Shown one piece after another: positions 1-64,000 of a stretch of 64,000 nucleotides of DNA; position 1 is the stretch's first letter; each line of letters starts with the position of its first letter. The translations under genes were made by a program, and so were the position numbers. The stretch comes from Hadesarchaea archaeon. GTDB taxonomy: Archaea > Hadarchaeota > Hadarchaeia > Hadarchaeales > Hadarchaeaceae. Below the pieces are notes generated by a model, which was not told the origin of the DNA, ran no database searches, and was given only the letters and a program-made list of their open reading frames with translations. Where the stretch lies: NCBI GenBank assembly GCA_029259175.1, contig JAPDJH010000001.1, positions 64,001-128,000 on the forward strand, read 5' to 3'.

Positions 1-135
1 CACACTCTGCCAAATCTCTCCTCGGGAGTGTACGTGGTCGTCGCAGACTGGCCAACGAGCAATGGCGGTGAGGGGATCGAGGTGGTGGCCGAAAACAAAA
101 TCATCCGGATTCACATCAACCCACTGGAGGGATAA
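1..135 (+). CDS. 3' end of upstream gene, probably a pilus-locus protein (partial)
   Basis: Frame 1 is open from base 1 (HTLPNLSSGVYVVVADW...INPLEG*), stop at 133-135, 3 nt before the next ATG. Confidence 0.6.
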   Translation, partial: HTLPNLSSGVYVVVADWPTSNGGEGIEVVAENKIIRIHINPLEG

Positions 136-138
136 AAC

Positions 139-603
139 ATGAGAGTACTTCGAAATCCAAATGGGTTCTTCTCTATTGACGCGATGTTTGCCGTCACATT
201 ACTCCTCATGATCGTGTTGAGCTTTACCAACGTATACGAAGCGCGGACACAAATGGCGGAGCTGATGGGTGCCAAGCTGGAAGCGCAGGCGCTGGCAGAG
301 AAAATCGCGGGAATCGTCAACGCGGTTCATGCAGGAGGGGAAAACATGGAGATCCGGTTCAGGCTGCCAAAATTCACGGGAGGTGGATTTGGCTATGTAG
401 TGCATTTTAATTCTCTCGAGCGTTGCGTGGCGGTGGAAAACGCACAGGTGTGGGGAACTGTAATCGCAACAGTTGGGATGGAAAATGTCGTAATGCGCTA
501 CGCGGGAGAGAACGTGTTGTATTCCGCCCAGTTCGAAAACTCACTCGTGGCCAGATGGGGAGAAGGTGTGCTGGAAAACTGGATCGAGGTGACAGTGGTA
601 TGA
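139..603 (+). CDS. Pilin-like protein with class III signal peptide
   Basis: NPNG/FFSIDAMFAVTLLLMIV: Gly at -1, acidic +5, hydrophobic helix; GGAGG upstream. Confidence 0.75.
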   Translation: MRVLRNPNGFFSIDAMFAVTLLLMIVLSFTNVYEARTQMAELMGAKLEAQALAEKIAGIVNAVHAGGENMEIRFRLPKFTGGGFGYVVHFNSLERCVAVENAQVWGTVIATVGMENVVMRYAGENVLYSAQFENSLVARWGEGVLENWIEVTVV

Positions 604-1025
604 AAGGACAGGCAAGCGTGGAGTTGCTGGTGCTCGTGGGCGCTATTCTTGTATCAATTGCTTCAATGCTCTACTTGGGAATGGCCAGCAACGAACAAAC
701 GGTTGTGGCCCAAGCAGCACGGGACGGGATAGAGAACGCTGCGCTTGCGCTCCAGTTGGAGTACGGGTGCGAACTCAGCGCCACGCATGTAGGAGTATCC
801 CACGGCGATATCACTATGAGCATAAAGATAAGAAACGCCCCGCCACAAGGCTTCACCTGGGAGAACTTCAGGGACAACGTGGTGAAGCCCCTCCTCCGTG
901 AACAGGTGCTTCGTTTTGTGGGATACGCTTTGAGCGGGAACTTTCCCGAAGCTGTTGGGCCTGTGAGCGGGCGCTACTATACCTACGATGTGGAAAACAT
1001 CGAAGTGGAGCGGGTGGTGCTATGA
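600..1025 (+). CDS. Class III signal peptide pilin (GQxSxE type)
   Basis: ATG at 600 overlaps the previous stop (ATGA); MKG/QASVELLVLVGAIL. Confidence 0.85.
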   Translation: MKGQASVELLVLVGAILVSIASMLYLGMASNEQTVVAQAARDGIENAALALQLEYGCELSATHVGVSHGDITMSIKIRNAPPQGFTWENFRDNVVKPLLREQVLRFVGYALSGNFPEAVGPVSGRYYTYDVENIEVERVVL

Positions 1026-2041
1026 AGGAGGAGCGAGGACAAGTCTTCACGCTCGACATGTTTCTGGCGCTCGTGCTCACCGCGATGGTACTGAGCTACT
1101 CCGGGCTGGCATACGAACAAGCGCGGCACGCTGGAGAGCGTCTCTCCCGATTCTCGCTCGAGCGGATCGCGAACGACGCGGCGGATGTGCTGGTGAAAAC
1201 TCTGGGAGAGCCCGAAAACTGGTACAAAGATGCCACGACCCTGCGGGTTCTTGGCTTTGCCGAGGAAAATGACGGACAACCGGTTCCATCCACTGTAGAT
1301 ATTAAAAAATTTGGCCAGTTCCGAAGACTGCTTCACGGGGATAACTGGACCGACCCTGCAAACGAGAATGCTGTAAACGCCATCAAGAAGCTGTTCGGAG
1401 GAAGCGAAAAATTCGAAATAAGGTTGTTGGACGAAAACGGTCAAGAGCTGTGGCACGCCTTTCCCGGATGGGAGATAGGCGAAAACTCCGGGGCCGAGAA
1501 CTCTACCGAGGTGGTGGTCGTTAGGCGTCTGATCTCGTTGCGCTATGGGAGCGCAATAAGGAGTACCACCGGCAGAATCGTGAGACTGGATGTGCAGCCT
1601 GAAAAAGAAAAGGAGAACTGGTTGTATTTTGACGTGTACGCCGGCGAAGCAAAAGCATATGATTGGTACATCATCGTTCAGGGAGAGCGCGAGAGTGGAA
1701 ATCCGCATGTCCAAATCTGGGTAAATGAAAATACTGGTAACTTCGACTATGAATTCGTCGCAGCAACTGATGCACCTGAGCAGATCTACCCAAATCCTGA
1801 TCTGCCGGCCACTCATCGAGTCACACACGGAGGAATGGAAAACGATCCCACCATAAAATCCGAAAACAGATTTCCCCAACCATATCCTGGAACGAACTAT
1901 CTCTATCTCAAATTCACGGCTGGCCGCTGGAGCTGGCTCCAAATATACGTGGTCTTGATTCCACAGTGCTCAGATTGGGGAGAAGCGTCGACCGTTATTC
2001 AGCCTCTGCCTGCCGTTCTCGAAGTGAAGATGTGGAGATGA
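1022..2041 (+). CDS. Large minor pilin-like protein
   Basis: EERG/QVFTLDMFLALVL class III signal; ATGA coupling. Confidence 0.8.
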   Translation: MKEERGQVFTLDMFLALVLTAMVLSYSGLAYEQARHAGERLSRFSLERIANDAADVLVKTLGEPENWYKDATTLRVLGFAEENDGQPVPSTVDIKKFGQFRRLLHGDNWTDPANENAVNAIKKLFGGSEKFEIRLLDENGQELWHAFPGWEIGENSGAENSTEVVVVRRLISLRYGSAIRSTTGRIVRLDVQPEKEKENWLYFDVYAGEAKAYDWYIIVQGERESGNPHVQIWVNENTGNFDYEFVAATDAPEQIYPNPDLPATHRVTHGGMENDPTIKSENRFPQPYPGTNYLYLKFTAGRWSWLQIYVVLIPQCSDWGEASTVIQPLPAVLEVKMWR

Positions 2042-2065
2042 AAACCTTGAGATTAGCCAAAAAAA

Positions 2066-2086
2066 GGTTGTAACTTAGTTATAACC
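2066..2086. promoter_or_regulatory. Palindromic putative operator upstream of ATPase remnant
   Basis: GGTTGTAACT-T-AGTTATAACC, 9/10 arm match. Confidence 0.5.
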
Positions 2087-2088
2087 AA

Positions 2089-2397
2089 ATGGTGAAAGAA
2101 ATGGAAAACCCGTTCGCCTATAGGGCTGAGGTCTCAGGCGCTAATTTCGTAGATCGAGCAGAATTCGAACACCTGCGGGAAAACCTGCGCAACAAAATCC
2201 AGCGCAAGCTGTTGCTCATCCTGGCCCGGGTGCCCCATTCCCAGCTCACTTCTACCGAGTTCATCGCCAAATGGTGTTTCAAATCAGCCGCCCATGTGGA
2301 AAAGGCTATGAAGGGACTGGAGAAAAAGGGAATCGTGGAAAACGGGAAAAACAACGACATCTTTTTCGCAGAGCGGATAAGGAGGCTAGAGGAATGA
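2089..2397 (+). pseudogene. Internally deleted archaeal ATPase (ATPase_2/wHTH type)
   Basis: N-terminal ENPFAYRAEVSGANFVDR motif joined directly to a C-terminal wHTH-like tail (AMKGLEKKGIVE...DIFFAERIR); no Walker A/B. Confidence 0.6.
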
Positions 2398-2897
2398 GCA
2401 GACCAGATCAGTGCGGGTTCATCTTCAGCCTCGACGCTGCTCTGGCCGTCGTCATCGTGATGCTGGCGCTTGCAGGGGTGGCCCGCGTGGGGACGCTCGG
2501 CTTCTACGAAAGCTATGGCTATCTCAGGCTCGAGCGCTACGCCAACGACGCGATGGAGGCGCTCTACAACGTGGGAGCGCTGGACGAGAATGGAAACCTC
2601 ACAACAGCCTACGACAACATCCGGTGGCTGCTGGATAACGGGCAGACCGCGCAGGCCGAGCTCACGGCGGAAAACTGGCTCATCCGCATCTTCCCCAACG
2701 ACCTGTACTTTAAACTCGTTGTAGGAGATGAGAATTCTCCCTTGCTTGACAATGTCTTTCCGGAGTACGGAAATGATGATGCATGGGTTGCTGCGTTTGA
2801 AAACGCGGAGGAATTCGGAGTTGCTCAGAGGGTCTGGGTCGTGGGGAGCGAGTTCGTCCCCGCAAAGCTCTACGTGTGGAGGTGGCCGCGACCATGA
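2394..2897 (+). CDS. Pilin-like protein with class III signal peptide
   Basis: ATG at 2394; DQCG/FIFSLDAALAVVIVML. Confidence 0.8.
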   Translation: MSRPDQCGFIFSLDAALAVVIVMLALAGVARVGTLGFYESYGYLRLERYANDAMEALYNVGALDENGNLTTAYDNIRWLLDNGQTAQAELTAENWLIRIFPNDLYFKLVVGDENSPLLDNVFPEYGNDDAWVAAFENAEEFGVAQRVWVVGSEFVPAKLYVWRWPRP

Positions 2898-3580
2898 GAT
2901 CCGACCAGCGCGGGTTCGTGCTCAACGGGATCGCTCTGCTCCTTGTTCTGCCAGCCTTTCTGTTGGCAGGTGTCGGGCTCAAGCTGATCAGCACCGCTCA
3001 GGAAACAGTTGCGATCCAGCTAGTTGCGGACAAGGTTTTCTACACAAGCTGGGATTTGGACAGAACTCTAGATATGATTTGGATAGAAAACGTGCTCTTC
3101 GACAACGAGAGTAACACCAACCGGTACTTCAGATGGCTTGCGGAGAACTATCGGGCCGCAACGGGAATGCTCGTGGAAATCGCGCCCAGCTGGAAGTTCT
3201 GGATTCATGTGGACAACAACGGGGCCGACCACTACGCCGGCACCAAATATTGCAAAATCGCGCGGGGATCGCTCGACAACTGGTTTTACTATTTTGAGGA
3301 CTTGGACGAAGCAACGGGCGAAACTCCTGACTGGGATTACAATGAACCAATCCTCCGGATCGAAAAAATTGGAGAAAATCTGAAGGTAACCATTGAAGCA
3401 TATGGAGGAAGTTACTGGGCGGACATTTACTACGGAGACGATCTGATTTGGGAAAACATCCGCTCCGACAACGTGGGAATATCGACCTGGATCCCAAGCA
3501 CGGTGCAACTGTCTCTCGAAACCAGCATAATGGATCCTAACCATGTCGCCAGCCGGACCTCAACGGTTAAACTCTGCTGA
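2894..3580 (+). CDS. Pilin-like protein with class III signal peptide
   Basis: ATG at 2894 (ATGA overlap); DQRG/FVLNGIALLLVLPA. Confidence 0.75.
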   Translation: MRSDQRGFVLNGIALLLVLPAFLLAGVGLKLISTAQETVAIQLVADKVFYTSWDLDRTLDMIWIENVLFDNESNTNRYFRWLAENYRAATGMLVEIAPSWKFWIHVDNNGADHYAGTKYCKIARGSLDNWFYYFEDLDEATGETPDWDYNEPILRIEKIGENLKVTIEAYGGSYWADIYYGDDLIWENIRSDNVGISTWIPSTVQLSLETSIMDPNHVASRTSTVKLC

Positions 3581-3653
3581 TTGGCTGATTATTTGTTCAC
3601 ACTTCTCAAGCGCATCTGTTTAAAGTCAGACAAAACAGTTAGAATGTGAGAAA

Positions 3654-4412
3654 ATGGGCGGCAGAAAAACCAAGGGCTTTTTTTATCGGATCGGAGAGGC
3701 AGTGCTCAACCCGAGAGTGCCAAAACCACGATTACGAACCCCCAAGGAGAAAAAGAGAGAAATCCCGAAACTCCTCCGCGGTTACTTCGAACGGCGTCAG
3801 CTGGAGTGGCCCGAATACGTGATGTTCAAGGTTCAGGTGGCGATACTGTTGCTTTTTGCTATGGCGCCCATCCACCTAGTCTTCCTCCGGCAGTACGAAA
3901 CGCATTCACTTGCCGCAATGATTGCGCTCTCCGCGTATCTCGTTTACCTCGCCGCGACCCAAGTGAAACAGGCTTTCTTCGCGGACCGAGGGGCGTACTG
4001 GACCTTCATCGGAATGTGTCTGGCCCTTGTATGGGGATTTCTGGGAGTGTTGAAGAGACTCGCTCCCGTCTTGAACGCGGGGTCGATGTTCGAGATCATC
4101 TTCTTAGTAATAGCGATGATTTTCGCTGTAGTGCTCGCGTTCGCAGGGTTCAGAATAAAATATGGAAGAAACTACACTTTTGGAACCATCAGATCCGTGA
4201 GGGGGAACAAAGCGCTCGTGCGAATCGGCTACGATATCTGCAGCAACGTAAAGGCGGGAGAGTACTTGGTCGACAGCCTCGTCCGGGTCAGACCCGGCGA
4301 TCGGGTGAAAGTTGGTGTGGACCGTCCCCTCCTCGGACTGCGGGGGTCGAGCGTGCGGGCGGTGCTTGGAAAGGTGGGGAAATCGCGAGCCTCGCAAAGG
4401 CGCCGTATCTGA
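3654..4412 (+). CDS. DUF2101-like membrane protein of archaeal pilus loci
   Basis: Four hydrophobic helices, then KYGRNYTFG...V..YDI..NVK.G beta domain. Confidence 0.7.
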   Translation: MGGRKTKGFFYRIGEAVLNPRVPKPRLRTPKEKKREIPKLLRGYFERRQLEWPEYVMFKVQVAILLLFAMAPIHLVFLRQYETHSLAAMIALSAYLVYLAATQVKQAFFADRGAYWTFIGMCLALVWGFLGVLKRLAPVLNAGSMFEIIFLVIAMIFAVVLAFAGFRIKYGRNYTFGTIRSVRGNKALVRIGYDICSNVKAGEYLVDSLVRVRPGDRVKVGVDRPLLGLRGSSVRAVLGKVGKSRASQRRRI

Positions 4413-4543
4413 ATCGTTCAGAAGAGGTGTATGAAGCGCGGATTGGTTTCTTTTGAATGGCTACCCAAAACGTTCAGTTTTACTTTGAAATTGAAATCTC
4501 ATAAGATTTAAAAACATTGTGTGATCAATTTTACTTGAGAAAG

Positions 4544-4777
4544 ATGGAATACGAAACAAAGATTTCAAAAGGATATCAAGTCGTGGTTCCCGCCAAGCTC
4601 CGGAAGAAGTATTGCTTAATCCCTGGCGACAGACTCCTCTGGGAGGATAGAAAAGGAGAATTGAGGGTAAGAATCCGAAAAAGATTAACGTGGAAGGATA
4701 TCGCCGGGATGGTTGCCGGAGAAAAACGGACAAATGCTGTAGAGCTGAAGAAGAAAGCCCAGAGAGGAGAGCTTTGA
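4544..4777 (+). CDS. AbrB/MazE-type antitoxin (VapB)
   Basis: KISKGYQVVVPAKLRKKYCLIPGD swapped-hairpin motif; overlaps PIN gene. Confidence 0.85.
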   Translation: MEYETKISKGYQVVVPAKLRKKYCLIPGDRLLWEDRKGELRVRIRKRLTWKDIAGMVAGEKRTNAVELKKKAQRGEL

Positions 4778-5160
4778 TCTTCCTCGATTCTTCGTTTTTC
4801 GTAGCCCTCGTGTGCGTAAAGGATCGTTGGCATTTAAGGGCCAAAGACTTGGTCAGAACCTTACCAAAACGAAAAGTGACCAGCGACTTCGTGGTTTCAG
4901 AAAGCGTTACTGTCGTTGGAGCACTGGGCGGAGGAAAAGCAGGAGCGAAGTTATATAACTTTGTTATGGATAACTGCGAGGTAGTCTTTGTAGACAGGGA
5001 ACTATTGGAGAAGGCAATCGCGACTTATTTGAAATACGACGGAACACTTTCGCTCGCCGATGCCGTGGCGGTGGAAATCATGCGCGGGCGCGGCATCAGA
5101 AAGATATGCTCCTTCGACACAGATTTTGACAAGGTGCCCGGGATTTCGAGGATCCACTAG
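4774..5160 (+). CDS. vapC: PIN-domain toxin VapC
   Basis: TTG start; IFLDSSFFVAL, SE, LSLADA, SFDTDF PIN acidic motifs. Confidence 0.9.
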   Translation: MIFLDSSFFVALVCVKDRWHLRAKDLVRTLPKRKVTSDFVVSESVTVVGALGGGKAGAKLYNFVMDNCEVVFVDRELLEKAIATYLKYDGTLSLADAVAVEIMRGRGIRKICSFDTDFDKVPGISRIH

Positions 5161-5315
5161 CAAGCATTTCAGGTGTTAACTATATCAGCAATTTTTATGC
5201 TAAAATAACCGATGCGCTTGAAATCCCGAAAGATGCCAGTTTAAACATGGGGAGAAAATCTAACTTGAATTTGCCGTCTTTTCTTCGAATCGCTTGACAA
5301 AAGTTGCAGCTTGTG

Positions 5316-6059
5316 CTAAAGGAAAGAGAACACTATCGTCCAGTACAGATCGCCATAGAAGACGCCGACGAGAAGACCAAGGGCCAGCAGGGGGGCAAAG
5401 GGCATGCCCCGCTTGAGCTTCAGGCGGTTCTGGAGTTTTCGCTGGCGGACAAGCCGTTTCAGCACCCTTACTTGGGTTCGAGAAAGCCCGGCCGCGCGGT
5501 TGGGGTCGGCGTATATTTTGACACCGCGTGGCTTTATTCCGAGCCAAGACCTCGTCCGCCGGATCTTTCCATTTTTCTCGTAAATGAGTTCGGCTGGAAT
5601 CATTCCCTCCTCAAGCTCTGTGATCCGGACGATGTCGTAGAAAACACTTTTGCCCAAAATCTTCCGCACGAGCGCATACACCGCAATCACCGGAACTGCC
5701 AAAATCAAGGAATTGAAGAGTACGGTGATGAAAAAGGGATAGAGTAACTGGTAGGTACCGGGCGGCTGGTAAAACGGCAAAAGGGCCCCGTAAGCCGTGA
5801 AGAGCTTTACATCTCCGCCGGCCCACCCTCCCGTGAGCCAGAGGGCATAGCCCAGCAGAAAGGCAAAACCCGCCCCCAGAGCACCGGAAACCGCGTTCCA
5901 CCAATCCCCGTTGAGGCCTCCCCACACAAGATGCACGAGTATCCCACACCCAATAAGCGAGTAGGTCAGCCAATTAGGGATAATGCGCCATCTCAAATCA
6001 GTGTAGACGGCGATGGCGCTTCCAGCCAGAGCCGCCCCTGCTAGCACGCCTTGAATCAC
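5316..6059 (-). CDS. A24 prepilin peptidase (GxGD aspartic protease)
   Basis: YTDLRWRIIPN, WAGGDVKL, MPFAP motifs. Confidence 0.9.
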   Translation of the reverse strand: MIQGVLAGAALAGSAIAVYTDLRWRIIPNWLTYSLIGCGILVHLVWGGLNGDWWNAVSGALGAGFAFLLGYALWLTGGWAGGDVKLFTAYGALLPFYQPPGTYQLLYPFFITVLFNSLILAVPVIAVYALVRKILGKSVFYDIVRITELEEGMIPAELIYEKNGKIRRTRSWLGIKPRGVKIYADPNRAAGLSRTQVRVLKRLVRQRKLQNRLKLKRGMPFAPLLALGLLVGVFYGDLYWTIVFSFL

Positions 6060-6143
6060 GGGTTAGAGTTCACGCGAGTTTTAATGATGTTTTCGGTGAA
6101 CTTTATTTGGAAATCCGGCCAATTGGTCTGCAGCTCTCCTAGA

Positions 6144-6344
6144 TCAAGCAAAAAGCCCAGCACCCAGCTTCAGCAGATTCTCCACGTGCTCAACCGTGTT
6201 TTCGATCTGGTTCTCGACCGAAGAGCCCAGACCCGCGGAAGCAAAATAGATGGTGTACACTATCCCCCCCACGATCACCAAAATGGCTGCCAGCAACACC
6301 AGGAACTCAACGGAGGCTTGCGAGATTTCTCGAGAACACATCAA
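6144..6344 (-). CDS. Small class III signal peptide pilin
   Basis: IS/QASVEFLVLLAAILVIVGGIVY. Confidence 0.75.
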   Translation of the reverse strand: MMCSREISQASVEFLVLLAAILVIVGGIVYTIYFASAGLGSSVENQIENTVEHVENLLKLGAGLFA

Positions 6345-6414
6345 AAGAAGTTGGTTTTAAAAAAAGAAAAAGCTTATGCTAGTAGGGTCTTAGATGAAAG
6401 ATGAGCTAACCTCT

Positions 6415-6822
6415 TTAGACCCCACCAGCGATTGTGAAAATCTTTGTGGAGCCCTTGTAGGTAAATCGAATCTCAGAGTTTTTCGGCACTGCCTCTGTAC
6501 AAGTAACAGTTATCTGCGTTCCACTATCGATATTGCCAGTACTGGGAGAAACCGAGGAAGTTATGTCAGTGCCGTCTGGTTTGTACACTTTAATGGTCAC
6601 AGCGGTCGCATCAAGCGGAGACGGAGAAACAGTGTCCACCACAAACAGTACTTGGGTATTGTCAGTGTCTGATACTTTTGGATATCCGGTTGTCGGAGTG
6701 ATTAAGAAGGATGGGCCCGTGCTCGTCACATAATATACTGCAATGGCCACGATCACTAGAACCGCTGCCAGCATCAGCAAGTACTCAGTCGCACCCTGAC
6801 CGCGCTTACTCAACATTTTCAT
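6415..6822 (-). CDS. Probable major type IV pilin
   Basis: KRG/QGATEYLLMLAAVLVIVAIAVYY; GGAGGTGG SD, AT-rich TATA-like stretch upstream, T-tract downstream. Confidence 0.85.
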   Translation of the reverse strand: MKMLSKRGQGATEYLLMLAAVLVIVAIAVYYVTSTGPSFLITPTTGYPKVSDTDNTQVLFVVDTVSPSPLDATAVTIKVYKPDGTDITSSVSPSTGNIDSGTQITVTCTEAVPKNSEIRFTYKGSTKIFTIAGGV

Positions 6823-6949
6823 TTTCTCACCACCTCCACAGGCTTTTTAAAACCCCCTTTAAAAGCATGTCCCCTCACATATGAGAAATACTCGACATTT
6901 TTGTAGGTTTTTTATCCGCAGAAAGCATTAGTAATCGAGGGGCAACCGC

Positions 6950-7522
6950 ATGCAACTTCTGACATCTGTCCAACACGGATCTACCGTGAAAAAAGCCCTG
7001 GAAAAAGCGGGTGCGGAACTCAACCGCGCTTTGGCCGAGATCCCGGGCCATATTTCAAAACTCGACGCAGATGTCGACTCCGGTTTTGCTGGGGCAACCG
7101 TCCGCATCGCCATTGCCGTTGACGAGCGCGACTTCAGACCCAAGTGCATCCTGTGGGCAAACGAGGGTGGTGGAAGCGCCCGCGAGGCCCTGCACAAGGC
7201 CCAGTCCCGGATAAACATGAAACTATCGAAACTTCAAGGAGAAATCGCCGACTTTTATCTCAAATTCATCACCACCCCTCTCAAGCGCACTTATGCCACC
7301 CTCATCGTAGCGGTAAACCACGTGGTCCCCCAGAAGCTAAAAGGTCTCCCCGGGCGAGAGCGGCGGGAGCGCCTAATGTCAATCCTCCGCCTACTTGGAA
7401 ACGACCCGCACACAATAAACATCGCAGGGGTCGCAAAAGCTTTCGGCGTTTCGCGCGATACCATCTACCACGATTTAGAGTTGCTCGGCTTCAAACGCCG
7501 CCCGGAGCCATTCCGGCAATAA
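6950..7522 (+). CDS. Hypothetical protein with C-terminal HTH
   Basis: NIAGVAKAFGVSRDTIYHDLELL HTH signature. Confidence 0.7.
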   Translation: MQLLTSVQHGSTVKKALEKAGAELNRALAEIPGHISKLDADVDSGFAGATVRIAIAVDERDFRPKCILWANEGGGSAREALHKAQSRINMKLSKLQGEIADFYLKFITTPLKRTYATLIVAVNHVVPQKLKGLPGRERRERLMSILRLLGNDPHTINIAGVAKAFGVSRDTIYHDLELLGFKRRPEPFRQ

Positions 7523-8441
7523 TCATCTTAGCTAAATTGAACACCACGAGCGATGCAATCATGAAGCCTATCGAGTGCCCGATTCCCTTGGACATCTTTC
7601 CGTACCGAATCACTCCCACCGCGAGACCGCAGATAAAGGCTTGAATCGCCACATACAGCATCCCGATTGTCCCCATCTCAGGCGGGAGGCCTCGAGTCGC
7701 TGCTGCTCCAGCCACTTCTCCTCCTATCTGAATTCCTCCTACCCCAATAACCAGACCCACTATAAATGGGCATGCAAACAACGAAACTGCATACAAAAAC
7801 ATTACCTGCTGTGTGGTCAGAGACTTCCGCTCACGCTGAATCGCGTGTACCTCCTTGACGTCGTTGGCCACAGCCTCCAACACATTCGCCAGCGATGCTC
7901 CCCGCTCGATCCCCTCCACTATCAGATTGAACGCTCGCCAGTAGAGTGGCGAATATGACCGCCTCGCCATCGCCAGCAAAGCATTCTCGAGCGTCCTGCC
8001 GCGCTTGACCTCTGCAACCGCGCGCTCGAACTCCCTCGAGAGCTCCCCATAGTTCGACTTCGCTATGTCCTCGAGTGCTGCGTCCACCGACACTCCCGCT
8101 CGCAACGTCCCGGCCATTTGGCGCAAAGCATCTGGAAGAACACGCTCGAGCTCCTCTGCCCTTTTCCCGGCTAAGTATTTCGGAACCCACACAATCAGGG
8201 CAGGGAAAAACACAGCCGCTACGAGCGGAACGAGCACTGGTACGGGGAGTGGATAGTGGATGAAAAGCCCCAGAACCGACAAAACGGCACACAGCACTAT
8301 GGTCACCAAAATGGCAGTACTCACATATTCCTCCGCCGCGAGTGCGATCTTGGTAGACTCTAACCTCCGATCCAGATCTCGTAAAAACTTCTCCGGGAAA
8401 ACCCGCTTCACACCCGCTGAAAGTTTGGCCATCAGTCCCAT
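7491..8441 (-). CDS. Pilus platform protein, TadC/T2SSF family
   Basis: LPDALRQMAGTLRAG...YGELSREF T2SSF motif; TM helices. Confidence 0.9.
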   Translation of the reverse strand: MGLMAKLSAGVKRVFPEKFLRDLDRRLESTKIALAAEEYVSTAILVTIVLCAVLSVLGLFIHYPLPVPVLVPLVAAVFFPALIVWVPKYLAGKRAEELERVLPDALRQMAGTLRAGVSVDAALEDIAKSNYGELSREFERAVAEVKRGRTLENALLAMARRSYSPLYWRAFNLIVEGIERGASLANVLEAVANDVKEVHAIQRERKSLTTQQVMFLYAVSLFACPFIVGLVIGVGGIQIGGEVAGAAATRGLPPEMGTIGMLYVAIQAFICGLAVGVIRYGKMSKGIGHSIGFMIASLVVFNLAKMIIAGMAPGGV

Positions 8442-8444
8442 TGC

Positions 8445-9539
8445 TCACAACCTCGGCTCAAACCGCTTTATCATGAACACGAAATAAAACAACATAAATG
8501 GGAGCAGGACGAGGTAGAGCACGCCAGCCGTCTGCGGCGGCATCCCTCCTCCACCTCTGCTGCTCATGATCATCAGCACGACCATCAACATGGATGGGAC
8601 TACAGCGGAAGCGAACATGTAAATCATAGTCATCAAGTTGAGCGACTGAACATAGTCGCGTAACTTCATTCGCATCTCGTATGCTGTCTCATCCGCCAGC
8701 ACGTTGAGTGTGCGTGAGAGATCACCTCCGGTTCTCAAAGTTCTCAATATTTGCCTGATCGCCCTGCGCAGCGGTTCCGAGTTCACGCGCTGATCAAGCG
8801 CCTCCAGCGCTTCTTCCATGCTCATCCCAGCATTAACATCATGGATGGTGCGTCCGAACTCTTCCGACAAAGCCCCGTAGTCAGCGGTGCTGACAGAAAC
8901 CATCGTCTCTGGTAACCCAATTCCCGAGGTCAGCTGAGTTGCCATGTGTCTGAGCGCATATGGTAACATCCGATTTACCTCGACCGATCTGGCAAATGCG
9001 CGTCTCCGCGGATAAGACTTTCCGATGGCAAAAGTGAAGAGGAAGCCCATAAAGCCGGCCAATATAGCAAACACAACTGGGAGTCTAAGCAAAAAACCGA
9101 ACACGATTCCCGTAATACCAGCTATCATGCCAGCACCAATAACGAACGCCACATAACGCTCCGGAGCGATATTCATATTCGCACGGTAGAGATCAGCAGA
9201 CAATCCCTTGAACGACGACACCAGCTTATCGGCGGGTTTTCTGAGAATACCGTAAAAGAGATCGGAGAGCCGTTCAGAGAGCGGGCGCTTGAGTTCCTCC
9301 CGCTCCTCCCAGCGCTCTTCCTCGCGTGCACGCATTTCCTCACGGATCTCTTCCTCACGCATCAGCTCCAGTCGCTTGATCTCCAGCAATCGGCGCGTCA
9401 GCTCATCCTTGGGCTTGATCTCCTCCGCTTGCTTCACAGGGATTACTCGCCCTGTCCTTTCCCCGGTGCGGATCACGAAATCTCCAATAGCTGTGAAGAA
9501 CCGGGAGAGAGATAGCTTCTTGCGTTTTCGGCGCGGCAC
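8445..9539 (-). CDS. Pilus platform protein, TadB/T2SSF family
   Basis: LPYALRHMATQLTSGIGL...YGALSEEF. Confidence 0.9.
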   Translation of the reverse strand: MPRRKRKKLSLSRFFTAIGDFVIRTGERTGRVIPVKQAEEIKPKDELTRRLLEIKRLELMREEEIREEMRAREEERWEEREELKRPLSERLSDLFYGILRKPADKLVSSFKGLSADLYRANMNIAPERYVAFVIGAGMIAGITGIVFGFLLRLPVVFAILAGFMGFLFTFAIGKSYPRRRAFARSVEVNRMLPYALRHMATQLTSGIGLPETMVSVSTADYGALSEEFGRTIHDVNAGMSMEEALEALDQRVNSEPLRRAIRQILRTLRTGGDLSRTLNVLADETAYEMRMKLRDYVQSLNLMTMIYMFASAVVPSMLMVVLMIMSSRGGGGMPPQTAGVLYLVLLPFMLFYFVFMIKRFEPRL

Positions 9540-9550
9540 AGAGGCACACC

Positions 9551-11227
9551 TTATCGCTCACTCTTTACTCGCTTCAGGATCGCATCAGGATCTTGATAGT
9601 ACTCTTGGATCACCTTGCCAACCTCGAAGATGTTCCGGATGTTACGTTTTTTCATCCACTCCAACACGGCTGCGCGCTTCTCGATTTCGATTTCGATTTC
9701 CTTGCCGCTCATCCCGCTGAACTCCGCGATAGTCCGCTTGACCTTGCTCGGCACCCCCGTGGGCTCCAGCTTGTCGGCTCGCGGGTTCCACTTGAATATC
9801 CGGCTCAGCTGTGGCTGTCCCCCCTCGATCCCCGTTATCTCCGCCACCTCGGTAACCCGCCTTATCTGGCCCCGCTGACGGTGGTAAATCCTGTTTTGCA
9901 TGATTATCATATCGAGAGCAGGGAGCATTATCGGCGGTACGGACATGGGCGGCTCTATCAGGCGCGTCACCGTCTCCGCGGCCGAGTTGGCGTGCAGAGT
10001 TCCCATGCATCCATCGTGGCCTGTGTTCATTGCCGTGAACATGGTTCTGGCCTCCGGCCCTCTGACTTCACCCACAATCATTCGATCGGGACGCATTCGA
10101 AGCGCGTTCTTAACCAAATCATCCATCGTGATCTCCCCGCGCCCTTCCACGTTGGGCGGTCTTGTCTCCAGCCTCACCCAGTGCTTGTGGGGGAGCTGGA
10201 GTTCGGCCGTGTCCTCGATGGAAATAATCCGCTCACGCCCGGGAACGAATGTCGTCGCCGCATTCAGAGTGGTTGTTTTCCCGCTCCCCGTGCCGCCCGA
10301 AATCAGTATGTTTGCTGGCTTCACCCCCATACCGTCCACGGCCAGCCACAGAAAGGCTGCGAAATCGACCGACATGGTTCCAAAGTTGATAATATCGATA
10401 ATCGTCAACGGATCCCTCCTGAACTTTCGGACAGAGATCGTCGGCCCATCGAGAGAAACAGGGGGGATTGTGGCATTGACACGACTTCCGTCCGGCAGCC
10501 TCGCGTCCAACAAGGGAGTCTGCTGATCAATACGTCTACCTACCAGCCGAGCCATCTTATCGATAAGATACTTTATCGAGTCCTCGTCATGGAACACTAT
10601 GTTCGTATAACACATGCCATGCTTGCGGTGGTACACGTACACCGGTCTGCCCACACCGGTCACCATTATGTCCTCTAACTGGTCATCAGCGAGCAGAGGA
10701 TCCAGCAATCCAAAACCGATCATCTCGTGAACGATCAATTCACCCAGCTCCTTCAGGCGGCCAGGAGGGATCCGCAACCCTCTGCTCTCCCGTTCAAGAA
10801 TACGCAGAACTTCTTGCGTGAACACCCGGTTCAGCTCCTCCGGACTGAGCTGGGAAGGATCAACCCTTATCTCTTCCACCGCCCGATCCTTTACTTTCGC
10901 AAGCAACTCTCGTTCACGCTGGGAGAGTTCCGGGATCTTGAGCTTGTAGAACGGGATAGGCTCGTCCGTCGCCCAAATCTCCACCTTCCCGTATCGATCC
11001 AGCATCTTGTGACCGGCTGGTGCCTTTTCTATGGCCGCTATAGAAACGGTTGGTCTCGCCGGCTTCTCAACCACTTCTTCTTTTTCTACCGGGATAGCTT
11101 CTGGCGCTGGTGCAGGGACCTCTCCTAGGATTTCCGATAGAAGGCCTCCTTCGCCTGAGCCGAAGGGGCCCAATCCGGATTTCTTACCTGCTTTTCCTTT
11201 GCTTGATTTCTTGGTCTTTTTGGGCAT
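9551..11227 (-). CDS. Pilus assembly ATPase, CpaF/TadA (VirB11) family
   Basis: GGTGSGKTT, IEDTAEL, LRMRPDRMIVGEVRG, TGHDG.MGTLHA; start moved to MPKKTKK because the longer ORF overlaps tRNA-Lys. Confidence 0.93.
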   Translation of the reverse strand: MPKKTKKSSKGKAGKKSGLGPFGSGEGGLLSEILGEVPAPAPEAIPVEKEEVVEKPARPTVSIAAIEKAPAGHKMLDRYGKVEIWATDEPIPFYKLKIPELSQRERELLAKVKDRAVEEIRVDPSQLSPEELNRVFTQEVLRILERESRGLRIPPGRLKELGELIVHEMIGFGLLDPLLADDQLEDIMVTGVGRPVYVYHRKHGMCYTNIVFHDEDSIKYLIDKMARLVGRRIDQQTPLLDARLPDGSRVNATIPPVSLDGPTISVRKFRRDPLTIIDIINFGTMSVDFAAFLWLAVDGMGVKPANILISGGTGSGKTTTLNAATTFVPGRERIISIEDTAELQLPHKHWVRLETRPPNVEGRGEITMDDLVKNALRMRPDRMIVGEVRGPEARTMFTAMNTGHDGCMGTLHANSAAETVTRLIEPPMSVPPIMLPALDMIIMQNRIYHRQRGQIRRVTEVAEITGIEGGQPQLSRIFKWNPRADKLEPTGVPSKVKRTIAEFSGMSGKEIEIEIEKRAAVLEWMKKRNIRNIFEVGKVIQEYYQDPDAILKRVKSER

Positions 11228-11382
11228 TCGACACCGCCATATCTTTTTTTCATTCGGTAAAAAAGTGTTTTTTACAGAAAATAAACTAAGAAGAAAGCTT
11301 TTTAAAACCCTGCTGTTGAAAAGCATATATCGATATAAATCGTGAAAAAGCAAGGATAGGATGATGCCCTTGTACGATTTCT

Positions 11383-11457
11383 GGGCCCGTAGCGCAGTCT
11401 GGCTAGCGCACCGGCCTTTTAAGCCGGGAGTCGTGGGTTCGAATCCCACCGGGCCCG
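11383..11457 (+). tRNA. tRNA-Lys (TTT)
   Basis: GGGCCCG/CGGGCCC acceptor stem; CCGGC-CTTTTAA-GCCGG anticodon arm; GGTTCGAATCC T-arm. Confidence 0.95.
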
Positions 11458-11477
11458 CTCACTAGAGGTGACAAGAG

Positions 11478-11717
11478 ATGAAGGAGATAGACATTCTAAA
11501 ACACGAACTCGTCCCGAAACACGAAATCTTAAAGCCAGAAGAAGTGAAAAAATTAATGGAAGAGTATAAAATACAGCCCCACCAATTACCATGGATTCGA
11601 TCAGGAGATCCCGTTGTCAAGAGAATAGGAGCGAAAGTGGGTGATGTAATCAAAATCACCCGAGAAAGCCCAACAGCCGGCAAAACGATTGCATACCGAT
11701 ACGTGGTGGAGGGATAA
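11478..11717 (+). CDS. rpoH: RNA polymerase subunit H (Rpo5)
   Basis: [29 protein letters not shown]. Confidence 0.97.
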
Positions 11718-11718
11718 A

Positions 11719-14700
11719 ATGAAAGACACGTGGCCATGTGTTGAAGCCTTTTTTAAGGAAAAGGGACTTGTTCGTCAACACTTAGACTCTTACAACGATT
11801 TTATCGAGCGCGGGCTTCAGCAGGTGATCGATGAGATCGGCGGGATAGATCTCGATGTCGAGGGTGTCCGCGTAGAGTTCGGGCGTGTGCGTCTGGGAGA
11901 ACCCGTATCCCACGAAGCTGACGGATCAACTCCTGATTTGTGGCCGAATGAGGCCCGATTAAGAAACCTCAGCTACACCGCACCCCTCTATCTTGAAATG
12001 TCGCTGGTTATCCACGGCGAAAAACTTCCACCCGAAGAAGTCTACATCGGAGAGCTCCCAATTATGCTCAAGTCCAAAATATGCAGGTTGTACGGGTGCT
12101 CGGAAGAAGAACTGATCCAACACGGGGAGGATCCACTAGATCCCGGTGGATACTTCATTATCAACGGATCAGAGCGAGTGATAGTGGCTCAAGAAGATCT
12201 AGCGTCCAACACGGTTCTAGTGGAACTCGATGAACGAGTTGGGACAGAAGTAGCAAAAGTCTTCTCAAGCCACCGCGGATTCCGTGCGTTCGTCGTCGTT
12301 GAGAGGAAGAGAGAGGGATTGCTGCGGATCTCCTTCCCGGCCATACCCGGTCAGGTGCCATTCGTCATAATCATGCGAGCTCTGGGGCTGGAAAGCGACA
12401 AAGAAATCGTTGAAGCCGTTTCGGAAAGGGAAGAGATATTCAAAGAACTCATGGAAAACCTACAGGAGGCTGCAGAAATCAAGACACGGGAAGATGCACT
12501 CGACTTCATCGGAAAGCGTGTAGCTATCGGCCAGCCAAAGGACTACCGGCTCCAGCGCGCGCAAGAAGTTCTAGACAAATACCTGCTCCCACACATCGGA
12601 ACAACACCCGATGCTAGGCTCAACAAAGCTTATTATCTTGGACGGATGGCTGAGCAAGTAATAGAACTCGCGCGTGGCGAGCGTGCTCCTGATGATAAGG
12701 ATCACTACGCTAACAAACGGTTGAAATTGGCTGGGGATTTGCTGGAAAACATTTTCCGGCTTGCTTTCTTGAATTTGGTAAAAGATATCAAATACCAGCT
12801 GGAGCGGGCAGTGACGCGTGGAAGAGAACTTCAGCTCAAAAACGCTACTCGAGCGGATGTTTTGACTGAGCGGATTCGCCACGCGCTCGCCACTGGGAAC
12901 TGGCCCGGAGGACGAACGGGAATAAGCCAACTGCTCGACCGCACGAACTACATTGCCACTGTATCCCACTTGCGCCGTGTCGTGTCGCCTCTAAGCCGGA
13001 GCCAGCCACACTTCGAGGCTCGTGATCTCCACTCAACTCACTGGGGCAAAATCTGTCCAGCTGAAACACCGGAGGGGCCCAACTGTGGTTTGGTGAAGAA
13101 CCTAGCGCTCACTGCAGAGATCTCTATCGGCACATCAGAGGAAAAAGTGGAAAAAGTGCTCCACAGACTCGGAGTGAAGAAAATCACAAAAAGTAGCGAA
13201 CGAAAAGGGAAAACTGCTGTTTATATCAACGGTAGACTTGTCGGCATCACCGACAACGGTGTCGAGTTGGCACGTAAGATACGCGAATATCGGCGAAAGG
13301 GAGAACTCGATGAACAAGTAAATGTGACGTACAAAGTTGACACGGACGAGGTCAAAATAAACACAGATGCTGGCAGAATCCGCCGGCCGGTGATCGTGGT
13401 TGAAAACGGAAAACCAGCACTCACGGACGAAATAATAGAGCAGGTCGAGCGCGGCGAACTCACCTGGAACGACTTGATAAAAAGAGGCATTGTGGAATAT
13501 CTAGACGCAGATGAAGAAGAAAACGCATACATAGCTGTGTACCCGGAAGAAGTCACGCCCGCACACACGCACTTAGAACTCCACCCACTAACAATCCTCG
13601 GTGTCTCAGCAGCGCTTGTTCCCTATGCAGAACACAATCAGTCCCCCCGCAACACCTATGGAGCCAACATGGCAAAGCAGGCACTTGGTCTCGGATTCAC
13701 AAACCTGCATACAAGAGTTGACACTCGCGGCCACTTCTATCATTATCCACAGGTGCCTCTCGTGAAAACGAAAATCATGGATGTACTGGGATTCGACAAG
13801 CGCCCCGCAGGACAGAACTTGGTGGTCGCCATCGCCACATACGGGGGATACAACATGGAAGATGCCATCATCATCAATCGAGCCACCATTGACCGTGGCA
13901 CTGGCCGCACCACATTTTATCGGACATACGAAGCCGAAGAAATCCGATATCCGGGAGGCCAGTTCGATAAATTCGAGATTCCGAGTGAGGAAATTCGCGG
14001 ATATGCGGACGCCTCCTTTTACAGAAACTTGGGAGAGGACGGCGTAATCGAAGTAGAGCGAGAGGTCAAGGGAGAAGACGTGCTTATCGGAAAAACGAGT
14101 CCCCCACGGTTCTTAGAAGAAATCGGTGAGCTAGCAGCCGCTGGTGAAAAAAGACGGGAGAGTTCGGTGCGTGTAAGACCCAACGAACAAGGCATTTCTG
14201 ACATGGTTCTAAAAACGACCACACCAGACGGGACCAATTTTGTAAAAGTTCGCGTTCGGGATTTGCGAATCCCTGAGCTGGGAGATAAATTTGCTTCCAG
14301 ACATGGACAGAAAGGAGTAATAGGACTAATCCTAGATGCAGCAGACATGCCGTTTACCGAAGATGGACTCATCCCCGACATCATAATCAATCCGCACGCC
14401 ATTCCCTCAAGAATGTCTGTAGGGATGTTGTTAGAAATGATTGCCGGCAAGGTCGGAGCTATGCTCGGGAAACGGATGGACGGAACTACCTTTAGCAATG
14501 TGCCCGAAAGAGAGCTCCGCAGGATGTTGAAGGAACTCGGGTTCAAACACACTGGCAAGGAAGTCATGTACAACGGAATTACCGGGGAGCTGATCCCCGT
14601 GGACATATTCATCGGCGTTTGTTACTATCAGAAGCTTCACCACATGGTCCAAGACAAGATCCATGCACGCGCGCACGGTCCCATCCAAGTGCTCACGCAC

Positions 14701-15018
14701 CAGCCCACAGAGGGGCGAGCACGAGAAGGCGGTCTGCGATTCGGCGAGATGGAGCGGGACTGTTTGATCGGCCATGGCGCCGCCATGTTGTTAAAGGAAA
14801 GACTGCTAGACGCCTCTGATCTGTATCGAGCGCTTGTCTGTGGAAAGTGCGGCAACCTTGCATATTATGACGTGAAAAAAGACACTCCCGTGTGCAGACT
14901 GTGTGGTGAGGAGTCGGACATCCACGAGGTGGAAATGTCTTATGCATTCAAATTGTTATTGGACGAGCTGAAATCGATGGGGCTCATGCCACGAATAAAA
15001 ACTAGAGAGAGGGTGTAG
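11719..15018 (+). CDS. rpoB: RNA polymerase subunit B (Rpo2), unsplit
   Basis: [45 protein letters not shown]; ATG at 11719. Confidence 0.98.
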
Positions 15019-15020
15019 AG

Positions 15021-19119
<4,099 letters not shown>

Positions 19120-19123
<4 letters not shown>

Positions 19124-19548
19124 TTCGGCTCACTGCGGAAGAAATCAGACACATCGGATTGTTTGAGAGCTTGACGGGGGTTGAAGTCAAAGACTGTGTG
19201 ATAGATGAAGAAAAGGATTTCATAACTTTTCTGGTCAAAGAAAACCAAGTGGCCAAAGCAGTTGGAAGAAACGGAAGCAAGATCCGGCGAATACAACGCG
19301 TGCTCGGGAAAAACATAGAGGTAGTCGAGTTCTCTGAGAATCCCGAAAAGTTCGTTAGGAATATTCTGGCCCCGGCCAAACTAGACAGAGTCGAGATAAT
19401 CGAAAGGGAAAATGGTGAAAGAATCGCAGTCGTTTACGTGGACTTTCAAAATCGTAAGCTTGTTATAGGAAAGAGAGGACGCAAGATCAATAACGCGAAA
19501 AAACTGGCTCTGCGGCATTTCAACATCGCAAACATCGTGCTCAAATGA
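19120..19548 (+). CDS. nusA: NusA-like transcription factor
   Basis: Two KH motifs (AVGRNGSKI, VIGKRGRKI); synteny. Confidence 0.95.
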
Positions 19549-19596
19549 TGAGGTTTTTAACTGCAGAACCATCTATAATTAGTTTAGGTAGGTCAA

Positions 19597-20031
19597 ATGA
19601 AATCCCCAACCGGTGAATTTGCGGCGAGAAAACTGGCGGTGACTAGGCAACGGTTTAGATGGAAGAGCGAGCGATATAAACGGCGCATGCTTCGACTAAA
19701 GGAAAAACACGATCCACTGGAGGGAGCGCCACAAGCACGTGGGATAGTGCTGGAAAAAGTGGGGATCGAAGCGCGCCAGCCCAACTCGGCAATAAGGAAA
19801 TGTGTGAGAGTCCAGCTGATCAAAAACGGAAAACAGGTGACAGCCTTTGCCCCTGGAGATGGGGCTATCAACTTCATCGAGGAACACGACGAGGTAATAA
19901 TCGAGGGAATTGGAGGAAGAAAAGGAAAATCGTATGGGGACCTGCCGGGTGTTCGCTACCGGGTGGTAAAAGTCAATGGGGTGTCTCTGAAAGAGCTGAT
20001 CAAAGGAAAGAAAGAAAAGCCCACAAGGTGA
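19597..20031 (+). CDS. rps12: 30S ribosomal protein S12
   Basis: [29 protein letters not shown]. Confidence 0.98.
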
Positions 20032-20639
20032 AGACCGTGTTCAAGTACTTTGGTGAGTGGGATGCGGAAGGCGTGGAGATAAAGGACCCGGGGCTGCGCC
20101 GATATATCGTGCTGGAGCCCAAGCTCGTGTTGCACACATGTGGGCGGCATGCCAACAAACAATTCGCCAAAGCACAGGTCAACATCGTGGAGCGGCTCAT
20201 CAACAAGCTCATGAAGTCAGGTCCCGGAGTCAAAAAACTCCGAGGGAAGTTCATACGCGGGGGGAAGGCCTGCGGAAAAAAACAAAAGACGTACAACATA
20301 GTCAAACGGGCGTTCAAGATCATCGCAGAACGAACAGGAAAGAACCCCGTGCAGGTATTGGTGGATGCGATTCAAAACTCTGCCCCGCGCGAAGAAACCA
20401 CAAGGATCACTTATGGAGGGATTACTTACTACGTGGCGGTGGACGCGGCGCCCCAGCGCAGGGTTGATACGGCGCTGAAAAACATCGCGGCGGGGGCTTA
20501 TGCTGCTTCCTTCAAAAACAAAACCCCCATCGAAGAATGTTTGGCAGAGGAAATAATCCTCGCGGCAAACAACGATGTGAAAAGCTTCGCCGTGTCACAA
20601 AAAGAAGAAATCGAGCGAATAGCGAAAGGAGCTAGGTAA
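20028..20639 (+). CDS. rps7: 30S ribosomal protein S7
   Basis: GTG at 20028 overlapping the rps12 stop; [28 protein letters not shown]. Confidence 0.96.
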
Positions 20640-20701
20640 AACTATTTATAGGCGTGGATAGAAAAAATGGCGAAATAATTGAAAAAGGAGGGAGGTGAAG
20701 T

Positions 20702-21964
20702 ATGGCAAAGCCGCACCTGAACTTGGTGACGATTGGCCACGTAGACCACGGGAAGTCCACCCTGATGGGCCGACTGCTCTACGAGACCGGTGCCGTCAAA
20801 GAGGAAGACATCAAGAAGTTCGAGGCCATGGGTGACAAAGGGAAGACCTTCAAGTTCGCGTGGGTCATGGACGGTCTCAAAGAGGAGCGTGAGCGCGGAC
20901 TGACCATCGATCTCGCGCACAAGAAGTTCGAGAGCTCCAAGTACTATTTCACTATCATCGACGCACCGGGACACCGTGACTTCGTTAAGAACATGATCAC
21001 CGGGGCCAGCCAGGCAGACGCTGCCATTTTGGTGGTTGCTGCAGACGACGGCATCATGCCGCAGACGCGCGAGCACGCTGCGCTGGCGTTCACTCTGGGA
21101 GTGGGACAGATGATAGTAGTGATCAACAAGATGGATCTGGTGGACTACAAGCAGGACGTTTACAACAAGCTCAAGCAAGAAGTGACAGAGCTGCTCAAAA
21201 CGGTCGGATACAAGAACGCCGAAAAGTTCCCCTTCATTCCAGCTGCGGCGTTCCACGGGGAGAACGTGACCAAGCGCAGTGAAAAAATGAAGTGGTACAA
21301 CGGCCCCACCGTGCTCGAGTCTCTCGACACGTTCGAAGTTCCGCCCAAGCCTGTGGATAAGCCGCTCCGAATCCCAGTTCAAGACGTGTATTCCATTACC
21401 GGTGTCGGTACGGTTCCTGTGGGGCGCGTCGAAACAGGGGTGCTCAAAGTCGGTGACGCCGTGGTGTTCGAGCCAGCGGGAGTGAAGGGAGATGTGAAGT
21501 CCATCGAGATGCACCACGAGTCCATCCAGCAGGCAGAGCCGGGAGACAACATCGGGTTCAACGTGCGCGGAGTTGCAAAGGACCAGATCAGGCGTGGAGA
21601 CGTAGTCGGACACCCCAACAGTCCACCCACAGTGGTGAAGGAGTTCAAGGCTCGGATAGCGGTGCTGCAGCACCCAACAGCCATTTCCGCAGGATACACG
21701 CCGGTGTTCCACGTGCACACAGCGCAAGCAGCCTGCAAGATCACTCAGATCGTGAACAAGCTGGATCCGAAGACCGGAGAGCCCGTCGAGGAGAATCCAC
21801 AGTTCATCAAGCGCGGAGATATGGCAACGATCGTGGTGACTCCGACCAAGCCGCTGGTGATCGAGAAAGCATCGGAGATCCCACAGCTCAGCAGATTCGC
21901 AATCCGAGATATGGGGATGACGATCGCAGCCGGGGTCTGCGTGGACGTGACTCCAGCAAGGTGA
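20702..21964 (+). CDS. tuf: Translation elongation factor EF-1 alpha
   Basis: [28 protein letters not shown]. Confidence 0.98.
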
Positions 21965-22004
21965 GTTTTTTAATCCCCTTTTCATCTAATTTTGGGGGCA
22001 GTCT

Positions 22005-22316
22005 ATGCAAAAGGCGAGAATAAAGCTAGCTAGCACTGACATCGAAAAGCTGAATCATGTGTGCGAACAGATAATCGACATAGCGAGGAGAGTGGGGATC
22101 GAGAAGTCCGGACCCATACCCCTGCCCACCAAGCGGATAAAGGTGGTTACGCGAAAATCACCCGATGGAGAGGGAACAGCCACTTTCGACCGCTGGGAGA
22201 TGCGAATACACAAGAGGCTCATCGACATAAAAGCAGACGATCGCGCGTTGAGACAGCTCATGCGTATCCAGATCCCCGAGGAAGTGTCAATCGAGATAGA
22301 GCTCAAATCGAAGTAA
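22005..22316 (+). CDS. rps10: 30S ribosomal protein S10
   Basis: [32 protein letters not shown]. Confidence 0.98.
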
Positions 22317-23090
22317 TTAAGGGTGTTCCGAACCTGTGATGTTTTTCTCGAGTTCCTCGGGCGGAGGAGCATCCACCCCCAATCTGCGAAAATAGCGTAC
22401 GAGGTTGCTCAGATCGCGACGCAAGTACTCGCGCGACATGGGGTTGCCGAGTTCCGTGCCCATTGAAAAATCGATGAGTACTGGATCCGGGGTAAGAAGC
22501 ACGTTGTACTCACTAAGATCGCTATGAACCAGTCGCGCGTCACGGTAGAGACGTGCAACAGCATCGAGCAGGATCTGATATGCTCGTTGGGGGTCCTCCG
22601 GTGCTGCGTCCTTCATACGGGGATATGGAACGCCTTCCTCTCCGAGGAACTCCATGGCCAACACGTTCTTCTCGCAATCGATGGGGCGCGGAACGGGAAC
22701 CCCCGCTTCATAGGCACGTTGCAAGTTCTTGAACTCTCGAGAAGTCCAAGCAAAGATTATGCGGCGGCGCTCGTGGGGGACACGAGCGTAGCGCGGATCT
22801 CCAGCAAGATAGCGATACATGCTCTTGAAATCCGTGGTGGCAATACGGTAGATCTTGAGCGCAACAAAGTTCCCGATTTGGTCGGCAGCGCAGAATACGT
22901 TGGCCTCCTTGCCGGTGGATACAGCGCCGTAAACAAACTCGAAGACCCCACGGTTCATCATGCGATAGAGAGTAAGCAAAGTAGAACTATCGAAAACACG
23001 AGCCATTATTTTGTAGATTTCGGCATCTTTCTCAAGGCGTTCTGGTTTATGGCGGTGAAGGGCTGCGAGAAGGGAATCGAGCTCCGACAT
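22317..23090 (-). CDS. rio1: RIO1 serine kinase
   Basis: STGKEANVF, LVHSDLSEYNVL, IDF. Confidence 0.95.
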   Translation of the reverse strand: MSELDSLLAALHRHKPERLEKDAEIYKIMARVFDSSTLLTLYRMMNRGVFEFVYGAVSTGKEANVFCAADQIGNFVALKIYRIATTDFKSMYRYLAGDPRYARVPHERRRIIFAWTSREFKNLQRAYEAGVPVPRPIDCEKNVLAMEFLGEEGVPYPRMKDAAPEDPQRAYQILLDAVARLYRDARLVHSDLSEYNVLLTPDPVLIDFSMGTELGNPMSREYLRRDLSNLVRYFRRLGVDAPPPEELEKNITGSEHP

Positions 23091-23106
23091 AGTATCAAAT
23101 ATCGAT

Positions 23107-23400
23107 TTATTCCCAAAGCCCCTGTTTGCGCAACCACTCCAACTGAGTCATGGTGTACCGGAACACGATATCGGCCCGCTCCTCCCCCTGAACCGGCCAA
23201 GGCTTTACCACCACCACATCACCCTCACGAACCCACATCCGTTTTCGTAGCTTTCCCGGAATGCGACAATTGCGAATGCGTCCGTCCCTGCACCGCACTC
23301 GTACTCGATCAAATCCAAACATCTGATCAACGATGCCCAATATCTCTCCTTCCTGCGGGAGGTATAGCTTATCACTCTCTCCGGGCTTGAATTTCGGCAT
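23107..23400 (-). CDS. eif1a: Translation initiation factor aIF-1A
   Basis: [24 protein letters not shown]. Confidence 0.96.
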
Positions 23401-23403
23401 CAC

Positions 23404-24900
23404 TCATCCCCGCATCTGCCTATCCCAAAGCAAACGATTTACTCCATTCAGCATGGCCTGCACGCTCGCCATTATGATGTCGCCACTGATTCCTCGCGCC
23501 GTGACTATCCGCTTGCCGTCTGTGAGCTTTACCACCACGTCCACCACAGCATCGGTGCCACCAGAAATTGCATCTACATGATATTCCATCAACCGAATGT
23601 TGGAGATGCCTTCAACCACCTTGCGGATGGCGTTCATCGCCGCGTCCACCGGTCCTACACCTGTTCCAGACTCGACGACCTCACGATCCATGAAGCGGAC
23701 ACGTACGGAAGAAGTGGGGGTGATCTTGTTCCCGCTAACCACCGTGAGTTCTTCCAGCTTCACCAGATCTTTGAACTTGCGCCCCATGACCGAATCGATG
23801 ATTGCCCTCAGCTCGGTGTCCGTCACGGTCTTGCCTTGATCCCCGAGGCGTTTCACGCGCTGAAAGATCTCGAGCACCTGCTTGCGCGTTGGCTTGAAAC
23901 CCATTCGCTTCAGCTCACTCTCGATAGCATGAGTCCCCACGTGTTTGCCGAAAACGAGCTTGCGCTGCTGGCCCACCTCCTCCGGAGAGATGGGTTCGTA
24001 GGTAGAGGGGTGTTTTAGCACTCCATCCACGTGGATTCCCGCCTCATGAGCAAACGCGTTGTCTCCCACTAGCGGCTTCACGGGGGGTATGGGCAAACCA
24101 GTCAGACGCTCCACTAGCTTGGACACCGAATAGAGCTTCCGCGTCTTTATCCGTGTGCGCACCCCATAAAAATGCTTTAGAGACACAACAACTTCTTCCA
24201 ACGGTGCATTCCCACCACGCTCTCCCAGACCGTTGACTGTGGCATGGACCTCTCTCACACCCCCTAGAATCGCGGAGACCGTGTTAGCAGTCGCCATCCC
24301 AAAGTCGTTGTGGCAGTGAGCCGCTACCGGAATCTTCAGCATGCGAACGAAACGGGAATAGAACTCACGCGCTCGCTCGGGTGTGAGAATTCCAACAGTA
24401 TCACACAAACACGCCCGATGTGCTCCTCGCTCCTCCGCCTGCTTCATCAGGTCTAACAGAAACTTCTGATCACTCCGTGTTGCGTCCTCGGCCGAAAATT
24501 CCACTTTCAGCCCATGTTCAATCGCATACTCTAGTGTGGAGAGAGCCATCTGGACCACCTGGGCGCGCGTTTTCTTCAGCTTGTATCGAATATGAAGATC
24601 CGAAGTCGGAACCACCAAGTGCACACTGTCGACATCGCACCGTCTAGCCGCGTCCACGTCCTCCTTGGCAGCTCGGACAAAACTGCAGATTTCTGCCTTC
24701 AGACCAGCTTTAGAGATCAGCTTGATGGCTTTTCGCTCGCCCTCGGATGTGATCGCGGATCCGGCCTCGATTATGTCGACGCCTAGCGAATCGAGAGCTT
24801 GAGCGATCTCCAGCTTCTCTTCTGGAGTAAGGGCTAAGCCCGGTGTCTGCTCTCCGTCCCGCAGTGTCGTGTCAAGCACCACAACGCGCTGCTTGGCCAT
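23404..24900 (-). CDS. LeuA/CimA family synthase, probably (R)-citramalate synthase
   Basis: [29 protein letters not shown]-terminal allosteric domain (GVGPVDA); substrate assignment is inference. Confidence 0.8.
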   Translation of the reverse strand: MAKQRVVVLDTTLRDGEQTPGLALTPEEKLEIAQALDSLGVDIIEAGSAITSEGERKAIKLISKAGLKAEICSFVRAAKEDVDAARRCDVDSVHLVVPTSDLHIRYKLKKTRAQVVQMALSTLEYAIEHGLKVEFSAEDATRSDQKFLLDLMKQAEERGAHRACLCDTVGILTPERAREFYSRFVRMLKIPVAAHCHNDFGMATANTVSAILGGVREVHATVNGLGERGGNAPLEEVVVSLKHFYGVRTRIKTRKLYSVSKLVERLTGLPIPPVKPLVGDNAFAHEAGIHVDGVLKHPSTYEPISPEEVGQQRKLVFGKHVGTHAIESELKRMGFKPTRKQVLEIFQRVKRLGDQGKTVTDTELRAIIDSVMGRKFKDLVKLEELTVVSGNKITPTSSVRVRFMDREVVESGTGVGPVDAAMNAIRKVVEGISNIRLMEYHVDAISGGTDAVVDVVVKLTDGKRIVTARGISGDIIMASVQAMLNGVNRLLWDRQMRG

Positions 24901-24968
24901 CGGAACACCTTTCTACTATGGGGAAACTAGTTATTTAATGGCATCCAGTAAAGACTAAGGGGTCGTCC

Positions 24969-26519
24969 ATGAAGAAACCGAAGTTCATCGGAGATTATGT
25001 AAAGCTATCGGGAGAACTGCAGCACCTGCCAAGCCGGGTACGCATATTCGACACCACGCTCCGAGATGGCGAACAAACCCCTGGGGTCTCGCTGACAACC
25101 GAACAAAAGGTGATGATAGCCAGACAGCTAGACAAGCTGGGTGTGGACACTATCGAAGCAGGCATGCCCATAGTCTCGCCTGGAGAAAAACAAGCCGTGG
25201 AAAAAATCGCCAAAACGGGTTTAAATGCTGAGATATGTGCGCTTGCCCGCTGCGTAAAAGAAGACATTGATGCCGCTCTAGACTGTGACGTCGATGCGAT
25301 CCACGTTTTCATTGCCACGTCCGACATTCATCTGAAACACAAGCTGAAGCTCACCCGCGAGCAAGCGCTAGAACAGGCTGTACGTTTTGTTGAATATGCA
25401 AAGAAACATGGCGTCGTGGTTGAATTCTCAGCAGAGGATGCAACCCGTAGCGATGTGGAATATCTAAAAAAAGTATACCGAGCAACAGTAGAGGCTGGAG
25501 CTGATCGTGTCAACGTCCCCGATACCGTTGGTGTAATCACGCCCCGCGGAATGTACCACCTAGTGCGACAGATAAAAGAAGTCATCGACGTCCCGGTGAG
25601 TGTACACTGCCACAACGATCTCGGCCTAGCTGTTGCTAACTCGCTCGCCGGGGTGGAGGCCGGTGCCGAACAAGTTCATGTAACCGTAAATGGGCTGGGG
25701 GAGCGCGCTGGAAATGCCGCGCTGGAAGAGGTTGTGATGGGGCTCCGGATATTCTATGGACTCAAACCTAAAGTGCGCACAGAGTTGTTAGTAGAGACCT
25801 CCGACTTGGTAGAAAGACTGACCGGGGTGACCGTATCTCCCAACAAGGCAATAGTTGGTGACAATGCCTTTGCGCACGAATCCGGAATTCATGTCCACGG
25901 GGTCTTGGAATTTCCCGGAACGTACGAACCGCTCTCGCCCGAGCTTGTGGGGCACCACCGGCGGGTCGTGCTTGGAAAGCATGCCGGAGCCCGATCGGTG
26001 CGCAGCCAGCTGGAAGAAATGGGAATACGACCGACCAGCAAGCAACTGAAGCTCATAACTCAAAAAGTAAAAGAGCTCGGCGATAAGGGGAAAAAGGTCA
26101 CTGATGCGGATTTGCGAGCCATTGCCGAACACGTAATTGGGGCACTTCCGCCCGAGCAAAAAACAGTAGAGCTGAAGGAGATCACCGTCACGACGGGGAG
26201 CACCATTACTCCAACAGCCTCCGTTAGGCTTTCAATTAAAGGGGAAGAACGGGTTGGATCGGCTACAGGTGTTGGACCGGTCGATGCCGCGATTGGAGCC
26301 ATCCGAAATGTCATGAAAGAGATCTCCGGACTCCGGCTCAAGGAATACCACCTAGACGCGATCACCGGCGGGAGCGACGCGCTGGCGGAGGTGACGGTGA
26401 AGCTGGAGGACGAGCGAGGCAACCTCTACATCGCGAAGGGCGTGCGGGAGGACGTGGTGATCGCCAGCGTTGAGGCCATGATCAACGGGATTAACCGCTA
26501 TTTTGCAAGGCGGAAGTGA
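24969..26519 (+). CDS. leuA: 2-isopropylmalate synthase (LeuA/CimA family)
   Basis: [33 protein letters not shown], allosteric domain. Confidence 0.8.
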
Positions 26520-26581
26520 GTTTTTCACCGTTAGTAAACCCCCATCACGGATTGTACAGGAGTAAATGTTTAAACAACATA

Positions 26582-26614
26582 TATTCACTAACTGAATTAT
26601 TCAGTAGGTGAATA
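26582..26614. promoter_or_regulatory. Palindromic putative operator overlapping SD of ATPase remnant
   Basis: TATTCACTAACTGAAT-T-ATTCAGTAGGTGAATA, 14/16 arm match. Confidence 0.5.
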
Positions 26615-26615
26615 A

Positions 26616-26708
26616 ATGCGATTCATCAACCGAAAAGCTGAGCTCAGAACCAAGAGTTCAATTCATACACATTTGGTACTTACAAGTCCCAAATATCTAA
26701 ATTTTTAG
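26616..26708 (+). pseudogene. N-terminal remnant of archaeal ATPase
   Basis: AGGTGA SD, then MRFINRKAEL (typical F.NR..EL start), then unrelated sequence and a stop after 30 codons. Confidence 0.45.
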
Positions 26709-26760
26709 GAACATATGAAGACCAAATACCAAATTTTTGGGAATGCTCTTAGTTGAACAA

Positions 26761-27357
26761 TCACCACCTCCCCGACACGTAGGGGTACTCCTCTTCGAGC
26801 CACTGGAGAGGATCCCACTCTGAGGGCAGACCAATATACTCGAGCCAATTGTTGCCCGGAATATGCTCCATGCCCCATCTGAGCAACTCAGCATTCACGT
26901 TAATCCAGTGATTATCGTTTTCAATGTAAATCACCGCGATTAACCTACCGTAATGATCGCGATAGGGGCCTTGCTCTCCGCTTTGAGCATCGTTCAGATC
27001 CAAATACACGATGGTGTTCGGCGGCAATAAATTCTCCAAGAACTGCTTTGCCTCGAATGCGCCATTTTCTGGTGGATCTGTCCACGTTTCCGGAGCATCG
27101 ATGCCACCACCGAATCGCACATGCTCTATGCTGTTTTTAGAGATATGCGCCGCCGGGTCTACACCCGCAAGCACTTCGAGTATCTGCACGCTCACCGTAT
27201 CTCCGTCAATCACAGAGTCTATCTGAGCAACTACCTCGAAATGAATCTCCTCGTTTTCAATTTTGTGAACCAAAATTATGTTACTGAACAAAACATAACC
27301 TACGAGGGAAAGCAAGATAAACACGCAACTCAACACAAGTCCTCGCATGCGTGTCAC
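26761..27357 (-). CDS. Membrane-anchored thermonuclease (SNase) family protein
   Basis: VIDGDT, VRF.GIDAPE, DHYGRLIAVIY, VNAELLRWG; N-terminal TM helix. Confidence 0.9.
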   Translation of the reverse strand: MTRMRGLVLSCVFILLSLVGYVLFSNIILVHKIENEEIHFEVVAQIDSVIDGDTVSVQILEVLAGVDPAAHISKNSIEHVRFGGGIDAPETWTDPPENGAFEAKQFLENLLPPNTIVYLDLNDAQSGEQGPYRDHYGRLIAVIYIENDNHWINVNAELLRWGMEHIPGNNWLEYIGLPSEWDPLQWLEEEYPYVSGRW

Positions 27358-27409
27358 ACTCTAATTATAAGCACAACACTTAAACATCGAAGAAAGGCAT
27401 CTTAAACGG

Positions 27410-28525
27410 ATGAAGCATCTTCCGCTAGAAGAAGCCCACAAAGAAGCTGGTGCCCAATTCGTCGAGTTCGCAGGATGGTGGATGCCCATACAGTACTCTT
27501 CAATCAGTGAAGAACACATGGCTGTTCGGGAACATGCGGGGCTCTTCGACGTCAGCCACATGGGAGAATTTCTCATAACGGGACCTGGAGCACTAGAATT
27601 CTTGCAACACATAACGACTAACGATGTCTCTACGCTGAGTGAGGGTGGTGCACAATACTCCACCGTGCTCAACGATCGAGGGGGTGTGAAAGACGACGTG
27701 GTGATTTACCGCATGGGGAAAGCCAGATTCATGCTCGTGTGTAACGCTGTGAATGTAGAAAAACTGGAAAAATGGTTCATCGACCACTGCCCCAGCAATG
27801 TGGAGATCAAAAACATATCAGAATCAACAGTCCTGCTAGCGCTTCAAGGTCCAAAAGCCCAACAAATTTTGGAGTCACTCACCCCTGCTGATTTGCGGGC
27901 TATACGGCGCTTTAACGGTGCGTGGATCGAAGTGGCAGGGACACAGTGCTGGGTCAGCCGCACCGGGTACACCGGAGAAGACGGGTTCGAAATATTCTTT
28001 GTGGATATGAAGGATCTCGAGCCTGCGGTAAAGACTTGGAAAACCCTGCTCAGTGCTGGGGAGAAACTGGGACTCAAGCCCTGTGGCCTCGGTGCCCGCG
28101 ACACTACCCGGATCGAGGCAGGATTGTGTCTCTATGGAAACGAACTCACAGAAGACACCACGCCACTTGAAGCCCGTATTTCATTCGTGGTAAAGTTTGA
28201 GAAATCCGATTTCATCGGAAAAAACGCCTTGCTTCAACGGAAACAGCAAGGATTACGAAAAGTACGGGTTGGATTGCGCATGTTGGATCCGGGGATTCCG
28301 CGAAAAGGCATGAAAGTCTTAAGCCAAGGAGAACCGATCGGCACCATCACATCAGGGACATTTTCCCCGTTGCTCAAGCAAGGAATAGCGATGGGTTATG
28401 TGCCGCCCAACTTCGATTTTGGCCAACAAGTAGAAATAGAGATCCACGGGCGCCCGAGACGCGCAGAACTGGTAAAATGGCCTTTTTATGACAAGAAAAG
28501 ATACGGATGGACGAGGGAAGGATAG
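27410..28525 (+). CDS. gcvT: Glycine cleavage system aminomethyltransferase T
   Basis: FAGWWMPIQY, GLFDVSHMGE, SRTGYTGEDGFE, GLGARDTTRIEAG. Confidence 0.96.
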   Translation: MKHLPLEEAHKEAGAQFVEFAGWWMPIQYSSISEEHMAVREHAGLFDVSHMGEFLITGPGALEFLQHITTNDVSTLSEGGAQYSTVLNDRGGVKDDVVIYRMGKARFMLVCNAVNVEKLEKWFIDHCPSNVEIKNISESTVLLALQGPKAQQILESLTPADLRAIRRFNGAWIEVAGTQCWVSRTGYTGEDGFEIFFVDMKDLEPAVKTWKTLLSAGEKLGLKPCGLGARDTTRIEAGLCLYGNELTEDTTPLEARISFVVKFEKSDFIGKNALLQRKQQGLRKVRVGLRMLDPGIPRKGMKVLSQGEPIGTITSGTFSPLLKQGIAMGYVPPNFDFGQQVEIEIHGRPRRAELVKWPFYDKKRYGWTREG

Positions 28526-29611
28526 ATGGGAGGAGTTTTCAGAGATCTTGAAGACGGGGTAATAAAACGGGGTTTCTGTTTGGGCTGCGGTGCATGCGTT
28601 GCAGCGTGTCCAGTGCAGTGCCTTTCGCTTCAGGATGGAACACCCACTCTGCAGGGCAAGTGCATAAACTGTGGAGTATGCTACGAGGAGTGCCTCCACA
28701 CAGCCGGGTTCGATAGGGTGGGCAAGCAATGGAAAGTAGAAATGACAGATCCAGATCTGGGACCCTATCTCTCCATTCACATAGCAGAATCTCCAGAAAA
28801 GGCTGTCAAAGAGCGGGCGCAGGACGGCGGAGCGGTCACTGCCATGCTCAAGACCCTCCTGGAATACGAATATGTCGACGGAGCGATCGTCACGGGTGTG
28901 GGTGCCAAACCGCTACAGCCAGAGGGCAAAGTAGTCACCACGCCAGACGAAGTGGAAGAGTACGCGGGAAGCAAGTACTGCCGCGGCCCACTCTTTACAG
29001 CGGTCAGAGAGGCCGTGAAGCACTATGGGCGTTCGCGGCTCGCCTTGGTGGGACTGCCATGCCAGATAGCCACACTAAGACGAATCCAAACATCGAACCC
29101 GACCAACAGACAATTGGCAGAATCTGTAAAGTTAGCAATAGGGTTGTTCTGCGAGGGGGCTTTTCAATACCGCTTCTTTAGAGAAGTTGTTGAGGGACAA
29201 GCGCGCATACCCTTGGCCGAGGTCGAACGTGTCGAAGTCTCCGGGGACAAGGTTATAGTGTACCGGATGCAAAAGCCGCCTCGCGAAATCGCGCTCGCTA
29301 TCGCGAAAAAATACATAGATCTCGCATGTAGAGTATGCACGGACTTCTCGGCGGTGCTAGCAGACATCTCGGTCGGTGCCGCCGGATCACCCAAAGGAAA
29401 GTCCACGGTAATCATCCGAACGAATGCCGGTGCTGACGCGTTCAATTTTGTCGCTCGTATGAACGGGATCAAGACAAAACCGCTCGAGGTAGGTTCGGGA
29501 GGAATCGAAGAAATCCGAAAAGCCAGTCAGCGAAAGAAAGACGGGGCAAAACGCACTTTGGAGCGCCTACGTGCTTCAAAACAACCCGTTCCTCTCTGGG
29601 CCGAAAGCTAA
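28526..29611 (+). CDS. F420-binding FrhB/FdhB/FpoF-family protein with N-terminal ferredoxin domain
   Basis: CLGCGACVAACP and CINCGVCYEEC; AQDGGAVTA, GSKY, VGLPCQ, IGLFC, CRVCTDF..ADISVG. Confidence 0.88.
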   Translation: MGGVFRDLEDGVIKRGFCLGCGACVAACPVQCLSLQDGTPTLQGKCINCGVCYEECLHTAGFDRVGKQWKVEMTDPDLGPYLSIHIAESPEKAVKERAQDGGAVTAMLKTLLEYEYVDGAIVTGVGAKPLQPEGKVVTTPDEVEEYAGSKYCRGPLFTAVREAVKHYGRSRLALVGLPCQIATLRRIQTSNPTNRQLAESVKLAIGLFCEGAFQYRFFREVVEGQARIPLAEVERVEVSGDKVIVYRMQKPPREIALAIAKKYIDLACRVCTDFSAVLADISVGAAGSPKGKSTVIIRTNAGADAFNFVARMNGIKTKPLEVGSGGIEEIRKASQRKKDGAKRTLERLRASKQPVPLWAES

Positions 29612-30573
29612 GCCGACAAAAGGGATGCGCGCTCGAGCACGGCTTTGGGATCAGGGCCGATCGGCGAACCAATAACAGCTGTGGAGAACCCAAGCTTCCG
29701 GACTTCCTCTAAACGAGATTCCAAGTCGGAAAAAGAACCACAAACGGAAAAAGCTTCGATCATGCGGGGAGAAACCGCCTCCCTTGCTTTCTGTATCTCT
29801 CCGCTTCTGAGCCATTTGCGCACCGCTTCCACATCATCTGGTGAAATACCGTGATACTCTAACGAGTCATCCGGAGCTGAGGCGGCAATGAACGCCACTA
29901 TTCCTCGAACCATCCGGCGCGCACGATCCAGGTCGCTGCCAACGGAGACCGCAAGATAAGCCACGGTGTCGAATTCAGGAGATGAAGTACTGCCTCGGAT
30001 CTGGACACGAGCATCGTGAAGATCGTGGGGATGCGAAGCGTTTATTAGCACCCCATCTCCGATGCGCGCTGCCAACTGTAGTATCCGCGGCCGTCTTCCT
30101 CCGACATACACTGGAATGCGATCGGGGGGAGTGAAGCGCAGTTTAGCTTGGTGACATGTGAAAAGCGCGCCCTTAAAGTCGAAGGGCTCGCCCGACCACA
30201 ATCCGCGAGCGATCTCCACAGCCTCCCGAACGGCTGTGATAGGCTTGTGATGCCGAACCCCTAGCGTTAACAGGAAAAAGGGGTCGCCAGCCGAGATGCC
30301 AAGAGCAGCACGGCCTTTGGAAAGCTCCTGTAGGGTTGCTACCGCTGCTGCCGTCACAGCTGGGTGGACTAAATACGGATTGGTGACTCCCGGGCCCAGC
30401 TGGATTCGCGACGTGGCTAGTGCGATCTGACTGAGAGCTATGAAAACTGAGCGGTTATGGTAGTGATCGCACACCCACAACTGATGGTAGCCGAGTTCCT
30501 CCACCAGCTTCGCGATCTCAACCATTCGGTCAAGCGAGATGTACGGAACCAGTTCAACACCAAGCCGCATCAT
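29608..30573 (-). CDS. mer: 5,10-methylene-H4MPT reductase (F420-dependent LLM family)
   Basis: W.CDHYHNRSV, LGPGVTNPY..HPA, GDGVLINASHP, IGSPIGPD. Confidence 0.85.
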   Translation of the reverse strand: MMRLGVELVPYISLDRMVEIAKLVEELGYHQLWVCDHYHNRSVFIALSQIALATSRIQLGPGVTNPYLVHPAVTAAAVATLQELSKGRAALGISAGDPFFLLTLGVRHHKPITAVREAVEIARGLWSGEPFDFKGALFTCHQAKLRFTPPDRIPVYVGGRRPRILQLAARIGDGVLINASHPHDLHDARVQIRGSTSSPEFDTVAYLAVSVGSDLDRARRMVRGIVAFIAASAPDDSLEYHGISPDDVEAVRKWLRSGEIQKAREAVSPRMIEAFSVCGSFSDLESRLEEVRKLGFSTAVIGSPIGPDPKAVLERASLLSA

Positions 30574-30613
30574 CTCCTCTATAAACAGAGAGAGTAAAAG
30601 ACTGGTGGTAGAG

Positions 30614-31354
30614 ATGGAAATCATCCCGGTTCATATGGACAAAAAAATTAGACCCGGCGACGACTTGCCGAGCACTGTGGTGAACGCATTGCGCAACTCC
30701 GGGATAAAACTACGAGATGGAGATGTGATTGCTGTTGCTCAAAGTGTTGTCTCGAAAGCCGAGGGGAGAATAGTTAAACTAAGGGATGTGCGCCCAAGCA
30801 AAAAAGCAAAACGAATTGCTAAAAAAGTGGGAAAAGACCCCCGCGAGGTAGAGATCATCCTGAGAGAATCCGCAAGACTGGTTCGGGTGGCGCACGTTCT
30901 CATTGCACAGACCAAACACGGGTTCGTGTGTGGAAACGCTGGAGTGGATCGGTCCAACGCGCCTCCAGGATGTGTGACCCTGCTGCCCTCCGACCCGGAT
31001 TGGTGGGCAGAAAAAATCCGTGAAAGAATCCAACGCGACACGGGAGCAAGGGTGGCGGTTGTGATAACGGATTCCCAAGGACGACCATTCAGAATGGGAG
31101 CAGTCGGATATGCCATCGGAGTTGCCGGAATGAAACCTCTTATGGACTTGAAAGGCAAGAAAGATCTCTACGGGAGAAAGCTGAGATCCACCATCGTGTG
31201 TCCCGCAGATGCTCTAGCCGCCGCCGCTGTTTTGGTGATGGGTGAAGGAGGAGAAAAGATTCCTATAATAGTGATCAGAGGAGCGCCTTACAAGCGGGGA
31301 GAGGGAAAAATCAAGGAACTGCTGAGACCACGCGAACGAGACCTGTTTTTATAA
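30614..31354 (+). CDS. cofE: Coenzyme F420-0:L-glutamate ligase
   Basis: IRPGDDL, VVSKAEGR, NAGVDRSN, ITDSQGRPFRMG, DLYGR.L. Confidence 0.93.
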   Translation: MEIIPVHMDKKIRPGDDLPSTVVNALRNSGIKLRDGDVIAVAQSVVSKAEGRIVKLRDVRPSKKAKRIAKKVGKDPREVEIILRESARLVRVAHVLIAQTKHGFVCGNAGVDRSNAPPGCVTLLPSDPDWWAEKIRERIQRDTGARVAVVITDSQGRPFRMGAVGYAIGVAGMKPLMDLKGKKDLYGRKLRSTIVCPADALAAAAVLVMGEGGEKIPIIVIRGAPYKRGEGKIKELLRPRERDLFL

Positions 31355-31355
31355 T

Positions 31356-32420
31356 TTAGCCAATCACTTCCGCTAGGGCTTTGAGCATTTCTTCGATATC
31401 TTCCCACTGAATATAGCCCATGTTCCCAATGCGAAAAGTACGCTCCTTTACCTCTCCATAACCTTTTGCCAACTCGAATCCGCGCTCCCGCATTCGCTCG
31501 TAGATCTCGATCCCACTCATCCCCTCCGGAGCGTTGACACATGTGACGGTAGGGCTTTCGTATCCCTTGCGGGGAAAGAGTGTTAGGTCCAGCTCCTTGA
31601 TTCCCTCGCGTATCCGCTCGCTTCGCTTACGATAGAGTTCCAAGCGCGCCTCCTTCCCTCCCTCTTTCTCAATAATCTCCAGCTCTTTGCGCAGAGCTGC
31701 AATTTGTGGAATGGGTGGCGTCATGTGAGTGCTCCACTCTCGCTGTTGATAGCGCTCATAAAGTTTAAAGTCGAAATACCATCCCTTATTCGTAGCTTGC
31801 TCCGAAAGCCTCAAAGCCTCGTCGCTAACGCTCGCCACTGCCAAACCGGGCGGAATCCCAAAACATTTCTGAGAACTGGAAAAGCAAACGTCTATTCCCC
31901 ACTCATCCACTTTGATCTCTGCACCGCCCATAGCGCTCACGGCGTCCACAAAAAGCAGCTTACCGTGGGACTTCACGACCTCCGCTAGCTGTGGCAGAGG
32001 GTTTATCAGTCCCACGCTCGTCTCGTTGTAAGTAATGGCAACTGCTTCCACGTCCGGGTTTTCCCTCAAACACCGATCGAGTTCCTCGGGAGTAGTTGGC
32101 TCCCCCAACGGGGTGCGCAGCTCCACCACCTCACGACCGTTAGATCGCGCCACATCGGCATAGCGCTTCCCAAAGGCCCCGTTGATACAGCACAGCATCC
32201 GTTTCCGCACACAGTTGCGAATGGTCGCTTCCATAACGCCGGAGCCGGAGCTTGGAAATAAAAACACCTGATTTCGGGTTTCGAGAAAGCGCTGGAGGCG
32301 CTCAATTGTTTCCTGGTGCAACCGTTGATACTCTACACTGCGATGGCTAAACATCTGAATGGACATCTCCCTCAAAACCTCTGGTCTGCAGGCGACTGGA
32401 CCCACCGTAAACAGCTTCAT
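31356..32420 (-). CDS. Class V PLP aminotransferase (serine-pyruvate / alanine-glyoxylate type)
   Basis: NETSVG, VDAVSAMGG, SSQKCFGIPPG, FRIGNMG. Confidence 0.92.
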   Translation of the reverse strand: MKLFTVGPVACRPEVLREMSIQMFSHRSVEYQRLHQETIERLQRFLETRNQVFLFPSSGSGVMEATIRNCVRKRMLCCINGAFGKRYADVARSNGREVVELRTPLGEPTTPEELDRCLRENPDVEAVAITYNETSVGLINPLPQLAEVVKSHGKLLFVDAVSAMGGAEIKVDEWGIDVCFSSSQKCFGIPPGLAVASVSDEALRLSEQATNKGWYFDFKLYERYQQREWSTHMTPPIPQIAALRKELEIIEKEGGKEARLELYRKRSERIREGIKELDLTLFPRKGYESPTVTCVNAPEGMSGIEIYERMRERGFELAKGYGEVKERTFRIGNMGYIQWEDIEEMLKALAEVIG

Positions 32421-32473
32421 CTCAAAATCAAATGTCGTTGTGGTTTAAAAAAGAATAGGAAAAAGGGAGCACA

Positions 32474-32686
32474 TCACTCCCAGCCAGCATAGAGTTCCGA
32501 CATGTCGAAGTCGTAGCTCTGGTTCTCGAAGGTAAGCAGATCGTCCAAATCGCTCAGCCACTCTTCGGCCTCTGTTAGCTCCGGCGGAACTTCTTCCTCA
32601 GTTGTTGCGCGGTAACTCACCAGCACAACTGCTGCTATGAGCACGACCACTACTCCTATAGCCACCAACTGCCACGCGCGCGCCAT
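32474..32686 (-). CDS. Small single-TM protein with acidic tail
   Basis: LVAIGVVVVLIAAVVLV helix; 1 nt from upstream gene. Confidence 0.7.
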   Translation of the reverse strand: MARAWQLVAIGVVVVLIAAVVLVSYRATTEEEVPPELTEAEEWLSDLDDLLTFENQSYDFDMSELYAGWE

Positions 32687-32687
32687 T

Positions 32688-33899
32688 TCAGCTCACCCCT
32701 TGAACGGAGCCCGTCGCCAGCTCCACTGTCGCCCCTTCCTCGGTCCACGAACTAGAGTGATATTCGTTCTCTCCATAGGTCCAGTAAGTTCCGGTTCCAC
32801 TGAGAACCACGGTGCCCGTTCCGCTCGCTCGCAACCACATGTTTGTGCCGCTAAGAGATGCTCGAATATTGGAGCCGGTGACTCTAACCCATGTGAATCC
32901 AGTATACTGGATGTCACCGTTGTCCAAGTTCTCGGCCACCCCATCTGTTTTTACGTGCGCATTCGGCGAAACCGTTAGCTCCCCGTTCTCAATAGTCGTG
33001 ACTTTAAGCAGTCCGGTGCCTTCGACTTGAACCGTTCCCGAACCCTGCGCCACCACTGTTCCAGATCCAGCCAAGACGACGGTGCATCCCTGAGAGCGCA
33101 GTGAGACCACTATATCTTTCAAATCTTTGAAGGCCGAACACAGGTATTGGAGAGCATCTCGGAGGTGCTGTATCGCGGAAGCGTAAATCTGCCGGAAAGT
33201 TAAGTTGTCTGAAATCTGCGGAATTTTGGCCTCGGCATTGTCCAGTTTTTGCTCCGCCAACTCTATGTGTGAACTGAAATCATCTAGCCACGCTTCCAAG
33301 TCGCTGGTGTCCACACCGTTTTCTTTCAGTTGCTGAATCACCACTTCTACTCGTGACGCCAACGCTTGGGCCCGCTCAACGATCCCTCTGAACCCAGCCA
33401 CTATGAGCTCGGCAGTAATCTGCTTCAAGCGCACCCTGATGGAAAGCCAGTATTGATGCAAGTCCCGATTTGCCGACTTGAGCGCTCCTGTTCCTATGGT
33501 CGCCGAATCAATGTTCGCCCTATAGGTTTGAATCTGTGAGATATAGCCTTCAAGTTCCTGAACGATGTTGTCGCGCGCTTCCTCGCTTAGTCCACGGGTC
33601 GCGTTGGCTCGTGCCTCCAGCATTCGCATATGGGCAATGTAGAGATCCGCCGCTTTCAGGGCAGCTGTGCGGGCCTTTTCTGCCATCGTCTGAAAGTCCG
33701 CTTGTGAACGAGTGCCCATCCACGCAAGACGGGCATCAACGTAATCGGCGCGCGCCTTCAACCACTCAGAGTAGGCCTGGAGGAAGTTCTCCTTGGCTTC
33801 CGCATAGGTCTGTCTCGCTTCCACCCAGCCCTGAGCAGCTACTGGGAAAGCCGACACCAGCATTGCTGCAATCGTCAGCGCCGCCAACCACGATTTCAT
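32688..33899 (-). CDS. Secreted helical/coiled-coil protein with beta-rich C-terminus
   Basis: Signal peptide (..FPVAA/Q), Ala/Gln/Glu-rich helices, GSGTV repeats; GAGGTGG SD. Confidence 0.75.
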   Translation of the reverse strand: MKSWLAALTIAAMLVSAFPVAAQGWVEARQTYAEAKENFLQAYSEWLKARADYVDARLAWMGTRSQADFQTMAEKARTAALKAADLYIAHMRMLEARANATRGLSEEARDNIVQELEGYISQIQTYRANIDSATIGTGALKSANRDLHQYWLSIRVRLKQITAELIVAGFRGIVERAQALASRVEVVIQQLKENGVDTSDLEAWLDDFSSHIELAEQKLDNAEAKIPQISDNLTFRQIYASAIQHLRDALQYLCSAFKDLKDIVVSLRSQGCTVVLAGSGTVVAQGSGTVQVEGTGLLKVTTIENGELTVSPNAHVKTDGVAENLDNGDIQYTGFTWVRVTGSNIRASLSGTNMWLRASGTGTVVLSGTGTYWTYGENEYHSSSWTEEGATVELATGSVQGVS

Positions 33900-34043
33900 G
33901 TTGCACCACCTCTCCTGTTTTTTCGGGTAGAGCTCACCGCGCGGCCCCTGTCACCGCACGGATCATTGTGTTCTCAGATGAAGATGCTGGGAGATAGTTT
34001 TTAAGCAAATTTTCGGCTATGCGATGAAAAAGCAGCGATAACG

Positions 34044-34068
34044 CTTTACTAATCTTTACAAAACTTTA
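34044..34068. promoter_or_regulatory. Three CTTTA direct repeats at 10-bp period
   Basis: CTTTA starts at 34044, 34054 and 34064 in the divergent intergenic region. Confidence 0.45.
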
Positions 34069-34108
34069 TACACCCACCAATTGGTTTATAATTGTCCGAG
34101 GTGGCTGC

Positions 34109-34810
34109 ATGTGGCGAAAAACGGCCTTTATCGTTCTCCTATTCTTGGGCGGGATGGTGATTCTCGGAGCGGGAGAGGAAAACGCCGCAACTATCCAGGG
34201 AACTGCCTATTACTGGTTTGATCTGGAACCTCTGCCAAAAACCGTGGTAGAGATCGACACCACCCCGTCCCAGACCATGGTGGCGACCGACGGGACCTAC
34301 GAGTTTGAGGTACCGCTGGGGTCTTACACTATCAAAGCCATGTATTACTCCGGAAACGTGCTCCTCTACTACGCCGAAGAAAACGTGGATGTTTTAGAGC
34401 CTGGGACTTACCAGCTAGATCTGATTCTCTTCCCGCTGCCGGAAGAAAATTCGATTGAGGATAACGAAATAGTGCCTCAAATCGAAACACCAGCGGAGGG
34501 TTTGGGAGCGGGTATTGCAATCCTGATCGGTGTTTTTTCTCTCGCGGCAGTGCTCGCATATTATGGGGTGAGGCGCAGACCTCCAAAACTCACAGAACCG
34601 GTTCGGGTTGTTGGACTCCCTGCAGATTTATCGGCTGTGATTTCTATACTTCGACAGCACGGTGGACGAATGGAGCAGCGGGAATTGCGCAGGTTGTTAA
34701 AGTGTTCCGAAGCCAAGCTCAGCCTCATGTTGGCAGATCTAGAGTCTCGAGGGCTTGTAAGAAAAATCAAACGAGGAAGAGGGAATATAGTGGTGCTAAC
34801 GGAACTCTGA
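34109..34810 (+). CDS. Membrane-anchored wHTH regulator (COG2512-like)
   Basis: Signal peptide, extracellular beta-sandwich, TM helix, GGRMEQRELR..SEAKLSLMLADLESRGLVRKIKRGRGN wHTH. Confidence 0.8.
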   Translation: MWRKTAFIVLLFLGGMVILGAGEENAATIQGTAYYWFDLEPLPKTVVEIDTTPSQTMVATDGTYEFEVPLGSYTIKAMYYSGNVLLYYAEENVDVLEPGTYQLDLILFPLPEENSIEDNEIVPQIETPAEGLGAGIAILIGVFSLAAVLAYYGVRRRPPKLTEPVRVVGLPADLSAVISILRQHGGRMEQRELRRLLKCSEAKLSLMLADLESRGLVRKIKRGRGNIVVLTEL

Positions 34811-34907
34811 TTTATTTGGTTCGCCACGCCTGACAAACTGACTACTCACGACAAGATCTCCAAAGCCTTTAAATAGGCCTCCACATTTGTTAGAAAAAGG
34901 GACTTCA

Positions 34908-35072
34908 ATGCAACGCTATCGGTGTACCAATTGCGGCTATACTTACGATCCAGCTCGGGGCGAACCCAGCTCGGCGATTCCACCTGAGACACCATTCGAG
35001 GAGCTTCCAGATGCCTGGGTTTGCCCCAACTGTGGAACTGAAAAGGAATTTTTCGAAGAGCTCCCAGAGTGA
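34908..35072 (+). CDS. Rubredoxin
   Basis: [12 protein letters not shown]...[14 protein letters not shown]. Confidence 0.95.
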
Positions 35073-35773
35073 GCTCTCCCATGGCGGGTTCAGCTCTGTT
35101 CACCATCCCGCACTTCACCTCCGGTACTATCGAGAAGCGTCTGAACCGCTTTGTGGTTCAAATAAAAATCAGAAGCCAGAAGGCGTTCGCTCACATCAAC
35201 AACACCGGACGACTATTGGAAATTCTGCGCCCGGGAGCACGGGCGTTTTGCATCCCTGGTAGGTGGAAACGTACTCGGTATCGGCTCTTCGCCGTGGGGC
35301 CTCGAAACCGTGCAGTGCTCATAGACACTAGACTTCAGATGAGCGCTTTTGAACAAGCACTGAAGCTTGGATTATTACCATGATTGAAAAACGTATTCAT
35401 TCATCAGCGCTCGCCGCATTTATTGGGCTCGACTTTTGATTACCTGATTTGCGATACTCACAAAATTCTTGTAGAAGTAAAGAGCGCAGCGCTAAAGTCA
35501 AACGACTATGCCTTCTACCTCGACTGTCCATCAGCCCGAGCTCGTCGTCAGATAAGCGACATGATTCGCACACCTTATTCAAGAAAAATCATCGTCTTTA
35601 TAGCCACTGTGCCGGGAGTGTGTGCGTTCAGACCAAACAAGAATGCTGATCCGGAACTGTACTACCTTCTCCGAGAGGCCAAAAAACAAGGAATAGAACT
35701 GCGCTGCATCCATGTGGTGTTTTCGCCACCAAGAATCCTCCTACTCAACCCCGATCTGCCAGTCCTGCTCTAG
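35069..35773 (+). pseudogene. sfsA: SfsA DNA/RNA nuclease interrupted by in-frame TGA
   Basis: RLNRFVV, AHINNTGRLLE, VEVKSA, DCPS.R, FRPN..DP in one frame broken only by TGA 35381-35383. Confidence 0.8.
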
Positions 35774-37056
35774 CGTTTCTGAGCTTCCCGCAAATATTCC
35801 TCTGCCAGCTTCAAAGCACAGTACTGCGAACACATGCTACAGGCCTTGGGATCCATCACCGGGGGCCTCCTGCTCCGAATCTCGCGCGCAAGATCGGGGT
35901 CTATCGCCAGTGCAATCTGTCGCGCCCAGTCGAATCTTTTGCGCGCTTCAGATATCTCATTGTCCCACCGGAGATCTCTTCCCTTTGCTACATCTGCCAC
36001 GTGTGCTGCTATCCGCGTTGCGATCACGCCTGCTTTCACGTCTTCCACGCTGGGGAGACCAAGATGCTCGGTGGGCGTCACGTAGCACAAAAAGTCGGCA
36101 CCGGCCCAAGCGGCCAGTGCGCCCCCGATAGCCGCAACAAGGTGATCATAGCCTGGGGCCACATCCGTCACCACTGGTCCCAGCACATAGAAGGGCGCGC
36201 CATCGCACACGGCTTTTTCCAGTCTCACATTCATCTCCACTTGATTTAGTGGCAAGTGACCGGGGCCCTCAACCATTGCCTGAACATTGGCTTTTCGAGC
36301 GCGCTTTACGAGTTCACCGAGAGTGAGCAATTCGTGGAACTGAGCAGCGTCTGATGCATCAGCAAGACAACCAGGGCGCATCCCATCACCCAAGCTGAGG
36401 GTCAGATCGAACTCACGCGCCAACTCTAGGAGATAATCAAACTCTGCATACAATGGATTTTCTCGCCCATGGTGAATCATCCAAGCCGCCAGCAACGAGC
36501 CTCCTCGGCTGACCATCTTCAGCAATCTGCCTTTCCGCCGCAAAGTCTCGACCACATCTCTCGTCACTCCACAGTGTACAGTAACAAAATCTACTCCGTC
36601 CTCGGCGTGCTTGCGAATCGTGTTAAATATGTCATCGCTGCTCATGTCAATCACGTGTCCGCGACGAGCAACCGCTTCTACAGAGGCCTGGTAAACCGGA
36701 ACTGTTCCTATAGGCACCTCCACAGCTTCGAGTATCATGCGCCTAATCTGATCGAGGTCTCCTCCGATACTCAGGTCCATTACTGAATCAGCGCCATAAC
36801 GCACAGCCACGCGCGCTTTCTCCACCTCCTCTTCGGGGTTCACATAATCAGGTGAGGTACCAACGTTCGCGTTAACCTTGACTCTCAATCCCTCTCCTAT
36901 ACCAACAGCACGCCTTTGTCTGCGCACGTTAGAGGGAATTACAATTCTGCCAGCTGCCACGCCCCGTCTAACAAACTCGACAGAAACTCCCTCTGCGCGC
37001 GCCACCTCTTCTATCTGCCGCGTGACTTTTCCGCCCTTGGCCTCCTCCATCAGCAT
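35770..37056 (-). CDS. thiC: Phosphomethylpyrimidine synthase
   Basis: KVNANVGTS, SRGGS, LGDGMRPG, EGPGH, CSMCSQYC. Confidence 0.95.
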   Translation of the reverse strand: MLMEEAKGGKVTRQIEEVARAEGVSVEFVRRGVAAGRIVIPSNVRRQRRAVGIGEGLRVKVNANVGTSPDYVNPEEEVEKARVAVRYGADSVMDLSIGGDLDQIRRMILEAVEVPIGTVPVYQASVEAVARRGHVIDMSSDDIFNTIRKHAEDGVDFVTVHCGVTRDVVETLRRKGRLLKMVSRGGSLLAAWMIHHGRENPLYAEFDYLLELAREFDLTLSLGDGMRPGCLADASDAAQFHELLTLGELVKRARKANVQAMVEGPGHLPLNQVEMNVRLEKAVCDGAPFYVLGPVVTDVAPGYDHLVAAIGGALAAWAGADFLCYVTPTEHLGLPSVEDVKAGVIATRIAAHVADVAKGRDLRWDNEISEARKRFDWARQIALAIDPDLAREIRSRRPPVMDPKACSMCSQYCALKLAEEYLREAQKR

Positions 37057-37102
37057 ATGGGTCCACTACCACCTCTCACACTTTCAAGGTTTAAAACCAC
37101 CC

Positions 37103-38506
37103 CTATCGATACCAGGGCAATCGCTTGTCCAGATAATCAGCGAGGAACTCTCTAAAGCTTCTATTCCGCATTGCTTTGGTTATTTCTCTTCCGACCAACA
37201 ATCTATACCTGCCGGCTTCGATGGATTCGGCAACGTGTTTGCCAAAACCCCGGTGTTCACTGATCACGCGCTTCAAACAACGTACTCCATCCGTCTCAAC
37301 TCTTCTGACCTCGCACACCACCCTTCCCGCTTCATCCACGTAGGGGCCGGCAAGTCTCCTGCGCGAGCCCGAATACTCCCGGAGAAAATCAGTAGCGTCC
37401 ACCGGGATCTGCGGTCCTGGGCGTATCTGAACGGGAGGGAGCCTCGAAATAGAGAGTTCTACTAACACCGCAGCGTTCCGCGAATCTGCCCATACGTCAC
37501 TTCGCAGAATCTCAAATCCCGCCTGTACCACCTCGTTGGAAATTGAACGCTCGGTTTTGCGCAACTGAGGATAAATCACGTCTTCTGGCAGATCATTATG
37601 CCGAAACCATAAACAACACAAGGTTGTCCCTCTCCGTTTGAGCTGGTTCAATAGACTGGCTTGAGTCAGAGAAGGCGGGGAATTCGGGAAGAAGAACTGC
37701 TCACGAGGCTCCTTCAAGAACTCTCTGCACGCCAGCACAAAGATGGCGAAGCTGCGCATCGAAACAGCGGCGGCCACGTTGCGCTTTGGATCCACGGGAT
37801 CCACGACCACGAGCGGCTGGCGCTCAAACAAAACGCGCGGCTCCGCTTCGCTCGGGTAAACGCGCTCGATGTCTATTACTATTCCCGGCTTCCAGCGCGC
37901 TGCGTTTTCCACAAGCTGCTGGAATGACCCGTAATGAATGACCAGCAGCTCGCTAAGATAGCCCGAAAAGCCTTGAATCCGCGCTTCAGCCCCATAAACA
38001 CCAATCCCGCGCAAAAACTGTTTGGTGAGCAACACTTGGTCTGCGAGCTGGGGTGTGAGCCGCTGCTGGACATAACGCTGGTGATGTGGTGTTCTGTCCA
38101 CGGCGCTCTTCAGTTTGCGCGGATCATCGATCCGATAACAAGGAACCAAATCAACTTGGAAGCCCTCGAATTCCATCCGCACATAGGGGTGCTCGGCATA
38201 GTGTTCTCGGCCCGAAGGCCCGGCTACCTCACGAGCGATAGCCAAACCCTGGCGCTCGAGTTCGGCACGCGGCATTTCAGGATCGAAGAGAAGAAAGATA
38301 TCGAGCTCTCGCTCTGATCGCAACCACGTTCCGCGGGCGGCAGAGCCGACAAGCATTGGCTCTGTTTTGACTTTTCGAGAGCGCGCCACCCTTCTAACTT
38401 TGTTCATGACCTGTGTCACTACTCGCTCGAGACGCTGCATATCGGAAGAGGTCGGTTTGATGCGTCTCAATACACGATTCAGCATTGCGACCATTATGCC
38501 TTCCAC
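37103..38506 (-). CDS. cca: Archaeal CCA-adding enzyme
   Basis: VGSAARGTWL..ELDIF, YAEHPY, SAVDRTPHH, GFSGYLSELL, DPVDPKRNVAAA. Confidence 0.95.
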   Translation of the reverse strand: MEGIMVAMLNRVLRRIKPTSSDMQRLERVVTQVMNKVRRVARSRKVKTEPMLVGSAARGTWLRSERELDIFLLFDPEMPRAELERQGLAIAREVAGPSGREHYAEHPYVRMEFEGFQVDLVPCYRIDDPRKLKSAVDRTPHHQRYVQQRLTPQLADQVLLTKQFLRGIGVYGAEARIQGFSGYLSELLVIHYGSFQQLVENAARWKPGIVIDIERVYPSEAEPRVLFERQPLVVVDPVDPKRNVAAAVSMRSFAIFVLACREFLKEPREQFFFPNSPPSLTQASLLNQLKRRGTTLCCLWFRHNDLPEDVIYPQLRKTERSISNEVVQAGFEILRSDVWADSRNAAVLVELSISRLPPVQIRPGPQIPVDATDFLREYSGSRRRLAGPYVDEAGRVVCEVRRVETDGVRCLKRVISEHRGFGKHVAESIEAGRYRLLVGREITKAMRNRSFREFLADYLDKRLPWYR

Positions 38507-38559
38507 GGCAATAGTTAAATATACCCCAAATTAGTGCTAATCGGCTAGAGAGGGTTTCC

Positions 38560-39276
38560 ATGGCGATCGTGCTTAGTCTTGCATCTGTCAAAGGAGGCGT
38601 TGGGAAAACCACGATCGCAGAAAACTTGGCTATCGCGTTGGGAAGAATGGGTCGTCGCGTTTTGCTGATTGATGCTGACATCGCAACATCTGCTCTCAGC
38701 GCCCTGCTGGGTCTGACCGAACGAAATCCTAATCTGCACGACCTGCTCGCGGGCAGAGGGGATCCAAACCGGGCAATCTACGACGCCTACGGGATCCAAG
38801 TACTTCCCTCCGGAGGCACTCTCGGTGGTTTTGTGCGAGCAGATCCCGTGCGTTTGGCCCGTGTGATCGATGTGTACAAGAATAACTATGACTTTCTCAT
38901 AATCGACACGCCTCCGGGAATTACTAAATACTCGCTTGCCCCTCTCAAGATATCTGATAGTATTCTCAGCGTCACTACGCAGGATCCATCTGCAATCGAA
39001 GCCGCTGTAAAACTAGAGGAGGCATGTGCTGCAATGCAACTGAAACTCACTGGTGTTGTTGTAAACCGTGTGCGCAAACCGTCCTTCTTCAAAAAGCTCA
39101 AGTTGTACTCCCGAGCCCAGATCCAGAGCCGGCTGAGAACTCCGATACTTCTGGGGATACCAGAAGACCCCATGGTTATGGAAGCAGCCACCATGAGGAG
39201 ACCCATGCTCTTCTACAAACCTAAAAGTGCTGTTTCAAAGGCTATCTGGGAGCTGGCTCGCAAAATTGGCGGATAA
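38560..39276 (+). CDS. MinD/ParA family ATPase
   Basis: KGGVGKTT deviant Walker A, IDAD, IIDTPPG. Confidence 0.92.
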   Translation: MAIVLSLASVKGGVGKTTIAENLAIALGRMGRRVLLIDADIATSALSALLGLTERNPNLHDLLAGRGDPNRAIYDAYGIQVLPSGGTLGGFVRADPVRLARVIDVYKNNYDFLIIDTPPGITKYSLAPLKISDSILSVTTQDPSAIEAAVKLEEACAAMQLKLTGVVVNRVRKPSFFKKLKLYSRAQIQSRLRTPILLGIPEDPMVMEAATMRRPMLFYKPKSAVSKAIWELARKIGG

Positions 39277-39326
39277 ATCATACGCTTGCCTTTATAGGGG
39301 AGAGAGAAAAATTCTAATCGAGCCCC

Positions 39327-40217
39327 ATGGAGATAATTCCAACAGGAATCGCTTCGCTGGACTCGCTCATCGGAGGGGGATTTCCAGCGGGTTCGCTAGT
39401 TCTGCTCCGCTCGGAGATAGGAGCAGGAAGTAAGGAATTCCTCATGAGCTCAGCCATAATGACTGAAGCCGTCAAGCGCAATCTCATAAAACCGGCGGAA
39501 ACCAATGTGAAAGTACCTAAAGACATGTGGTGGGTCACCTTCACGCGCGCGCCGGATGATATCCTGAACGAAGTTGCAATGAGTTTTGAGCGCGACTTGT
39601 TCGAGCTTTTCCGCGATGGTGTGAAATTCCGTGATTTCTCAGAAGACTATTTCAAAACATCGCCGGTGCCGATCGAATGGGTATCCGATCGGCTGAAAGA
39701 AGCCAGAGAAAAGGCCGCCCTCGAGGGTCTGTCATCTGCCTTCGCCTCCCTCTATCGTGCGACTGCTGCACCTGCAACCAGACCAAAAACTACCCTCGAG
39801 TCTCTGGCCGAGTTTCTTACAGACAATGCCACCGACAACATCGTAGTGTTCTACACTCTCAGCGACTTGGCCCGTTTGTATTCGGACTCCGAGAGCCGCT
39901 GGTACGATTTCACTCTCTTCCTCCGGGGACTCCAAAGAGCGGCGAAACGATGGGGCGGTCTAATCTATCTGCCCCTCACGGCGCGGATTCTGGATGAAAG
40001 ACAAGAAGAGGAGATTTCGGCCTGTGTCGATGGTGCCATCAACTTCCAATGGGAAGCAGCCGGACCAACGCGCAGGCGCCGCGTGATGTACTTCCAGAAG
40101 TTCCGGGGCCTGCTTCCGCGTCTCGACGGTGCAGCGGTCGTCAAATTCGAAATCACTATCACCCCAACATCCGGATTCGAAGTAGCTAGGGCGGAACTCA
40201 TCGAGGGTTTAAGATGA
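39327..40217 (+). CDS. KaiC/RAD55-family ATPase with degenerate Walker A
   Basis: IPTGIASLDSLIGGGFPAGSLVLL, GAGSKEF in place of GxGKT, QKFRG. Confidence 0.85.
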   Translation: MEIIPTGIASLDSLIGGGFPAGSLVLLRSEIGAGSKEFLMSSAIMTEAVKRNLIKPAETNVKVPKDMWWVTFTRAPDDILNEVAMSFERDLFELFRDGVKFRDFSEDYFKTSPVPIEWVSDRLKEAREKAALEGLSSAFASLYRATAAPATRPKTTLESLAEFLTDNATDNIVVFYTLSDLARLYSDSESRWYDFTLFLRGLQRAAKRWGGLIYLPLTARILDERQEEEISACVDGAINFQWEAAGPTRRRRVMYFQKFRGLLPRLDGAAVVKFEITITPTSGFEVARAELIEGLR

Positions 40218-40687
40218 GCTCTCGCGGGATTTCTCCATTCGTAGCTACGGTACTGCTCATCTCTCTAACTATTATCGCAAGTTTGCCCGTGGTAGCATGG
40301 CTCTCTAGCTATTACGCGCCGTTTCGACCCCGATACATCGACTTGGCCGTTTATGCAGGGCTAGTGGATGAAAACATTGTGCGCCTACACATTCACCACA
40401 TAGGAGGAGACAGTGCGCGCTTCGACATAACCGAACCAACTACCAGTGTGATATATGGGTGGGCAATCTCGACTGCTACGGGGATAGAAAATCAGCTCTA
40501 CTGCTGGACGTTCGAGAATCCGTATCGGTTCCGCCAAGGGGACTGGGCATATGCCGAGGCAGCTCTCCGGGGGGCCAACTTGGAGGTAGGAGACAGTGTC
40601 CGGATCATCATCGGGCTATCAAAGGTCGGTGTAATTTTTGATGATGAAGTCACCATCAACGTGCTCACTCAAATACCGGGAGGCTAG
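40214..40687 (+). CDS. Archaeal type IV pilin (Pilin_N type)
   Basis: SRG/ISPFVATVLLISLTI; HIGGD. Confidence 0.85.
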   Translation: MSSRGISPFVATVLLISLTIIASLPVVAWLSSYYAPFRPRYIDLAVYAGLVDENIVRLHIHHIGGDSARFDITEPTTSVIYGWAISTATGIENQLYCWTFENPYRFRQGDWAYAEAALRGANLEVGDSVRIIIGLSKVGVIFDDEVTINVLTQIPGG

Positions 40688-40762
40688 TTTGTCCCAGCAA
40701 AAGCCAAAAAATTGCAGAAACCTTTATAAACGGGCCTGATTAGGCATTACCGAGGTGATGAA

Positions 40763-41452
40763 TTGAAGAGGTTTATGGAAGAGAAGGGGATTTCTCCAAT
40801 CATCGCAACAATCCTATTGATTGCAGTTACAGCTGTGGCTGCTGGAGTCATTGCCGCCTACGTGTCAGGACTTTACGTCACCCCTCCATCCGTCATTGCC
40901 GGAACCGCTGACGGCTACGTGTACGACCGTGACAATAACACTGGAGAAACTAACTATCAGAACGGAAAGGTCGTAATCATCGCAACCCTGACGAGCGGGA
41001 GGCTGAGAGATGTTACTGACCCTGACCGAGGATTTAACATCACGCTCACCAACCCTGAGACTGGGTGGTCGGTAACTCTGACACAAGAGGACCTAACAAC
41101 GCCACAGTCGGACAGACCATACTATTCGGGTAAGGGAGCCACCGTAACGTTCGCAGCCACCCTCGAGGACAACAAGGATAAGCCAAACTATGGATCCATT
41201 GTGACACATGCTAGCGAAACAGCACCAGCTGTGAAAGTGATGATTCCGCTTAGCGCTGGCGACGACTGGCTAGGTGGCTCAGCAATAATTCTGATTGACA
41301 ACTTGGTTGATTCTGGTGTTGAAAATCCAGAGGATCCAGGTTCGGTCTTCTGGGACGAGGAACACACCATTTACATCGAGTTCAGCGGACGAGACTCCCT
41401 GTCCCTCACCGGATACGACGGGGCTTACCTGCTTGGACAGGCGCGACCATAA
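40763..41452 (+). CDS. Archaeal type IV pilin, probable major subunit
   Basis: EKG/ISPIIATILLIAVTAVAAG; TTTATAAA and GAGGTGA upstream; terminator downstream. Confidence 0.88.
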   Translation: MKRFMEEKGISPIIATILLIAVTAVAAGVIAAYVSGLYVTPPSVIAGTADGYVYDRDNNTGETNYQNGKVVIIATLTSGRLRDVTDPDRGFNITLTNPETGWSVTLTQEDLTTPQSDRPYYSGKGATVTFAATLEDNKDKPNYGSIVTHASETAPAVKVMIPLSAGDDWLGGSAIILIDNLVDSGVENPEDPGSVFWDEEHTIYIEFSGRDSLSLTGYDGAYLLGQARP

Positions 41453-41456
41453 AGCC

Positions 41457-41500
41457 GCTAGCTGTAACTAGCCTTTTTTCTGTTTTTTATTTTTTCTTTC
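41457..41500 (+). terminator. Short hairpin plus oligo-T terminator
   Basis: GCTAG-CTGTAA-CTAGC followed by TTTTTTCTGTTTTTTATTTTTTTC. Confidence 0.6.
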
Positions 41501-41532
41501 ATCAACCCCTATAAAAGCGAAAACATAGATTT

Positions 41533-43200
41533 GTGATGGTGTTTGTGCTCTCTCGTGCCGAACGCGGTGTGAGCCCTGTCGTAGGGGCCGTCCTAGTCCT
41601 AGGCATCGTCAGCATGGCGATAGGGATATACGTTCAGCAAGTGGTTCCTGGATATCTGAAAAACAACGAGGCCTCGTTTATGCACGAAGCCCGCGATGCC
41701 TTTCTCCGTCTTCAATCCCTTATCCTGAACCACGAGAGCGGGGAAATCGAATTCCCGATGTCGGCAGATCCCGCACCTCTTTTTTCTCCCACACCACAAC
41801 CGAGCCTGATAGAGGTTCACCCTGCATGCTGGATAAAGCGAATACAGCCCACCGATGATGCTTATGTGGATGAAGGTAGCGCAAACACAAACTATGGAGG
41901 GGCTGAAATCCTCTCAGTCCGCTCCTATCAGTCTGGCAATCGATACGTGTTCTTAAAATTTGATGTGTCCAGCGCGATTCCCGATATTGATCCAAACAGT
42001 TTGGTTGAAGCTTGGCTGGTTCTTTACTGTGAAAACATCTCGAAATTCACAGGGTGGCCGTGGAACGAGCCCCCCTCCAGCTTCCCACAGTATGATGAAT
42101 TCTATCTTCCTGACCTTCCCCTAAAAGTCGAAGCATGTAAGGTCCTAGGCGACTGGGATGAATCTACTATCACGTGGAACAACAAGCCAGAGCTAGGGGA
42201 AACCATAAAAGAATCTGCATGGCCATACGCCGACAACCACACCATCAAAGACAACGAGGCTTGGTTCACGTGGGACGTGACCACCTGGGTGCGAGAACGC
42301 ATGGAAGCCGGCCAGCCGGTGAGCATATGCCTGAAACCTGCGTACGAAAACGCGACTCAGGAACGCTATGCCAATTTCTCAAGTAAAGAACGAGGAGGCC
42401 TTCCCGTAGTCGAGCCACCTGACGTGCCCGATCCCGGAGACAGCTTCAACGGCTATGAAACCGACAAAACCACTGGTCATCCGCCCTATCTCAAACCTCA
42501 CCTGACGCTCATATATGAAAACGGAGACGATCCCGGCCCTCCCGTCTCCGATGAGTGGGGACCCATCCTTGAAGATGGCTACATCCGGATAGAACTCCAC
42601 ACGTACGAGTACCCGGAGCATGACTTTGTCTTCGAATCCGGTGCCGTGCTTCAGCAACAGTGGGGACGCGCAAACACGATCATGATTTCTGATCCTGGGA
42701 TCCTCGCCGGAATGAGTCTAGAAGATAATGATGCAATCGTTGTAGTAGTCAACCGGTACCGGATTGTGAACTGGGATCGAATGGCGTCCACATCCGATGT
42801 GCGGGTGCGCGTGCGAGTGTGGGAAAACACGGATTACCGTATTGAACCGACAGATACGGATGGAGATGGAGACATCGACCCCAATCGGGAAAACCTGCTG
42901 ATAACCATTGTCACACCGTATGAATGGCCATGGAAATACTACCTGCGGGATAAAAGTTCTGAATGGAACTCCATGTACTGGAACGGTGGTCTAGCCGACT
43001 ATGTAGACTACTATTACGACACCTTGTGGACCAAGCCCAACTCGAGCCCTCCATCTGGAAACATCTGCGACTTTCAAGCAAAGCTTTACGTGGATAAAAA
43101 CACACGGCTGTACATATGGGGCCGGATCGAAGACCCGTCTGTAAAAGACATCTACTACTACGACCGCACGTTCGATGTGGAGGTGAAAATCGGTGTATAA
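41533..43200 (+). CDS. Pilin-anchored adhesin with DNRLRE/CBM96-like domain
   Basis: ERG/VSPVVGAVLVLGI; DDAYV..TNYG..FLKFD..WDESTITWNNKP. Confidence 0.8.
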   Translation: MMVFVLSRAERGVSPVVGAVLVLGIVSMAIGIYVQQVVPGYLKNNEASFMHEARDAFLRLQSLILNHESGEIEFPMSADPAPLFSPTPQPSLIEVHPACWIKRIQPTDDAYVDEGSANTNYGGAEILSVRSYQSGNRYVFLKFDVSSAIPDIDPNSLVEAWLVLYCENISKFTGWPWNEPPSSFPQYDEFYLPDLPLKVEACKVLGDWDESTITWNNKPELGETIKESAWPYADNHTIKDNEAWFTWDVTTWVRERMEAGQPVSICLKPAYENATQERYANFSSKERGGLPVVEPPDVPDPGDSFNGYETDKTTGHPPYLKPHLTLIYENGDDPGPPVSDEWGPILEDGYIRIELHTYEYPEHDFVFESGAVLQQQWGRANTIMISDPGILAGMSLEDNDAIVVVVNRYRIVNWDRMASTSDVRVRVRVWENTDYRIEPTDTDGDGDIDPNRENLLITIVTPYEWPWKYYLRDKSSEWNSMYWNGGLADYVDYYYDTLWTKPNSSPPSGNICDFQAKLYVDKNTRLYIWGRIEDPSVKDIYYYDRTFDVEVKIGV

Positions 43201-44335
43201 GACCCTCATGCGTGCTGTGGGTGCTGGGCTGCTCCTCGCGCTGCTCTCCACCGGCCAAGTTGCTGCTTGGGGCCAAGCGGTTCACCACGACCAAGCCACC
43301 GATTTGGCGGAAGCCCTGCGGTCTACCCCGTCCATCCCTCAAGAAATAAGAGAGAAATTTGATACTGACACGATCTACGCTCTCTCGCTAGCCCCTGACG
43401 ACTGGAGGGATGTGACCGACACGTGGGGGACCTACCACTACAACATGACCGAAAACGCCTACTACGAGTTCCAGCGCATACGCGATGCGTGGGCTACTGG
43501 CGATTTCGACAACGCTGTTGCTCGGATTGGAATAGTGCTTCACTACGTGGGGGATGTCGTCTACGAGCCGCACAATAAGGGAATCAGAGACTGGTACGAA
43601 GAGTTCATACCCCCACTGGGGAGCGAGGCTCCTCTGTGGGGCTCAGGAGAGGGGGGTGGAATCTTCCTTCCCAACGAGATTCACCACAACGCCCACTACA
43701 ATCACCAAGTCGCTGAGGCCTACAGCGACTCGGACTCCAACTGGATACCCATCAAGCCCGAGAACTATGGACCAGACGACGATGGGAGCCTCGATTACTT
43801 CCTTAATCTGCTGTGGAAACCCAACACCTGGGACACGGACTACATCGATCCCTCAGACCCCGATTTCGGAGGGACTATTTTCGAGTGGTATATCGCAGCC
43901 TGCAACCCACACATTGATTGGTCCTCGGACGACCGGGAGGACAACCGCTGGTTCTACTGGCTAAAAACCCGCGACCCGACCATTCCGAAGCAGGACATAG
44001 ACAACACCATCCGGATTGTGTACAATGGGGTTTACCGTGCAATCCGGGATGGAGAGCGAACTAGGCTCGGCAATCCGTCTAATTTCGATACGGAAATCTG
44101 GCCATGGCCCACGGCCTCTCAATGGCTGAGCGTTGATGAGAGCTGGTATGGAGAGGGAATGGACACCATGCGGTACGCACACGGTATCTCGGGGGGAACA
44201 GAGCCGGCAACCGCTCAGAACACTCGAATGCCACTAAGTTCGCTCGCAGAATACTTGGAGATAGGAGGAGCTGTTCTTATCTCCATAGGACTTGCACTGT
44301 GGCAGGTAGAAAAACGGAAGGGGAGGAGAAAATGA
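43193..44335 (+). CDS. Secreted, C-terminally anchored Zn-dependent phospholipase C / S1-P1 nuclease fold protein
   Basis: Signal peptide then W(GQAV)H, PD, HY, G..LHYVGD...PH, H..E Zn-ligand pattern; C-terminal TM plus basic tail. Confidence 0.7.
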   Translation: MYKTLMRAVGAGLLLALLSTGQVAAWGQAVHHDQATDLAEALRSTPSIPQEIREKFDTDTIYALSLAPDDWRDVTDTWGTYHYNMTENAYYEFQRIRDAWATGDFDNAVARIGIVLHYVGDVVYEPHNKGIRDWYEEFIPPLGSEAPLWGSGEGGGIFLPNEIHHNAHYNHQVAEAYSDSDSNWIPIKPENYGPDDDGSLDYFLNLLWKPNTWDTDYIDPSDPDFGGTIFEWYIAACNPHIDWSSDDREDNRWFYWLKTRDPTIPKQDIDNTIRIVYNGVYRAIRDGERTRLGNPSNFDTEIWPWPTASQWLSVDESWYGEGMDTMRYAHGISGGTEPATAQNTRMPLSSLAEYLEIGGAVLISIGLALWQVEKRKGRRK

Positions 44336-44805
44336 AAGAAGAGAAAGGCGTCTCGGTAATAGTCGGGGAAGTGCTCCTAGTGGGGATAATAGTGGCCGTT
44401 CTTTCTCTAATGGCTATGCAAATAATCGGCTCGTCGGCTCCCCAAGCGAGAACTTTGGATTTGGAGATAATCGTGGAAAACGCAGAACCTACCCCGGCCA
44501 ACAATTTGCGAGTAATCATATACCATCTCGGAGGAGATGCTCTCGGCATACCGGAAAAAGATGGTGACGAGTTCGGGGTGATCATAGGACATTTCGGGGC
44601 CAATTCTTGGGAAAACGAAGTCGCATGGAACAGCTGGACATTCTCAGAGCCGGAGGACGGATTCGAAATAGGAGAAAACGCGGTTGGATACGTGTCGTAC
44701 GTGGGAGCGAACGCAAACATAGGGGACACGGTATGGGTGACAGTAGTAGATTACAAAGCGGATAAAATCATTTACCACGACACGACCACCATCCAATCGG
44801 GCTGA
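44332..44805 (+). CDS. Archaeal type IV pilin (Pilin_N type)
   Basis: EKG/VSVIVGEVLLVGIIV; HLGGD. Confidence 0.85.
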   Translation: MKEEKGVSVIVGEVLLVGIIVAVLSLMAMQIIGSSAPQARTLDLEIIVENAEPTPANNLRVIIYHLGGDALGIPEKDGDEFGVIIGHFGANSWENEVAWNSWTFSEPEDGFEIGENAVGYVSYVGANANIGDTVWVTVVDYKADKIIYHDTTTIQSG

Positions 44806-44816
44806 GGAGGGAGGAC

Positions 44817-46799
44817 ATGCGAGTTGTAGATGAAAAGGGGATCTCCTCCGTGATTGGCTTCATTATGATTGCGTCTGCTACGATGATAGCCATCTCCGTC
44901 TATATTGTACAGCAAATGCCGTATGACTGGAAGGAAGACGAATACAATGCAATGCTCGAGGTAAAAAACGCGTTTTTAAAGTTGCGCGAAGTGATCCCGC
45001 GGCTTGACCCGGGGGATGTCGCAACGGTTTCTATACCGCTCGGGGCCCTCTCTCCCCATCCGGCCGTGGCTGGCAGCAGTGGGGGAGAGATAGAAATCAA
45101 GACCGCACGAAGCCTTACTGATGTCACAGGATTCGAAACCAACGCGAACGCGTTCAGTTGGTGGAGAGCGGTGGACACTTATGTAAAGGAAGCCTCACCC
45201 ACCTTTAACTACCAAAGCCCCGACTATGAAAACGAATATCTCTATGTTTCATCCACGCAGGGAAATCGAATATGGACTTTTCTGAAATTCGATCTCGCGG
45301 ATTCGGCTCTCTACGATAGTTATGACTACGAGTTCCGAGATGATGTGGTCATCCATCAGGCCCAGCTGATGCTCTACATAATAGACGCGGATCTCACGGA
45401 AACACCCACCGATAAACTTCAAGTGCTAGTTCCACAGCAGGTGGAGGTGTGGGGACTAGAAAACGACGCTTGGTGGGAAAACATCACCTGGAACGACGCA
45501 CAGAATATCCACGATCCTACTCGGGACGTGAAAATCGAGAACATCACCATCGACAGCGATGGGGAGTGGGCGGTGTGGGATGTCACCGATTTCGTGCGTG
45601 AAAAGTTCGAGCCGTTGCTCGGATGGGGAAAGTGGTACCAGACCAAGTGGTACACCAGCACGGGCACGGCCGAGGTGGGACGATTCAGCTCGGGTTATTA
45701 TAAATACCGGTCCAAAGATTCGACAGTGAACGACGGATCCTCTCTCACGGGTTCTGGAACTCTTACTTCCTCGGTGTTCGATGCTGGAGAGATAGTGTAC
45801 TGGAACTATGCACATTTTTCCTGTGATGGAGATCCGAGCGTTACAGTGTACTTTGACAATGACCCGGATCCGATAACTGGAGGAATTTCGTTCACACTTT
45901 CCGCGGGAAGCTCTTCCGGGAATCCGAATATTTATGCGCGATACGCACAGTACCAAGTTTCGCTGGGGGGAGCGGGCGATGAAGTGTATTCGGTTACCGT
46001 GGAGTACACCGCCCACCTCTCTTTCCTGCTGCGCGAACCGTGGAAGGACGGCCAGAGCCACACCACCACGCTGCAGACCCTCGCGTGCTTCAACTCGGGA
46101 GACAACTCCCGCGCCGAAGCGTATGGCTTTGAACCCAAGCTACGCATTGTCTACTCCCGAACATCGCGCGTGGGCTATGCAAAACAGGGATTGTTGGAAT
46201 TCGGATACGTCAAACTAAAAGGAAACACCGAATACTTCCCTGAAACCAACTACTGCTACGAAGGAGGGGCTGTATTCGTTGAAAGGGGGACCGGATGGTA
46301 TCAAACACTGATTGCCTATCCGCCCGACTTGGTTACCCTCGTGCCGACTGAGGAGAAGATCGTGGAACCGGATGGAAGTGTCAAGCGAGTGGCCATTCTC
46401 TCCGTCACGCGCTACCAAATCATGGAATCTTCTATCGAAGGGGAAAGTGTTGAAGCTTCCGGCGCCACAGCTCTGCGGGCGTCTCCTCAGAGCATCGAGT
46501 GGTTGGTGGAACCACCGGACGAGCCGAACACGGACGAAGTCACCATCACCATCATCACCGAGCATCCAAGCATATGGCGCGATGTGATGGAACAAATTGC
46601 TGCAGAGGTGAACTACGTTCTCTCTGGATACGAATCATACTACACCTATGAGGACTACACATCATATGATTACAGCACCATCAGCCTCACCATCCGCGGG
46701 GATCCCGGCGAAGGAGGAACAAAGTGGACGTTCAAATACTCTGAGAAAGTGGTGTGGCTCAAGGTATCCGCTGGAACGTATTTGGGAGGCAGAACATAG
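44817..46799 (+). CDS. Pilin-anchored adhesin with DNRLRE/CBM96-like domain
   Basis: EKG/ISSVIGFIMI; DTYV..FNY..FLKFDL..ENITWND; YEGGAVF. Confidence 0.8.
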   Translation: MRVVDEKGISSVIGFIMIASATMIAISVYIVQQMPYDWKEDEYNAMLEVKNAFLKLREVIPRLDPGDVATVSIPLGALSPHPAVAGSSGGEIEIKTARSLTDVTGFETNANAFSWWRAVDTYVKEASPTFNYQSPDYENEYLYVSSTQGNRIWTFLKFDLADSALYDSYDYEFRDDVVIHQAQLMLYIIDADLTETPTDKLQVLVPQQVEVWGLENDAWWENITWNDAQNIHDPTRDVKIENITIDSDGEWAVWDVTDFVREKFEPLLGWGKWYQTKWYTSTGTAEVGRFSSGYYKYRSKDSTVNDGSSLTGSGTLTSSVFDAGEIVYWNYAHFSCDGDPSVTVYFDNDPDPITGGISFTLSAGSSSGNPNIYARYAQYQVSLGGAGDEVYSVTVEYTAHLSFLLREPWKDGQSHTTTLQTLACFNSGDNSRAEAYGFEPKLRIVYSRTSRVGYAKQGLLEFGYVKLKGNTEYFPETNYCYEGGAVFVERGTGWYQTLIAYPPDLVTLVPTEEKIVEPDGSVKRVAILSVTRYQIMESSIEGESVEASGATALRASPQSIEWLVEPPDEPNTDEVTITIITEHPSIWRDVMEQIAAEVNYVLSGYESYYTYEDYTSYDYSTISLTIRGDPGEGGTKWTFKYSEKVVWLKVSAGTYLGGRT

Positions 46800-46814
46800 A
46801 CGAATGGGAATCGG

Positions 46815-47117
46815 ATGAGCCAGCGCCAGGTTCTGAAAATTCTCAGAGAATTCGCGGCCCGAGAAAGACGAGAGAAAGGAGGAGAGGTGCGAATCTACCA
46901 GTTAAAACTCGCAACCGTGCTCAGGAGGGGGCCAATACCGGAGATGAGAATTCGAAGCAGAGGTGGGGCGTGCTATCTGGTAGAACTCCGCCAATCGAAA
47001 CAAACGAGGATATACTTCTTTGACGGAAATGGCCAAATGCTGGGAGCTGAAAACTACGGGCCCGAGGATCCCGAGCTGCAGCGCTTGTTAGACCACTATC
47101 GGCGGCTCCCGGGCTAG
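46815..47117 (+). CDS. Hypothetical protein
   Basis: 100-aa ORF 15 nt after the pilin operon; no recognised motif. Confidence 0.55.
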   Translation: MSQRQVLKILREFAARERREKGGEVRIYQLKLATVLRRGPIPEMRIRSRGGACYLVELRQSKQTRIYFFDGNGQMLGAENYGPEDPELQRLLDHYRRLPG

Positions 47118-47297
47118 AGCCTGCTTTCTCAGCCAAAGCTTCCGGATTTTGCGGGCGAGAATCCCATCCTCGATGACGAGTCCTCCGCGATAGCCGCACT
47201 CCGCACACTCGTAGAGAGCCAGCTGAGGCAGTCCGGAGGCCCACCCGATTCTGTCCGATCCGCACCGCGGACAGTAACGTCTTCGGGGTTCCAGCAG
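47088..47297 (-). CDS. Small CPxCG-type zinc-finger protein (CTG start, absent from ORF track)
   Basis: Hand translation LLEPRRRYCPRCGSDRIGWASGLPQLALYECAECGYRGGLVIED...*; GAGGT 8 nt upstream. Confidence 0.7.
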   Translation of the reverse strand: MLEPRRRYCPRCGSDRIGWASGLPQLALYECAECGYRGGLVIEDGILARKIRKLWLRKQALAREPPIVV

Positions 47298-47301
47298 ACT
47301 C

Positions 47302-47967
47302 TCAGACCTCGATGAGTTCTACACGCACCCGCTCATCAGGCGGGATCTCGATCTCTGCTGCGTAGCCCTTCGAAATCGGCCCTGGGTTGACCATTACCGT
47401 ACGGCCCAGCTTCTCCACGGCTCTGGCTTCGTGGACGTGGCCGCAAGCCAGCGCCAAGGGCTGTTTGTCCTCCACAAATTTCCTGAGGCTTTTGCTTCCC
47501 ACGTGAGCGCCCGATTCGAGCTCATCGAGTTTGGTGTTGTGCGGGGGGGCGTGGGTGACCAACACCCACCTGTAGTTGTCCTCGCACTGCAGTGCTGCAA
47601 GCTCCTCTAGGATCTCGGCTTCGGTGAGTTCGAATGGTGTCTTGAAGGGGGTGATGTTGGAACCGCCCAAGCCCATGAAGCTGACATCACCCACCTTGCG
47701 GCATTTCCCGTGCAGGTTGACCTCGTAGCGATCGAGCACCTGTAGGATATCTTTGGGGTCACAGTTGCCCGGCACGGAGAGAGCTGGCACACCGCTCTCA
47801 CGAACCAGATCGAGCAGACTCTCGGCCACGTCGATGGGCCCGAAGTTGGTCAGATCGCCTATGAGGAGAACACAGTCATAATCCCGCTCGAGGAGTTTTC
47901 TGAGATTGTGCTCCGCGGCAGACACACCGTGAAAGTCTGCAGTCACCAGAATCTTCAACTTGCCCAC
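47302..47967 (-). CDS. Calcineurin-like metallophosphoesterase
   Basis: DFHG, GDLT, PGNCD, THAPP, CGHVHE. Confidence 0.93.
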   Translation of the reverse strand: MGKLKILVTADFHGVSAAEHNLRKLLERDYDCVLLIGDLTNFGPIDVAESLLDLVRESGVPALSVPGNCDPKDILQVLDRYEVNLHGKCRKVGDVSFMGLGGSNITPFKTPFELTEAEILEELAALQCEDNYRWVLVTHAPPHNTKLDELESGAHVGSKSLRKFVEDKQPLALACGHVHEARAVEKLGRTVMVNPGPISKGYAAEIEIPPDERVRVELIEV

Positions 47968-48031
47968 CGAACCACCATCTGCGGCGGTGTTAAAAACCTT
48001 TGGCGGCTCTCCGGCGCCCGGCGTTAAGTTT

Positions 48032-48874
48032 TTAACCCCCTCGTTCGCGTGCTCGCTCCGACGCTCGCTCGATCGCGCGGTCCAGCCGACTGGAGAGAGA
48101 AGCCCTTCCGCTGATCTTCAGCCGCAGTAGCTTTCGGGCGAGCTCACGAATGGCACGGCTCGCGGCGCTGTTGGGATATGCGGCCACCACCGGGAGATTT
48201 TCGCGGAAGGCCTCGTCCACCGCTTTGTCGAACGGCACGACTCCCAAAACGCGTGCGATTCGAGAGGCCTTCTCGCTCCACTGTTCCCGGCGCGTGCCGC
48301 GCATCAGCTTGGAGAGGACGACTCCGAGCGGTTTCACGCCCATCAATTCTTCGAGTCCCCGGGCAGTCGCTAGAGTGGAGTTGATGGAGTCGTCGTTCGC
48401 CTCGCACACGTAGAGCACGCGGTCAGCCGCCGCCGTGAGAATGAGGTGCTCGTACGAGACGGATGCGGGCGTATCGATGAACACGAAGGAGAACTCGGAT
48501 CGGAGGTCCTCTATCATGCGCTCGAAAATCTTACGCACTCGTTCCATTCGGGATGATACATCTCCGTGTAAAGGAAAGAAGCGCCCACCGGCTGGCATCA
48601 CCGCGAGGTTCGGGTAAAGGAGCGAGCCGTCGGACGCCAGCTGGCAGGTGTAAACCGCGTCCCTCCAGTTCCGCTTGCCCGAGAGCACGTCGGCTAGCGA
48701 GGCCTCGCGGGCAGGACACAGCTTCAGCTCTACAGAGCGCACGTGCAAATCCCCGTCGATGAGGAGAACACGGTCGCGCGGTTTGAGCTGGGCCACCCAG
48801 ATGGCCAAACCCATGGCCACCGTGGTCTTGGACACTCCTCCTTTGGTCCCGACTACGGCTATGACCGCACCCAT
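48032..48874 (-). CDS. MinD/ParA family ATPase
   Basis: KGGVSKTT, IDGD, FIDTPA, VPFD..V. Confidence 0.9.
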   Translation of the reverse strand: MGAVIAVVGTKGGVSKTTVAMGLAIWVAQLKPRDRVLLIDGDLHVRSVELKLCPAREASLADVLSGKRNWRDAVYTCQLASDGSLLYPNLAVMPAGGRFFPLHGDVSSRMERVRKIFERMIEDLRSEFSFVFIDTPASVSYEHLILTAAADRVLYVCEANDDSINSTLATARGLEELMGVKPLGVVLSKLMRGTRREQWSEKASRIARVLGVVPFDKAVDEAFRENLPVVAAYPNSAASRAIRELARKLLRLKISGRASLSSRLDRAIERASERARERGG

Positions 48875-48880
48875 GGAAAC

Positions 48881-49249
48881 TCACACTGCCAAGTCGGGTC
48901 TCCTGTAAATTTGAACCCGGATGTCTGCGCGCCGGCTCACAAGCACCTTGCGAACGCCCCCCTCTTTCACGTCCTTCCGGTACACGAGGCCTGCGCGCTC
49001 CAGAATCCGGAGGTGGTGGAGCACGCGGCTCACATCCATGCGCTTGCCCGTGCTTCGCTCCAGAGATCGAACGAGCTCGGACTGGAAGAGGGGGCCATCG
49101 TCTAGCAACTCGTACATCTGCCGGCGAAGGGGGTGCTGAAGAGCTCGAAAGATCGCGTATGGCTCGGAGACCTCTTTCCAGCCATCATCGCGCTTGAGTG
49201 CGAGCACCGGCTTTCCCGTTTTCTCGATGCGTCCGCCCATCCTGGTCAC
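48881..49249 (-). CDS. ArsR/SmtB-type wHTH regulator
   Basis: FRALQHPLRRQM...HHLRILERAGLV. Confidence 0.85.
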   Translation of the reverse strand: MTRMGGRIEKTGKPVLALKRDDGWKEVSEPYAIFRALQHPLRRQMYELLDDGPLFQSELVRSLERSTGKRMDVSRVLHHLRILERAGLVYRKDVKEGGVRKVLVSRRADIRVQIYRRPDLAV

Positions 49250-49254
49250 CGAAA

Positions 49255-49540
49255 CCTAACACGGCTTCACCCGAAGACATGGCAGGTCGGTTTCCAAGCT
49301 CCGCGGGGAGCGGAGCCCCCGGATACCAGGGATCTCCGGGTAGCCTCCGTCGCGCGCGACCTCATCGTGCACCAGACCGCTGGCCTGGTGCAGGGCGGTA
49401 AGCCCGCTTCCCGTGCTTAGCCCACGCCTCGGACTTCCACCGCCTTCATCCGGCGCGACACCGCGCGGGATCTCATCCGGAGATGAGCGCAGGGATTTAA
49501 GTCGCTTTGGGGGAGAGGTGCCCGAAAATAACCTTTCGGT
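49255..49540 (-). ncRNA. Candidate structured ncRNA, family unassigned
   Basis: At least 8 helices including two crossing long-range helices (see findings); strand inferred from G-U pairs and minus-strand TATA-like boxes. Confidence 0.65.
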
Positions 49541-49674
49541 GCGGTCAGGATTTATGAGGTTATATTGGGTTATCGGCAACTATCACTCACCTCCCCCTCT
49601 CCTTGGGCTCTCAGGGTTTTTATACCGGGTGGACGGGCGAAAAACAAAATTAGGCTTTCACAGAGAGTGTTAGG

Positions 49675-50490
49675 ATGCTCGGCGTGGGGCTAATCGGGTG
49701 CGGATCCATAGGCACGGCTTTGGCGAGAGCCATAGACCGCGGAAGGGCTGGAAACACCAGGTTAATGGTGGTGTATGACCTCAACCCCCAAGCGGCTAAA
49801 AAACTGGTGGCTGGTCTCAAGCAGAGGCCCAGAATCGCTCGAAGGGCAGATGAGGTCTATCGCGATCGCCGTGTGAGGCTCGTGATAGAAGCCGCATCGC
49901 AGAAGGCGGTGAGGGAATTCGGGGAGCGCATCTTGCGGGCGCGAAAGGACCTGATCGTGCTCAGCGTTGGGGCCCTTGCGGACGGCTCGCTGAGAAAAAG
50001 GTTGGAGAAGACGGCTTTGAAAAACGGTTGCAAGATATACATTCCGTCTGGAGCCGTTGTCGGTATCGATGGTGTCCGGGCAGCCAGCATAGATCAAGTA
50101 AGCAGGGTGGTGCTCACGACGCGAAAACCGCCAAGGGCCCTCGCCAGAAATCCGCTGGTGGGGAAGGAAATTGTGAAGCTGAAGCGGCCGAAAGTGGTCT
50201 TCGAGGGACCCGCCCGGAAGGCTGTTCGAGCATTTCCGGCGAGTGTGAACGTTGCAGCGACTCTTAGCCTCGCGGGGGTTGGCTTCGACAAAACTTGGGT
50301 CAGGATAGTGGCGGATCCGAGTTTGAAGCGCAACGTGCACGAGATCCGGATCGAGGGGCGGGCCGGGCGAATCCTCACGCGAACCGAAAACCTCCCGATG
50401 CGCGAAGCACCGGGCACCAGCAAGCTCGCCGCCCTGTCCACCATCCGGCTGCTGCGCAATCTCACAGAACCAACATACATAGGGGCGTGA
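49675..50490 (+). CDS. nadX: L-aspartate dehydrogenase
   Basis: GLIGCGSIG, EAASQ, SVGALAD, PSGAVVGID, TRKPP, NVAATLSLA. Confidence 0.93.
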   Translation: MLGVGLIGCGSIGTALARAIDRGRAGNTRLMVVYDLNPQAAKKLVAGLKQRPRIARRADEVYRDRRVRLVIEAASQKAVREFGERILRARKDLIVLSVGALADGSLRKRLEKTALKNGCKIYIPSGAVVGIDGVRAASIDQVSRVVLTTRKPPRALARNPLVGKEIVKLKRPKVVFEGPARKAVRAFPASVNVAATLSLAGVGFDKTWVRIVADPSLKRNVHEIRIEGRAGRILTRTENLPMREAPGTSKLAALSTIRLLRNLTEPTYIGA

Positions 50491-50496
50491 TCCGGA

Positions 50497-51357
50497 ATGA
50501 ACACCCGAGAGCTGCTGCTGGAGATGATTCGCGACGACTTGGGCAGGGGAGACATCACCACCGAGGCGGTTATCGGTTCAGACGTGCGGGCTAGAGGATT
50601 CATTGTGGCGCGCGAAAGGGGGATGCTAGCAGGGGTCCGAGAAGCGTGCTCCGTCTTCAGGCTGGCGGGGGTGAGGACACGAGTTCTGAAAAAGGACGGA
50701 TCGGCAGTGAGGGCTGGGGACAAGATAATGGAAGTGAAAGGCAATGCGCGGAAAATCCTGCAGGTGGAACGTGTTGCGCTGAACCTGCTGATGCGGATGA
50801 GCGGGATAGCAACGGCAACGGCCGAGCTGGTGAGGCTGGCTAAACGTGCAAATCCTAGGGTTGTGGTGGCCGCAACGCGCAAAACCGCCCCCTTGCTCAC
50901 GCGTTTCGACAAGCGGGCTGTGGAAGTGGGAGGGGGGAGCCCGCACAGGCGGGACCTGAGCGAGCAGGTTCTGATAAAGCGGAACCACGTGCGGATAGTC
51001 GGGTCGATCGAGAGTGCGGTTCGATCGGCCAAAAAGGCGAAGCGTCGACCCATAGAGATCGAGGTTTCGACCGCTGAGGAGGCGCTGAGGGCCGCGCGTG
51101 CGGGCGTCGACATCATAATGCTGGACAACATGCGGGTCAGCGAAGTCAGGCGTGCAGTCGAACTCTTGAAGCAGGAGGGGCTCAGGGAAAAAGTAGTGCT
51201 AGAGGTCTCCGGCGGAATAAGACCGAACAACATCCAGCGATATGCGGCGACTGGAGTCGACGTGATATCCAGCGGCTACATGACCATGCGGGCTCCGGCT
51301 CTGGATATGGGGCTGGAGATAGTGGCTGCCTCGCGCTCTACAAATCTGTCGAAATGA
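50497..51357 (+). CDS. nadC: Nicotinate-nucleotide pyrophosphorylase (carboxylating)
   Basis: GDITT, ERVALN..MSGIATAT, ATRKT, HR.DLS, IMLDN, SGGI. Confidence 0.96.
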   Translation: MNTRELLLEMIRDDLGRGDITTEAVIGSDVRARGFIVARERGMLAGVREACSVFRLAGVRTRVLKKDGSAVRAGDKIMEVKGNARKILQVERVALNLLMRMSGIATATAELVRLAKRANPRVVVAATRKTAPLLTRFDKRAVEVGGGSPHRRDLSEQVLIKRNHVRIVGSIESAVRSAKKAKRRPIEIEVSTAEEALRAARAGVDIIMLDNMRVSEVRRAVELLKQEGLREKVVLEVSGGIRPNNIQRYAATGVDVISSGYMTMRAPALDMGLEIVAASRSTNLSK

Positions 51358-51408
51358 TCGCAAAAACGATGGGGCACATTTATATGCCTCCCTTTGCGAT
51401 TCTTAATT

Positions 51409-51475
51409 GGCGATCGGCACCCGGTCGCCTCGGTCCCCGCCCCCTCTTTGTGGGGACCGGTCCCCCTCCCCTTTC
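51409..51475 (+). ncRNA. Candidate small two-hairpin RNA
   Basis: GGCGATCGG-CAC-CCGGTCGCC and CGGTCCCC-13nt-GGGGACCG; TTTATAT at 51379-85; pyrimidine tail. Confidence 0.35.
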
Positions 51476-51554
51476 CCAATACTTTCAGTGGGTTCTCCGG
51501 AAAGGAACTAGTATAGCGAAAATCATATTCTAAATCGGTGAAGGAGCGGAACCG

Positions 51555-52673
51555 GTGGAAGGGATGAGGAGAACGGGAATCGCGGAGCTCCCGCTACACG
51601 GCGGAAAGTGCCCGCCCTGGCTTTTCAGGCGCATGAAGCAGCTGGGCGAGGCGATATGCCGGCTCGTGGTGGAGGAATACGGGAGAAAGGAGCTGCTGAG
51701 GCGTCTGGCCGATCCGTTCTTCTTTCAGTCGCTGGGCTGCGTGCTGGGATACGACTGGCACTCCAGTGGTCTGACCACCGTTACGGTCGGGGCGCTGAAG
51801 GAGGGCATTGACGCACGGGAGCTGGGGATCGCGGTCTGTGGAGGGAAGGGAAAAACGTCGCGGCGAACGCCGGAGGAAATCCAGAGGCTGGCCGACGCGT
51901 TCTCCTTTTCGGATTCCAAGGTGGAGGAACTCCAGCGGGCGAGCAGGCTGGTCGCGAAGGTGGACAACGCGTGCGTGCAGGACGGATACCAGCTGTACCA
52001 CCATGCGTTCATCGTTTCCGAAGACGGAGACTGGACAGTGATCCAGCAAGGGATGCACGATCGCTTCGCCAGGCGCTATCACTGGTTTTCGGGGAACGTG
52101 CGCAGCTTCGTCGACGAGCCGCACACGGGAATCGCAGGGGATCGGCGGGAGAGCGCGGTTCTCGACATGACGGCGCGCGAGAGCGAGGAGTGCAGACGGG
52201 CGAGTGTCGATCTCGTGCGCGAGAATCCCAAGAGGCTGCTGCCCTATCTGCGGAAAACCGAGCAGCGCACGCTGGAGGACTACTTTGCGCGCTCTCCGCA
52301 GGCGAAGGTGTTGGTTATGCCAGCACGGCACACGATCTCGGAGCTCACGGAGCGGACCCTGGCGGCATTGCAGCGAGCGTACGAGATCCAGCCCCAGGAC
52401 TACGAGGACCTGATTTCCATCCGTGGGATCGGGCCAAAGGCCATCCGCGCCCTCGCTCTGGTTTCGGATCTGGTCTACGGCAAGCCCCCCTCGTGGCGCG
52501 ACCCGGTGAAGTACTCGTTCGCCCACGGGGGGAAGGACGGGGTTCCGTACCCAGTGGACCGCCGGACGTATCAGACGACCATCCAGATTCTGGAGGACGC
52601 AATTCAGGAAATGCAGACGACTCGGGAGGAGAAGATTCGCGCGCTCCGAAGGCTTCACGAGTTCTTGGGATGA
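51555..52673 (+). CDS. DUF763 family protein
   Basis: LPLHGG..P.WLF.RM, LGYDWHSSGLTT, VQDGYQLYHH, DPVKYSFAHGGKDGVPYPV. Confidence 0.92.
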   Translation: MEGMRRTGIAELPLHGGKCPPWLFRRMKQLGEAICRLVVEEYGRKELLRRLADPFFFQSLGCVLGYDWHSSGLTTVTVGALKEGIDARELGIAVCGGKGKTSRRTPEEIQRLADAFSFSDSKVEELQRASRLVAKVDNACVQDGYQLYHHAFIVSEDGDWTVIQQGMHDRFARRYHWFSGNVRSFVDEPHTGIAGDRRESAVLDMTARESEECRRASVDLVRENPKRLLPYLRKTEQRTLEDYFARSPQAKVLVMPARHTISELTERTLAALQRAYEIQPQDYEDLISIRGIGPKAIRALALVSDLVYGKPPSWRDPVKYSFAHGGKDGVPYPVDRRTYQTTIQILEDAIQEMQTTREEKIRALRRLHEFLG

Positions 52674-52724
52674 GCGCGCCTCCGAGAGCGTTATAGGGAA
52701 GGAGCCCCCCATTCTCTTGGAAGG

Positions 52725-54557
52725 ATGGAGCGAAAGAAGATCGCTACGCTTTTCGTCGGATTCGCTCTGGTCGCTCTGATCGCGGTAGGGCTTATCCTGC
52801 TCGGTGGAGAAAAAAGGATCGCAGTACCTGAAAACTTTTCCGTCAAATCGGGGATTTTGGAGCACGACGAGGTATGGTCGGGCGAGGTGCTGATCACAGA
52901 CACGGTGGAGGTTCCCCAGGGAGTGACCCTCACCATTGAGCCCGGAACGGTGGTCAAGTTCAAACACTGGAGACACGGGTACGCGGAGCCCGAGGGAAGA
53001 GTTGGGCTCATCGTCGACGGGACGCTCAAGGCCATCGGGACGCCCGATCAACCGATTTGGTTCACCTCAGACGCCACAGATCCCATGAACGGGGACTGGG
53101 AGGGGATCCACTTCCACAATGCCAGCGATGCCAGCATTATCAAGTATGCAATCGTGGAGTTCGCCAATCACTCCAACATCAGTATGTGGAACTCCAGTCC
53201 CACCATTTCGCATGTGATCTCGCGCTGGAACAACTCGGAGGGGATCTACTTAGAGTCTCACTGCTCCCCTGTCATCGAGTACTGCATGATCTACCAGAAC
53301 GGGTTCAACGGGATCGCGATGGAGCAGTTCAACGAAAACGTGTGCATTCAGCACAACTACATTGCCTACAACGGGTCGAGCGGGATCCACCACATGGCCT
53401 CCAGCTCGACGATCAGGCACAACGTCATCGTGGGGAACCAGAACGGGATCTCCTTCATGGACAACAGCTTCGCCCTTGTGGAGCACAACCTCATCCGGGA
53501 CAGCCGGGGGGCGGCCATCTGGTCGGAGACAGGGGGCTCCTCGGCGGTCATCCGCCTCAACACGATCGAGAACAACCCGTGTGCCCTTGGGGGGTTTGAG
53601 TTCTCTCCGTTCGTTCTCGAGTTCAACAATCTGCTGAGCTCGGGGGACGCCGAGATCGCGCTTGAGGAGGAGGCGGCCGGAACCGTGGTGGTGGAGAACA
53701 ACTGGTGGGGGACGACCGATGCGCAGGAGATTTCGGAGAGAATCGCCGCCGGGAGAGCGTCCGTGAGCTTTTCAGCATTTTTGAAGGAGCCGGCGGTCGA
53801 GGCTCCCCAGCTCCTCTTCGACTATGAGGATCTGCGCCCATACGAGCTGGGCTACACCCCAGGAGATCCAGAGCTGGACCGCTTTCCGTGGGTCCTGCCC
53901 GACGACGAGACCCGCAGGGTGGTCAAGCGCATCAGCTCCGGGGACGAGATGCCGTGGAGCCTGGCGTGGGGGGATAATCACCTGTGGGTCGCGAACAATC
54001 TGGGGGTGTTCAAGCTGGATCCGGAGACCGGCGAAGTGGTCGCAGAGTTCCCCAACCCGGGAGTGAGACCGTGGGGGATGGCATTCGATGGGGAGCACCT
54101 GTGGGTGAACGACTTCACAGAGCTCGCGCTCTACGAGCTCGATCCAGACACCGGGGAGGTGCTATCTGAATTCTCGTACGCTGAGCAGTTCCCGGGGGCT
54201 CTGAACGGGCTGGCTTGGAACGGGGAACACCTGTGCCTCACGGGATGGTCTGAGTTCCGGGGGCTGGTCAAGTTCGACCGCGACGGAAATCTCGTTGAGC
54301 AGATACCGACTGAGGAGTGGGTGGGGTGCGGACTGACCTTCGATGGGGAGTTCTTCTGGGCCCCGGACGGCAACGGGAAACTGTGGAAAATCGATCAAGA
54401 AGGAAACTGTGTTGGCTGGATTTCGGCCGGAGGGGCCGTCGGGACGTGGGATCTCGCGTGGGATGGGGAGCACCTCTGGAGCGGGGAGCGGACCTACGAG
54501 GTGTGGGCGGACAACAAGATCTTCGAGCTGGAGATTCTGGAGGTGCAGCCCGCCTGA
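52725..54557 (+). CDS. Membrane-anchored surface protein: right-handed beta-helix plus beta-propeller
   Basis: N-terminal TM; TLTIEPGTVVKF...GT...PIWFTS...DWEGI; N/G/I beta-helix repeats; LAWDGEHLW propeller blades. Confidence 0.8.
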   Translation: MERKKIATLFVGFALVALIAVGLILLGGEKRIAVPENFSVKSGILEHDEVWSGEVLITDTVEVPQGVTLTIEPGTVVKFKHWRHGYAEPEGRVGLIVDGTLKAIGTPDQPIWFTSDATDPMNGDWEGIHFHNASDASIIKYAIVEFANHSNISMWNSSPTISHVISRWNNSEGIYLESHCSPVIEYCMIYQNGFNGIAMEQFNENVCIQHNYIAYNGSSGIHHMASSSTIRHNVIVGNQNGISFMDNSFALVEHNLIRDSRGAAIWSETGGSSAVIRLNTIENNPCALGGFEFSPFVLEFNNLLSSGDAEIALEEEAAGTVVVENNWWGTTDAQEISERIAAGRASVSFSAFLKEPAVEAPQLLFDYEDLRPYELGYTPGDPELDRFPWVLPDDETRRVVKRISSGDEMPWSLAWGDNHLWVANNLGVFKLDPETGEVVAEFPNPGVRPWGMAFDGEHLWVNDFTELALYELDPDTGEVLSEFSYAEQFPGALNGLAWNGEHLCLTGWSEFRGLVKFDRDGNLVEQIPTEEWVGCGLTFDGEFFWAPDGNGKLWKIDQEGNCVGWISAGGAVGTWDLAWDGEHLWSGERTYEVWADNKIFELEILEVQPA

Positions 54558-54623
54558 GCGCGCAGGCGGAGAGTAATGCTTCCAAAAATTATTTTATCGT
54601 GAGGTTCCCTAGAGGAGAATGGG

Positions 54624-54715
54624 CCCGCGGTAACTCAGCCTGGTAGAGTGGCCGGCTGTAGACCCGGACGGCTGAAACCGGCATGTCGGGGGTTCAAATC
54701 CCCCCCGCGGGACCA
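54624..54715 (+). tRNA. tRNA-Tyr (GTA) with 15-nt intron at 37/38, CCA encoded
   Basis: CCCGCGG/CCGCGGG acceptor stem; GCCGG-CTGTAG[54662-54676]A-CCGGC; GGTTCAAATCC. Confidence 0.92.
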
Positions 54716-55905
54716 CCTACAACTTGTCCAGATGCCTCCTCAGAAATTTGCGCCATTTCCTCGAGGGCCCCGCTCTCCTGCAGGGCCCGCTCCACGATGT
54801 CCGGAGCCAACTCTAAGAGCTTCCGCACCACGCGGGCCACGATTTCCTCCTCTTTAGTCCTCCGCTCCTCGATTCTGAAGGCTTCTGAAGGCGAGAGCAC
54901 GGCGGAGCACCGGACGCAGTAAACCGCATCTTTGGGGTTCGCGCACCCGCACCTGGGGCAGACTTTCCGATCCCTTCCGGTGTCTATTCCGTAGTGCTTC
55001 AGCAGGGCGTCGTCCACATCCCTTCCAGAAAGATGGACGTAGCGCGCCGGAACTTGGCTCGTCTTGGTCCAGCCGAAGTAGGTCCTGAGCTGGTCTTCCG
55101 TGAGGACCTTGGCGAGGTGGGTGGCTCTGGTGTGTCTTAGAAGATGCGGGTAGATTCTCCGCTTGCTGAGGCCTGCGCGTCGGGCTGCACGCTTCAGGAT
55201 CTTGTTGAAGTACTCCACCGTGATCGCCTCTCCATTGGAGCCGGGCCAGAGCCACGCGCTGGGATTCTCCCGGTTGGGGTGGGAGTTCATCCATATCTGC
55301 AGATCGTGAACGCTCTCGACCAGCCTGATCCGCCTCATCCCGGTCTTCCCGTTAACCACGATTACGGCCCCGTATTGGTCGAATTCGACATCCCTGATCC
55401 GGAGGCCGAGGAGCTCCCCAGCCCTGCACCCGGACTCGTACCCAACATGGATCAGGGCCCGGTCCCGCGGGTTGCGGGCCCCTACGACGAGGCGCTGAAC
55501 GTCTCCGTAGCTGAGAACCCCCTCCGGGAGCTCCCGCCTCACCTTGGGGACTTTGATCACGCTCACAGGCTCGGGCGTGGGATCCCGCGGACTTCTGCAT
55601 CCGTGAACCCAGCGGAGAAAGCGCTTCACCCTCCGCCGGTAGGTGGAAACGGACTCAGGCCTGTACTCCTTCGAGGAGAGGGAGTCCATCCAAGCAATCA
55701 GATCCTCGCGCGTAAGCTCCTCATACGGCTTCCCGTCGCGCCCGAGGGTTAAAACCGCCTGCACGTTCGCCTTGATGCTCCAAGGGGAAAACCCTGAGAT
55801 CCGCATCTCTTGGACGAACTCCTCCAGCTTCCTGCGCCTGGGCTCCGAGAGCACGGACAGGATTTTGGAGAGCCAGCGGTTGAGGAGTTCGTGAGTCAAG
55901 TTCAT
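54694..55905 (-). CDS. Tyrosine recombinase/integrase with C-terminal zinc ribbon
   Basis: SGCRAGE, GKTG, HLLRHTRAT, YFGW, RYVH catalytic residues; CPRCG..CVRC. Confidence 0.93.
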   Translation of the reverse strand: MNLTHELLNRWLSKILSVLSEPRRRKLEEFVQEMRISGFSPWSIKANVQAVLTLGRDGKPYEELTREDLIAWMDSLSSKEYRPESVSTYRRRVKRFLRWVHGCRSPRDPTPEPVSVIKVPKVRRELPEGVLSYGDVQRLVVGARNPRDRALIHVGYESGCRAGELLGLRIRDVEFDQYGAVIVVNGKTGMRRIRLVESVHDLQIWMNSHPNRENPSAWLWPGSNGEAITVEYFNKILKRAARRAGLSKRRIYPHLLRHTRATHLAKVLTEDQLRTYFGWTKTSQVPARYVHLSGRDVDDALLKHYGIDTGRDRKVCPRCGCANPKDAVYCVRCSAVLSPSEAFRIEERRTKEEEIVARVVRKLLELAPDIVERALQESGALEEMAQISEEASGQVVGGPAGGI

Positions 55906-56978
55906 TTTTTCCCTCTCCTTTTCTTTTTGATATAAAGACGCATTTTTGGAACCCACAATGGGATTAATACATGCTCTTCGTATGACCTCTCTTCTTGTTT
56001 AAACAGGGTTGCTACTAAATTAGTGCCACAGCATGCAATGGCCTTTATCTCAAATGAACTAATTTTTGAATACGGCATACCATAAATCTCGTAAAACTTT
56101 TTCCGATCTTTTTGGTATACTTCTCTCACCCTGCTTATCTCCGGGCCTTCTACAACAGGTCGTATCCACTCTAACAGCTCCTCAAGTTGTCTTGTGGTGT
56201 TATAATTTCTCGCAACATTAAGCGCGGGAAATATCTCGGGATCATCTCTTTTGTCTTTGAAGAATTCTTCCAATTCTTCGGGCTTTTTTAATGCATATGT
56301 CCACGCTTCACGTGTTCCCGGATGTAAAGGAATCTCGCTAACAAGATATGTAAAAAGTGTTTCTAGTTCGGTTCTAAGCAATTCCCAGTTGAAACGAGCG
56401 AGTCCCCTAATAAGCTCCGCCTCATTAAGGGAGTATTCAAAAAGTTGATATTGTGTTTTTAGCCCCCCTTCGAGAGTCTCGCGCATTTCTTTCGTTTCTT
56501 CCATCCATTCACGGTAGCATGCGAACGATTGAGAATGGGGGCAATCTAAGAGCTTCCCTTTTTTAGATCTTCTGATTTCAAGAGATGAAATAACCAAGAT
56601 GGTATCAATAACATCATTGGTTAGTATCTCCTTTCCTTTTTCGACATCGAGCTGAATAAGGCTTGAAATATTAGATAAGTGTCTCAAAGTTCTTCCAACT
56701 GGGGTATTGTCCACCAACTCTATTAGGATTCTATAACGCTTCCCAGGGCCTCTTTCTAAAGGAGGCGCAACTTTGCGTATTATTTTGCCTTCTTCTTCCA
56801 TTTTTGAAAGGCACTCGCTAAGAGATGTCCGTGCAAGACCTGTTTCTATGACAAGATCTTCGAAGGTTTTAGGTCCTTTTTCTAAGGCTTCTTCAATTTT
56901 TCTTTCACTTATCTTTGGACGCCCACGCTTACGTCCCATGTTCCACCACGCCTTTCGTTTCATTTTCATAAAATCCAT
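55902..56978 (-). CDS. wHTH regulator with unknown C-terminal domain (start may be 56939)
   Basis: GPKTFEDLVIETGLARTSLSECLSKMEEEGKIIR; AT-rich. Confidence 0.7.
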   Translation of the reverse strand: MDFMKMKRKAWWNMGRKRGRPKISERKIEEALEKGPKTFEDLVIETGLARTSLSECLSKMEEEGKIIRKVAPPLERGPGKRYRILIELVDNTPVGRTLRHLSNISSLIQLDVEKGKEILTNDVIDTILVISSLEIRRSKKGKLLDCPHSQSFACYREWMEETKEMRETLEGGLKTQYQLFEYSLNEAELIRGLARFNWELLRTELETLFTYLVSEIPLHPGTREAWTYALKKPEELEEFFKDKRDDPEIFPALNVARNYNTTRQLEELLEWIRPVVEGPEISRVREVYQKDRKKFYEIYGMPYSKISSFEIKAIACCGTNLVATLFKQEERSYEEHVLIPLWVPKMRLYIKKKRRGKK

Positions 56979-56985
56979 ATTTTAG

Positions 56986-57016
56986 TAGGGAAAACTTACT
57001 TATATAGTTTTCTCTA
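56986..57016. promoter_or_regulatory. Inverted repeat flanking a TATA box between divergent regulators
   Basis: TAGGGAAAACT-TACTTATAT-AGTTTTCTCTA, 10/11 arm match. Confidence 0.55.
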
Positions 57017-57034
57017 ACATATTTTTGTGAAAAA

Positions 57035-57238
57035 ATGGCAGCAGAAACAAAAAGGAGAATAATCAACTTGGGAGGATCGGGTGTAATAGCGATTCCTCCA
57101 GATTTTCGCCGTTATTACGGGTTGAAACCTGGTTCGGAGGTTCGGGTGCTTTACGATTCGGTACTTTTGATTGTTCCTTCCAAGTGCGAGCAGAAGTTGA
57201 AAGAAAAAGAGGAACTAGTCCGGAGGTTACTGGAGTGA
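57035..57238 (+). CDS. AbrB/MazE/SpoVT DNA-binding protein
   Basis: RRIINLGGSGVIAIPPDFRRYYGLKPGSEV. Confidence 0.85.
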   Translation: MAAETKRRIINLGGSGVIAIPPDFRRYYGLKPGSEVRVLYDSVLLIVPSKCEQKLKEKEELVRRLLE

Positions 57239-57331
57239 AGCCGGAATCCGCCCACACTCCTGCTTTCAACGCGCTTTTCAAATTCGCTCGAGAGCGCGGG
57301 CTCTTGAAGCGCGAAAAAGGAGGGAAGAAGC

Positions 57332-57577
57332 GTGAAGCCGGGAGAACGACCAAACATGGGGATGGGAAATAAAGACATCGAAATCCACATCCGGGCTATT
57401 GTCATCTCGCTTGAGCGCGAGCCCGAGGTGGTGCTCACAGCTGGGCAGGCTGGAATCGTTCGCATGCGAGGGGTTGAAAGCGTGAGCGGTGTTCCGAGCT
57501 TTATTCTTCCCGGCCCAAACCCGTCTTCAAGATTCGACAAAACGGGAAGGGTGGAAAGCTATGACATCAAACGGTGA
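57332..57577 (+). CDS. Small hypothetical protein
   Basis: ORF between AbrB and primase genes, same strand, GGAGG upstream. Confidence 0.45.
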   Translation: MKPGERPNMGMGNKDIEIHIRAIVISLEREPEVVLTAGQAGIVRMRGVESVSGVPSFILPGPNPSSRFDKTGRVESYDIKR

Positions 57578-60236
57578 AATCCCGAAAGCTGAAAACCTTC
57601 CGTCCGAACTCCTCAGACTCAACCGCTTCGTCGTCTGGCGCGAGGAGAAAAGAGGGAAGAAGCTGGTCAAGATCCCGTGTGCCCCGTGGAGGACCGGACA
57701 CTGGGGTCCGGCTTCCGCCACCGATCCGGACAACTGGACCGATTTCGAAACGGCGGTGGGATGGGCTGAGAAAAAACCTGACCATGGCGTTGGGTTCGTG
57801 CTCGGCGATGGAGTTGTGGGGATAGACCTCGACGGTTGCATCGACGAGAACGGAAATCTTACAGAGTTCGCGAACGAGCTCTTGCACCGCGCTGGCTCCT
57901 ACGCCGAGCTTTCACCATCGGCGCACGGAATTCACATCCTCGTGCGCGGGAGGCTCGATCAAGCGATCAAGCGGGACGACATCGGGCTAGAGGTCTATCC
58001 ATGCGGTCGGTTCTTCACACTTACCGGGCGGCGCTGGAAGCACGCGCCTTTGGAAATTCGTGAAAACCAAACCCTGCTCGACGAACTCCGAGAGAAGTTC
58101 GGTCGTGAGGTGAGGGTCGAGAAGGGCGGTGAGGGTGTGAGCGTTATCGAAATTATGGAAAAGCTGGCCCCCGAGGGGCTGAAAGCGCTGAAAAAGCGCG
58201 GGAAGAACCTCCAGGGGCCGCACCCGGTTCACGGGAGCACCACCGGCTGGAATTTCTCCATAAACCTTGAGAAGAATTCTTGGTTTTGCTACCGCCACTG
58301 GACTGGTGGTGGACCGTTTTCATTGGTCGGAATCTTGGGCAAAATCATTCAATGTGAAGATGTCCAAAAGTATGGGGGAAAATATCCCAACGAGATTGGG
58401 GACAGGATTTCAGAGCTGGCGCGAAAGCATGAAATCCAGTTTAAAGGAAAAGAGGCCCTTACTGTAGATCTCGGGAAGTACACCCTCCGGGTTTTGGGGA
58501 AGAACGCAATCCTACACGATCAGAAGGGGGATCCGGTCGAGGTTTTCCCTCTCCGCTTCCTGACCGCCGAGCGAGCGAAGGAAAAAATTCGGCAGATAAC
58601 CGGCATTGCGAAGGAGGAGATCGGCGCGAAAATGGCTCAGTTAATTCTGAAGCTCGAGGAAAACGAAAATGAAGAAAAAGACGAGGGTGAACTCGACATT
58701 AAGCCAGTTTTCGAATCGGAGTGGAAGGCCATACACCCAGCTCTCGACTTCCTTGATGGGGTTGCCTACATTGGTGTTCAGCTCCCTTGCGAGGTGGGGG
58801 GAAACGGCAACCCTGCTGATCTTCGGGACTTCCATTTCCTGATCACCAGCGAAAGAGAGAGAATTTTGGGGAGAAAAAAAGAGCTAGCCGAGCGCAGGAT
58901 CAAGCTGGCTCACCGCGTTATCACCTTCCCGAACCGGTGGAGCTTGGACGGTATCAGGAGTTGGCTCGATGGGGGAAAGATCGTTGAAAAAACAAAACTC
59001 TACCGAATGGTGCGGAGCGCGTTCGAGGACTACATGGAGTTCCAAGATGAGACCGATTACGATTTTCTAACCCTATGGACTATCGGCACCTATGTTTTCC
59101 CGATTTTTGGAGCATACCCCTATGTGTTCATTGGAGGGATTAAGGGAGTTGGGAAGACCAAGCTATTGACCCTCCTGAGCCTTATGGCTTTCAATGCTAT
59201 CTTTTCTGGGAATCTCTCCAGCGCTGCGCTCTTCCGTCTGATCCAGAGCGGGAGGGCCACAGTTTTATTGGATGAGAGCGAAAAGCTGGACAACCCGGAG
59301 AGAGCGCAGGAGCTACGGTGCCTCCTGCTGAACGGCTACAAGCGAGGAGGCTTGGTCTACCGCGTGAACAAAGACACGGGGAGACCGGAGCCTTTCGAGG
59401 TTTACTCACCCAAAGCTATCGCCAACATTCGGGGATTGGAAGACATTCTGGAGGATCGCTGCGTCAGCATTGTTATCGTAAAGGGAAAGACGGATGTGAT
59501 TGACCGGGAGCCAGAGATAGAAGACCCGAGGTGGGAGAAAATCCGGGATGCTCTTTATACTTTTGCTCTAACTCACCATAAGAGAATAGTTCAAATAAAA
59601 AATGAAATCGGTAAGCTGGAGGAACTGAGAGCGCGAAGCCGCGAGATTTGGCTCCCCATCCTAACCCTCGCCAAATTCTTTGATGAGGGCAGGGGGCTTT
59701 ACGATAGGATTCTGAAATACGCGATTCAGAAGGAGGATGAGCGCCTCGTCGAAAACATCACGGAGACTCGGGAGTACTTACTGGTGCAAGCTCTCACCAA
59801 ACTCGTCCAATCGAAAAAAAATTCTTCAGAAATATATGAGGATGGGTACCTCCCGGTACATAAAATCAAAGACGCGTTGGCTGAGTACTTCGATGGAGAG
59901 CAGCGCTGGCTCACTTCACGCTGGATTGGGAAAGCCCTCCGGCGGCTGGGGTTCAAGGATAAGCGCCGAGTGGGAACTGGCTACGAATATCTGATCCCTG
60001 CTGATAAAGTTTCGGACCTAGCTGAGAGGCTCCAGATCAGGCGGCCTCTGCTCCAAGAGTTTTACAAAGTGTTGCAGAGACTTGCGGAAAGGAGAGGTGA
60101 GTTCTCCGAGGATGAGCTGATATCTAAGTGTAAAGAGGCGGGAATTGAGAGCCCCCGGCCATTCATCAAGAGAGCCAAAGAGCGCGGAGACTTGGTTCCC
60201 CTCCCAGATGGGAACCTCCAGGTGGTGTTGAGATGA
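57561..60236 (+). CDS. Primase-polymerase (AEP) + Zn-finger-like domain + P-loop helicase replication protein
   Basis: VVW..KIP, GVGFVL..GIDLDGC, YAELSPSAHGIHI; HPVHGSTTG.NF..WFCYRH.TGGG; GIKGVGKT, LLDESE. Confidence 0.85.
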   Translation: MTSNGEIPKAENLPSELLRLNRFVVWREEKRGKKLVKIPCAPWRTGHWGPASATDPDNWTDFETAVGWAEKKPDHGVGFVLGDGVVGIDLDGCIDENGNLTEFANELLHRAGSYAELSPSAHGIHILVRGRLDQAIKRDDIGLEVYPCGRFFTLTGRRWKHAPLEIRENQTLLDELREKFGREVRVEKGGEGVSVIEIMEKLAPEGLKALKKRGKNLQGPHPVHGSTTGWNFSINLEKNSWFCYRHWTGGGPFSLVGILGKIIQCEDVQKYGGKYPNEIGDRISELARKHEIQFKGKEALTVDLGKYTLRVLGKNAILHDQKGDPVEVFPLRFLTAERAKEKIRQITGIAKEEIGAKMAQLILKLEENENEEKDEGELDIKPVFESEWKAIHPALDFLDGVAYIGVQLPCEVGGNGNPADLRDFHFLITSERERILGRKKELAERRIKLAHRVITFPNRWSLDGIRSWLDGGKIVEKTKLYRMVRSAFEDYMEFQDETDYDFLTLWTIGTYVFPIFGAYPYVFIGGIKGVGKTKLLTLLSLMAFNAIFSGNLSSAALFRLIQSGRATVLLDESEKLDNPERAQELRCLLLNGYKRGGLVYRVNKDTGRPEPFEVYSPKAIANIRGLEDILEDRCVSIVIVKGKTDVIDREPEIEDPRWEKIRDALYTFALTHHKRIVQIKNEIGKLEELRARSREIWLPILTLAKFFDEGRGLYDRILKYAIQKEDERLVENITETREYLLVQALTKLVQSKKNSSEIYEDGYLPVHKIKDALAEYFDGEQRWLTSRWIGKALRRLGFKDKRRVGTGYEYLIPADKVSDLAERLQIRRPLLQEFYKVLQRLAERRGEFSEDELISKCKEAGIESPRPFIKRAKERGDLVPLPDGNLQVVLR

Positions 60237-60241
60237 GGAGA

Positions 60242-60410
60242 TTAGTGAACTTAGTGAACATAAGTGAACTTGGTGAACTTGGAAAAGAGAGGACATTTTT
60301 TATTAGAAGAGGCGTTGCCCCGGAATGGGTGTTTCAGCGCTTCTCTTGCAACAAAAACGGGGGGTCTCCAGTAAGTTCACTAAATTCACTAAAGTTCACT
60401 AAGTTCACCT
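60242..60410. repeat. Two opposed arrays of 9-10 bp repeats (iteron-like origin)
   Basis: 4x (T/A)(A/G)GTGAAC at 60242-60278 and 4x (G/A)TTCAC(TAA) at 60375-60410. Confidence 0.75.
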
Positions 60411-60439
60411 GTCAAAACCCGTGGAAAGGCGTAATCTCA

Positions 60440-61525
60440 ATGCCCGACTTCAAAAATTGGAAGGAAAATGCGAAAAAGGGGTTTTCCAGCTTCCTACATC
60501 TTAATCCTCCTCGAAAAATCTTCCGCCCAAAGAAGAGTTTCGGTAAGGGTCTAGGAATAGGCCAAAATACACAAAAAGGAGAATCCAACGGAACCCGCTC
60601 CTCTAATAATATAATAAACGATGGAGGCGACGATTTTGTGTCTGTAAACCAAGAACGCGAAGGGGCGCCTTTCATAATGCCATCAACCACACCTTCCAGG
60701 TTTGTGAAACTCCTGCTCCCGTCCGGCGAGCTCACAAAACCCCCCGAGCAGAAGGTGGTGGCCGACTGGGACATTTTCCTCAGGTACTCCCCCGTCGAGC
60801 CCATGTCCCCCGTCGCTCTCCGGTTCCTCTGGGAGTGCATGGAAGGATCCCAAAGCTTCGAGAGCTTCATCGCGCGTGCCTTTTCATTCGAGCCAGCGCC
60901 CGCTGCGGTCTACACACGCGAACTCCACTACCTCAGGAACGAGGGCTACATTTCGGTGCACCACTCGACCAGGCGCGGCGGGAAGCTGTACCGTTACTAC
61001 GCGCCCACGCGAAAGGGGAGGGAGTACATCAGGAGGGCGACCGACTTCAGAGCGGTCGGCGGTCGGGAGGCCCGCGAAATCGCAAGAGCGGTTTTCGATG
61101 AGATGGTGTGGACTGGGTGGTTCATCTCGGTCGCGCGAAAGCAGGTCGGTATCCAAGTTCCCGATCTCGTCGCCCACAACGCCGAGCCCTTCCTGCCCTA
61201 CTGGTATCTCATGAGCTTCGACACGAGCGAGAAAGATCGCGACCGCAGGGCCCACATGCTCGCAGTTGAGGTGGAAACCTCGCGGGAGCTGAGGGCCAAC
61301 CGCGAGCAGGTGCGCAGGAACCTCTCGAAGTGGAAGGATCTCGGGTTCGGCGGTCTGCTCGTCGCCGTCAAAAACAACCGCGATCTGGAATACTTGGCGA
61401 GCCGCTACCTCTCCAGCGTCGACATAGACGAGAAAATCTGGGTTTTCAATGTCGAATCCACAATGTTTCACGATCTCTACTCTATCTTCGAGGAGGAGGA
61501 AGACGAAGAAAATCTGATCGAATAA
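60440..61525 (+). CDS. wHTH plus PD-(D/E)xK-like protein (start uncertain, 60440 or 60677)
   Basis: ELHYLRNEGYI..YYAPTRKGREYI; VPDLVA...LAVEVET. Confidence 0.55.
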   Translation: MPDFKNWKENAKKGFSSFLHLNPPRKIFRPKKSFGKGLGIGQNTQKGESNGTRSSNNIINDGGDDFVSVNQEREGAPFIMPSTTPSRFVKLLLPSGELTKPPEQKVVADWDIFLRYSPVEPMSPVALRFLWECMEGSQSFESFIARAFSFEPAPAAVYTRELHYLRNEGYISVHHSTRRGGKLYRYYAPTRKGREYIRRATDFRAVGGREAREIARAVFDEMVWTGWFISVARKQVGIQVPDLVAHNAEPFLPYWYLMSFDTSEKDRDRRAHMLAVEVETSRELRANREQVRRNLSKWKDLGFGGLLVAVKNNRDLEYLASRYLSSVDIDEKIWVFNVESTMFHDLYSIFEEEEDEENLIE

Positions 61526-61526
61526 A

Positions 61527-62261
61527 ACCGGCGAGCTCGTTCCGGGAGCGGGCGCGTGGGACTACCAGCAGGGGACGCAGCTCACCGCCCGGGCGACCCC
61601 GAACGAGGACTGGGTGTTCGAGGGGTGGTACGACGTGACGGAGGGGTCGGAGTCCCTCCTGAGTTCAAACGAGTCGCTCGAGCTCACCCTCGACTCAGAC
61701 CTCACGCTCGAGGCCCGCTTCCACCCGGAGCACGTCACGGTGACCATCGGCGACCCAGTTCCGCCCGAGGGAGGGACCTCGGATCCAAGCCCCGGGACCT
61801 ACGAGGTGGACTACGGGAGCGACTTCACCGCGAGCGCGAGCGCGAGCGAGCACTACGAGTTCTCGGGGTGGGCGACCTCGAACACGAACTTCTACGGGAC
61901 GCTCGTCAGCACCTCGAACCCCTACACGTTCACCGCGACCGAGGACGTCACCCTCTACCCGTGGTTCGAGCCGGGCGGAACGGACGGGTGGGATGGCCTT
62001 CCCGGCACCGTGTACGCCGAGGCCGCCGAGCCGTGCGTGGACGTGTGGATAACCTCGTCGGGCGCGATGCTGGACTACGGCTCCGCCTCGGGGGGGCCCG
62101 CGGTGGGTTTCTACTCCGCGTCCAGCGGCACCGTGGAGGTTATCGTAGAAGGAGCGGGCTGGGTCAGCCAGGGGGCGGCGTACGTTTCAGCCGACGCGGA
62201 GATCGTGGAAGTCTCGTTTGACGAGTGGAGCGGGCAAACTCAAGGATGGTCTGGTTGGTAA
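61527..62261 (+). pseudogene. 5'-truncated surface protein with InlB B-repeat-like domains
   Basis: Frame open from 61518 without start or signal peptide; TARATPNEDWVFEGW and ASASEHYEFSGW repeats. Confidence 0.55.
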
Positions 62262-62264
62262 AAC

Positions 62265-63011
62265 TCAGAATTGAACGGGAATGTAAAATGACGGAATGTT
62301 CTCGCTTCTAAATAGGTGAATATTTACGTTAATCGGCGCGTTGTCGCCCTCACGCTCGTAGTACTCAAGCACAATTGGATTCGCAAAAACATCTGGAGGT
62401 GCATCGTCTGGGATGTCCAGAAAGTAGAGCCGTGCCGTGATGGATGCCGAGATCCACTCAGGATTGTTCTCGTCAAATTTTCCAAAACCAGCGTAGGCCA
62501 AGCCGTTTTCATCAGCAAGCGTTGCTCTACTTTCTACGGGGAGCCAAACACGTTGAAGTACTACTACGCGCTCACGCGGGTAAAGTTCACTAAATCTGTA
62601 GCCAGCGACTATGGGACTATTCGTTGTGACAATCGCCTGAGTTGTCGGGGCCTCGACGCGCTGGCCGTAGAGCTGGATGAGCTTGCCGCCGACCACCTCG
62701 ACGCGGGCGACGTTGTCATCGCCGACGTAGTAGAGGACGTAGGCCCCCTGACCCTCGAAGTCGTAGTACTCGTGCTCGTCGCGGGGGACGCTGAACCCTA
62801 TGTACACGTTCTCCAGCACGAGGTTGTCCGGGGTTCCCCAGTAGGTGAACTCCCCGTACACGATCACGAGGTTCTCGCCGGGGCTCACCATTTCCGTGAT
62901 CGCCTCCGGCCACTCCCAGGGCGGGGGGATGATGCCGAACGCTATCAGCCCGACCACGAGCATGGCGCAGAGGATTGCGGCGTCGATGAGGTGGGTCCTG
63001 CCGAGCTTCAC
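62265..63011 (-). CDS. N-terminally anchored extracellular protein
   Basis: One N-terminal TM helix; beta-rich acidic body; GGAG upstream. Confidence 0.65.
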   Translation of the reverse strand: MKLGRTHLIDAAILCAMLVVGLIAFGIIPPPWEWPEAITEMVSPGENLVIVYGEFTYWGTPDNLVLENVYIGFSVPRDEHEYYDFEGQGAYVLYYVGDDNVARVEVVGGKLIQLYGQRVEAPTTQAIVTTNSPIVAGYRFSELYPRERVVVLQRVWLPVESRATLADENGLAYAGFGKFDENNPEWISASITARLYFLDIPDDAPPDVFANPIVLEYYEREGDNAPINVNIHLFRSENIPSFYIPVQF

Positions 63012-63092
63012 AATAACTCACTCCAGTTGTTTTCTCACCAATGTTTTTGTGTGAAGCATATAATAAAGGTGAAATGACCATCAAAACATTCA

Positions 63093-63401
63093 CTAGTCGT
63101 AAATCACCACCTCTTCCATTCTCTTCATCCACTCCTTCAGAGTTTTCTCCAGCTCGCTTTCCTCCTCGCGTGGGCTTTGCGAGCTGGCGCTCATTACCGT
63201 GCTCCAGCTCTCCATATCGGATTCCAAGAGGAAAACTAGGCAGAACAAGCCGACCACGATGCAACAGATGAGAAACATCCAGCCCACTACCGTCCGGAAG
63301 AGGCCTCCCCCCTCCAAGTATCCCAGCCCGAGGAAGCGGTCGGCCAAGTACAGCACCACGAAGCTGGAGCAGCTCATCGCGATGATCCTGTACCACCCCA
63401 T
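63093..63401 (-). CDS. Two-TM membrane protein
   Basis: Two hydrophobic helices, charged C-terminal helix. Confidence 0.6.
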   Translation of the reverse strand: MGWYRIIAMSCSSFVVLYLADRFLGLGYLEGGGLFRTVVGWMFLICCIVVGLFCLVFLLESDMESWSTVMSASSQSPREEESELEKTLKEWMKRMEEVVIYD

Positions 63402-63407
63402 AGCAAC

Positions 63408-64000
63408 TCACCTCGCGAGCGCGGGCCAGAGCGTTCCGATTATCACATCTCCCCAGAGCACGGTGATGAGGAGTCCTATGAGCATGGCCGGGACGAACGG
63501 GTAGCCTACCTGACCGGTTTTCCTGTCCATGTACATGCGTGGCACCGCCAAGCTCTGAAGGGCGACGATTCCTTCAGCCCATAGCCCCACGCACCCGATC
63601 CACCGCGCGGCGTCGGTGAGCCAGCCCATCGGGGGGAGAAACGCTGGTGCGGCGAACAGCAACGAGAGGTACCAGACCGACCAAGGCAGGGAGATCACTC
63701 CGTCATACAGGTTGTCGAGCACAGCAAACCCTGTGACCAGCAACGCGAAGCCGAAGAGGGGCGGAAACACCTGAATGAAGACATCTGGGAACTTCTCGTA
63801 GGCCCTCCCCAGAAACGGCCAAACGCCGATGGCAACAATCACTGCGCCGAGCGTGCCCCATCTGAGCATCTTCTTCAGCGTTTTTCGTTTCACAATCTTT
63901 GCGAGGAGGGGGATGTGGCGATGCCTGCGCTTGAGGAACATGGCCGTGCACACAATTGGATTTCCTATGAACAGCGAGTTCAGCATCACCGACAGGAGGA
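63408..64000 (-). CDS. C-terminal part of A24 prepilin peptidase-like protein (partial)
   Basis: SVMLNSLFIGNP and GYPFVPAMLIGLLITVLWGD parallel TVLFNSLILAVP and GMPFAPLLALGLLVGVFYGD of the host peptidase; frame open to window end. Confidence 0.65.
   Translation of the reverse strand, partial: LLSVMLNSLFIGNPIVCTAMFLKRRHRHIPLLAKIVKRKTLKKMLRWGTLGAVIVAIGVWPFLGRAYEKFPDVFIQVFPPLFGFALLVTGFAVLDNLYDGVISLPWSVWYLSLLFAAPAFLPPMGWLTDAARWIGCVGLWAEGIVALQSLAVPRMYMDRKTGQVGYPFVPAMLIGLLITVLWGDVIIGTLWPALAR

Follow-up and report, generated by a model that had tools for sequence, protein, structure and literature searches.

The structured RNA encoded on the minus strand at positions 49491-49241 of the window (the whole stretch of 64,000 nucleotides of Hadesarchaea DNA which was analyzed) is very probably the omega, or right-end, RNA of a TnpB-type transposon of the IS607 family. 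We base this identity on the overlap of the RNA with the 3′ end of a gene for a protein of about 420 amino acids, on the Cas12f/TnpB fold predicted for this protein and on the IS607-type recombinase encoded in some of the loci. The RNA is neither a host RNA nor a conserved leader of the arsR-minD genes: its occurrence is patchy, it is multicopy and it ends sharply at ...ACCAGG.

We suggest that the full transposon is arranged in the order left end, serine-recombinase gene tnpA, tnpB-like gene and omega RNA with the right end. In complete copies the RNA covers about 80 codons at the end of the tnpB-like gene, and it stops precisely where the transposon does. Its scaffold of many helices, in which the final six bases fold back onto a hairpin loop as a pseudoknot, could be bound by the TnpB-like nuclease, and the flanking host sequence might then serve as the guide for cutting element-free alleles beside a target-adjacent motif. 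The role of an RNP scaffold had been among the suggestions of the first-pass annotation, and it fits by analogy with the omega RNA of ISDra2 TnpB. The copy in the window is a non-autonomous derivative of the MITE/PATE type which has lost both protein genes, a deletion that places a TATA-like box of the left end about 25 nt before the scaffold core. It lies directly ahead of the arsR start codon and, as a side effect of the insertion, the RNA is probably now the 5′ leader of arsR-minD.

Structure and covariation of the RNA

The sequence of the region is as the first-pass annotation described it, and the large conserved structured RNA seen there is real and lies on the minus strand. The feature spans 49241-49587/49594 and is thus wider than the range 49255-49540 first given. 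The minus strand of the RNA region folds with -143.5 kcal/mol (z -3.03), a value that none of 100 shuffles equals, whereas the plus strand folds no better than its shuffles (z -0.18). For the analysis of covariation, 24 copies from Hadesarchaea and Asgard-type genomes were aligned with MAFFT. The 65 consensus pairs are formed in 95.6% of cells as compared with 83.4% in shuffles, 42 of them show compensatory double changes (23.0 in shuffles) and the covariation score is 0.450 versus 0.216. None of 500 shuffles reaches the observed pairing, double-change or covariation values, a count which overstates independence because the copies are related, and the consensus structure was predicted from and counted on one and the same alignment. 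When the consensus pairs are slid along the alignment, 36-47% are paired. Many G-U pairs of the consensus would read A-C on the opposite strand. The copy in the window retains 64 of the 65 pairs.

Homology to all other copies begins at the 5′ end of the scaffold, which is about 250 nt long (49241..49491, minus strand). The long-range helix 1 (49468-49463 : 49416-49411, together 49411..49468) is 98.6% paired and has double changes in five of its six pairs, with CCCGCG:CGCGGG being replaced by CUCUUC:GGAGAG in the Asgard copies. Inside it are the helices 49459-57 : 49422-20 and 49456-52 : 49428-24, the hairpin 49444-42 : 49434-32 and a conserved AUGA...GA internal loop. It is followed by a four-way junction (49342..49408; helices 5 to 9, 87.5-100% paired, double changes in 15 of 22 pairs) with the closing helix 49408-06 : 49344-42 and the hairpins 49405-02 : 49396-93, 49392-49368 and 49360-57 : 49352-49, the last of which is flanked by conserved GAUGA (49366-62) and GGAG (49348-45). 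Then come the hairpins 49340-49318 and 49317-49297 (49297..49340; helices 10 to 13, 93.8-98.6% paired) and finally the 3′ stem 49288-84 : 49257-53 with inner pairs (49253..49288; helices 14 to 16, 92-95% paired). Four local hairpins of the first-pass annotation recur in this consensus or its alignment: 49298-316 (helices 12 and 13; 94-96% of cells paired, double changes in 7 of 7 pairs), 49318-340 (helix 10; 98.6%), 49368-92 (helices 7 and 8; 99% and 87.5%) and 49472-87, which has two covarying pairs in a set of 18 sequences. A further hairpin at 49522-39 falls in the left end of the transposon and is common only to three close copies.

The longer helices that had been proposed fare less well. 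Helix A (49284-89 : 49357-62) is paired in only 72.9% of cells and helix B (49349-55 : 49453-59) in 50-80%; since both clash with local helices which are 94-99% paired, the pseudoknot thought to arise from their crossing is unsupported. A long bulged helix, GGCGGU-GG-AAGUCCG : CGGGCUU-ACCGCC, reaches 82.7% pairing, though nearly all of this comes from invariant bases; one of its pairs is held in just 4 of 24 sequences, and the helix clashes with two small hairpins which are 100% paired and covarying. A pseudoknot is nevertheless present, at a different place. The loop CCUGGU (49330-25) in hairpin 49340-49318 pairs with the last six scaffold bases ACCAGG (49246-49241), next to the presumed guide, in 97.2% of cells. 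Shuffles give 90.1% and 0 of 500 are as high, and slid controls give 8-62%. The pairs covary, with swaps in 8 of 24 sequences (U-A to A-U in seven, G-C to A-U in one), and the match of loop and end is also visible in the relatives L063 and L064, which are only 36% identical.

The GAUGA motifs pointed out in the first-pass annotation belong to the most conserved columns of the alignment. In motif 1 of the 24-sequence alignment A43, T44 and G45 are invariant and A46 is conserved to at least 90%; in motif 2 A127 and G129 are invariant and T128 and A130 are conserved to at least 90%. Their GA partners, G62-A63 and G145-A146, are invariant too. Both AUGA-R...stem...GA motifs flank covarying hairpins, and one of them lies inside the four-way junction. 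We took a k-turn to be a helix, a 3-nt bulge, tandem sheared G-A pairs and a second helix, bound by L7Ae; here the bulge would be 4 nt. By its motif the internal loop may be k-turn-like.

No Rfam family matches the RNA, in line with the first-pass annotation, which could name no family for it. At the gathering score only two tRNAs are found in the window, at E up to 10 there is only a chance match to a lncRNA (17.4 bits versus 45), and the scan of an Asgard copy at E up to 10 likewise finds no family. The scan presumably includes the RAGATH families. That the RNA belongs neither to SRP nor to RNase P was rightly noted before. The RNase P RNA of this genome is encoded elsewhere (165.3 bits) and we rejected an RNase P-like reading of GGAAGUCCG...CGGGCUUACC, for which the long helix is unsupported as well.

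Could the RNA have a function of its own, as a ribozyme or as part of another RNP, and merely travel with the element? It is large, 250 nt as compared with the 116-nt functional scaffold of ISDra2, it carries both of the conserved AUGA...GA motifs as well as an unpaired stretch, UUGAAAAC, that is conserved too, and our literature search found no paper linking TnpB RNAs with k-turns or L7Ae. However, its position, the end sharp at the boundary, the pseudoknot which its last bases form and the strict association with a TnpB-like gene all match an omega RNA, and neither a ribozyme nor any other family is found in Rfam even at E up to 10. In our view such an independent RNA is very unlikely.

The linked protein genes

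The assignment as an omega RNA draws on the genes found with the RNA. In 14 of 14 complete protein-linked copies of the Hades type the RNA and the 3′ end of the gene for the protein of about 420 amino acids overlap, and in all 14 the tnpB-like frame enters the RNA and has its stop codon at one common position. A second set of complete copies (10 of 10, 8 of them new to the RNA alignment) has a TAA or TAG stop at this place too. In the window the TAG at 49258-49256, within the 3′ stem, is the relic stop codon of the lost gene.

Along the body of the gene, pairwise diversity at the first, second and third codon positions amounts to about 0.17-0.26 / 0.09-0.18 / 0.44-0.54. In the tail which overlaps the RNA it is 0.196 / 0.168 / 0.203. 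The first-pass annotation had named conservation in a codon pattern as an argument against an RNA; an open frame is present and its substitutions are without codon periodicity. Judged by these substitutions, the constraint on the tail is one on the RNA and not on the protein, and the tail (residues 353-409) is predicted to be disordered with pLDDT <50. Some selection on translation of the tail is possible because the frame through the RNA is open in all linked copies, with the other two frames carrying 2-6 stops.

The open frame raises the question of a small protein whose coding sequence would account for the nucleotide conservation. A frame of 107 amino acids runs from a TTG start after GGAGGTGA through the RNA (49579-49256); it is open in the window as well as in L002, a copy in another genome (107 and 108 amino acids), the deletion junction leaves it in phase with the old tnpB tail, and the stops in the two alternative frames fit with this reading. 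The lack of codon periodicity largely refutes it. Moreover, the compensatory changes in the stems would lead to radical amino-acid changes, no Pfam family matches the tail, and the predicted disorder also argues against it. We regard a small protein as the explanation of the conservation as extremely unlikely.

The partner protein is predicted to be a RuvC nuclease of the TnpB/Cas12 type. With its predicted fold, the best 10 PDB matches by Foldseek are all Cas12f, and Cas12k, ISFba1 TnpB and Fanzor2 come next (E down to 2.8e-10, probability 1.00). The structure model is moderate (pLDDT 66.8, pTM 0.43) and the TM-scores are only 0.3-0.43. At the sequence level, the NCBIfam model guided_TnpB gives E 2.5e-05 and 23.7 bits, which is below its curated cut-off of 100, a Pfam search with the protein gave no match and a PDB search with the profile of the protein yielded just two chance matches (E 0.5-0.6). 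The precomputed Pfam label of the family is PF27229, and "IS605 OrfB family transposase" and "TnpB-related protein" are among its public names. The protein has a glycine for the RuvC-II glutamate with an invariant S-E later in the chain, its RuvC-III motif is D-x-H, and it is without zinc finger.

In one locus (L051) an intact tnpA of the IS607 type lies just upstream of the tnpB-like gene (Resolvase, E 3.9e-26; HTH_17; MerR-type HTH). The gene is broken or partial in L043, L052 and L074 and in copies of genome G037, and it also occurs beside the distant relatives L063 and L064. It is absent from the copy in the window and from L011. We looked for a cognate tnpB-like gene in the genome assembly of the window, which is 90.9% complete, and found none; the window copy is therefore most likely an orphan which arrived recently.

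The window copy and the arsR-minD locus

Upstream of the scaffold, on the minus strand, lies a remnant of the left end (49492..49587) which begins with AGTGATAGTTGCCGATAAC and holds the hairpin 49522-49539 and the TATA-like box ACTTAAAT (49502-49495), a putative promoter; transcription would be predicted to begin near 49473. The remnant aligns with the DNA directly upstream of the tnpB-like gene in L011 and L056 (82% over 97 nt) and also with L002; in L056 the box ACTTAAAT is found about 42 nt ahead of the tnpB-like gene start. Just outside the left end is GGAGGTG (49588..49594), which resembles a Shine-Dalgarno sequence; it may serve as a target/transposon-adjacent motif or may instead make up the outermost bases of the left end. 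GG[AT]G[GAC][TCA]G stands at the left edge in 11 of 11 distinct insertions of the Hades type and the DNA further out is unrelated; Asgard-type copies have AGGTGGT, AGGAGGA or ATGGTGGT at this position. At the other end, the homology of all copies stops sharply after ...GACCAGG, and the sequence past the scaffold end ...ACC[AT]GG is unrelated in every copy. The first 20 nt past the element in the window (49221..49240), the presumed guide segment, are the first codons of arsR.

The junction between left end and scaffold is at about 49491-49494 and is the same in L002, in another genome and another context. Derivatives of IS200/IS605-type elements that lack protein genes (PATEs/MITEs) retain their ends together with the guide RNA. 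The window copy is like them in that the left end is fused to the right end without protein genes and in that one junction is found in two genomes at different insertion sites. The common junction suggests that the protein-less cassette may be mobilized in trans. Of the 65 genomes of the class, 6 carry the RNA, at up to 11-15 places per genome and with unrelated neighbor genes. The first inference, a conserved RNA of the cell or a cis-regulator that goes with arsR-minD or with regulator genes, is wrong. Genome G037 has 11-15 matches, several of them at contig ends; the genome of the window has two other copies, both decayed. Across families, copies are 89-91% identical. Searches of viral contigs gave 45 pattern matches, 0 of which were confirmed as copies of the RNA.

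The pair directly downstream (48032..49240, minus strand) is not part of the element. It consists of the host genes arsR-like (48884-49240, ATG at 49240-49238; Pfam HTH_5/arsR, E 5.3e-07) and minD/ParA-like (48035-48874; AAA_31, CbiA and ParA families). The RNA abuts the arsR ATG. A search via the MinD-like protein finds the orthologous operon in 1 of 3 genomes of the same genus. In this genome (G001; MinD-like protein 60% identical) the spacer upstream of the pair is 77 nt and has no element; the sole orthologous locus among the three genomes searched is thus without a conserved leader of this kind. A search for the empty-site DNA gave no match in 3 of 3 genomes of the genus. None of the metatranscriptome contigs is assignable to the RNA locus. 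Contigs from RNA libraries reach depth 2 over 48919-49148, a stretch inside arsR, and others cover 49241-49300; the loose ends of the latter match the flanks of a partial copy on contig C16 of genome G000, and a 33-nt match belongs to a foreign contig of high depth.

These data bear on a domestication of the cassette, which would now act as structured 5′ leader or cis-regulator of arsR-minD, either via a k-turn-binding protein such as L7Ae or with the guide directing a repressor to the start of arsR. The contact with the arsR ATG, the GGTGA of the right end 6 nt before it, the conserved AUGA...GA motifs and the absence of a T-run terminator between RNA and arsR would suit such a role, and so would the retention of 64 of 65 pairs while the two other copies in the genome decayed. 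Yet a recent arrival explains the intactness equally well, G001 does with a plain spacer, a cassette of 89% identity stands beside unrelated genes in genome G030, and the metatranscriptome is silent on the locus. A domesticated leader is thus distinctly unlikely.

In 8-9 of 31 insertions an open reading frame of at least 77 amino acids begins no more than 15 nt from the right end, as compared with 12.7% among 32,672 control positions (p 0.036 to 0.012 by a binomial test). The three downstream frames which were examined are real genes, namely arsR and the genes for ribosomal protein L1 and a subunit of pyruvate:ferredoxin oxidoreductase. A preference for gene starts is suggestive only. One may go further and view the protein-less cassette as a self-promoted mobile guide-RNA gene which acts in trans with the TnpB-like protein of another replicon, uses the Shine-Dalgarno-like GGAGGTG as TAM and rewires the genes at its landing sites. 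Such a TAM would direct the cassette between ribosome-binding sites and start codons, here of arsR and elsewhere of the L1 and oxidoreductase genes. These genes would gain the promoter of the element and a 250-nt k-turn-bearing leader which may bind L7Ae, with GGTGA of the right end as substitute ribosome-binding site. We hold this extended scenario to be unlikely.

Comparison with known systems

The assignment as an omega RNA removes a false lead, as the RNA is not a new cellular ribozyme nor a riboswitch-like leader. It defines an RNA family which is absent from Rfam, with a structure and a pseudoknot now backed by covariation. The family belongs to a zinc-finger-less, RuvC-rearranged TnpB clade of archaea from the deep subsurface and from vents, and Hadesarchaea, Asgard lineages and ANME-1 relatives are among the source names of the clade. 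The homologues from ANME-1/Methanophagales have 52% protein identity. As genome editors, compact TnpB systems from thermophiles attract interest, and testing one requires a defined scaffold before anything else. The window copy moreover illustrates a decay into promoter-plus-guide cassettes exactly at gene starts, which could alter host expression.

Two groups of guide RNAs are found in a similar position. The haloarchaeal sotRNAs (Rfam RF02656 and RF02657) are sense-overlapping transcripts at tnpB 3′ ends which are now regarded as omega RNAs (PMC12558985). Our RNA is likewise an archaeal RNA at the 3′ end of a tnpB gene; in contrast to the sotRNAs as presented there, it comes from another phylum and another TnpB clade, and neither family matches it at E up to 10. 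The reRNAs derived from RAGATH-18 are guide RNAs downstream of IS607-type TnpB genes (PMC11061315) and thus share the position of our RNA, which is set apart from them by the Rfam non-match.

Rearrangements of the catalytic site have been described for the TnpB clades RIIr and RIIIr and for archaeal branches of the Ser-6 type (Altae-Tran et al. 2023, PMC10691335). The partner protein resembles them in the glycine that replaces the RuvC-II glutamate, in a different conserved glutamate further along the chain, in the RuvC-III histidine and the loss of the C4 zinc finger, and also in its archaeal hosts and the linkage to a serine recombinase. This likeness is one of motif description to the clades at large and not to a named branch. 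The passages on these clades are without the structure of this RNA; the paper may already list both clade and RNA.

The closest parallel in layout is ISDra2 of Deinococcus radiodurans, as described in the passages on its omega RNA or reRNA (PMC10097598). There the guide of TnpB systems is the flank 3′ of the right end, the bases -5 to -3 take part in a pseudoknot, the gene overlaps the RNA up to position -10, and the C-terminal part of TnpB is disordered and dispensable. Relative to that account our system differs in several ways. Sequence similarity is not detectable, the scaffold has about 250 nt and about 15 helices versus a functional core of 116 nt, the partner has a rearranged RuvC site and is without zinc finger, the transposase is a serine recombinase and not of the Y1 type, and the copy in the window is without any protein genes. 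The architecture is nevertheless shared: the RNA extends over both the 3′ end of tnpB and the right end, the stop codon precedes the scaffold end by a few bases, the C-terminal part encoded in the overlap is predicted to be disordered, the bases next to the guide make a pseudoknot and, by analogy, the guide would be the flank outside the right end (PMC10097598).

Structure and conservation of the RNA

Between two divergent genes of the window lies a gap (49250-49675). To one side the minus strand carries arsR-like and then minD/ParA-like genes; to the other side the plus strand encodes an aspartate dehydrogenase. The gap holds an RNA (core 49491-49241, minus strand) which in our view is very probably the omega RNA, that is, the right-end guide RNA, of an IS607-family, TnpB-type transposon. 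The minus strand folds with -143.5 kcal/mol (z -3.03), a value as good being found in 0 of 100 shuffles, and the plus strand folds about like its shuffles (z -0.18). With the gathering score Rfam returned two tRNAs and nothing else in the entire window, and the sole match in a permissive scan of 49150-49750 was a chance lncRNA (17.4 bits vs a gathering score of 45). A tRNA gene at 54624-54712 (plus strand) has an extra 18 nt next to its anticodon loop, which fits an archaeal tRNA intron. GGAAGUCCG resembles RNase P RNA by coincidence, because an ordinary archaeal RNase P RNA is encoded on a different contig of the same genome (165.3 bits).

We aligned 16 Hadesarchaeal (Hades-type) copies with MAFFT, not fitted to structure, together with 8 of the 10 complete copies of a far more diverged set (Asgard-type) from the phylum of the genome holding locus L046, where the protein occurs in 12 of 400 genomes. 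RNAalifold predicts 65 pairs, with compensatory double changes in 42 of them. The cells are paired to 95.6% (83.4% in shuffles) and the covariation score is 0.450 (0.216 in shuffles), values reached by 0 of 500 shuffles. The values exaggerate independence, however, since the structure came from the very alignment it was counted on and since the copies are not unrelated. When the partners are slid by 1-3 columns only 36-47% are paired. The first-pass annotation was right in proposing a real, strongly structured RNA outside the curated families. Its hairpins 49298-316, 49318-340 and 49368-92 are supported on the 24 sequences, and hairpin 49472-87 on a set of 18. Its two crossing helices did not stand: helix A has 72.9% and helix B 50-80% of the cells paired, and both clash with much better supported local helices. 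The long bulged helix consists mostly of invariant bases and competes with two small hairpins which are 100% paired and covary.

The long-range helix 49468-63 : 49416-11, missed in the first pass, is compensated throughout in copies of the Asgard type (CCCGCG:CGCGGG to CUCUUC:GGAGAG). Further, the loop CCUGGU of the hairpin 49340-49318 forms a pseudoknot with the last six bases of the element, ACCAGG. This pairing is found in 97.2% of the cells (slid controls 8-62%) and is compensated from U-A to A-U in 7 of 24 sequences and from G-C to A-U in one. The same loop/end pairing and the same sharp end are also visible in relatives with only 36% protein identity. Two conserved AUGA-R...GA modules flank covarying hairpins and look like k-turn variants; the bulge would be 4 nt, and one module lies within a four-way junction. 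A literature search for TnpB together with L7Ae or k-turns found no paper on this point.

Copies, ends and the protein-less derivative

The RNA is a repeat and not a single-copy host RNA. A blastn search with 49240-49600 gave patchy, multicopy matches in 10 of 41 related genomes, among them G037 with 15 (several at contig ends), G030 with 4 and the window's own genome with 3; the 255-nt core as query matches 6 of 65 genomes of the class. The hosts are Hadesarchaea/Hadarchaeota and one Promethearchaeati (Asgard) MAG, and nine metagenome contigs carry the RNA as well. In every copy the homology ends sharply after ...GACCAGG and the bases beyond differ. In the window copy the element ends with 49241, and the arsR start codon ATG begins at the next base, 49240.

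Start codons of real genes lie within 1, 5 and 10 nt of the right end in the window (arsR), at L049 (ribosomal protein L1) and at L076 (a pyruvate:ferredoxin oxidoreductase subunit), respectively. Open reading frames of at least 77 aa start within 15 nt of 8-9 of 31 insertions vs 12.7% of control positions, an excess with p 0.036 to 0.012. In front of each of the 11 distinct Hades-type left ends stands GG[AT]G[GAC][TCA]G, in most cases GGAGGTG, and the DNA beyond it is unrelated. At the same place the Asgard copies have AGGTGGT, AGGAGGA or ATGGTGGT. The motif resembles a ribosome-binding site; tentatively, it may be the target-adjacent motif or simply the outermost left end.

A 36-nt stretch of the left end (49496-49531, minus strand; TTTCGG..ACC..CCCCAAAGCG.CTTAAA) is found again, 83-89% identical, in four further Hadesarchaeal genomes (L007, L008, L010, L014), 30-35 nt upstream of the start codons of different genes, by eye one helicase-like and one with a TnpB-like N-terminus. 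It could be a promoter cassette or represent solo left-end remnants. Because its core TTTCGG[TG][GC]ACC is identical to the right-end terminus, a direct repeat is common to both ends and might serve as recombinase sites. In three copies of one Asgard-type genome (L076, L086, L092) the ATATGGTAAG segment within the element's last ~45 nt is tandemly duplicated just before the right end, giving two in-frame stop-codon motifs.

Over the 100 nt that precede the core (49587-49492) the sequence matches what lies just before a tnpB-like gene at L011 and L056, including a TATA-like box about 42 nt before the gene start. In the window and at L002, which is 89% identical and lies in a different genome with different neighbours, this left end is joined straight to the RNA with an identical junction. 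Judged from this arrangement the window copy is a protein-less derivative which appears to have moved as such. The cassette consists of left end and RNA, is orphaned and lies inserted at the arsR start. If the spacing is that usual in archaea, the box ACTTAAAT (49502-49495) would direct transcription to begin near 49473, immediately ahead of the first long-range helix. Of the 65 consensus pairs the window copy keeps 64; the genome's other two copies are a decayed one (73% identical) and a 60-nt fragment. Searches with a single protein and with the family profile found no cognate protein body in this genome (90.9% complete), the profile matches being translated RNA tails only. The genome does encode a canonical TnpB, but an unrelated one (154.6 bits). 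About 2 kb from the decayed copy, canonical TnpB fragments with internal stops (G000:C3:10166-15884; L013, L103-L105) form what looks like an insertion-sequence graveyard.

The first-pass annotation had considered, among other roles, a conserved cis-regulator, here lying immediately 5′ of arsR-minD. G001, a genome of the same genus, has this gene pair with a MinD-like protein 60% identical, preceded by a 77-nt spacer and a different neighbour. Therefore the RNA is not a conserved leader of the operon.

Among the sequencing runs searched, 6 DNA runs contain half or more of the sampled words, and two metatranscriptome runs contain small shares of them. Contigs from the RNA libraries lie over part of arsR and over 49241-49300; none is assignable to the window RNA, because those over 49241-49300 carry the flanks of the other partial copy. 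An element-free allele was not seen in the four sequencing runs examined. Logan DNA contigs of two runs break within the element's last 60 nt (49241-49300), as a repeat would.

The linked tnpB-like and tnpA genes

At L011 (genome G030) the core forms the 3′ end of a 427-aa open frame. Its first 346 residues (P0001) match the NCBIfam models guided_TnpB (E 2.5e-05; 23.7 bits vs a cut-off of 100) and TIGR01766 (E 3e-04), matches that are specific though sub-threshold; Pfam gave nothing relevant for P0001. Among 5.8 billion proteins we found 337 relatives, most of them about 410-440 aa long; a part of them bear the name 'IS605 OrfB family transposase' or 'IS200/IS605 family accessory protein TnpB-related protein'. 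Their named sources include Hadesarchaea, Freyarchaeota, Njordarchaeota, Hydrothermarchaeales, Methanophagales and Methanospirare. A PDB sequence search with the tnpB-like protein found nothing. Built from 14 sequences, an AlphaFold2 model reached moderate quality (pLDDT 66.8, pTM 0.43; residues 353-409 below pLDDT 50). With Foldseek its top PDB matches are all Cas12f, followed by Cas12k, ISFba1 TnpB and Fanzor2 (E down to 2.8e-10, probability 1.00, TM 0.3-0.43).

In the protein alignment the D of ALDVNAGH is invariant. An invariant G occupies the site of the TnpB RuvC-II glutamate, which the more distant relatives L063 and L065 retain, and is followed downstream by an invariant S-E. An invariant D-x-H-K replaces the RuvC-III motif, and the CxxC zinc ribbon is absent. 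At L051 an intact MerR-HTH/resolvase-type gene (Pfam Resolvase, E 3.9e-26) lies directly upstream of the tnpB-like gene. Broken or partial copies occupy the equivalent place in several other loci and also accompany the distant relatives L063 and L064. Given this upstream serine-recombinase gene, the full element is IS607-like, with the order left end, tnpA, tnpB and RNA/right end. The 27 neighbouring ORFs scanned are ordinary, unrelated host genes and include no Y1 transposase.

Overlap of gene and RNA compared with known TnpB systems

The tnpB-like frame continues through the RNA and closes with a conserved stop, TAG or TAA, about 15-20 nt short of the element end, a position kept in all 14 complete Hades-type and all 10 complete second-set copies; the other two frames have 2-6 stops. 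Codon-pattern conservation had been named in the first pass as a sign against an RNA. An open frame does cross it, yet mean pairwise diversity at codon positions 1/2/3 is 0.196/0.168/0.203 in the overlapping tail vs about 0.17-0.26/0.09-0.18/0.44-0.54 in the gene body. Constraint in the tail thus acts on nucleotides and not on codons. The stems vary by compensatory pairs, which cause radical amino-acid changes in the tail, and the protein over the RNA is predicted to be disordered. In both protein-less copies (49256-49579, minus strand; L002 710-1036) a TTG after GGAGGTGA opens a frame of 107-108 aa, joined in frame, across the deletion junction, to what remains of the lost tnpB gene, its tail. 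As the tail is without codon periodicity, this frame is probably a by-product.

For an archaeal TnpB clade with a rearranged RuvC site, scaffold and pseudoknot are now defined, and the window copy neatly illustrates a guide-RNA-only derivative sitting at the start of a gene. The active-site changes are exactly of the kind that Altae-Tran et al. 2023 (PMC10691335) describe for TnpB: E replaced by G and compensated by a glutamate on the following strand, D to H in RuvC-III, and zinc-finger loss. Some rearranged branches are almost exclusively archaeal there, one of them linked to a serine recombinase. ISDra2 (PMC10097598) presents the same situation as here: its omega RNA shares the stretch encoding tnpB residues 335-408, down to position -10, and the protein is disordered and dispensable in its C-terminal part. 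The same source has the ISDra2 pseudoknot built by bases next to the guide, and the pseudoknot described here likewise uses guide-adjacent bases.

What the first reader, a model, noticed from the sequence alone, without database searches (positions are those of the whole stretch)
54694..64000. Archaeal integrated element with PICI/satellite-like core
Seen: int <- wHTH regulator <- palindromic TATA operator -> AbrB -> small ORFs -> prim-pol/Zn-finger/helicase -> opposed repeat arrays -> PD-(D/E)xK-like gene, then surface and membrane cargo. No capsid, terminase or VirB4 motif is visible so far. Known: int-stl/str-pri-rep-ori is the order in bacterial PICIs. Inference: a self-priming integrative replicon (satellite, plasmid or provirus) in a poorly sampled lineage.
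Basis: partly seen in the sequence, partly recalled or inferred. Interest (0 to 1): 0.7.

Follow-up and report, generated by a model that had tools for sequence, protein, structure and literature searches.

The report
Archaeal integrative replicon carrying defence genes
A 37.5-kb mobile island sits in a tRNA gene of a hydrothermal-vent archaeon; it carries its own integrase, genetic switch, primase-helicase and replication origin plus several restriction systems, and it looks like an integrated plasmid rather than a proven virus satellite.

Summary
All the listed parts are present in the order given: an intron-bearing tRNA, a tyrosine integrase, a wHTH gene, a palindromic TATA operator, AbrB, a PrimPol-Zn-helicase Rep, 4+4 opposed 9-bp iterons, a wHTH/nuclease-like gene, and membrane genes.

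The element runs well beyond the window. Contigs from other samples carry an empty site that joins the tRNA directly to DNA 37,475 bp downstream, at a 14-bp direct repeat. A third copy of the repeat suggests two elements in tandem. One is a 22.8-kb integrase-bearing replicon. The other is a 14.7-kb restriction-modification island with no integrase.

No virion, terminase or conjugation gene was found in any of the 52 ORFs scanned.

The C-terminal half of Rep folds like MCM and the SCCmec Cch helicase (Z about 15). Its primase domain matches SaPI5 PriRep5 and the phage NrS-1 primase. The replication module therefore does work like that of a PICI, but no satellite-specific feature is present.

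The best reading is a cryptic integrated plasmid-like element with defence cargo.

One result was unexpected. Rep belongs to a large unnamed metagenomic family, and in about a third of its relatives the same TAGTGAA iterons lie inside the rep coding sequence.

The parts
54624..54715 (+). tRNA gene, probably tRNA-Tyr(GUA) with an intron. It is the integration target and is left intact by the insertion.
   Evidence: ARAGORN and Rfam RF00005 at 55 bits. The orthologous tRNA is 89-91% identical in 3 of 3 same-genus genomes.
54703..54716 (+). attL core, the 14-bp repeat CCCCGCGGGACCAC (3' strand of the tRNA acceptor stem plus ACCA). attR lies at 92178-92191 in extended window numbering. A third copy, sharing 14 nt offset by 2, lies at 77454-77467.
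   Evidence: The 12-mer core occurs only 3 times in the 1.3-Mb genome, always on the + strand, against 0.29 expected. Empty-site contigs in runs X4 and X3 join position 54716 to 92192 onward.
54694..55956 (-). Tyrosine integrase with a C-terminal zinc ribbon. A probable start at ATG 55905 overlaps the stop codon of the upstream gene by 4 nt.
   Evidence: PF00589 4e-20 and Zn_Ribbon_1; phrog_1 2e-32; NF040815 1e-30, below its cutoff. The R, K, HxxR, W and Y positions were read directly from the translation.
55902..56978 (-). wHTH protein (345 aa in the source's call). Candidate master regulator, in an operon with int.
   Evidence: HTH_5 0.003; ORF80_fam 2e-4, far below its cutoff. No relative was found by the word-index search. 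Atlas hits to HTH clusters score 0.87 or less, so they are leads only.
56986..57016 (.). Palindromic operator around a shared TATA box, lying between the two divergent start codons.
   Evidence: Inverted repeat with 11-nt arms, 91% complementary, around the TATATA palindrome at 57001-57006.
57035..57238 (+). AbrB/SpoVT-MazE-fold DNA-binding protein, the first gene of the replication operon.
   Evidence: PF04014 2.6e-6. A homologue lies upstream of rep in 1 related locus, L046.
57184..57577 (+). Two small overlapping ORFs (62 and 81 aa) of unknown status.
   Evidence: ORF list. No family matched.
57489..60236 (+). Rep. It comprises an AEP primase-polymerase (aa 34-212), a Zn ribbon (about aa 216-281), a linker, an MCM/Cch-like AAA+ helicase (about aa 400-850; Walker A GGIKGVGKTK, Walker B LLDESE) and C-terminal winged helices.
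   Evidence: PDB sequence matches: 6a9w (NrS-1) 3e-19, 7ola (SaPI5 PriRep5) 1.7e-16, 1d0q 0.016. phrog_13901 2e-43. AF2 model with pLDDT 84.5. Foldseek: 5dgk (Cch) 1e-7, 6k9c 4.9e-6, 8tch (SaPIbov1 Rep) 2e-5. VIA-align: MCMs at Z about 15; 5dgk_B at Z 15.2 with 334 residues aligned at rmsd 6.1.
60242..60408 (.). Putative origin: 4 forward and 4 reverse 9-bp iterons (TTAGTGAAC) around a 92-nt spacer with an A/T-rich patch.
   Evidence: The same motif, in the same opposed layout, occurs in related elements.
60638..61525 (+). 295-aa protein with a PadR/MarR-like wHTH (aa 56-135) and a C-terminal domain carrying a PD...ExE motif.
   Evidence: Model with pLDDT 68.7. wHTH match to 3elk_B: Z 11.9, rmsd 1.7, 78 residues aligned. 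Only 4 remote homologues were found, each the C-terminus of a TraG/TrwB/HerA-like ATPase. Invariant residues D195, E211, E213, E217, Q224, N228 and K231.
61614..62261 (+). Cargo: protein with an InlB-type B-repeat.
   Evidence: PF18998 7e-5, just below its cutoff.
62265..63401 (-). Cargo: a 248-aa protein with an N-terminal membrane anchor and a 102-aa protein with two TM segments.
   Evidence: Hydropathy script. No family matched.
63408..64000 (-). Cargo: a 660-aa polytopic membrane protein with 14 predicted TM segments, continuing to 65390 beyond the window.
   Evidence: No family matched. Found in 0 of 30 relatives at a convincing level.
54717..64000 (.). Left 9.3 kb of the island. The island continues to 92191 in extended numbering, 37,475 bp in all.

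Best explanation
This is a 37.5-kb integrative island inserted in the 3' end of a tRNA gene of a small-genome archaeon. Earlier notes call the host Hadarchaeota. The runs that hold the sequence are labelled hydrothermal vent metagenomes.

Its left end is a plasmid-type integrative replicon of the 'cryptic integrated element' kind.

Integration. The tyrosine integrase recombines a 14-bp core identical to the tRNA acceptor 3' strand plus ACCA, which leaves the tRNA intact.

Control. A palindromic operator lies over a shared TATA box between two divergent, apparently leaderless operons. One operon is wHTH-int, for maintenance and integration. The other is AbrB-small ORFs-Rep, for replication.

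Replication. Rep would bind the two opposed TAGTGAAC iteron arrays through its C-terminal winged helices. It would then load itself as two MCM/Cch-like hexamers on either side of the spacer and prime with its own AEP domain, leaving elongation to host enzymes.

Cargo. The rest of the island carries at least three restriction-modification pairs, other nucleases and methylases, and membrane proteins. This cargo would stabilise the island and protect the host.

Structure. The island is probably an accretion of the integrase-bearing replicon (about 22.8 kb) and an R-M island with no integrase (about 14.7 kb), which the replicon's integrase could move in cis.

What is shown and what is inferred:
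- Shown: the anatomy, the precise insertion polymorphism, the folds, and the conservation of the iterons.
- Inferred: the logic of the switch, Rep-iteron binding, autonomous replication, and cis-mobilisation.
For: Insertion
- The contig in run X4 (9,110 nt) and the contig in run X3 (5,462 nt, depth 35.2) read through the tRNA to position 54716. They then continue with the letters that lie right of the repeat at 92178-92191.
- Single contigs in X1 and X2 span the tRNA and the island.
- The X3 contigs that lie on the island have depth 3.5-6.7 (runs).
- All 32 differences between the X1 contig and the window lie in the flank (50040-54251). None lies in 54717-64000.
- The repeat core occurs 3 times in the genome against 0.29 expected.

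Integrase and Rep: see parts.

Origin
- The 8 iterons follow the rep stop codon.
- In 41 related loci, exact AGTGAA occurs 65 times forward and 0 times reverse in the 180 nt left of the conserved RELELWKP codons. It occurs 0 times forward and 33 times reverse in the 180 nt to the right.
- Background is about 0.065 per 180 nt, about 2.7 per 7,380-nt side.
- 14 of 44 loci have at least 2+2 opposed copies, against 21 of 880 random centres.

Kind of element
- In 9 of 11 long related loci a tyrosine integrase lies within 5 kb of rep and next to housekeeping genes.
- Only Rep is shared with these loci.
- No virion, terminase, VirB4 or VirD4 family was found in the 52 island and flank ORFs scanned with Pfam, nor in those also scanned with PHROGs or PADLOC.

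Cargo: REase_II 1.5e-53, MTase_II 8e-180, a nicking endonuclease 6e-41, MTase_II 2e-151, REase_II 2e-32, and others.

Literature
- The SaPI ori lies immediately downstream of rep, with opposed iterons around an AT-rich centre that are bound by the Rep winged-helix domain (PMC9371898, passages).
- The class of cryptic integrated elements is described in PMC6563490 (passages).
Against: - No circular junction, excess coverage or replication intermediate was seen. The runs are contigs with one depth figure each, so copy number cannot be read from them.
- The middle repeat at 77454-77467 rests on sequence statistics alone.
- In relatives the stretch just downstream of rep is not enriched for repeats: 11 of 57 against 188 of 1,140 background windows. 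The 'ori after rep' layout is therefore particular to this island.
- The intragenic motif in relatives could in part reflect conserved tripeptide repeats.
- About half of the island's ORFs match no family. Archaeal virion proteins are often unrecognisable, so a provirus or satellite cannot be excluded.
- The identical island on diverged flanks could be an assembly chimera of co-existing strains rather than transfer.
- No CRISPR spacer matches the island: 0 of 18 in the genome's own array.
Confidence: 0.68

Rival explanations
1. A virus satellite, functionally like a PICI or like pSSVx/pSSVi. The island stays repressed, is induced by an unknown helper virus of this archaeon, replicates with its own PriRep-ori module, and is packaged in the helper's particles.
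For: - The gene order int / divergent regulators / primase-helicase / iteron ori is that of SaPIs. The Rep domains match SaPI5 PriRep5 by sequence, and the SCCmec Cch helicase (which the paper likens to SaPI2 Rep2) and SaPIbov1 Rep by fold (PMC9371898).
- The element is polymorphic between samples and identical in sequence on diverged flanks.
- Many ORFs are unexplained.
Against: - No terS, capsid-size or helper-derived gene was found by Pfam, PHROGs or PADLOC.
- Known archaeal satellites carry helper-virus genes (bioRxiv 10.1101/2025.02.15.638363, passages).
- At 22.8 to 37.5 kb the island exceeds the roughly 15 kb of SaPIs.
- Relatives of Rep in IMG/VR are few and distant: 8 loci at 24-34% identity.
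- No helper virus is known.
Confidence: 0.1
2. A provirus of an undescribed archaeal virus type. Its structural proteins would be the unrecognised surface and membrane proteins (61.6-65.4 kb) or other unknown ORFs.
For: - Archaeal spindle-shaped and pleomorphic viruses have small membrane-embedded structural proteins that profile libraries miss.
- The island has an integrase, a primase-helicase, a membrane-anchored 248-aa protein, a 2-TM 102-aa protein and a repeat-bearing putative surface protein.
Against: - No PHROG or Pfam structural or packaging ATPase hit in any ORF scanned.
- The membrane genes have no relatives in IMG/VR.
- A 14-TM, 660-aa protein is not a typical virion part.
- Related elements are only 4-8 kb, consisting of int plus rep plus a few small ORFs.
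- 0 of 18 CRISPR spacers match.
Confidence: 0.08
3. A mobilisable integrative element. The wHTH-nuclease gene next to the iterons would process DNA for transfer by a conjugation-like machine encoded elsewhere.
For: The only homologues of the 295-aa protein are C-terminal regions of 529-741-aa proteins with TraG/TrwB/HerA-like ATPase domains. One related locus (L078) has a TrwB/HerA-like ATPase near rep.
Against: - There are only 4 remote homologues, with E from 5e-9 to 9e-4.
- The ATPase part is absent here.
- No VirB4 or VirD4 family was found in the island.
- The nuclease fold is not confirmed.
Confidence: 0.06
4. An immobile fossil or defence island at a tRNA hot spot. The replicon genes would be relics, and the presence/absence pattern would come from homologous recombination between strains.
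For: - A same-genus genome (G003) has a different island with no integrase at the orthologous tRNA, carrying type I R-M, RadC and a PD-(D/E)xK gene.
- Most of the island is R-M cargo.
Against: - The integrase, Rep and iterons are intact.
- The junctions fall exactly at a 14-bp repeat.
- The first 9.3 kb of the island shows zero differences while the flank shows 32 in 4.7 kb.
Confidence: 0.06

Closest known systems
Replication module of staphylococcal pathogenicity islands and SCCmec (SaPI5 PriRep5, PDB 7OLA; SaPI2 Rep2 / SCCmec Cch, PDB 5DGK; SaPIbov1 Rep, PDB 8TCH)
   Same: - A fused primase plus self-loading hexameric helicase with a C-terminal winged helix.
- The ori lies immediately after rep and is made of short iterons in two opposed groups around a central spacer.
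- An integrase and divergent regulators lie upstream.
- The primase domain matches 7OLA at 1.7e-16. The helicase fold matches 5DGK at Z 15.2.
   Different: - The host is archaeal.
- The helicase is MCM/Cch-like, whereas according to the paper PriRep5's own helicase is SF3. This Rep therefore combines a PriRep5-type primase with a Rep2/Cch-type motor.
- The iterons are 9 bp rather than 5-6 bp.
- There is no packaging or interference module.
- The island is larger and consists mostly of R-M cargo.
Cryptic integrated elements (CIE) of archaea, as defined for Thaumarchaeota (PMC6563490)
   Same: - tRNA-targeting tyrosine integrase.
- An MGE-type replication protein (primpol-helicase or MCM/Cch-like).
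- R-M and other cargo.
- No viral or conjugative hallmark genes.
- Arrays formed by re-use of one att site are mentioned there (passages).
   Different: The phylum is different. The Rep family is different and is not named in the passages I read. An iteron origin has been identified here.
pRN1-family plasmids of Sulfolobales and their integrated or satellite derivatives (pSSVi, pSSVx)
   Same: A small DNA-binding repressor gene lies upstream of a roughly 900-aa primpol-helicase Rep, with essential origin sequence just downstream of rep (PMC4234260, abstract in the search listing). Some members integrate or act as satellites.
   Different: - pRN1 ORF904 has an SF3 helicase, whereas the fold here is MCM/Cch-like.
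- The repressor here is AbrB rather than CopG.
- The ORF80 family match is far below threshold (21 bits against a 95-bit cutoff).
- There are no fusellovirus-derived genes.
ICE/CIME accretions in bacteria, where an element with no integrase is flanked by att sites next to an integrase-bearing element (recalled, not read here)
   Same: Three direct att-like repeats bound two unrelated segments, and only the segment next to the tRNA has an integrase.
   Different: There are no conjugation genes. The middle site has not been verified by reads.
Lambdoid phage ori inside the O initiator gene (recalled, not read here)
   Same: In relatives of this Rep, the iteron arrays lie inside the initiator's own coding sequence.
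   Different: The initiator is an unrelated protein. Here the arrays are opposed and flank a conserved helix-coding segment. In the island studied, the cassette lies outside the gene.

Membership tests
PICI / SaPI-type phage satellites | Integrase next to an att site, with divergent regulators | tested here: met
   int at attL. The wHTH and AbrB genes diverge from a palindromic TATA operator. No homology to Stl or Str was shown.
PICI / SaPI-type phage satellites | pri-rep-ori replication module | tested here: met
   A fused primase-helicase followed by opposed iterons.
PICI / SaPI-type phage satellites | Packaging or capsid-redirecting genes (terS, ppi, cpm, or a cos site) | tested here: not met
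   None at E <= 0.01 among the 52 ORFs scanned with Pfam, or among those scanned with PHROGs or PADLOC. Divergent archaeal analogues could escape these libraries.
PICI / SaPI-type phage satellites | Induction and packaging by a helper virus | not testable with these tools
   No helper is known. The runs available are contigs only.
PICI / SaPI-type phage satellites | Size of about 10-15 kb | tested here: not met
   37,475 bp between the verified junctions, or about 22.8 kb if the middle site is a real boundary.
Archaeal virus satellites (pSSVx, pSSVi, SRCE) | Plasmid-type replicon combined with genes taken from the helper virus (MCP and/or AAA+ ATPase) | tested here: inconclusive
   The replicon is present. 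No virus-derived gene was recognised, but viruses of this host lineage are essentially unknown.
Cryptic integrated elements (archaeal iMGE class) | Site-specific insertion bounded by direct repeats, with an integrase | tested here: met
   Empty-site contigs and the 14-bp repeat; PF00589.
Cryptic integrated elements (archaeal iMGE class) | MGE replication protein, with no viral or conjugative hallmark genes | tested here: met
Integrative conjugative elements | VirB4/TrbE and VirD4/TraG ATPases and mating-pore genes | tested here: not met
   No such family in the island ORFs. Only a homologue of the C-terminal, non-ATPase part of TraG-like proteins is present.
pRN1 plasmid family | ORF904-type Rep (primpol plus SF3 helicase), CopG ORF56 and PlrA ORF80 | tested here: not met
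   The helicase fold is MCM/Cch-like. No CopG. ORF80_fam scores 21 bits against a 95-bit cutoff.
MCM/Cch-like self-loading replicative helicases | N-terminal beta-rich domain, AAA+ core with Walker A/B motifs, and C-terminal winged helix | tested here: met
   Model pLDDT 84.5. 5dgk_B: Z 15.2, 334 residues aligned. MCMs: Z about 15, rmsd 3.5-4 over about 240 residues. K556, D595 and E596 are invariant or nearly so. Activity was not testable.
AEP primase-polymerases (PrimPol proper, NrS-1-like) | Catalytic DxD, sxH and hD/E motifs in an AEP fold | tested here: met
   6a9w 3e-19; phrog_13901 2e-43. IDLDG, SAHGIH and LEVY were read directly. The motif names are recalled.
PD-(D/E)xK nucleases (for the 295-aa protein) | alpha-beta-beta-beta-alpha-beta core with D...(D/E)xK | tested here: inconclusive
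   Invariant D195, E211 and E213 in a PDL...VEVE pattern, and a fitting predicted order of strands and helices. The fold searches were dominated by the wHTH domain, so the C-terminal domain was barely tested.
Tyrosine recombinases | Catalytic domain with R-K-HxxR-H/W-Y | tested here: met
   PF00589 4e-20. Residues were read. The scores are below the XerA/XerC equivalog cutoffs, so this is not the host's Xer.

The most novel reading that the evidence does not exclude
This island is the first helper-dependent, satellite-like element of Hadarchaeota. It is built on an undescribed and widespread family of archaeal integrative replicons whose origin is written into the coding sequence of the initiator-helicase gene. 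That origin consists of two opposed arrays of 9-bp TAGTGAAC iterons, read in frame as tripeptide repeats. Here the origin has been moved outside the gene, and the replicon's integrase can also move a neighbouring restriction island that has no integrase. I give the satellite part alone about 0.1. I give about 0.5 to the family-with-intragenic-origin part, which the evidence favours, being both real and undescribed.
Probability: 0.1. Interest if true: 0.8.

Novelty: new variant of a known kind. Interest (0 to 1): 0.5.

Why it matters
Mobile elements of Hadarchaeota and other deep-vent archaea are almost undescribed. This island offers four things.

- **A verified mobile island.** Its junctions are exact to the base, and it is seen both present and absent in natural populations.
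- **A candidate minimal replicon.** The AbrB-Rep-iteron segment of about 3.4 kb could seed a genetic tool for thermophilic archaea.
- **An entry point to a large protein family.** At least 493 metagenomic stretches encode relatives of this Cch/MCM-like initiator-helicase. They can be used to study how self-loading helicases recognise origins.
- **A testable rule for origin position.** In many relatives the origin sits inside the initiator gene, which constrains protein and DNA sequence at the same time.

The island also shows archaeal defence genes travelling on self-replicating integrative elements and accumulating at a single tRNA hot spot.

Tried and rejected
- **Close relatives of Rep in species genomes.** 126 pattern matches, none confirmed.
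- **Relatives in viral contigs.** For the 660-aa, 248-aa and 358-aa proteins there were none.
- **Relatives in related genomes.** The upstream 610-aa gene and the 660-aa membrane gene were not found in 30 relatives, apart from weak partial matches. Synteny could therefore not be used to set the boundaries.
- **Synteny with same-genus genomes.** G003 and G001 are poorly syntenic here. Only the gene at 51555-52673 is shared next to the tRNA.
- **CRISPR.** One array lies at C1:214.3-215.7 kb. None of its 18 spacers matches the island, the rest of the genome or the fetched loci.
- **Iterons just downstream of rep in relatives.** Not enriched: 11 of 57 against 188 of 1,140. This result led to the finding that the iterons lie inside rep in relatives.
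- **Is the post-rep cassette a rep pseudogene fragment?** blastx gave nothing better than E 1.9.
- **Integrase remnants in the 77.5-92.2 kb segment.** None by tblastn with 8 integrases.
- **Homologues of the wHTH regulator and the 295-aa protein by word index.** Only the proteins themselves were found.
- **Atlas look-ups.** Scores of 0.87 or less and 0.81 or less, so these are leads only.
- **Phage_cap_E on the Rep C-terminus.** E 0.11, which I dismissed as noise.
- **Fold of the C-terminal domain of the 295-aa protein.** Not resolved. Bse634I appeared at probability 0.25 only.
- **Sigma-70 and terminator scans.** At or below shuffle expectation, and not relevant to archaea.
- **Contig depth in X1 and X2.** It is equal for flank and island because one contig spans both, so it says nothing about copy number.
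- **Other joints and loose ends.** The 2,052-nt record and the records of 32,891-46,725 nt that match only 54684-54719 belong to other tRNA genes or other organisms.

Full report
**Where the window lies.** The window is G000:C1:64001-128000 of a 1.3-Mb, 23-contig genome that is 90.9% complete. Earlier notes of this scan call the organism a Hadarchaeota archaeon (not checked by me). The public runs that hold this DNA are labelled hydrothermal vent metagenomes. Positions above 64000 are in extended window numbering and were read from the laid genome.

- A tRNA lies at 54624-54715. ARAGORN leaves Tyr|Leu open. I read it as anticodon GUA with a roughly 15-nt intron after the anticodon loop.
- On the minus strand, a 420-aa tyrosine integrase (PF00589 4e-20, with a C-terminal zinc ribbon) ends inside the 3' end of the tRNA.
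- Upstream of it is a gene of 345-358 aa with a weak N-terminal wHTH. Its stop codon overlaps by 4 nt the integrase's probable ATG at 55905, so the two genes look like one operon.
- Between this gene and a 67-aa AbrB/MazE-fold gene on the plus strand lie 56 bp. They contain 11-nt inverted arms around a TATATA palindrome. The TATA centre is about 26 nt from one start codon and about 31 nt from the other. That suggests a single box serving two leaderless transcripts, which is inference.
- After two small ORFs comes the 915-aa Rep. The source called 891 aa.

**Rep.**
- Residues 34-212 are an archaeo-eukaryotic primase-polymerase. Sequence matches are to the phage NrS-1 primase (6a9w, 3e-19) and to chain 7ola (1.7e-16), plus phrog_13901 at 2e-43. 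PMC9371898 identifies 7OLA as PriRep5 of SaPI5 (passage).
- A DnaG-like zinc ribbon follows, with weak support (0.016; 0.015).
- The C-terminal half has no Pfam match. It has at least 493 relatives among metagenome stretches and 72 protein clusters. Many of these are stand-alone proteins of about 550 aa. A distant full-length relative carries PF12307/DUF3631.
- An AlphaFold model built from 33 sequences (pLDDT 84.5) matches the SCCmec Cch helicase best by Foldseek (5dgk, 1e-7). Next come MCM subunits, the NrS-1 C-terminal region (6k9c, 4.9e-6) and SaPIbov1 Rep (8tch, 2e-5).
- VIA-align gives Z of about 15 for MCMs (rmsd 3.5-4 over about 240 residues). For 5dgk_B it gives Z 15.2 with 334 residues aligned at rmsd 6.1.
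- The Walker A lysine and the Walker B DE are invariant or nearly so.

**The origin.**
- Six nucleotides after the rep stop codon there are four copies of TTAGTGAAC at 9-10-bp spacing. After a 92-nt spacer with an A/T-rich patch come four copies of the complement.
- Seven of the window's 14 matches to the motif (1 mismatch or fewer) fall within these 161 bp.
- No other 200-bp stretch of the 64 kb has a 7-mer repeated five times.
- This is the layout described for SaPI origins: immediately downstream of rep, iterons on both sides of an AT-rich centre pointing in opposite directions, bound by the Rep winged helix (PMC9371898, passages).

**The same iterons lie inside rep in relatives.**
- When I scanned the 80 related metagenome loci, the same motif appeared, but inside the rep reading frame. 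Three or four forward copies are followed by about 130-150 bp that encode the conserved RELELWKPI..LA.FFD helix, and then by three or four reverse copies. Examples are L074, L084, L075, L034 and L035.
- Of the 44 loci where a regular expression found that helix, 14 have at least two forward copies to the left and two reverse copies to the right of a single 6-mer. That 6-mer is always part of TAGTGAA(C/G)T. The control was 21 of 880 random centres.
- In the 41 loci with enough room, exact AGTGAA occurs 65 times forward and never reverse in the left 180 nt. It occurs 33 times reverse and never forward in the right 180 nt. About 2.7 per side would be expected. Eleven of the 41 have at least 2+2 copies, and 24 have no such pair with this exact word.
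- The 9-bp period equals three codons, so the arrays are read as SEL/GEL- and KFT/SSL-type tripeptides.
- The mirror symmetry argues for selection on the DNA. This island supports that view, because here the cassette lies outside the gene and Rep lacks the corresponding inserts around its REIWLPIL motif.
- The cassette is not a recognisable fragment of a rep gene.
- In relatives, the stretch just after rep is not repeat-rich: 11 of 57 against 188 of 1,140.

**Limits of the element.**
- The 12-mer core of the tRNA 3' end, CCCCGCGGGACC, occurs three times in the whole genome, all on the plus strand: at 54703, 77456 and 92178. By composition 0.29 would be expected. Each downstream site shares 14 nt with the tRNA.
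- Logan contigs of four runs settled the outer boundary. In X4 a 9,110-nt contig covers 50000-54716 and continues with the 30 letters that follow 92191. In X3 a 5,462-nt contig of depth 35.2 ends the same way, with 16 letters. The X3 contigs on the island (55278-63683) have depth 3.5-6.7.
- In X1 and X2 single contigs span both tRNA and island. These two runs may be the source samples, so they are not independent.
- The island is therefore 54717-92191, or 37,475 bp, and an empty site exists in nature.
- All 32 differences between the X1 contig and the window lie at 50040-54251, and none lies in the island. X4 shares most of these flank variants yet lacks the island. This fits recent movement between strains, but a chimeric assembly of co-existing strains would look the same.
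- The middle repeat was not tested by reads. If it is real, the island is a tandem of a 22.8-kb integrase-bearing element and a 14.7-kb element with no integrase. No integrase remnant was found in the latter.

**Content beyond the window.**
- Pfam was run on 52 ORFs in all: 11 in the window, 40 beyond it, and 1 that spans two loci.
- PADLOC and PHROGs show the following in the first segment: a beta-CASP nuclease, Mrr-cat, a PLD-type nuclease, a type II REase (1.5e-53), a C5 methylase (8e-180) with a nicking endonuclease (6e-41), and a likely GHKL ATPase. The GHKL call is my reading of its N-box.
- The second segment has a 533-aa wHTH protein, an EVE-domain protein, a methylase (2e-151) with an R.Pab1-like REase (2e-32), two more methylases, and several unknown ORFs with nuclease-like motifs (my reading).
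- No capsid, portal, terminase, VirB4 or VirD4 family appeared in any ORF scanned.
- About half of the ORFs match nothing.

**The post-origin gene.** The source aa, starting at GTG 60638.
- Reading 1.8 billion representatives with HMMER gave only four remote homologues (E from 5e-9 to 9e-4). Each match lies in the C-terminal part of a protein of 529-741 aa.
- The first parts of those proteins match TraG/TrwB/HerA-type ATPases.
- The model (pLDDT 68.7) has a PadR/MarR-like winged helix: 3elk_B at Z 11.9, rmsd 1.7, 78 residues aligned.
- The C-terminal domain carries invariant D195, E211 and E213 in a PDL...VEVE pattern. Its fold was not resolved, so 'PD-(D/E)xK-like' stays a motif-level call.

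**Family context.**
- Among 11 long related loci (147 ORFs scanned), 9 have a tyrosine integrase within 5 kb of rep, next to housekeeping genes such as RadA, L37e and thioredoxin reductase. These are integrated elements of 4-8 kb.
- In 3 of the 11 the primase is a separate ORF just upstream of rep.
- Only Rep is shared with the island: 75 loci match Rep, and at most 1 locus matches any other gene. The island's integrase is only 22-25% identical to theirs.
- In the host phylum, 6 of 66 genomes including this one have a family member at E <= 1e-10. The other five are distant (best 8.6e-41), and none of the three same-genus genomes has one.
- In IMG/VR, only 8 distant loci were found.
- A same-genus genome carries a different defence island with no integrase (type I R-M, RadC, a PD-(D/E)xK gene) at the orthologous tRNA.

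**Interpretation.**
- The element works as an integrative, self-priming replicon, and its replication module is built like that of SaPIs.
- It is not a demonstrable member of the PICI or archaeal satellite kinds. The defining packaging or helper-derived genes were looked for and not found, and archaeal satellites described so far carry such genes (bioRxiv 10.1101/2025.02.15.638363, passages).
- It fits the 'cryptic integrated element' class (PMC6563490, passages). Its Rep architecture of AEP, Zn domain, P-loop helicase and winged helix is the general pattern described for MGE primases (PMC5862659, passages).

**Is it in print?**
- A full-text search for DUF3631 found one paper, on actinobacterial ICEs.
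- Searches combining iterons, archaeal plasmid, primase, origin and integrase, and iterons, 'within the coding', initiator, origin and archaea, found no description of this family or of an intragenic iteron origin in archaeal elements.
- The library lacks most subscription journals, and I read no supplements.

**Verdict.** This is a real mobile element and a new variant of a known kind, with a better-than-usual case for its origin and boundaries. The satellite reading remains open at about one in ten.

Noticed in passing
L074:4306-4499; L084:4692-4939; L075:10941-11110; L034:1171-1331; L035:2309-2469 (related metagenome loci): Opposed TAGTGAA(C/G) iteron arrays lie inside the rep coding sequence, flanking the codons of the conserved RELELWKPI helix. 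The 9-bp repeats are read in frame as tripeptide repeats.
   Followed up: yes
G000:C1:214331-215668 (outside the window): CRISPR array with a 36-37-nt repeat and 18 spacers of 33-40 nt. No spacer matches the genome or the fetched loci.
   Followed up: partly
G000:C2:147223-148413: A second tyrosine integrase, 43% identical to the integrase of related locus L083. A weak match to the window's tRNA region lies about 3 kb away (C2:144047-144094). This may be another integrated element. No second copy of the Rep family occurs in the genome.
   Followed up: no
L110:15853-20000 and L111:1-5619 (G003:C3:87853-97619): In a same-genus genome, the orthologous tRNA is followed by a different island with no integrase. 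It carries a PD-(D/E)xK nuclease, RadC, type I R-M HsdM/HsdR and a YgjP-like peptidase, and then iron-uptake genes. The tRNA looks like a hot spot for defence genes.
   Followed up: partly
window 52725-54557: The 610-aa gene just upstream of the tRNA is absent from the same-genus genomes searched and has only partial weak matches in the order. The left flank may therefore also be variable DNA.
   Followed up: partly
extended numbering 73111-75195 (L006:9111-11195, minus strand): A 694-aa protein with no family match but an N-terminal motif resembling the GHKL ATPase N-box (my reading). It sits next to a 198-aa unknown and a type II REase, and may be an unclassified defence gene pair.
   Followed up: no
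L044:8919-9920, L047:4559-5566, L036:3760-4767: In some related elements the primase is a separate gene of about 335 aa that matches the TOTE conflict-system AEP model (PF22548, 1e-20 to 3e-24). It lies directly upstream of the helicase gene and overlaps it.
   Followed up: no
window 50040-54251 against 54717-64000 in run X1: The flank differs at 32 positions from the contig of a run that may be the source sample, while the island part is identical. This indicates either strain mixing in the assembly or recent transfer of the island.
   Followed up: partly
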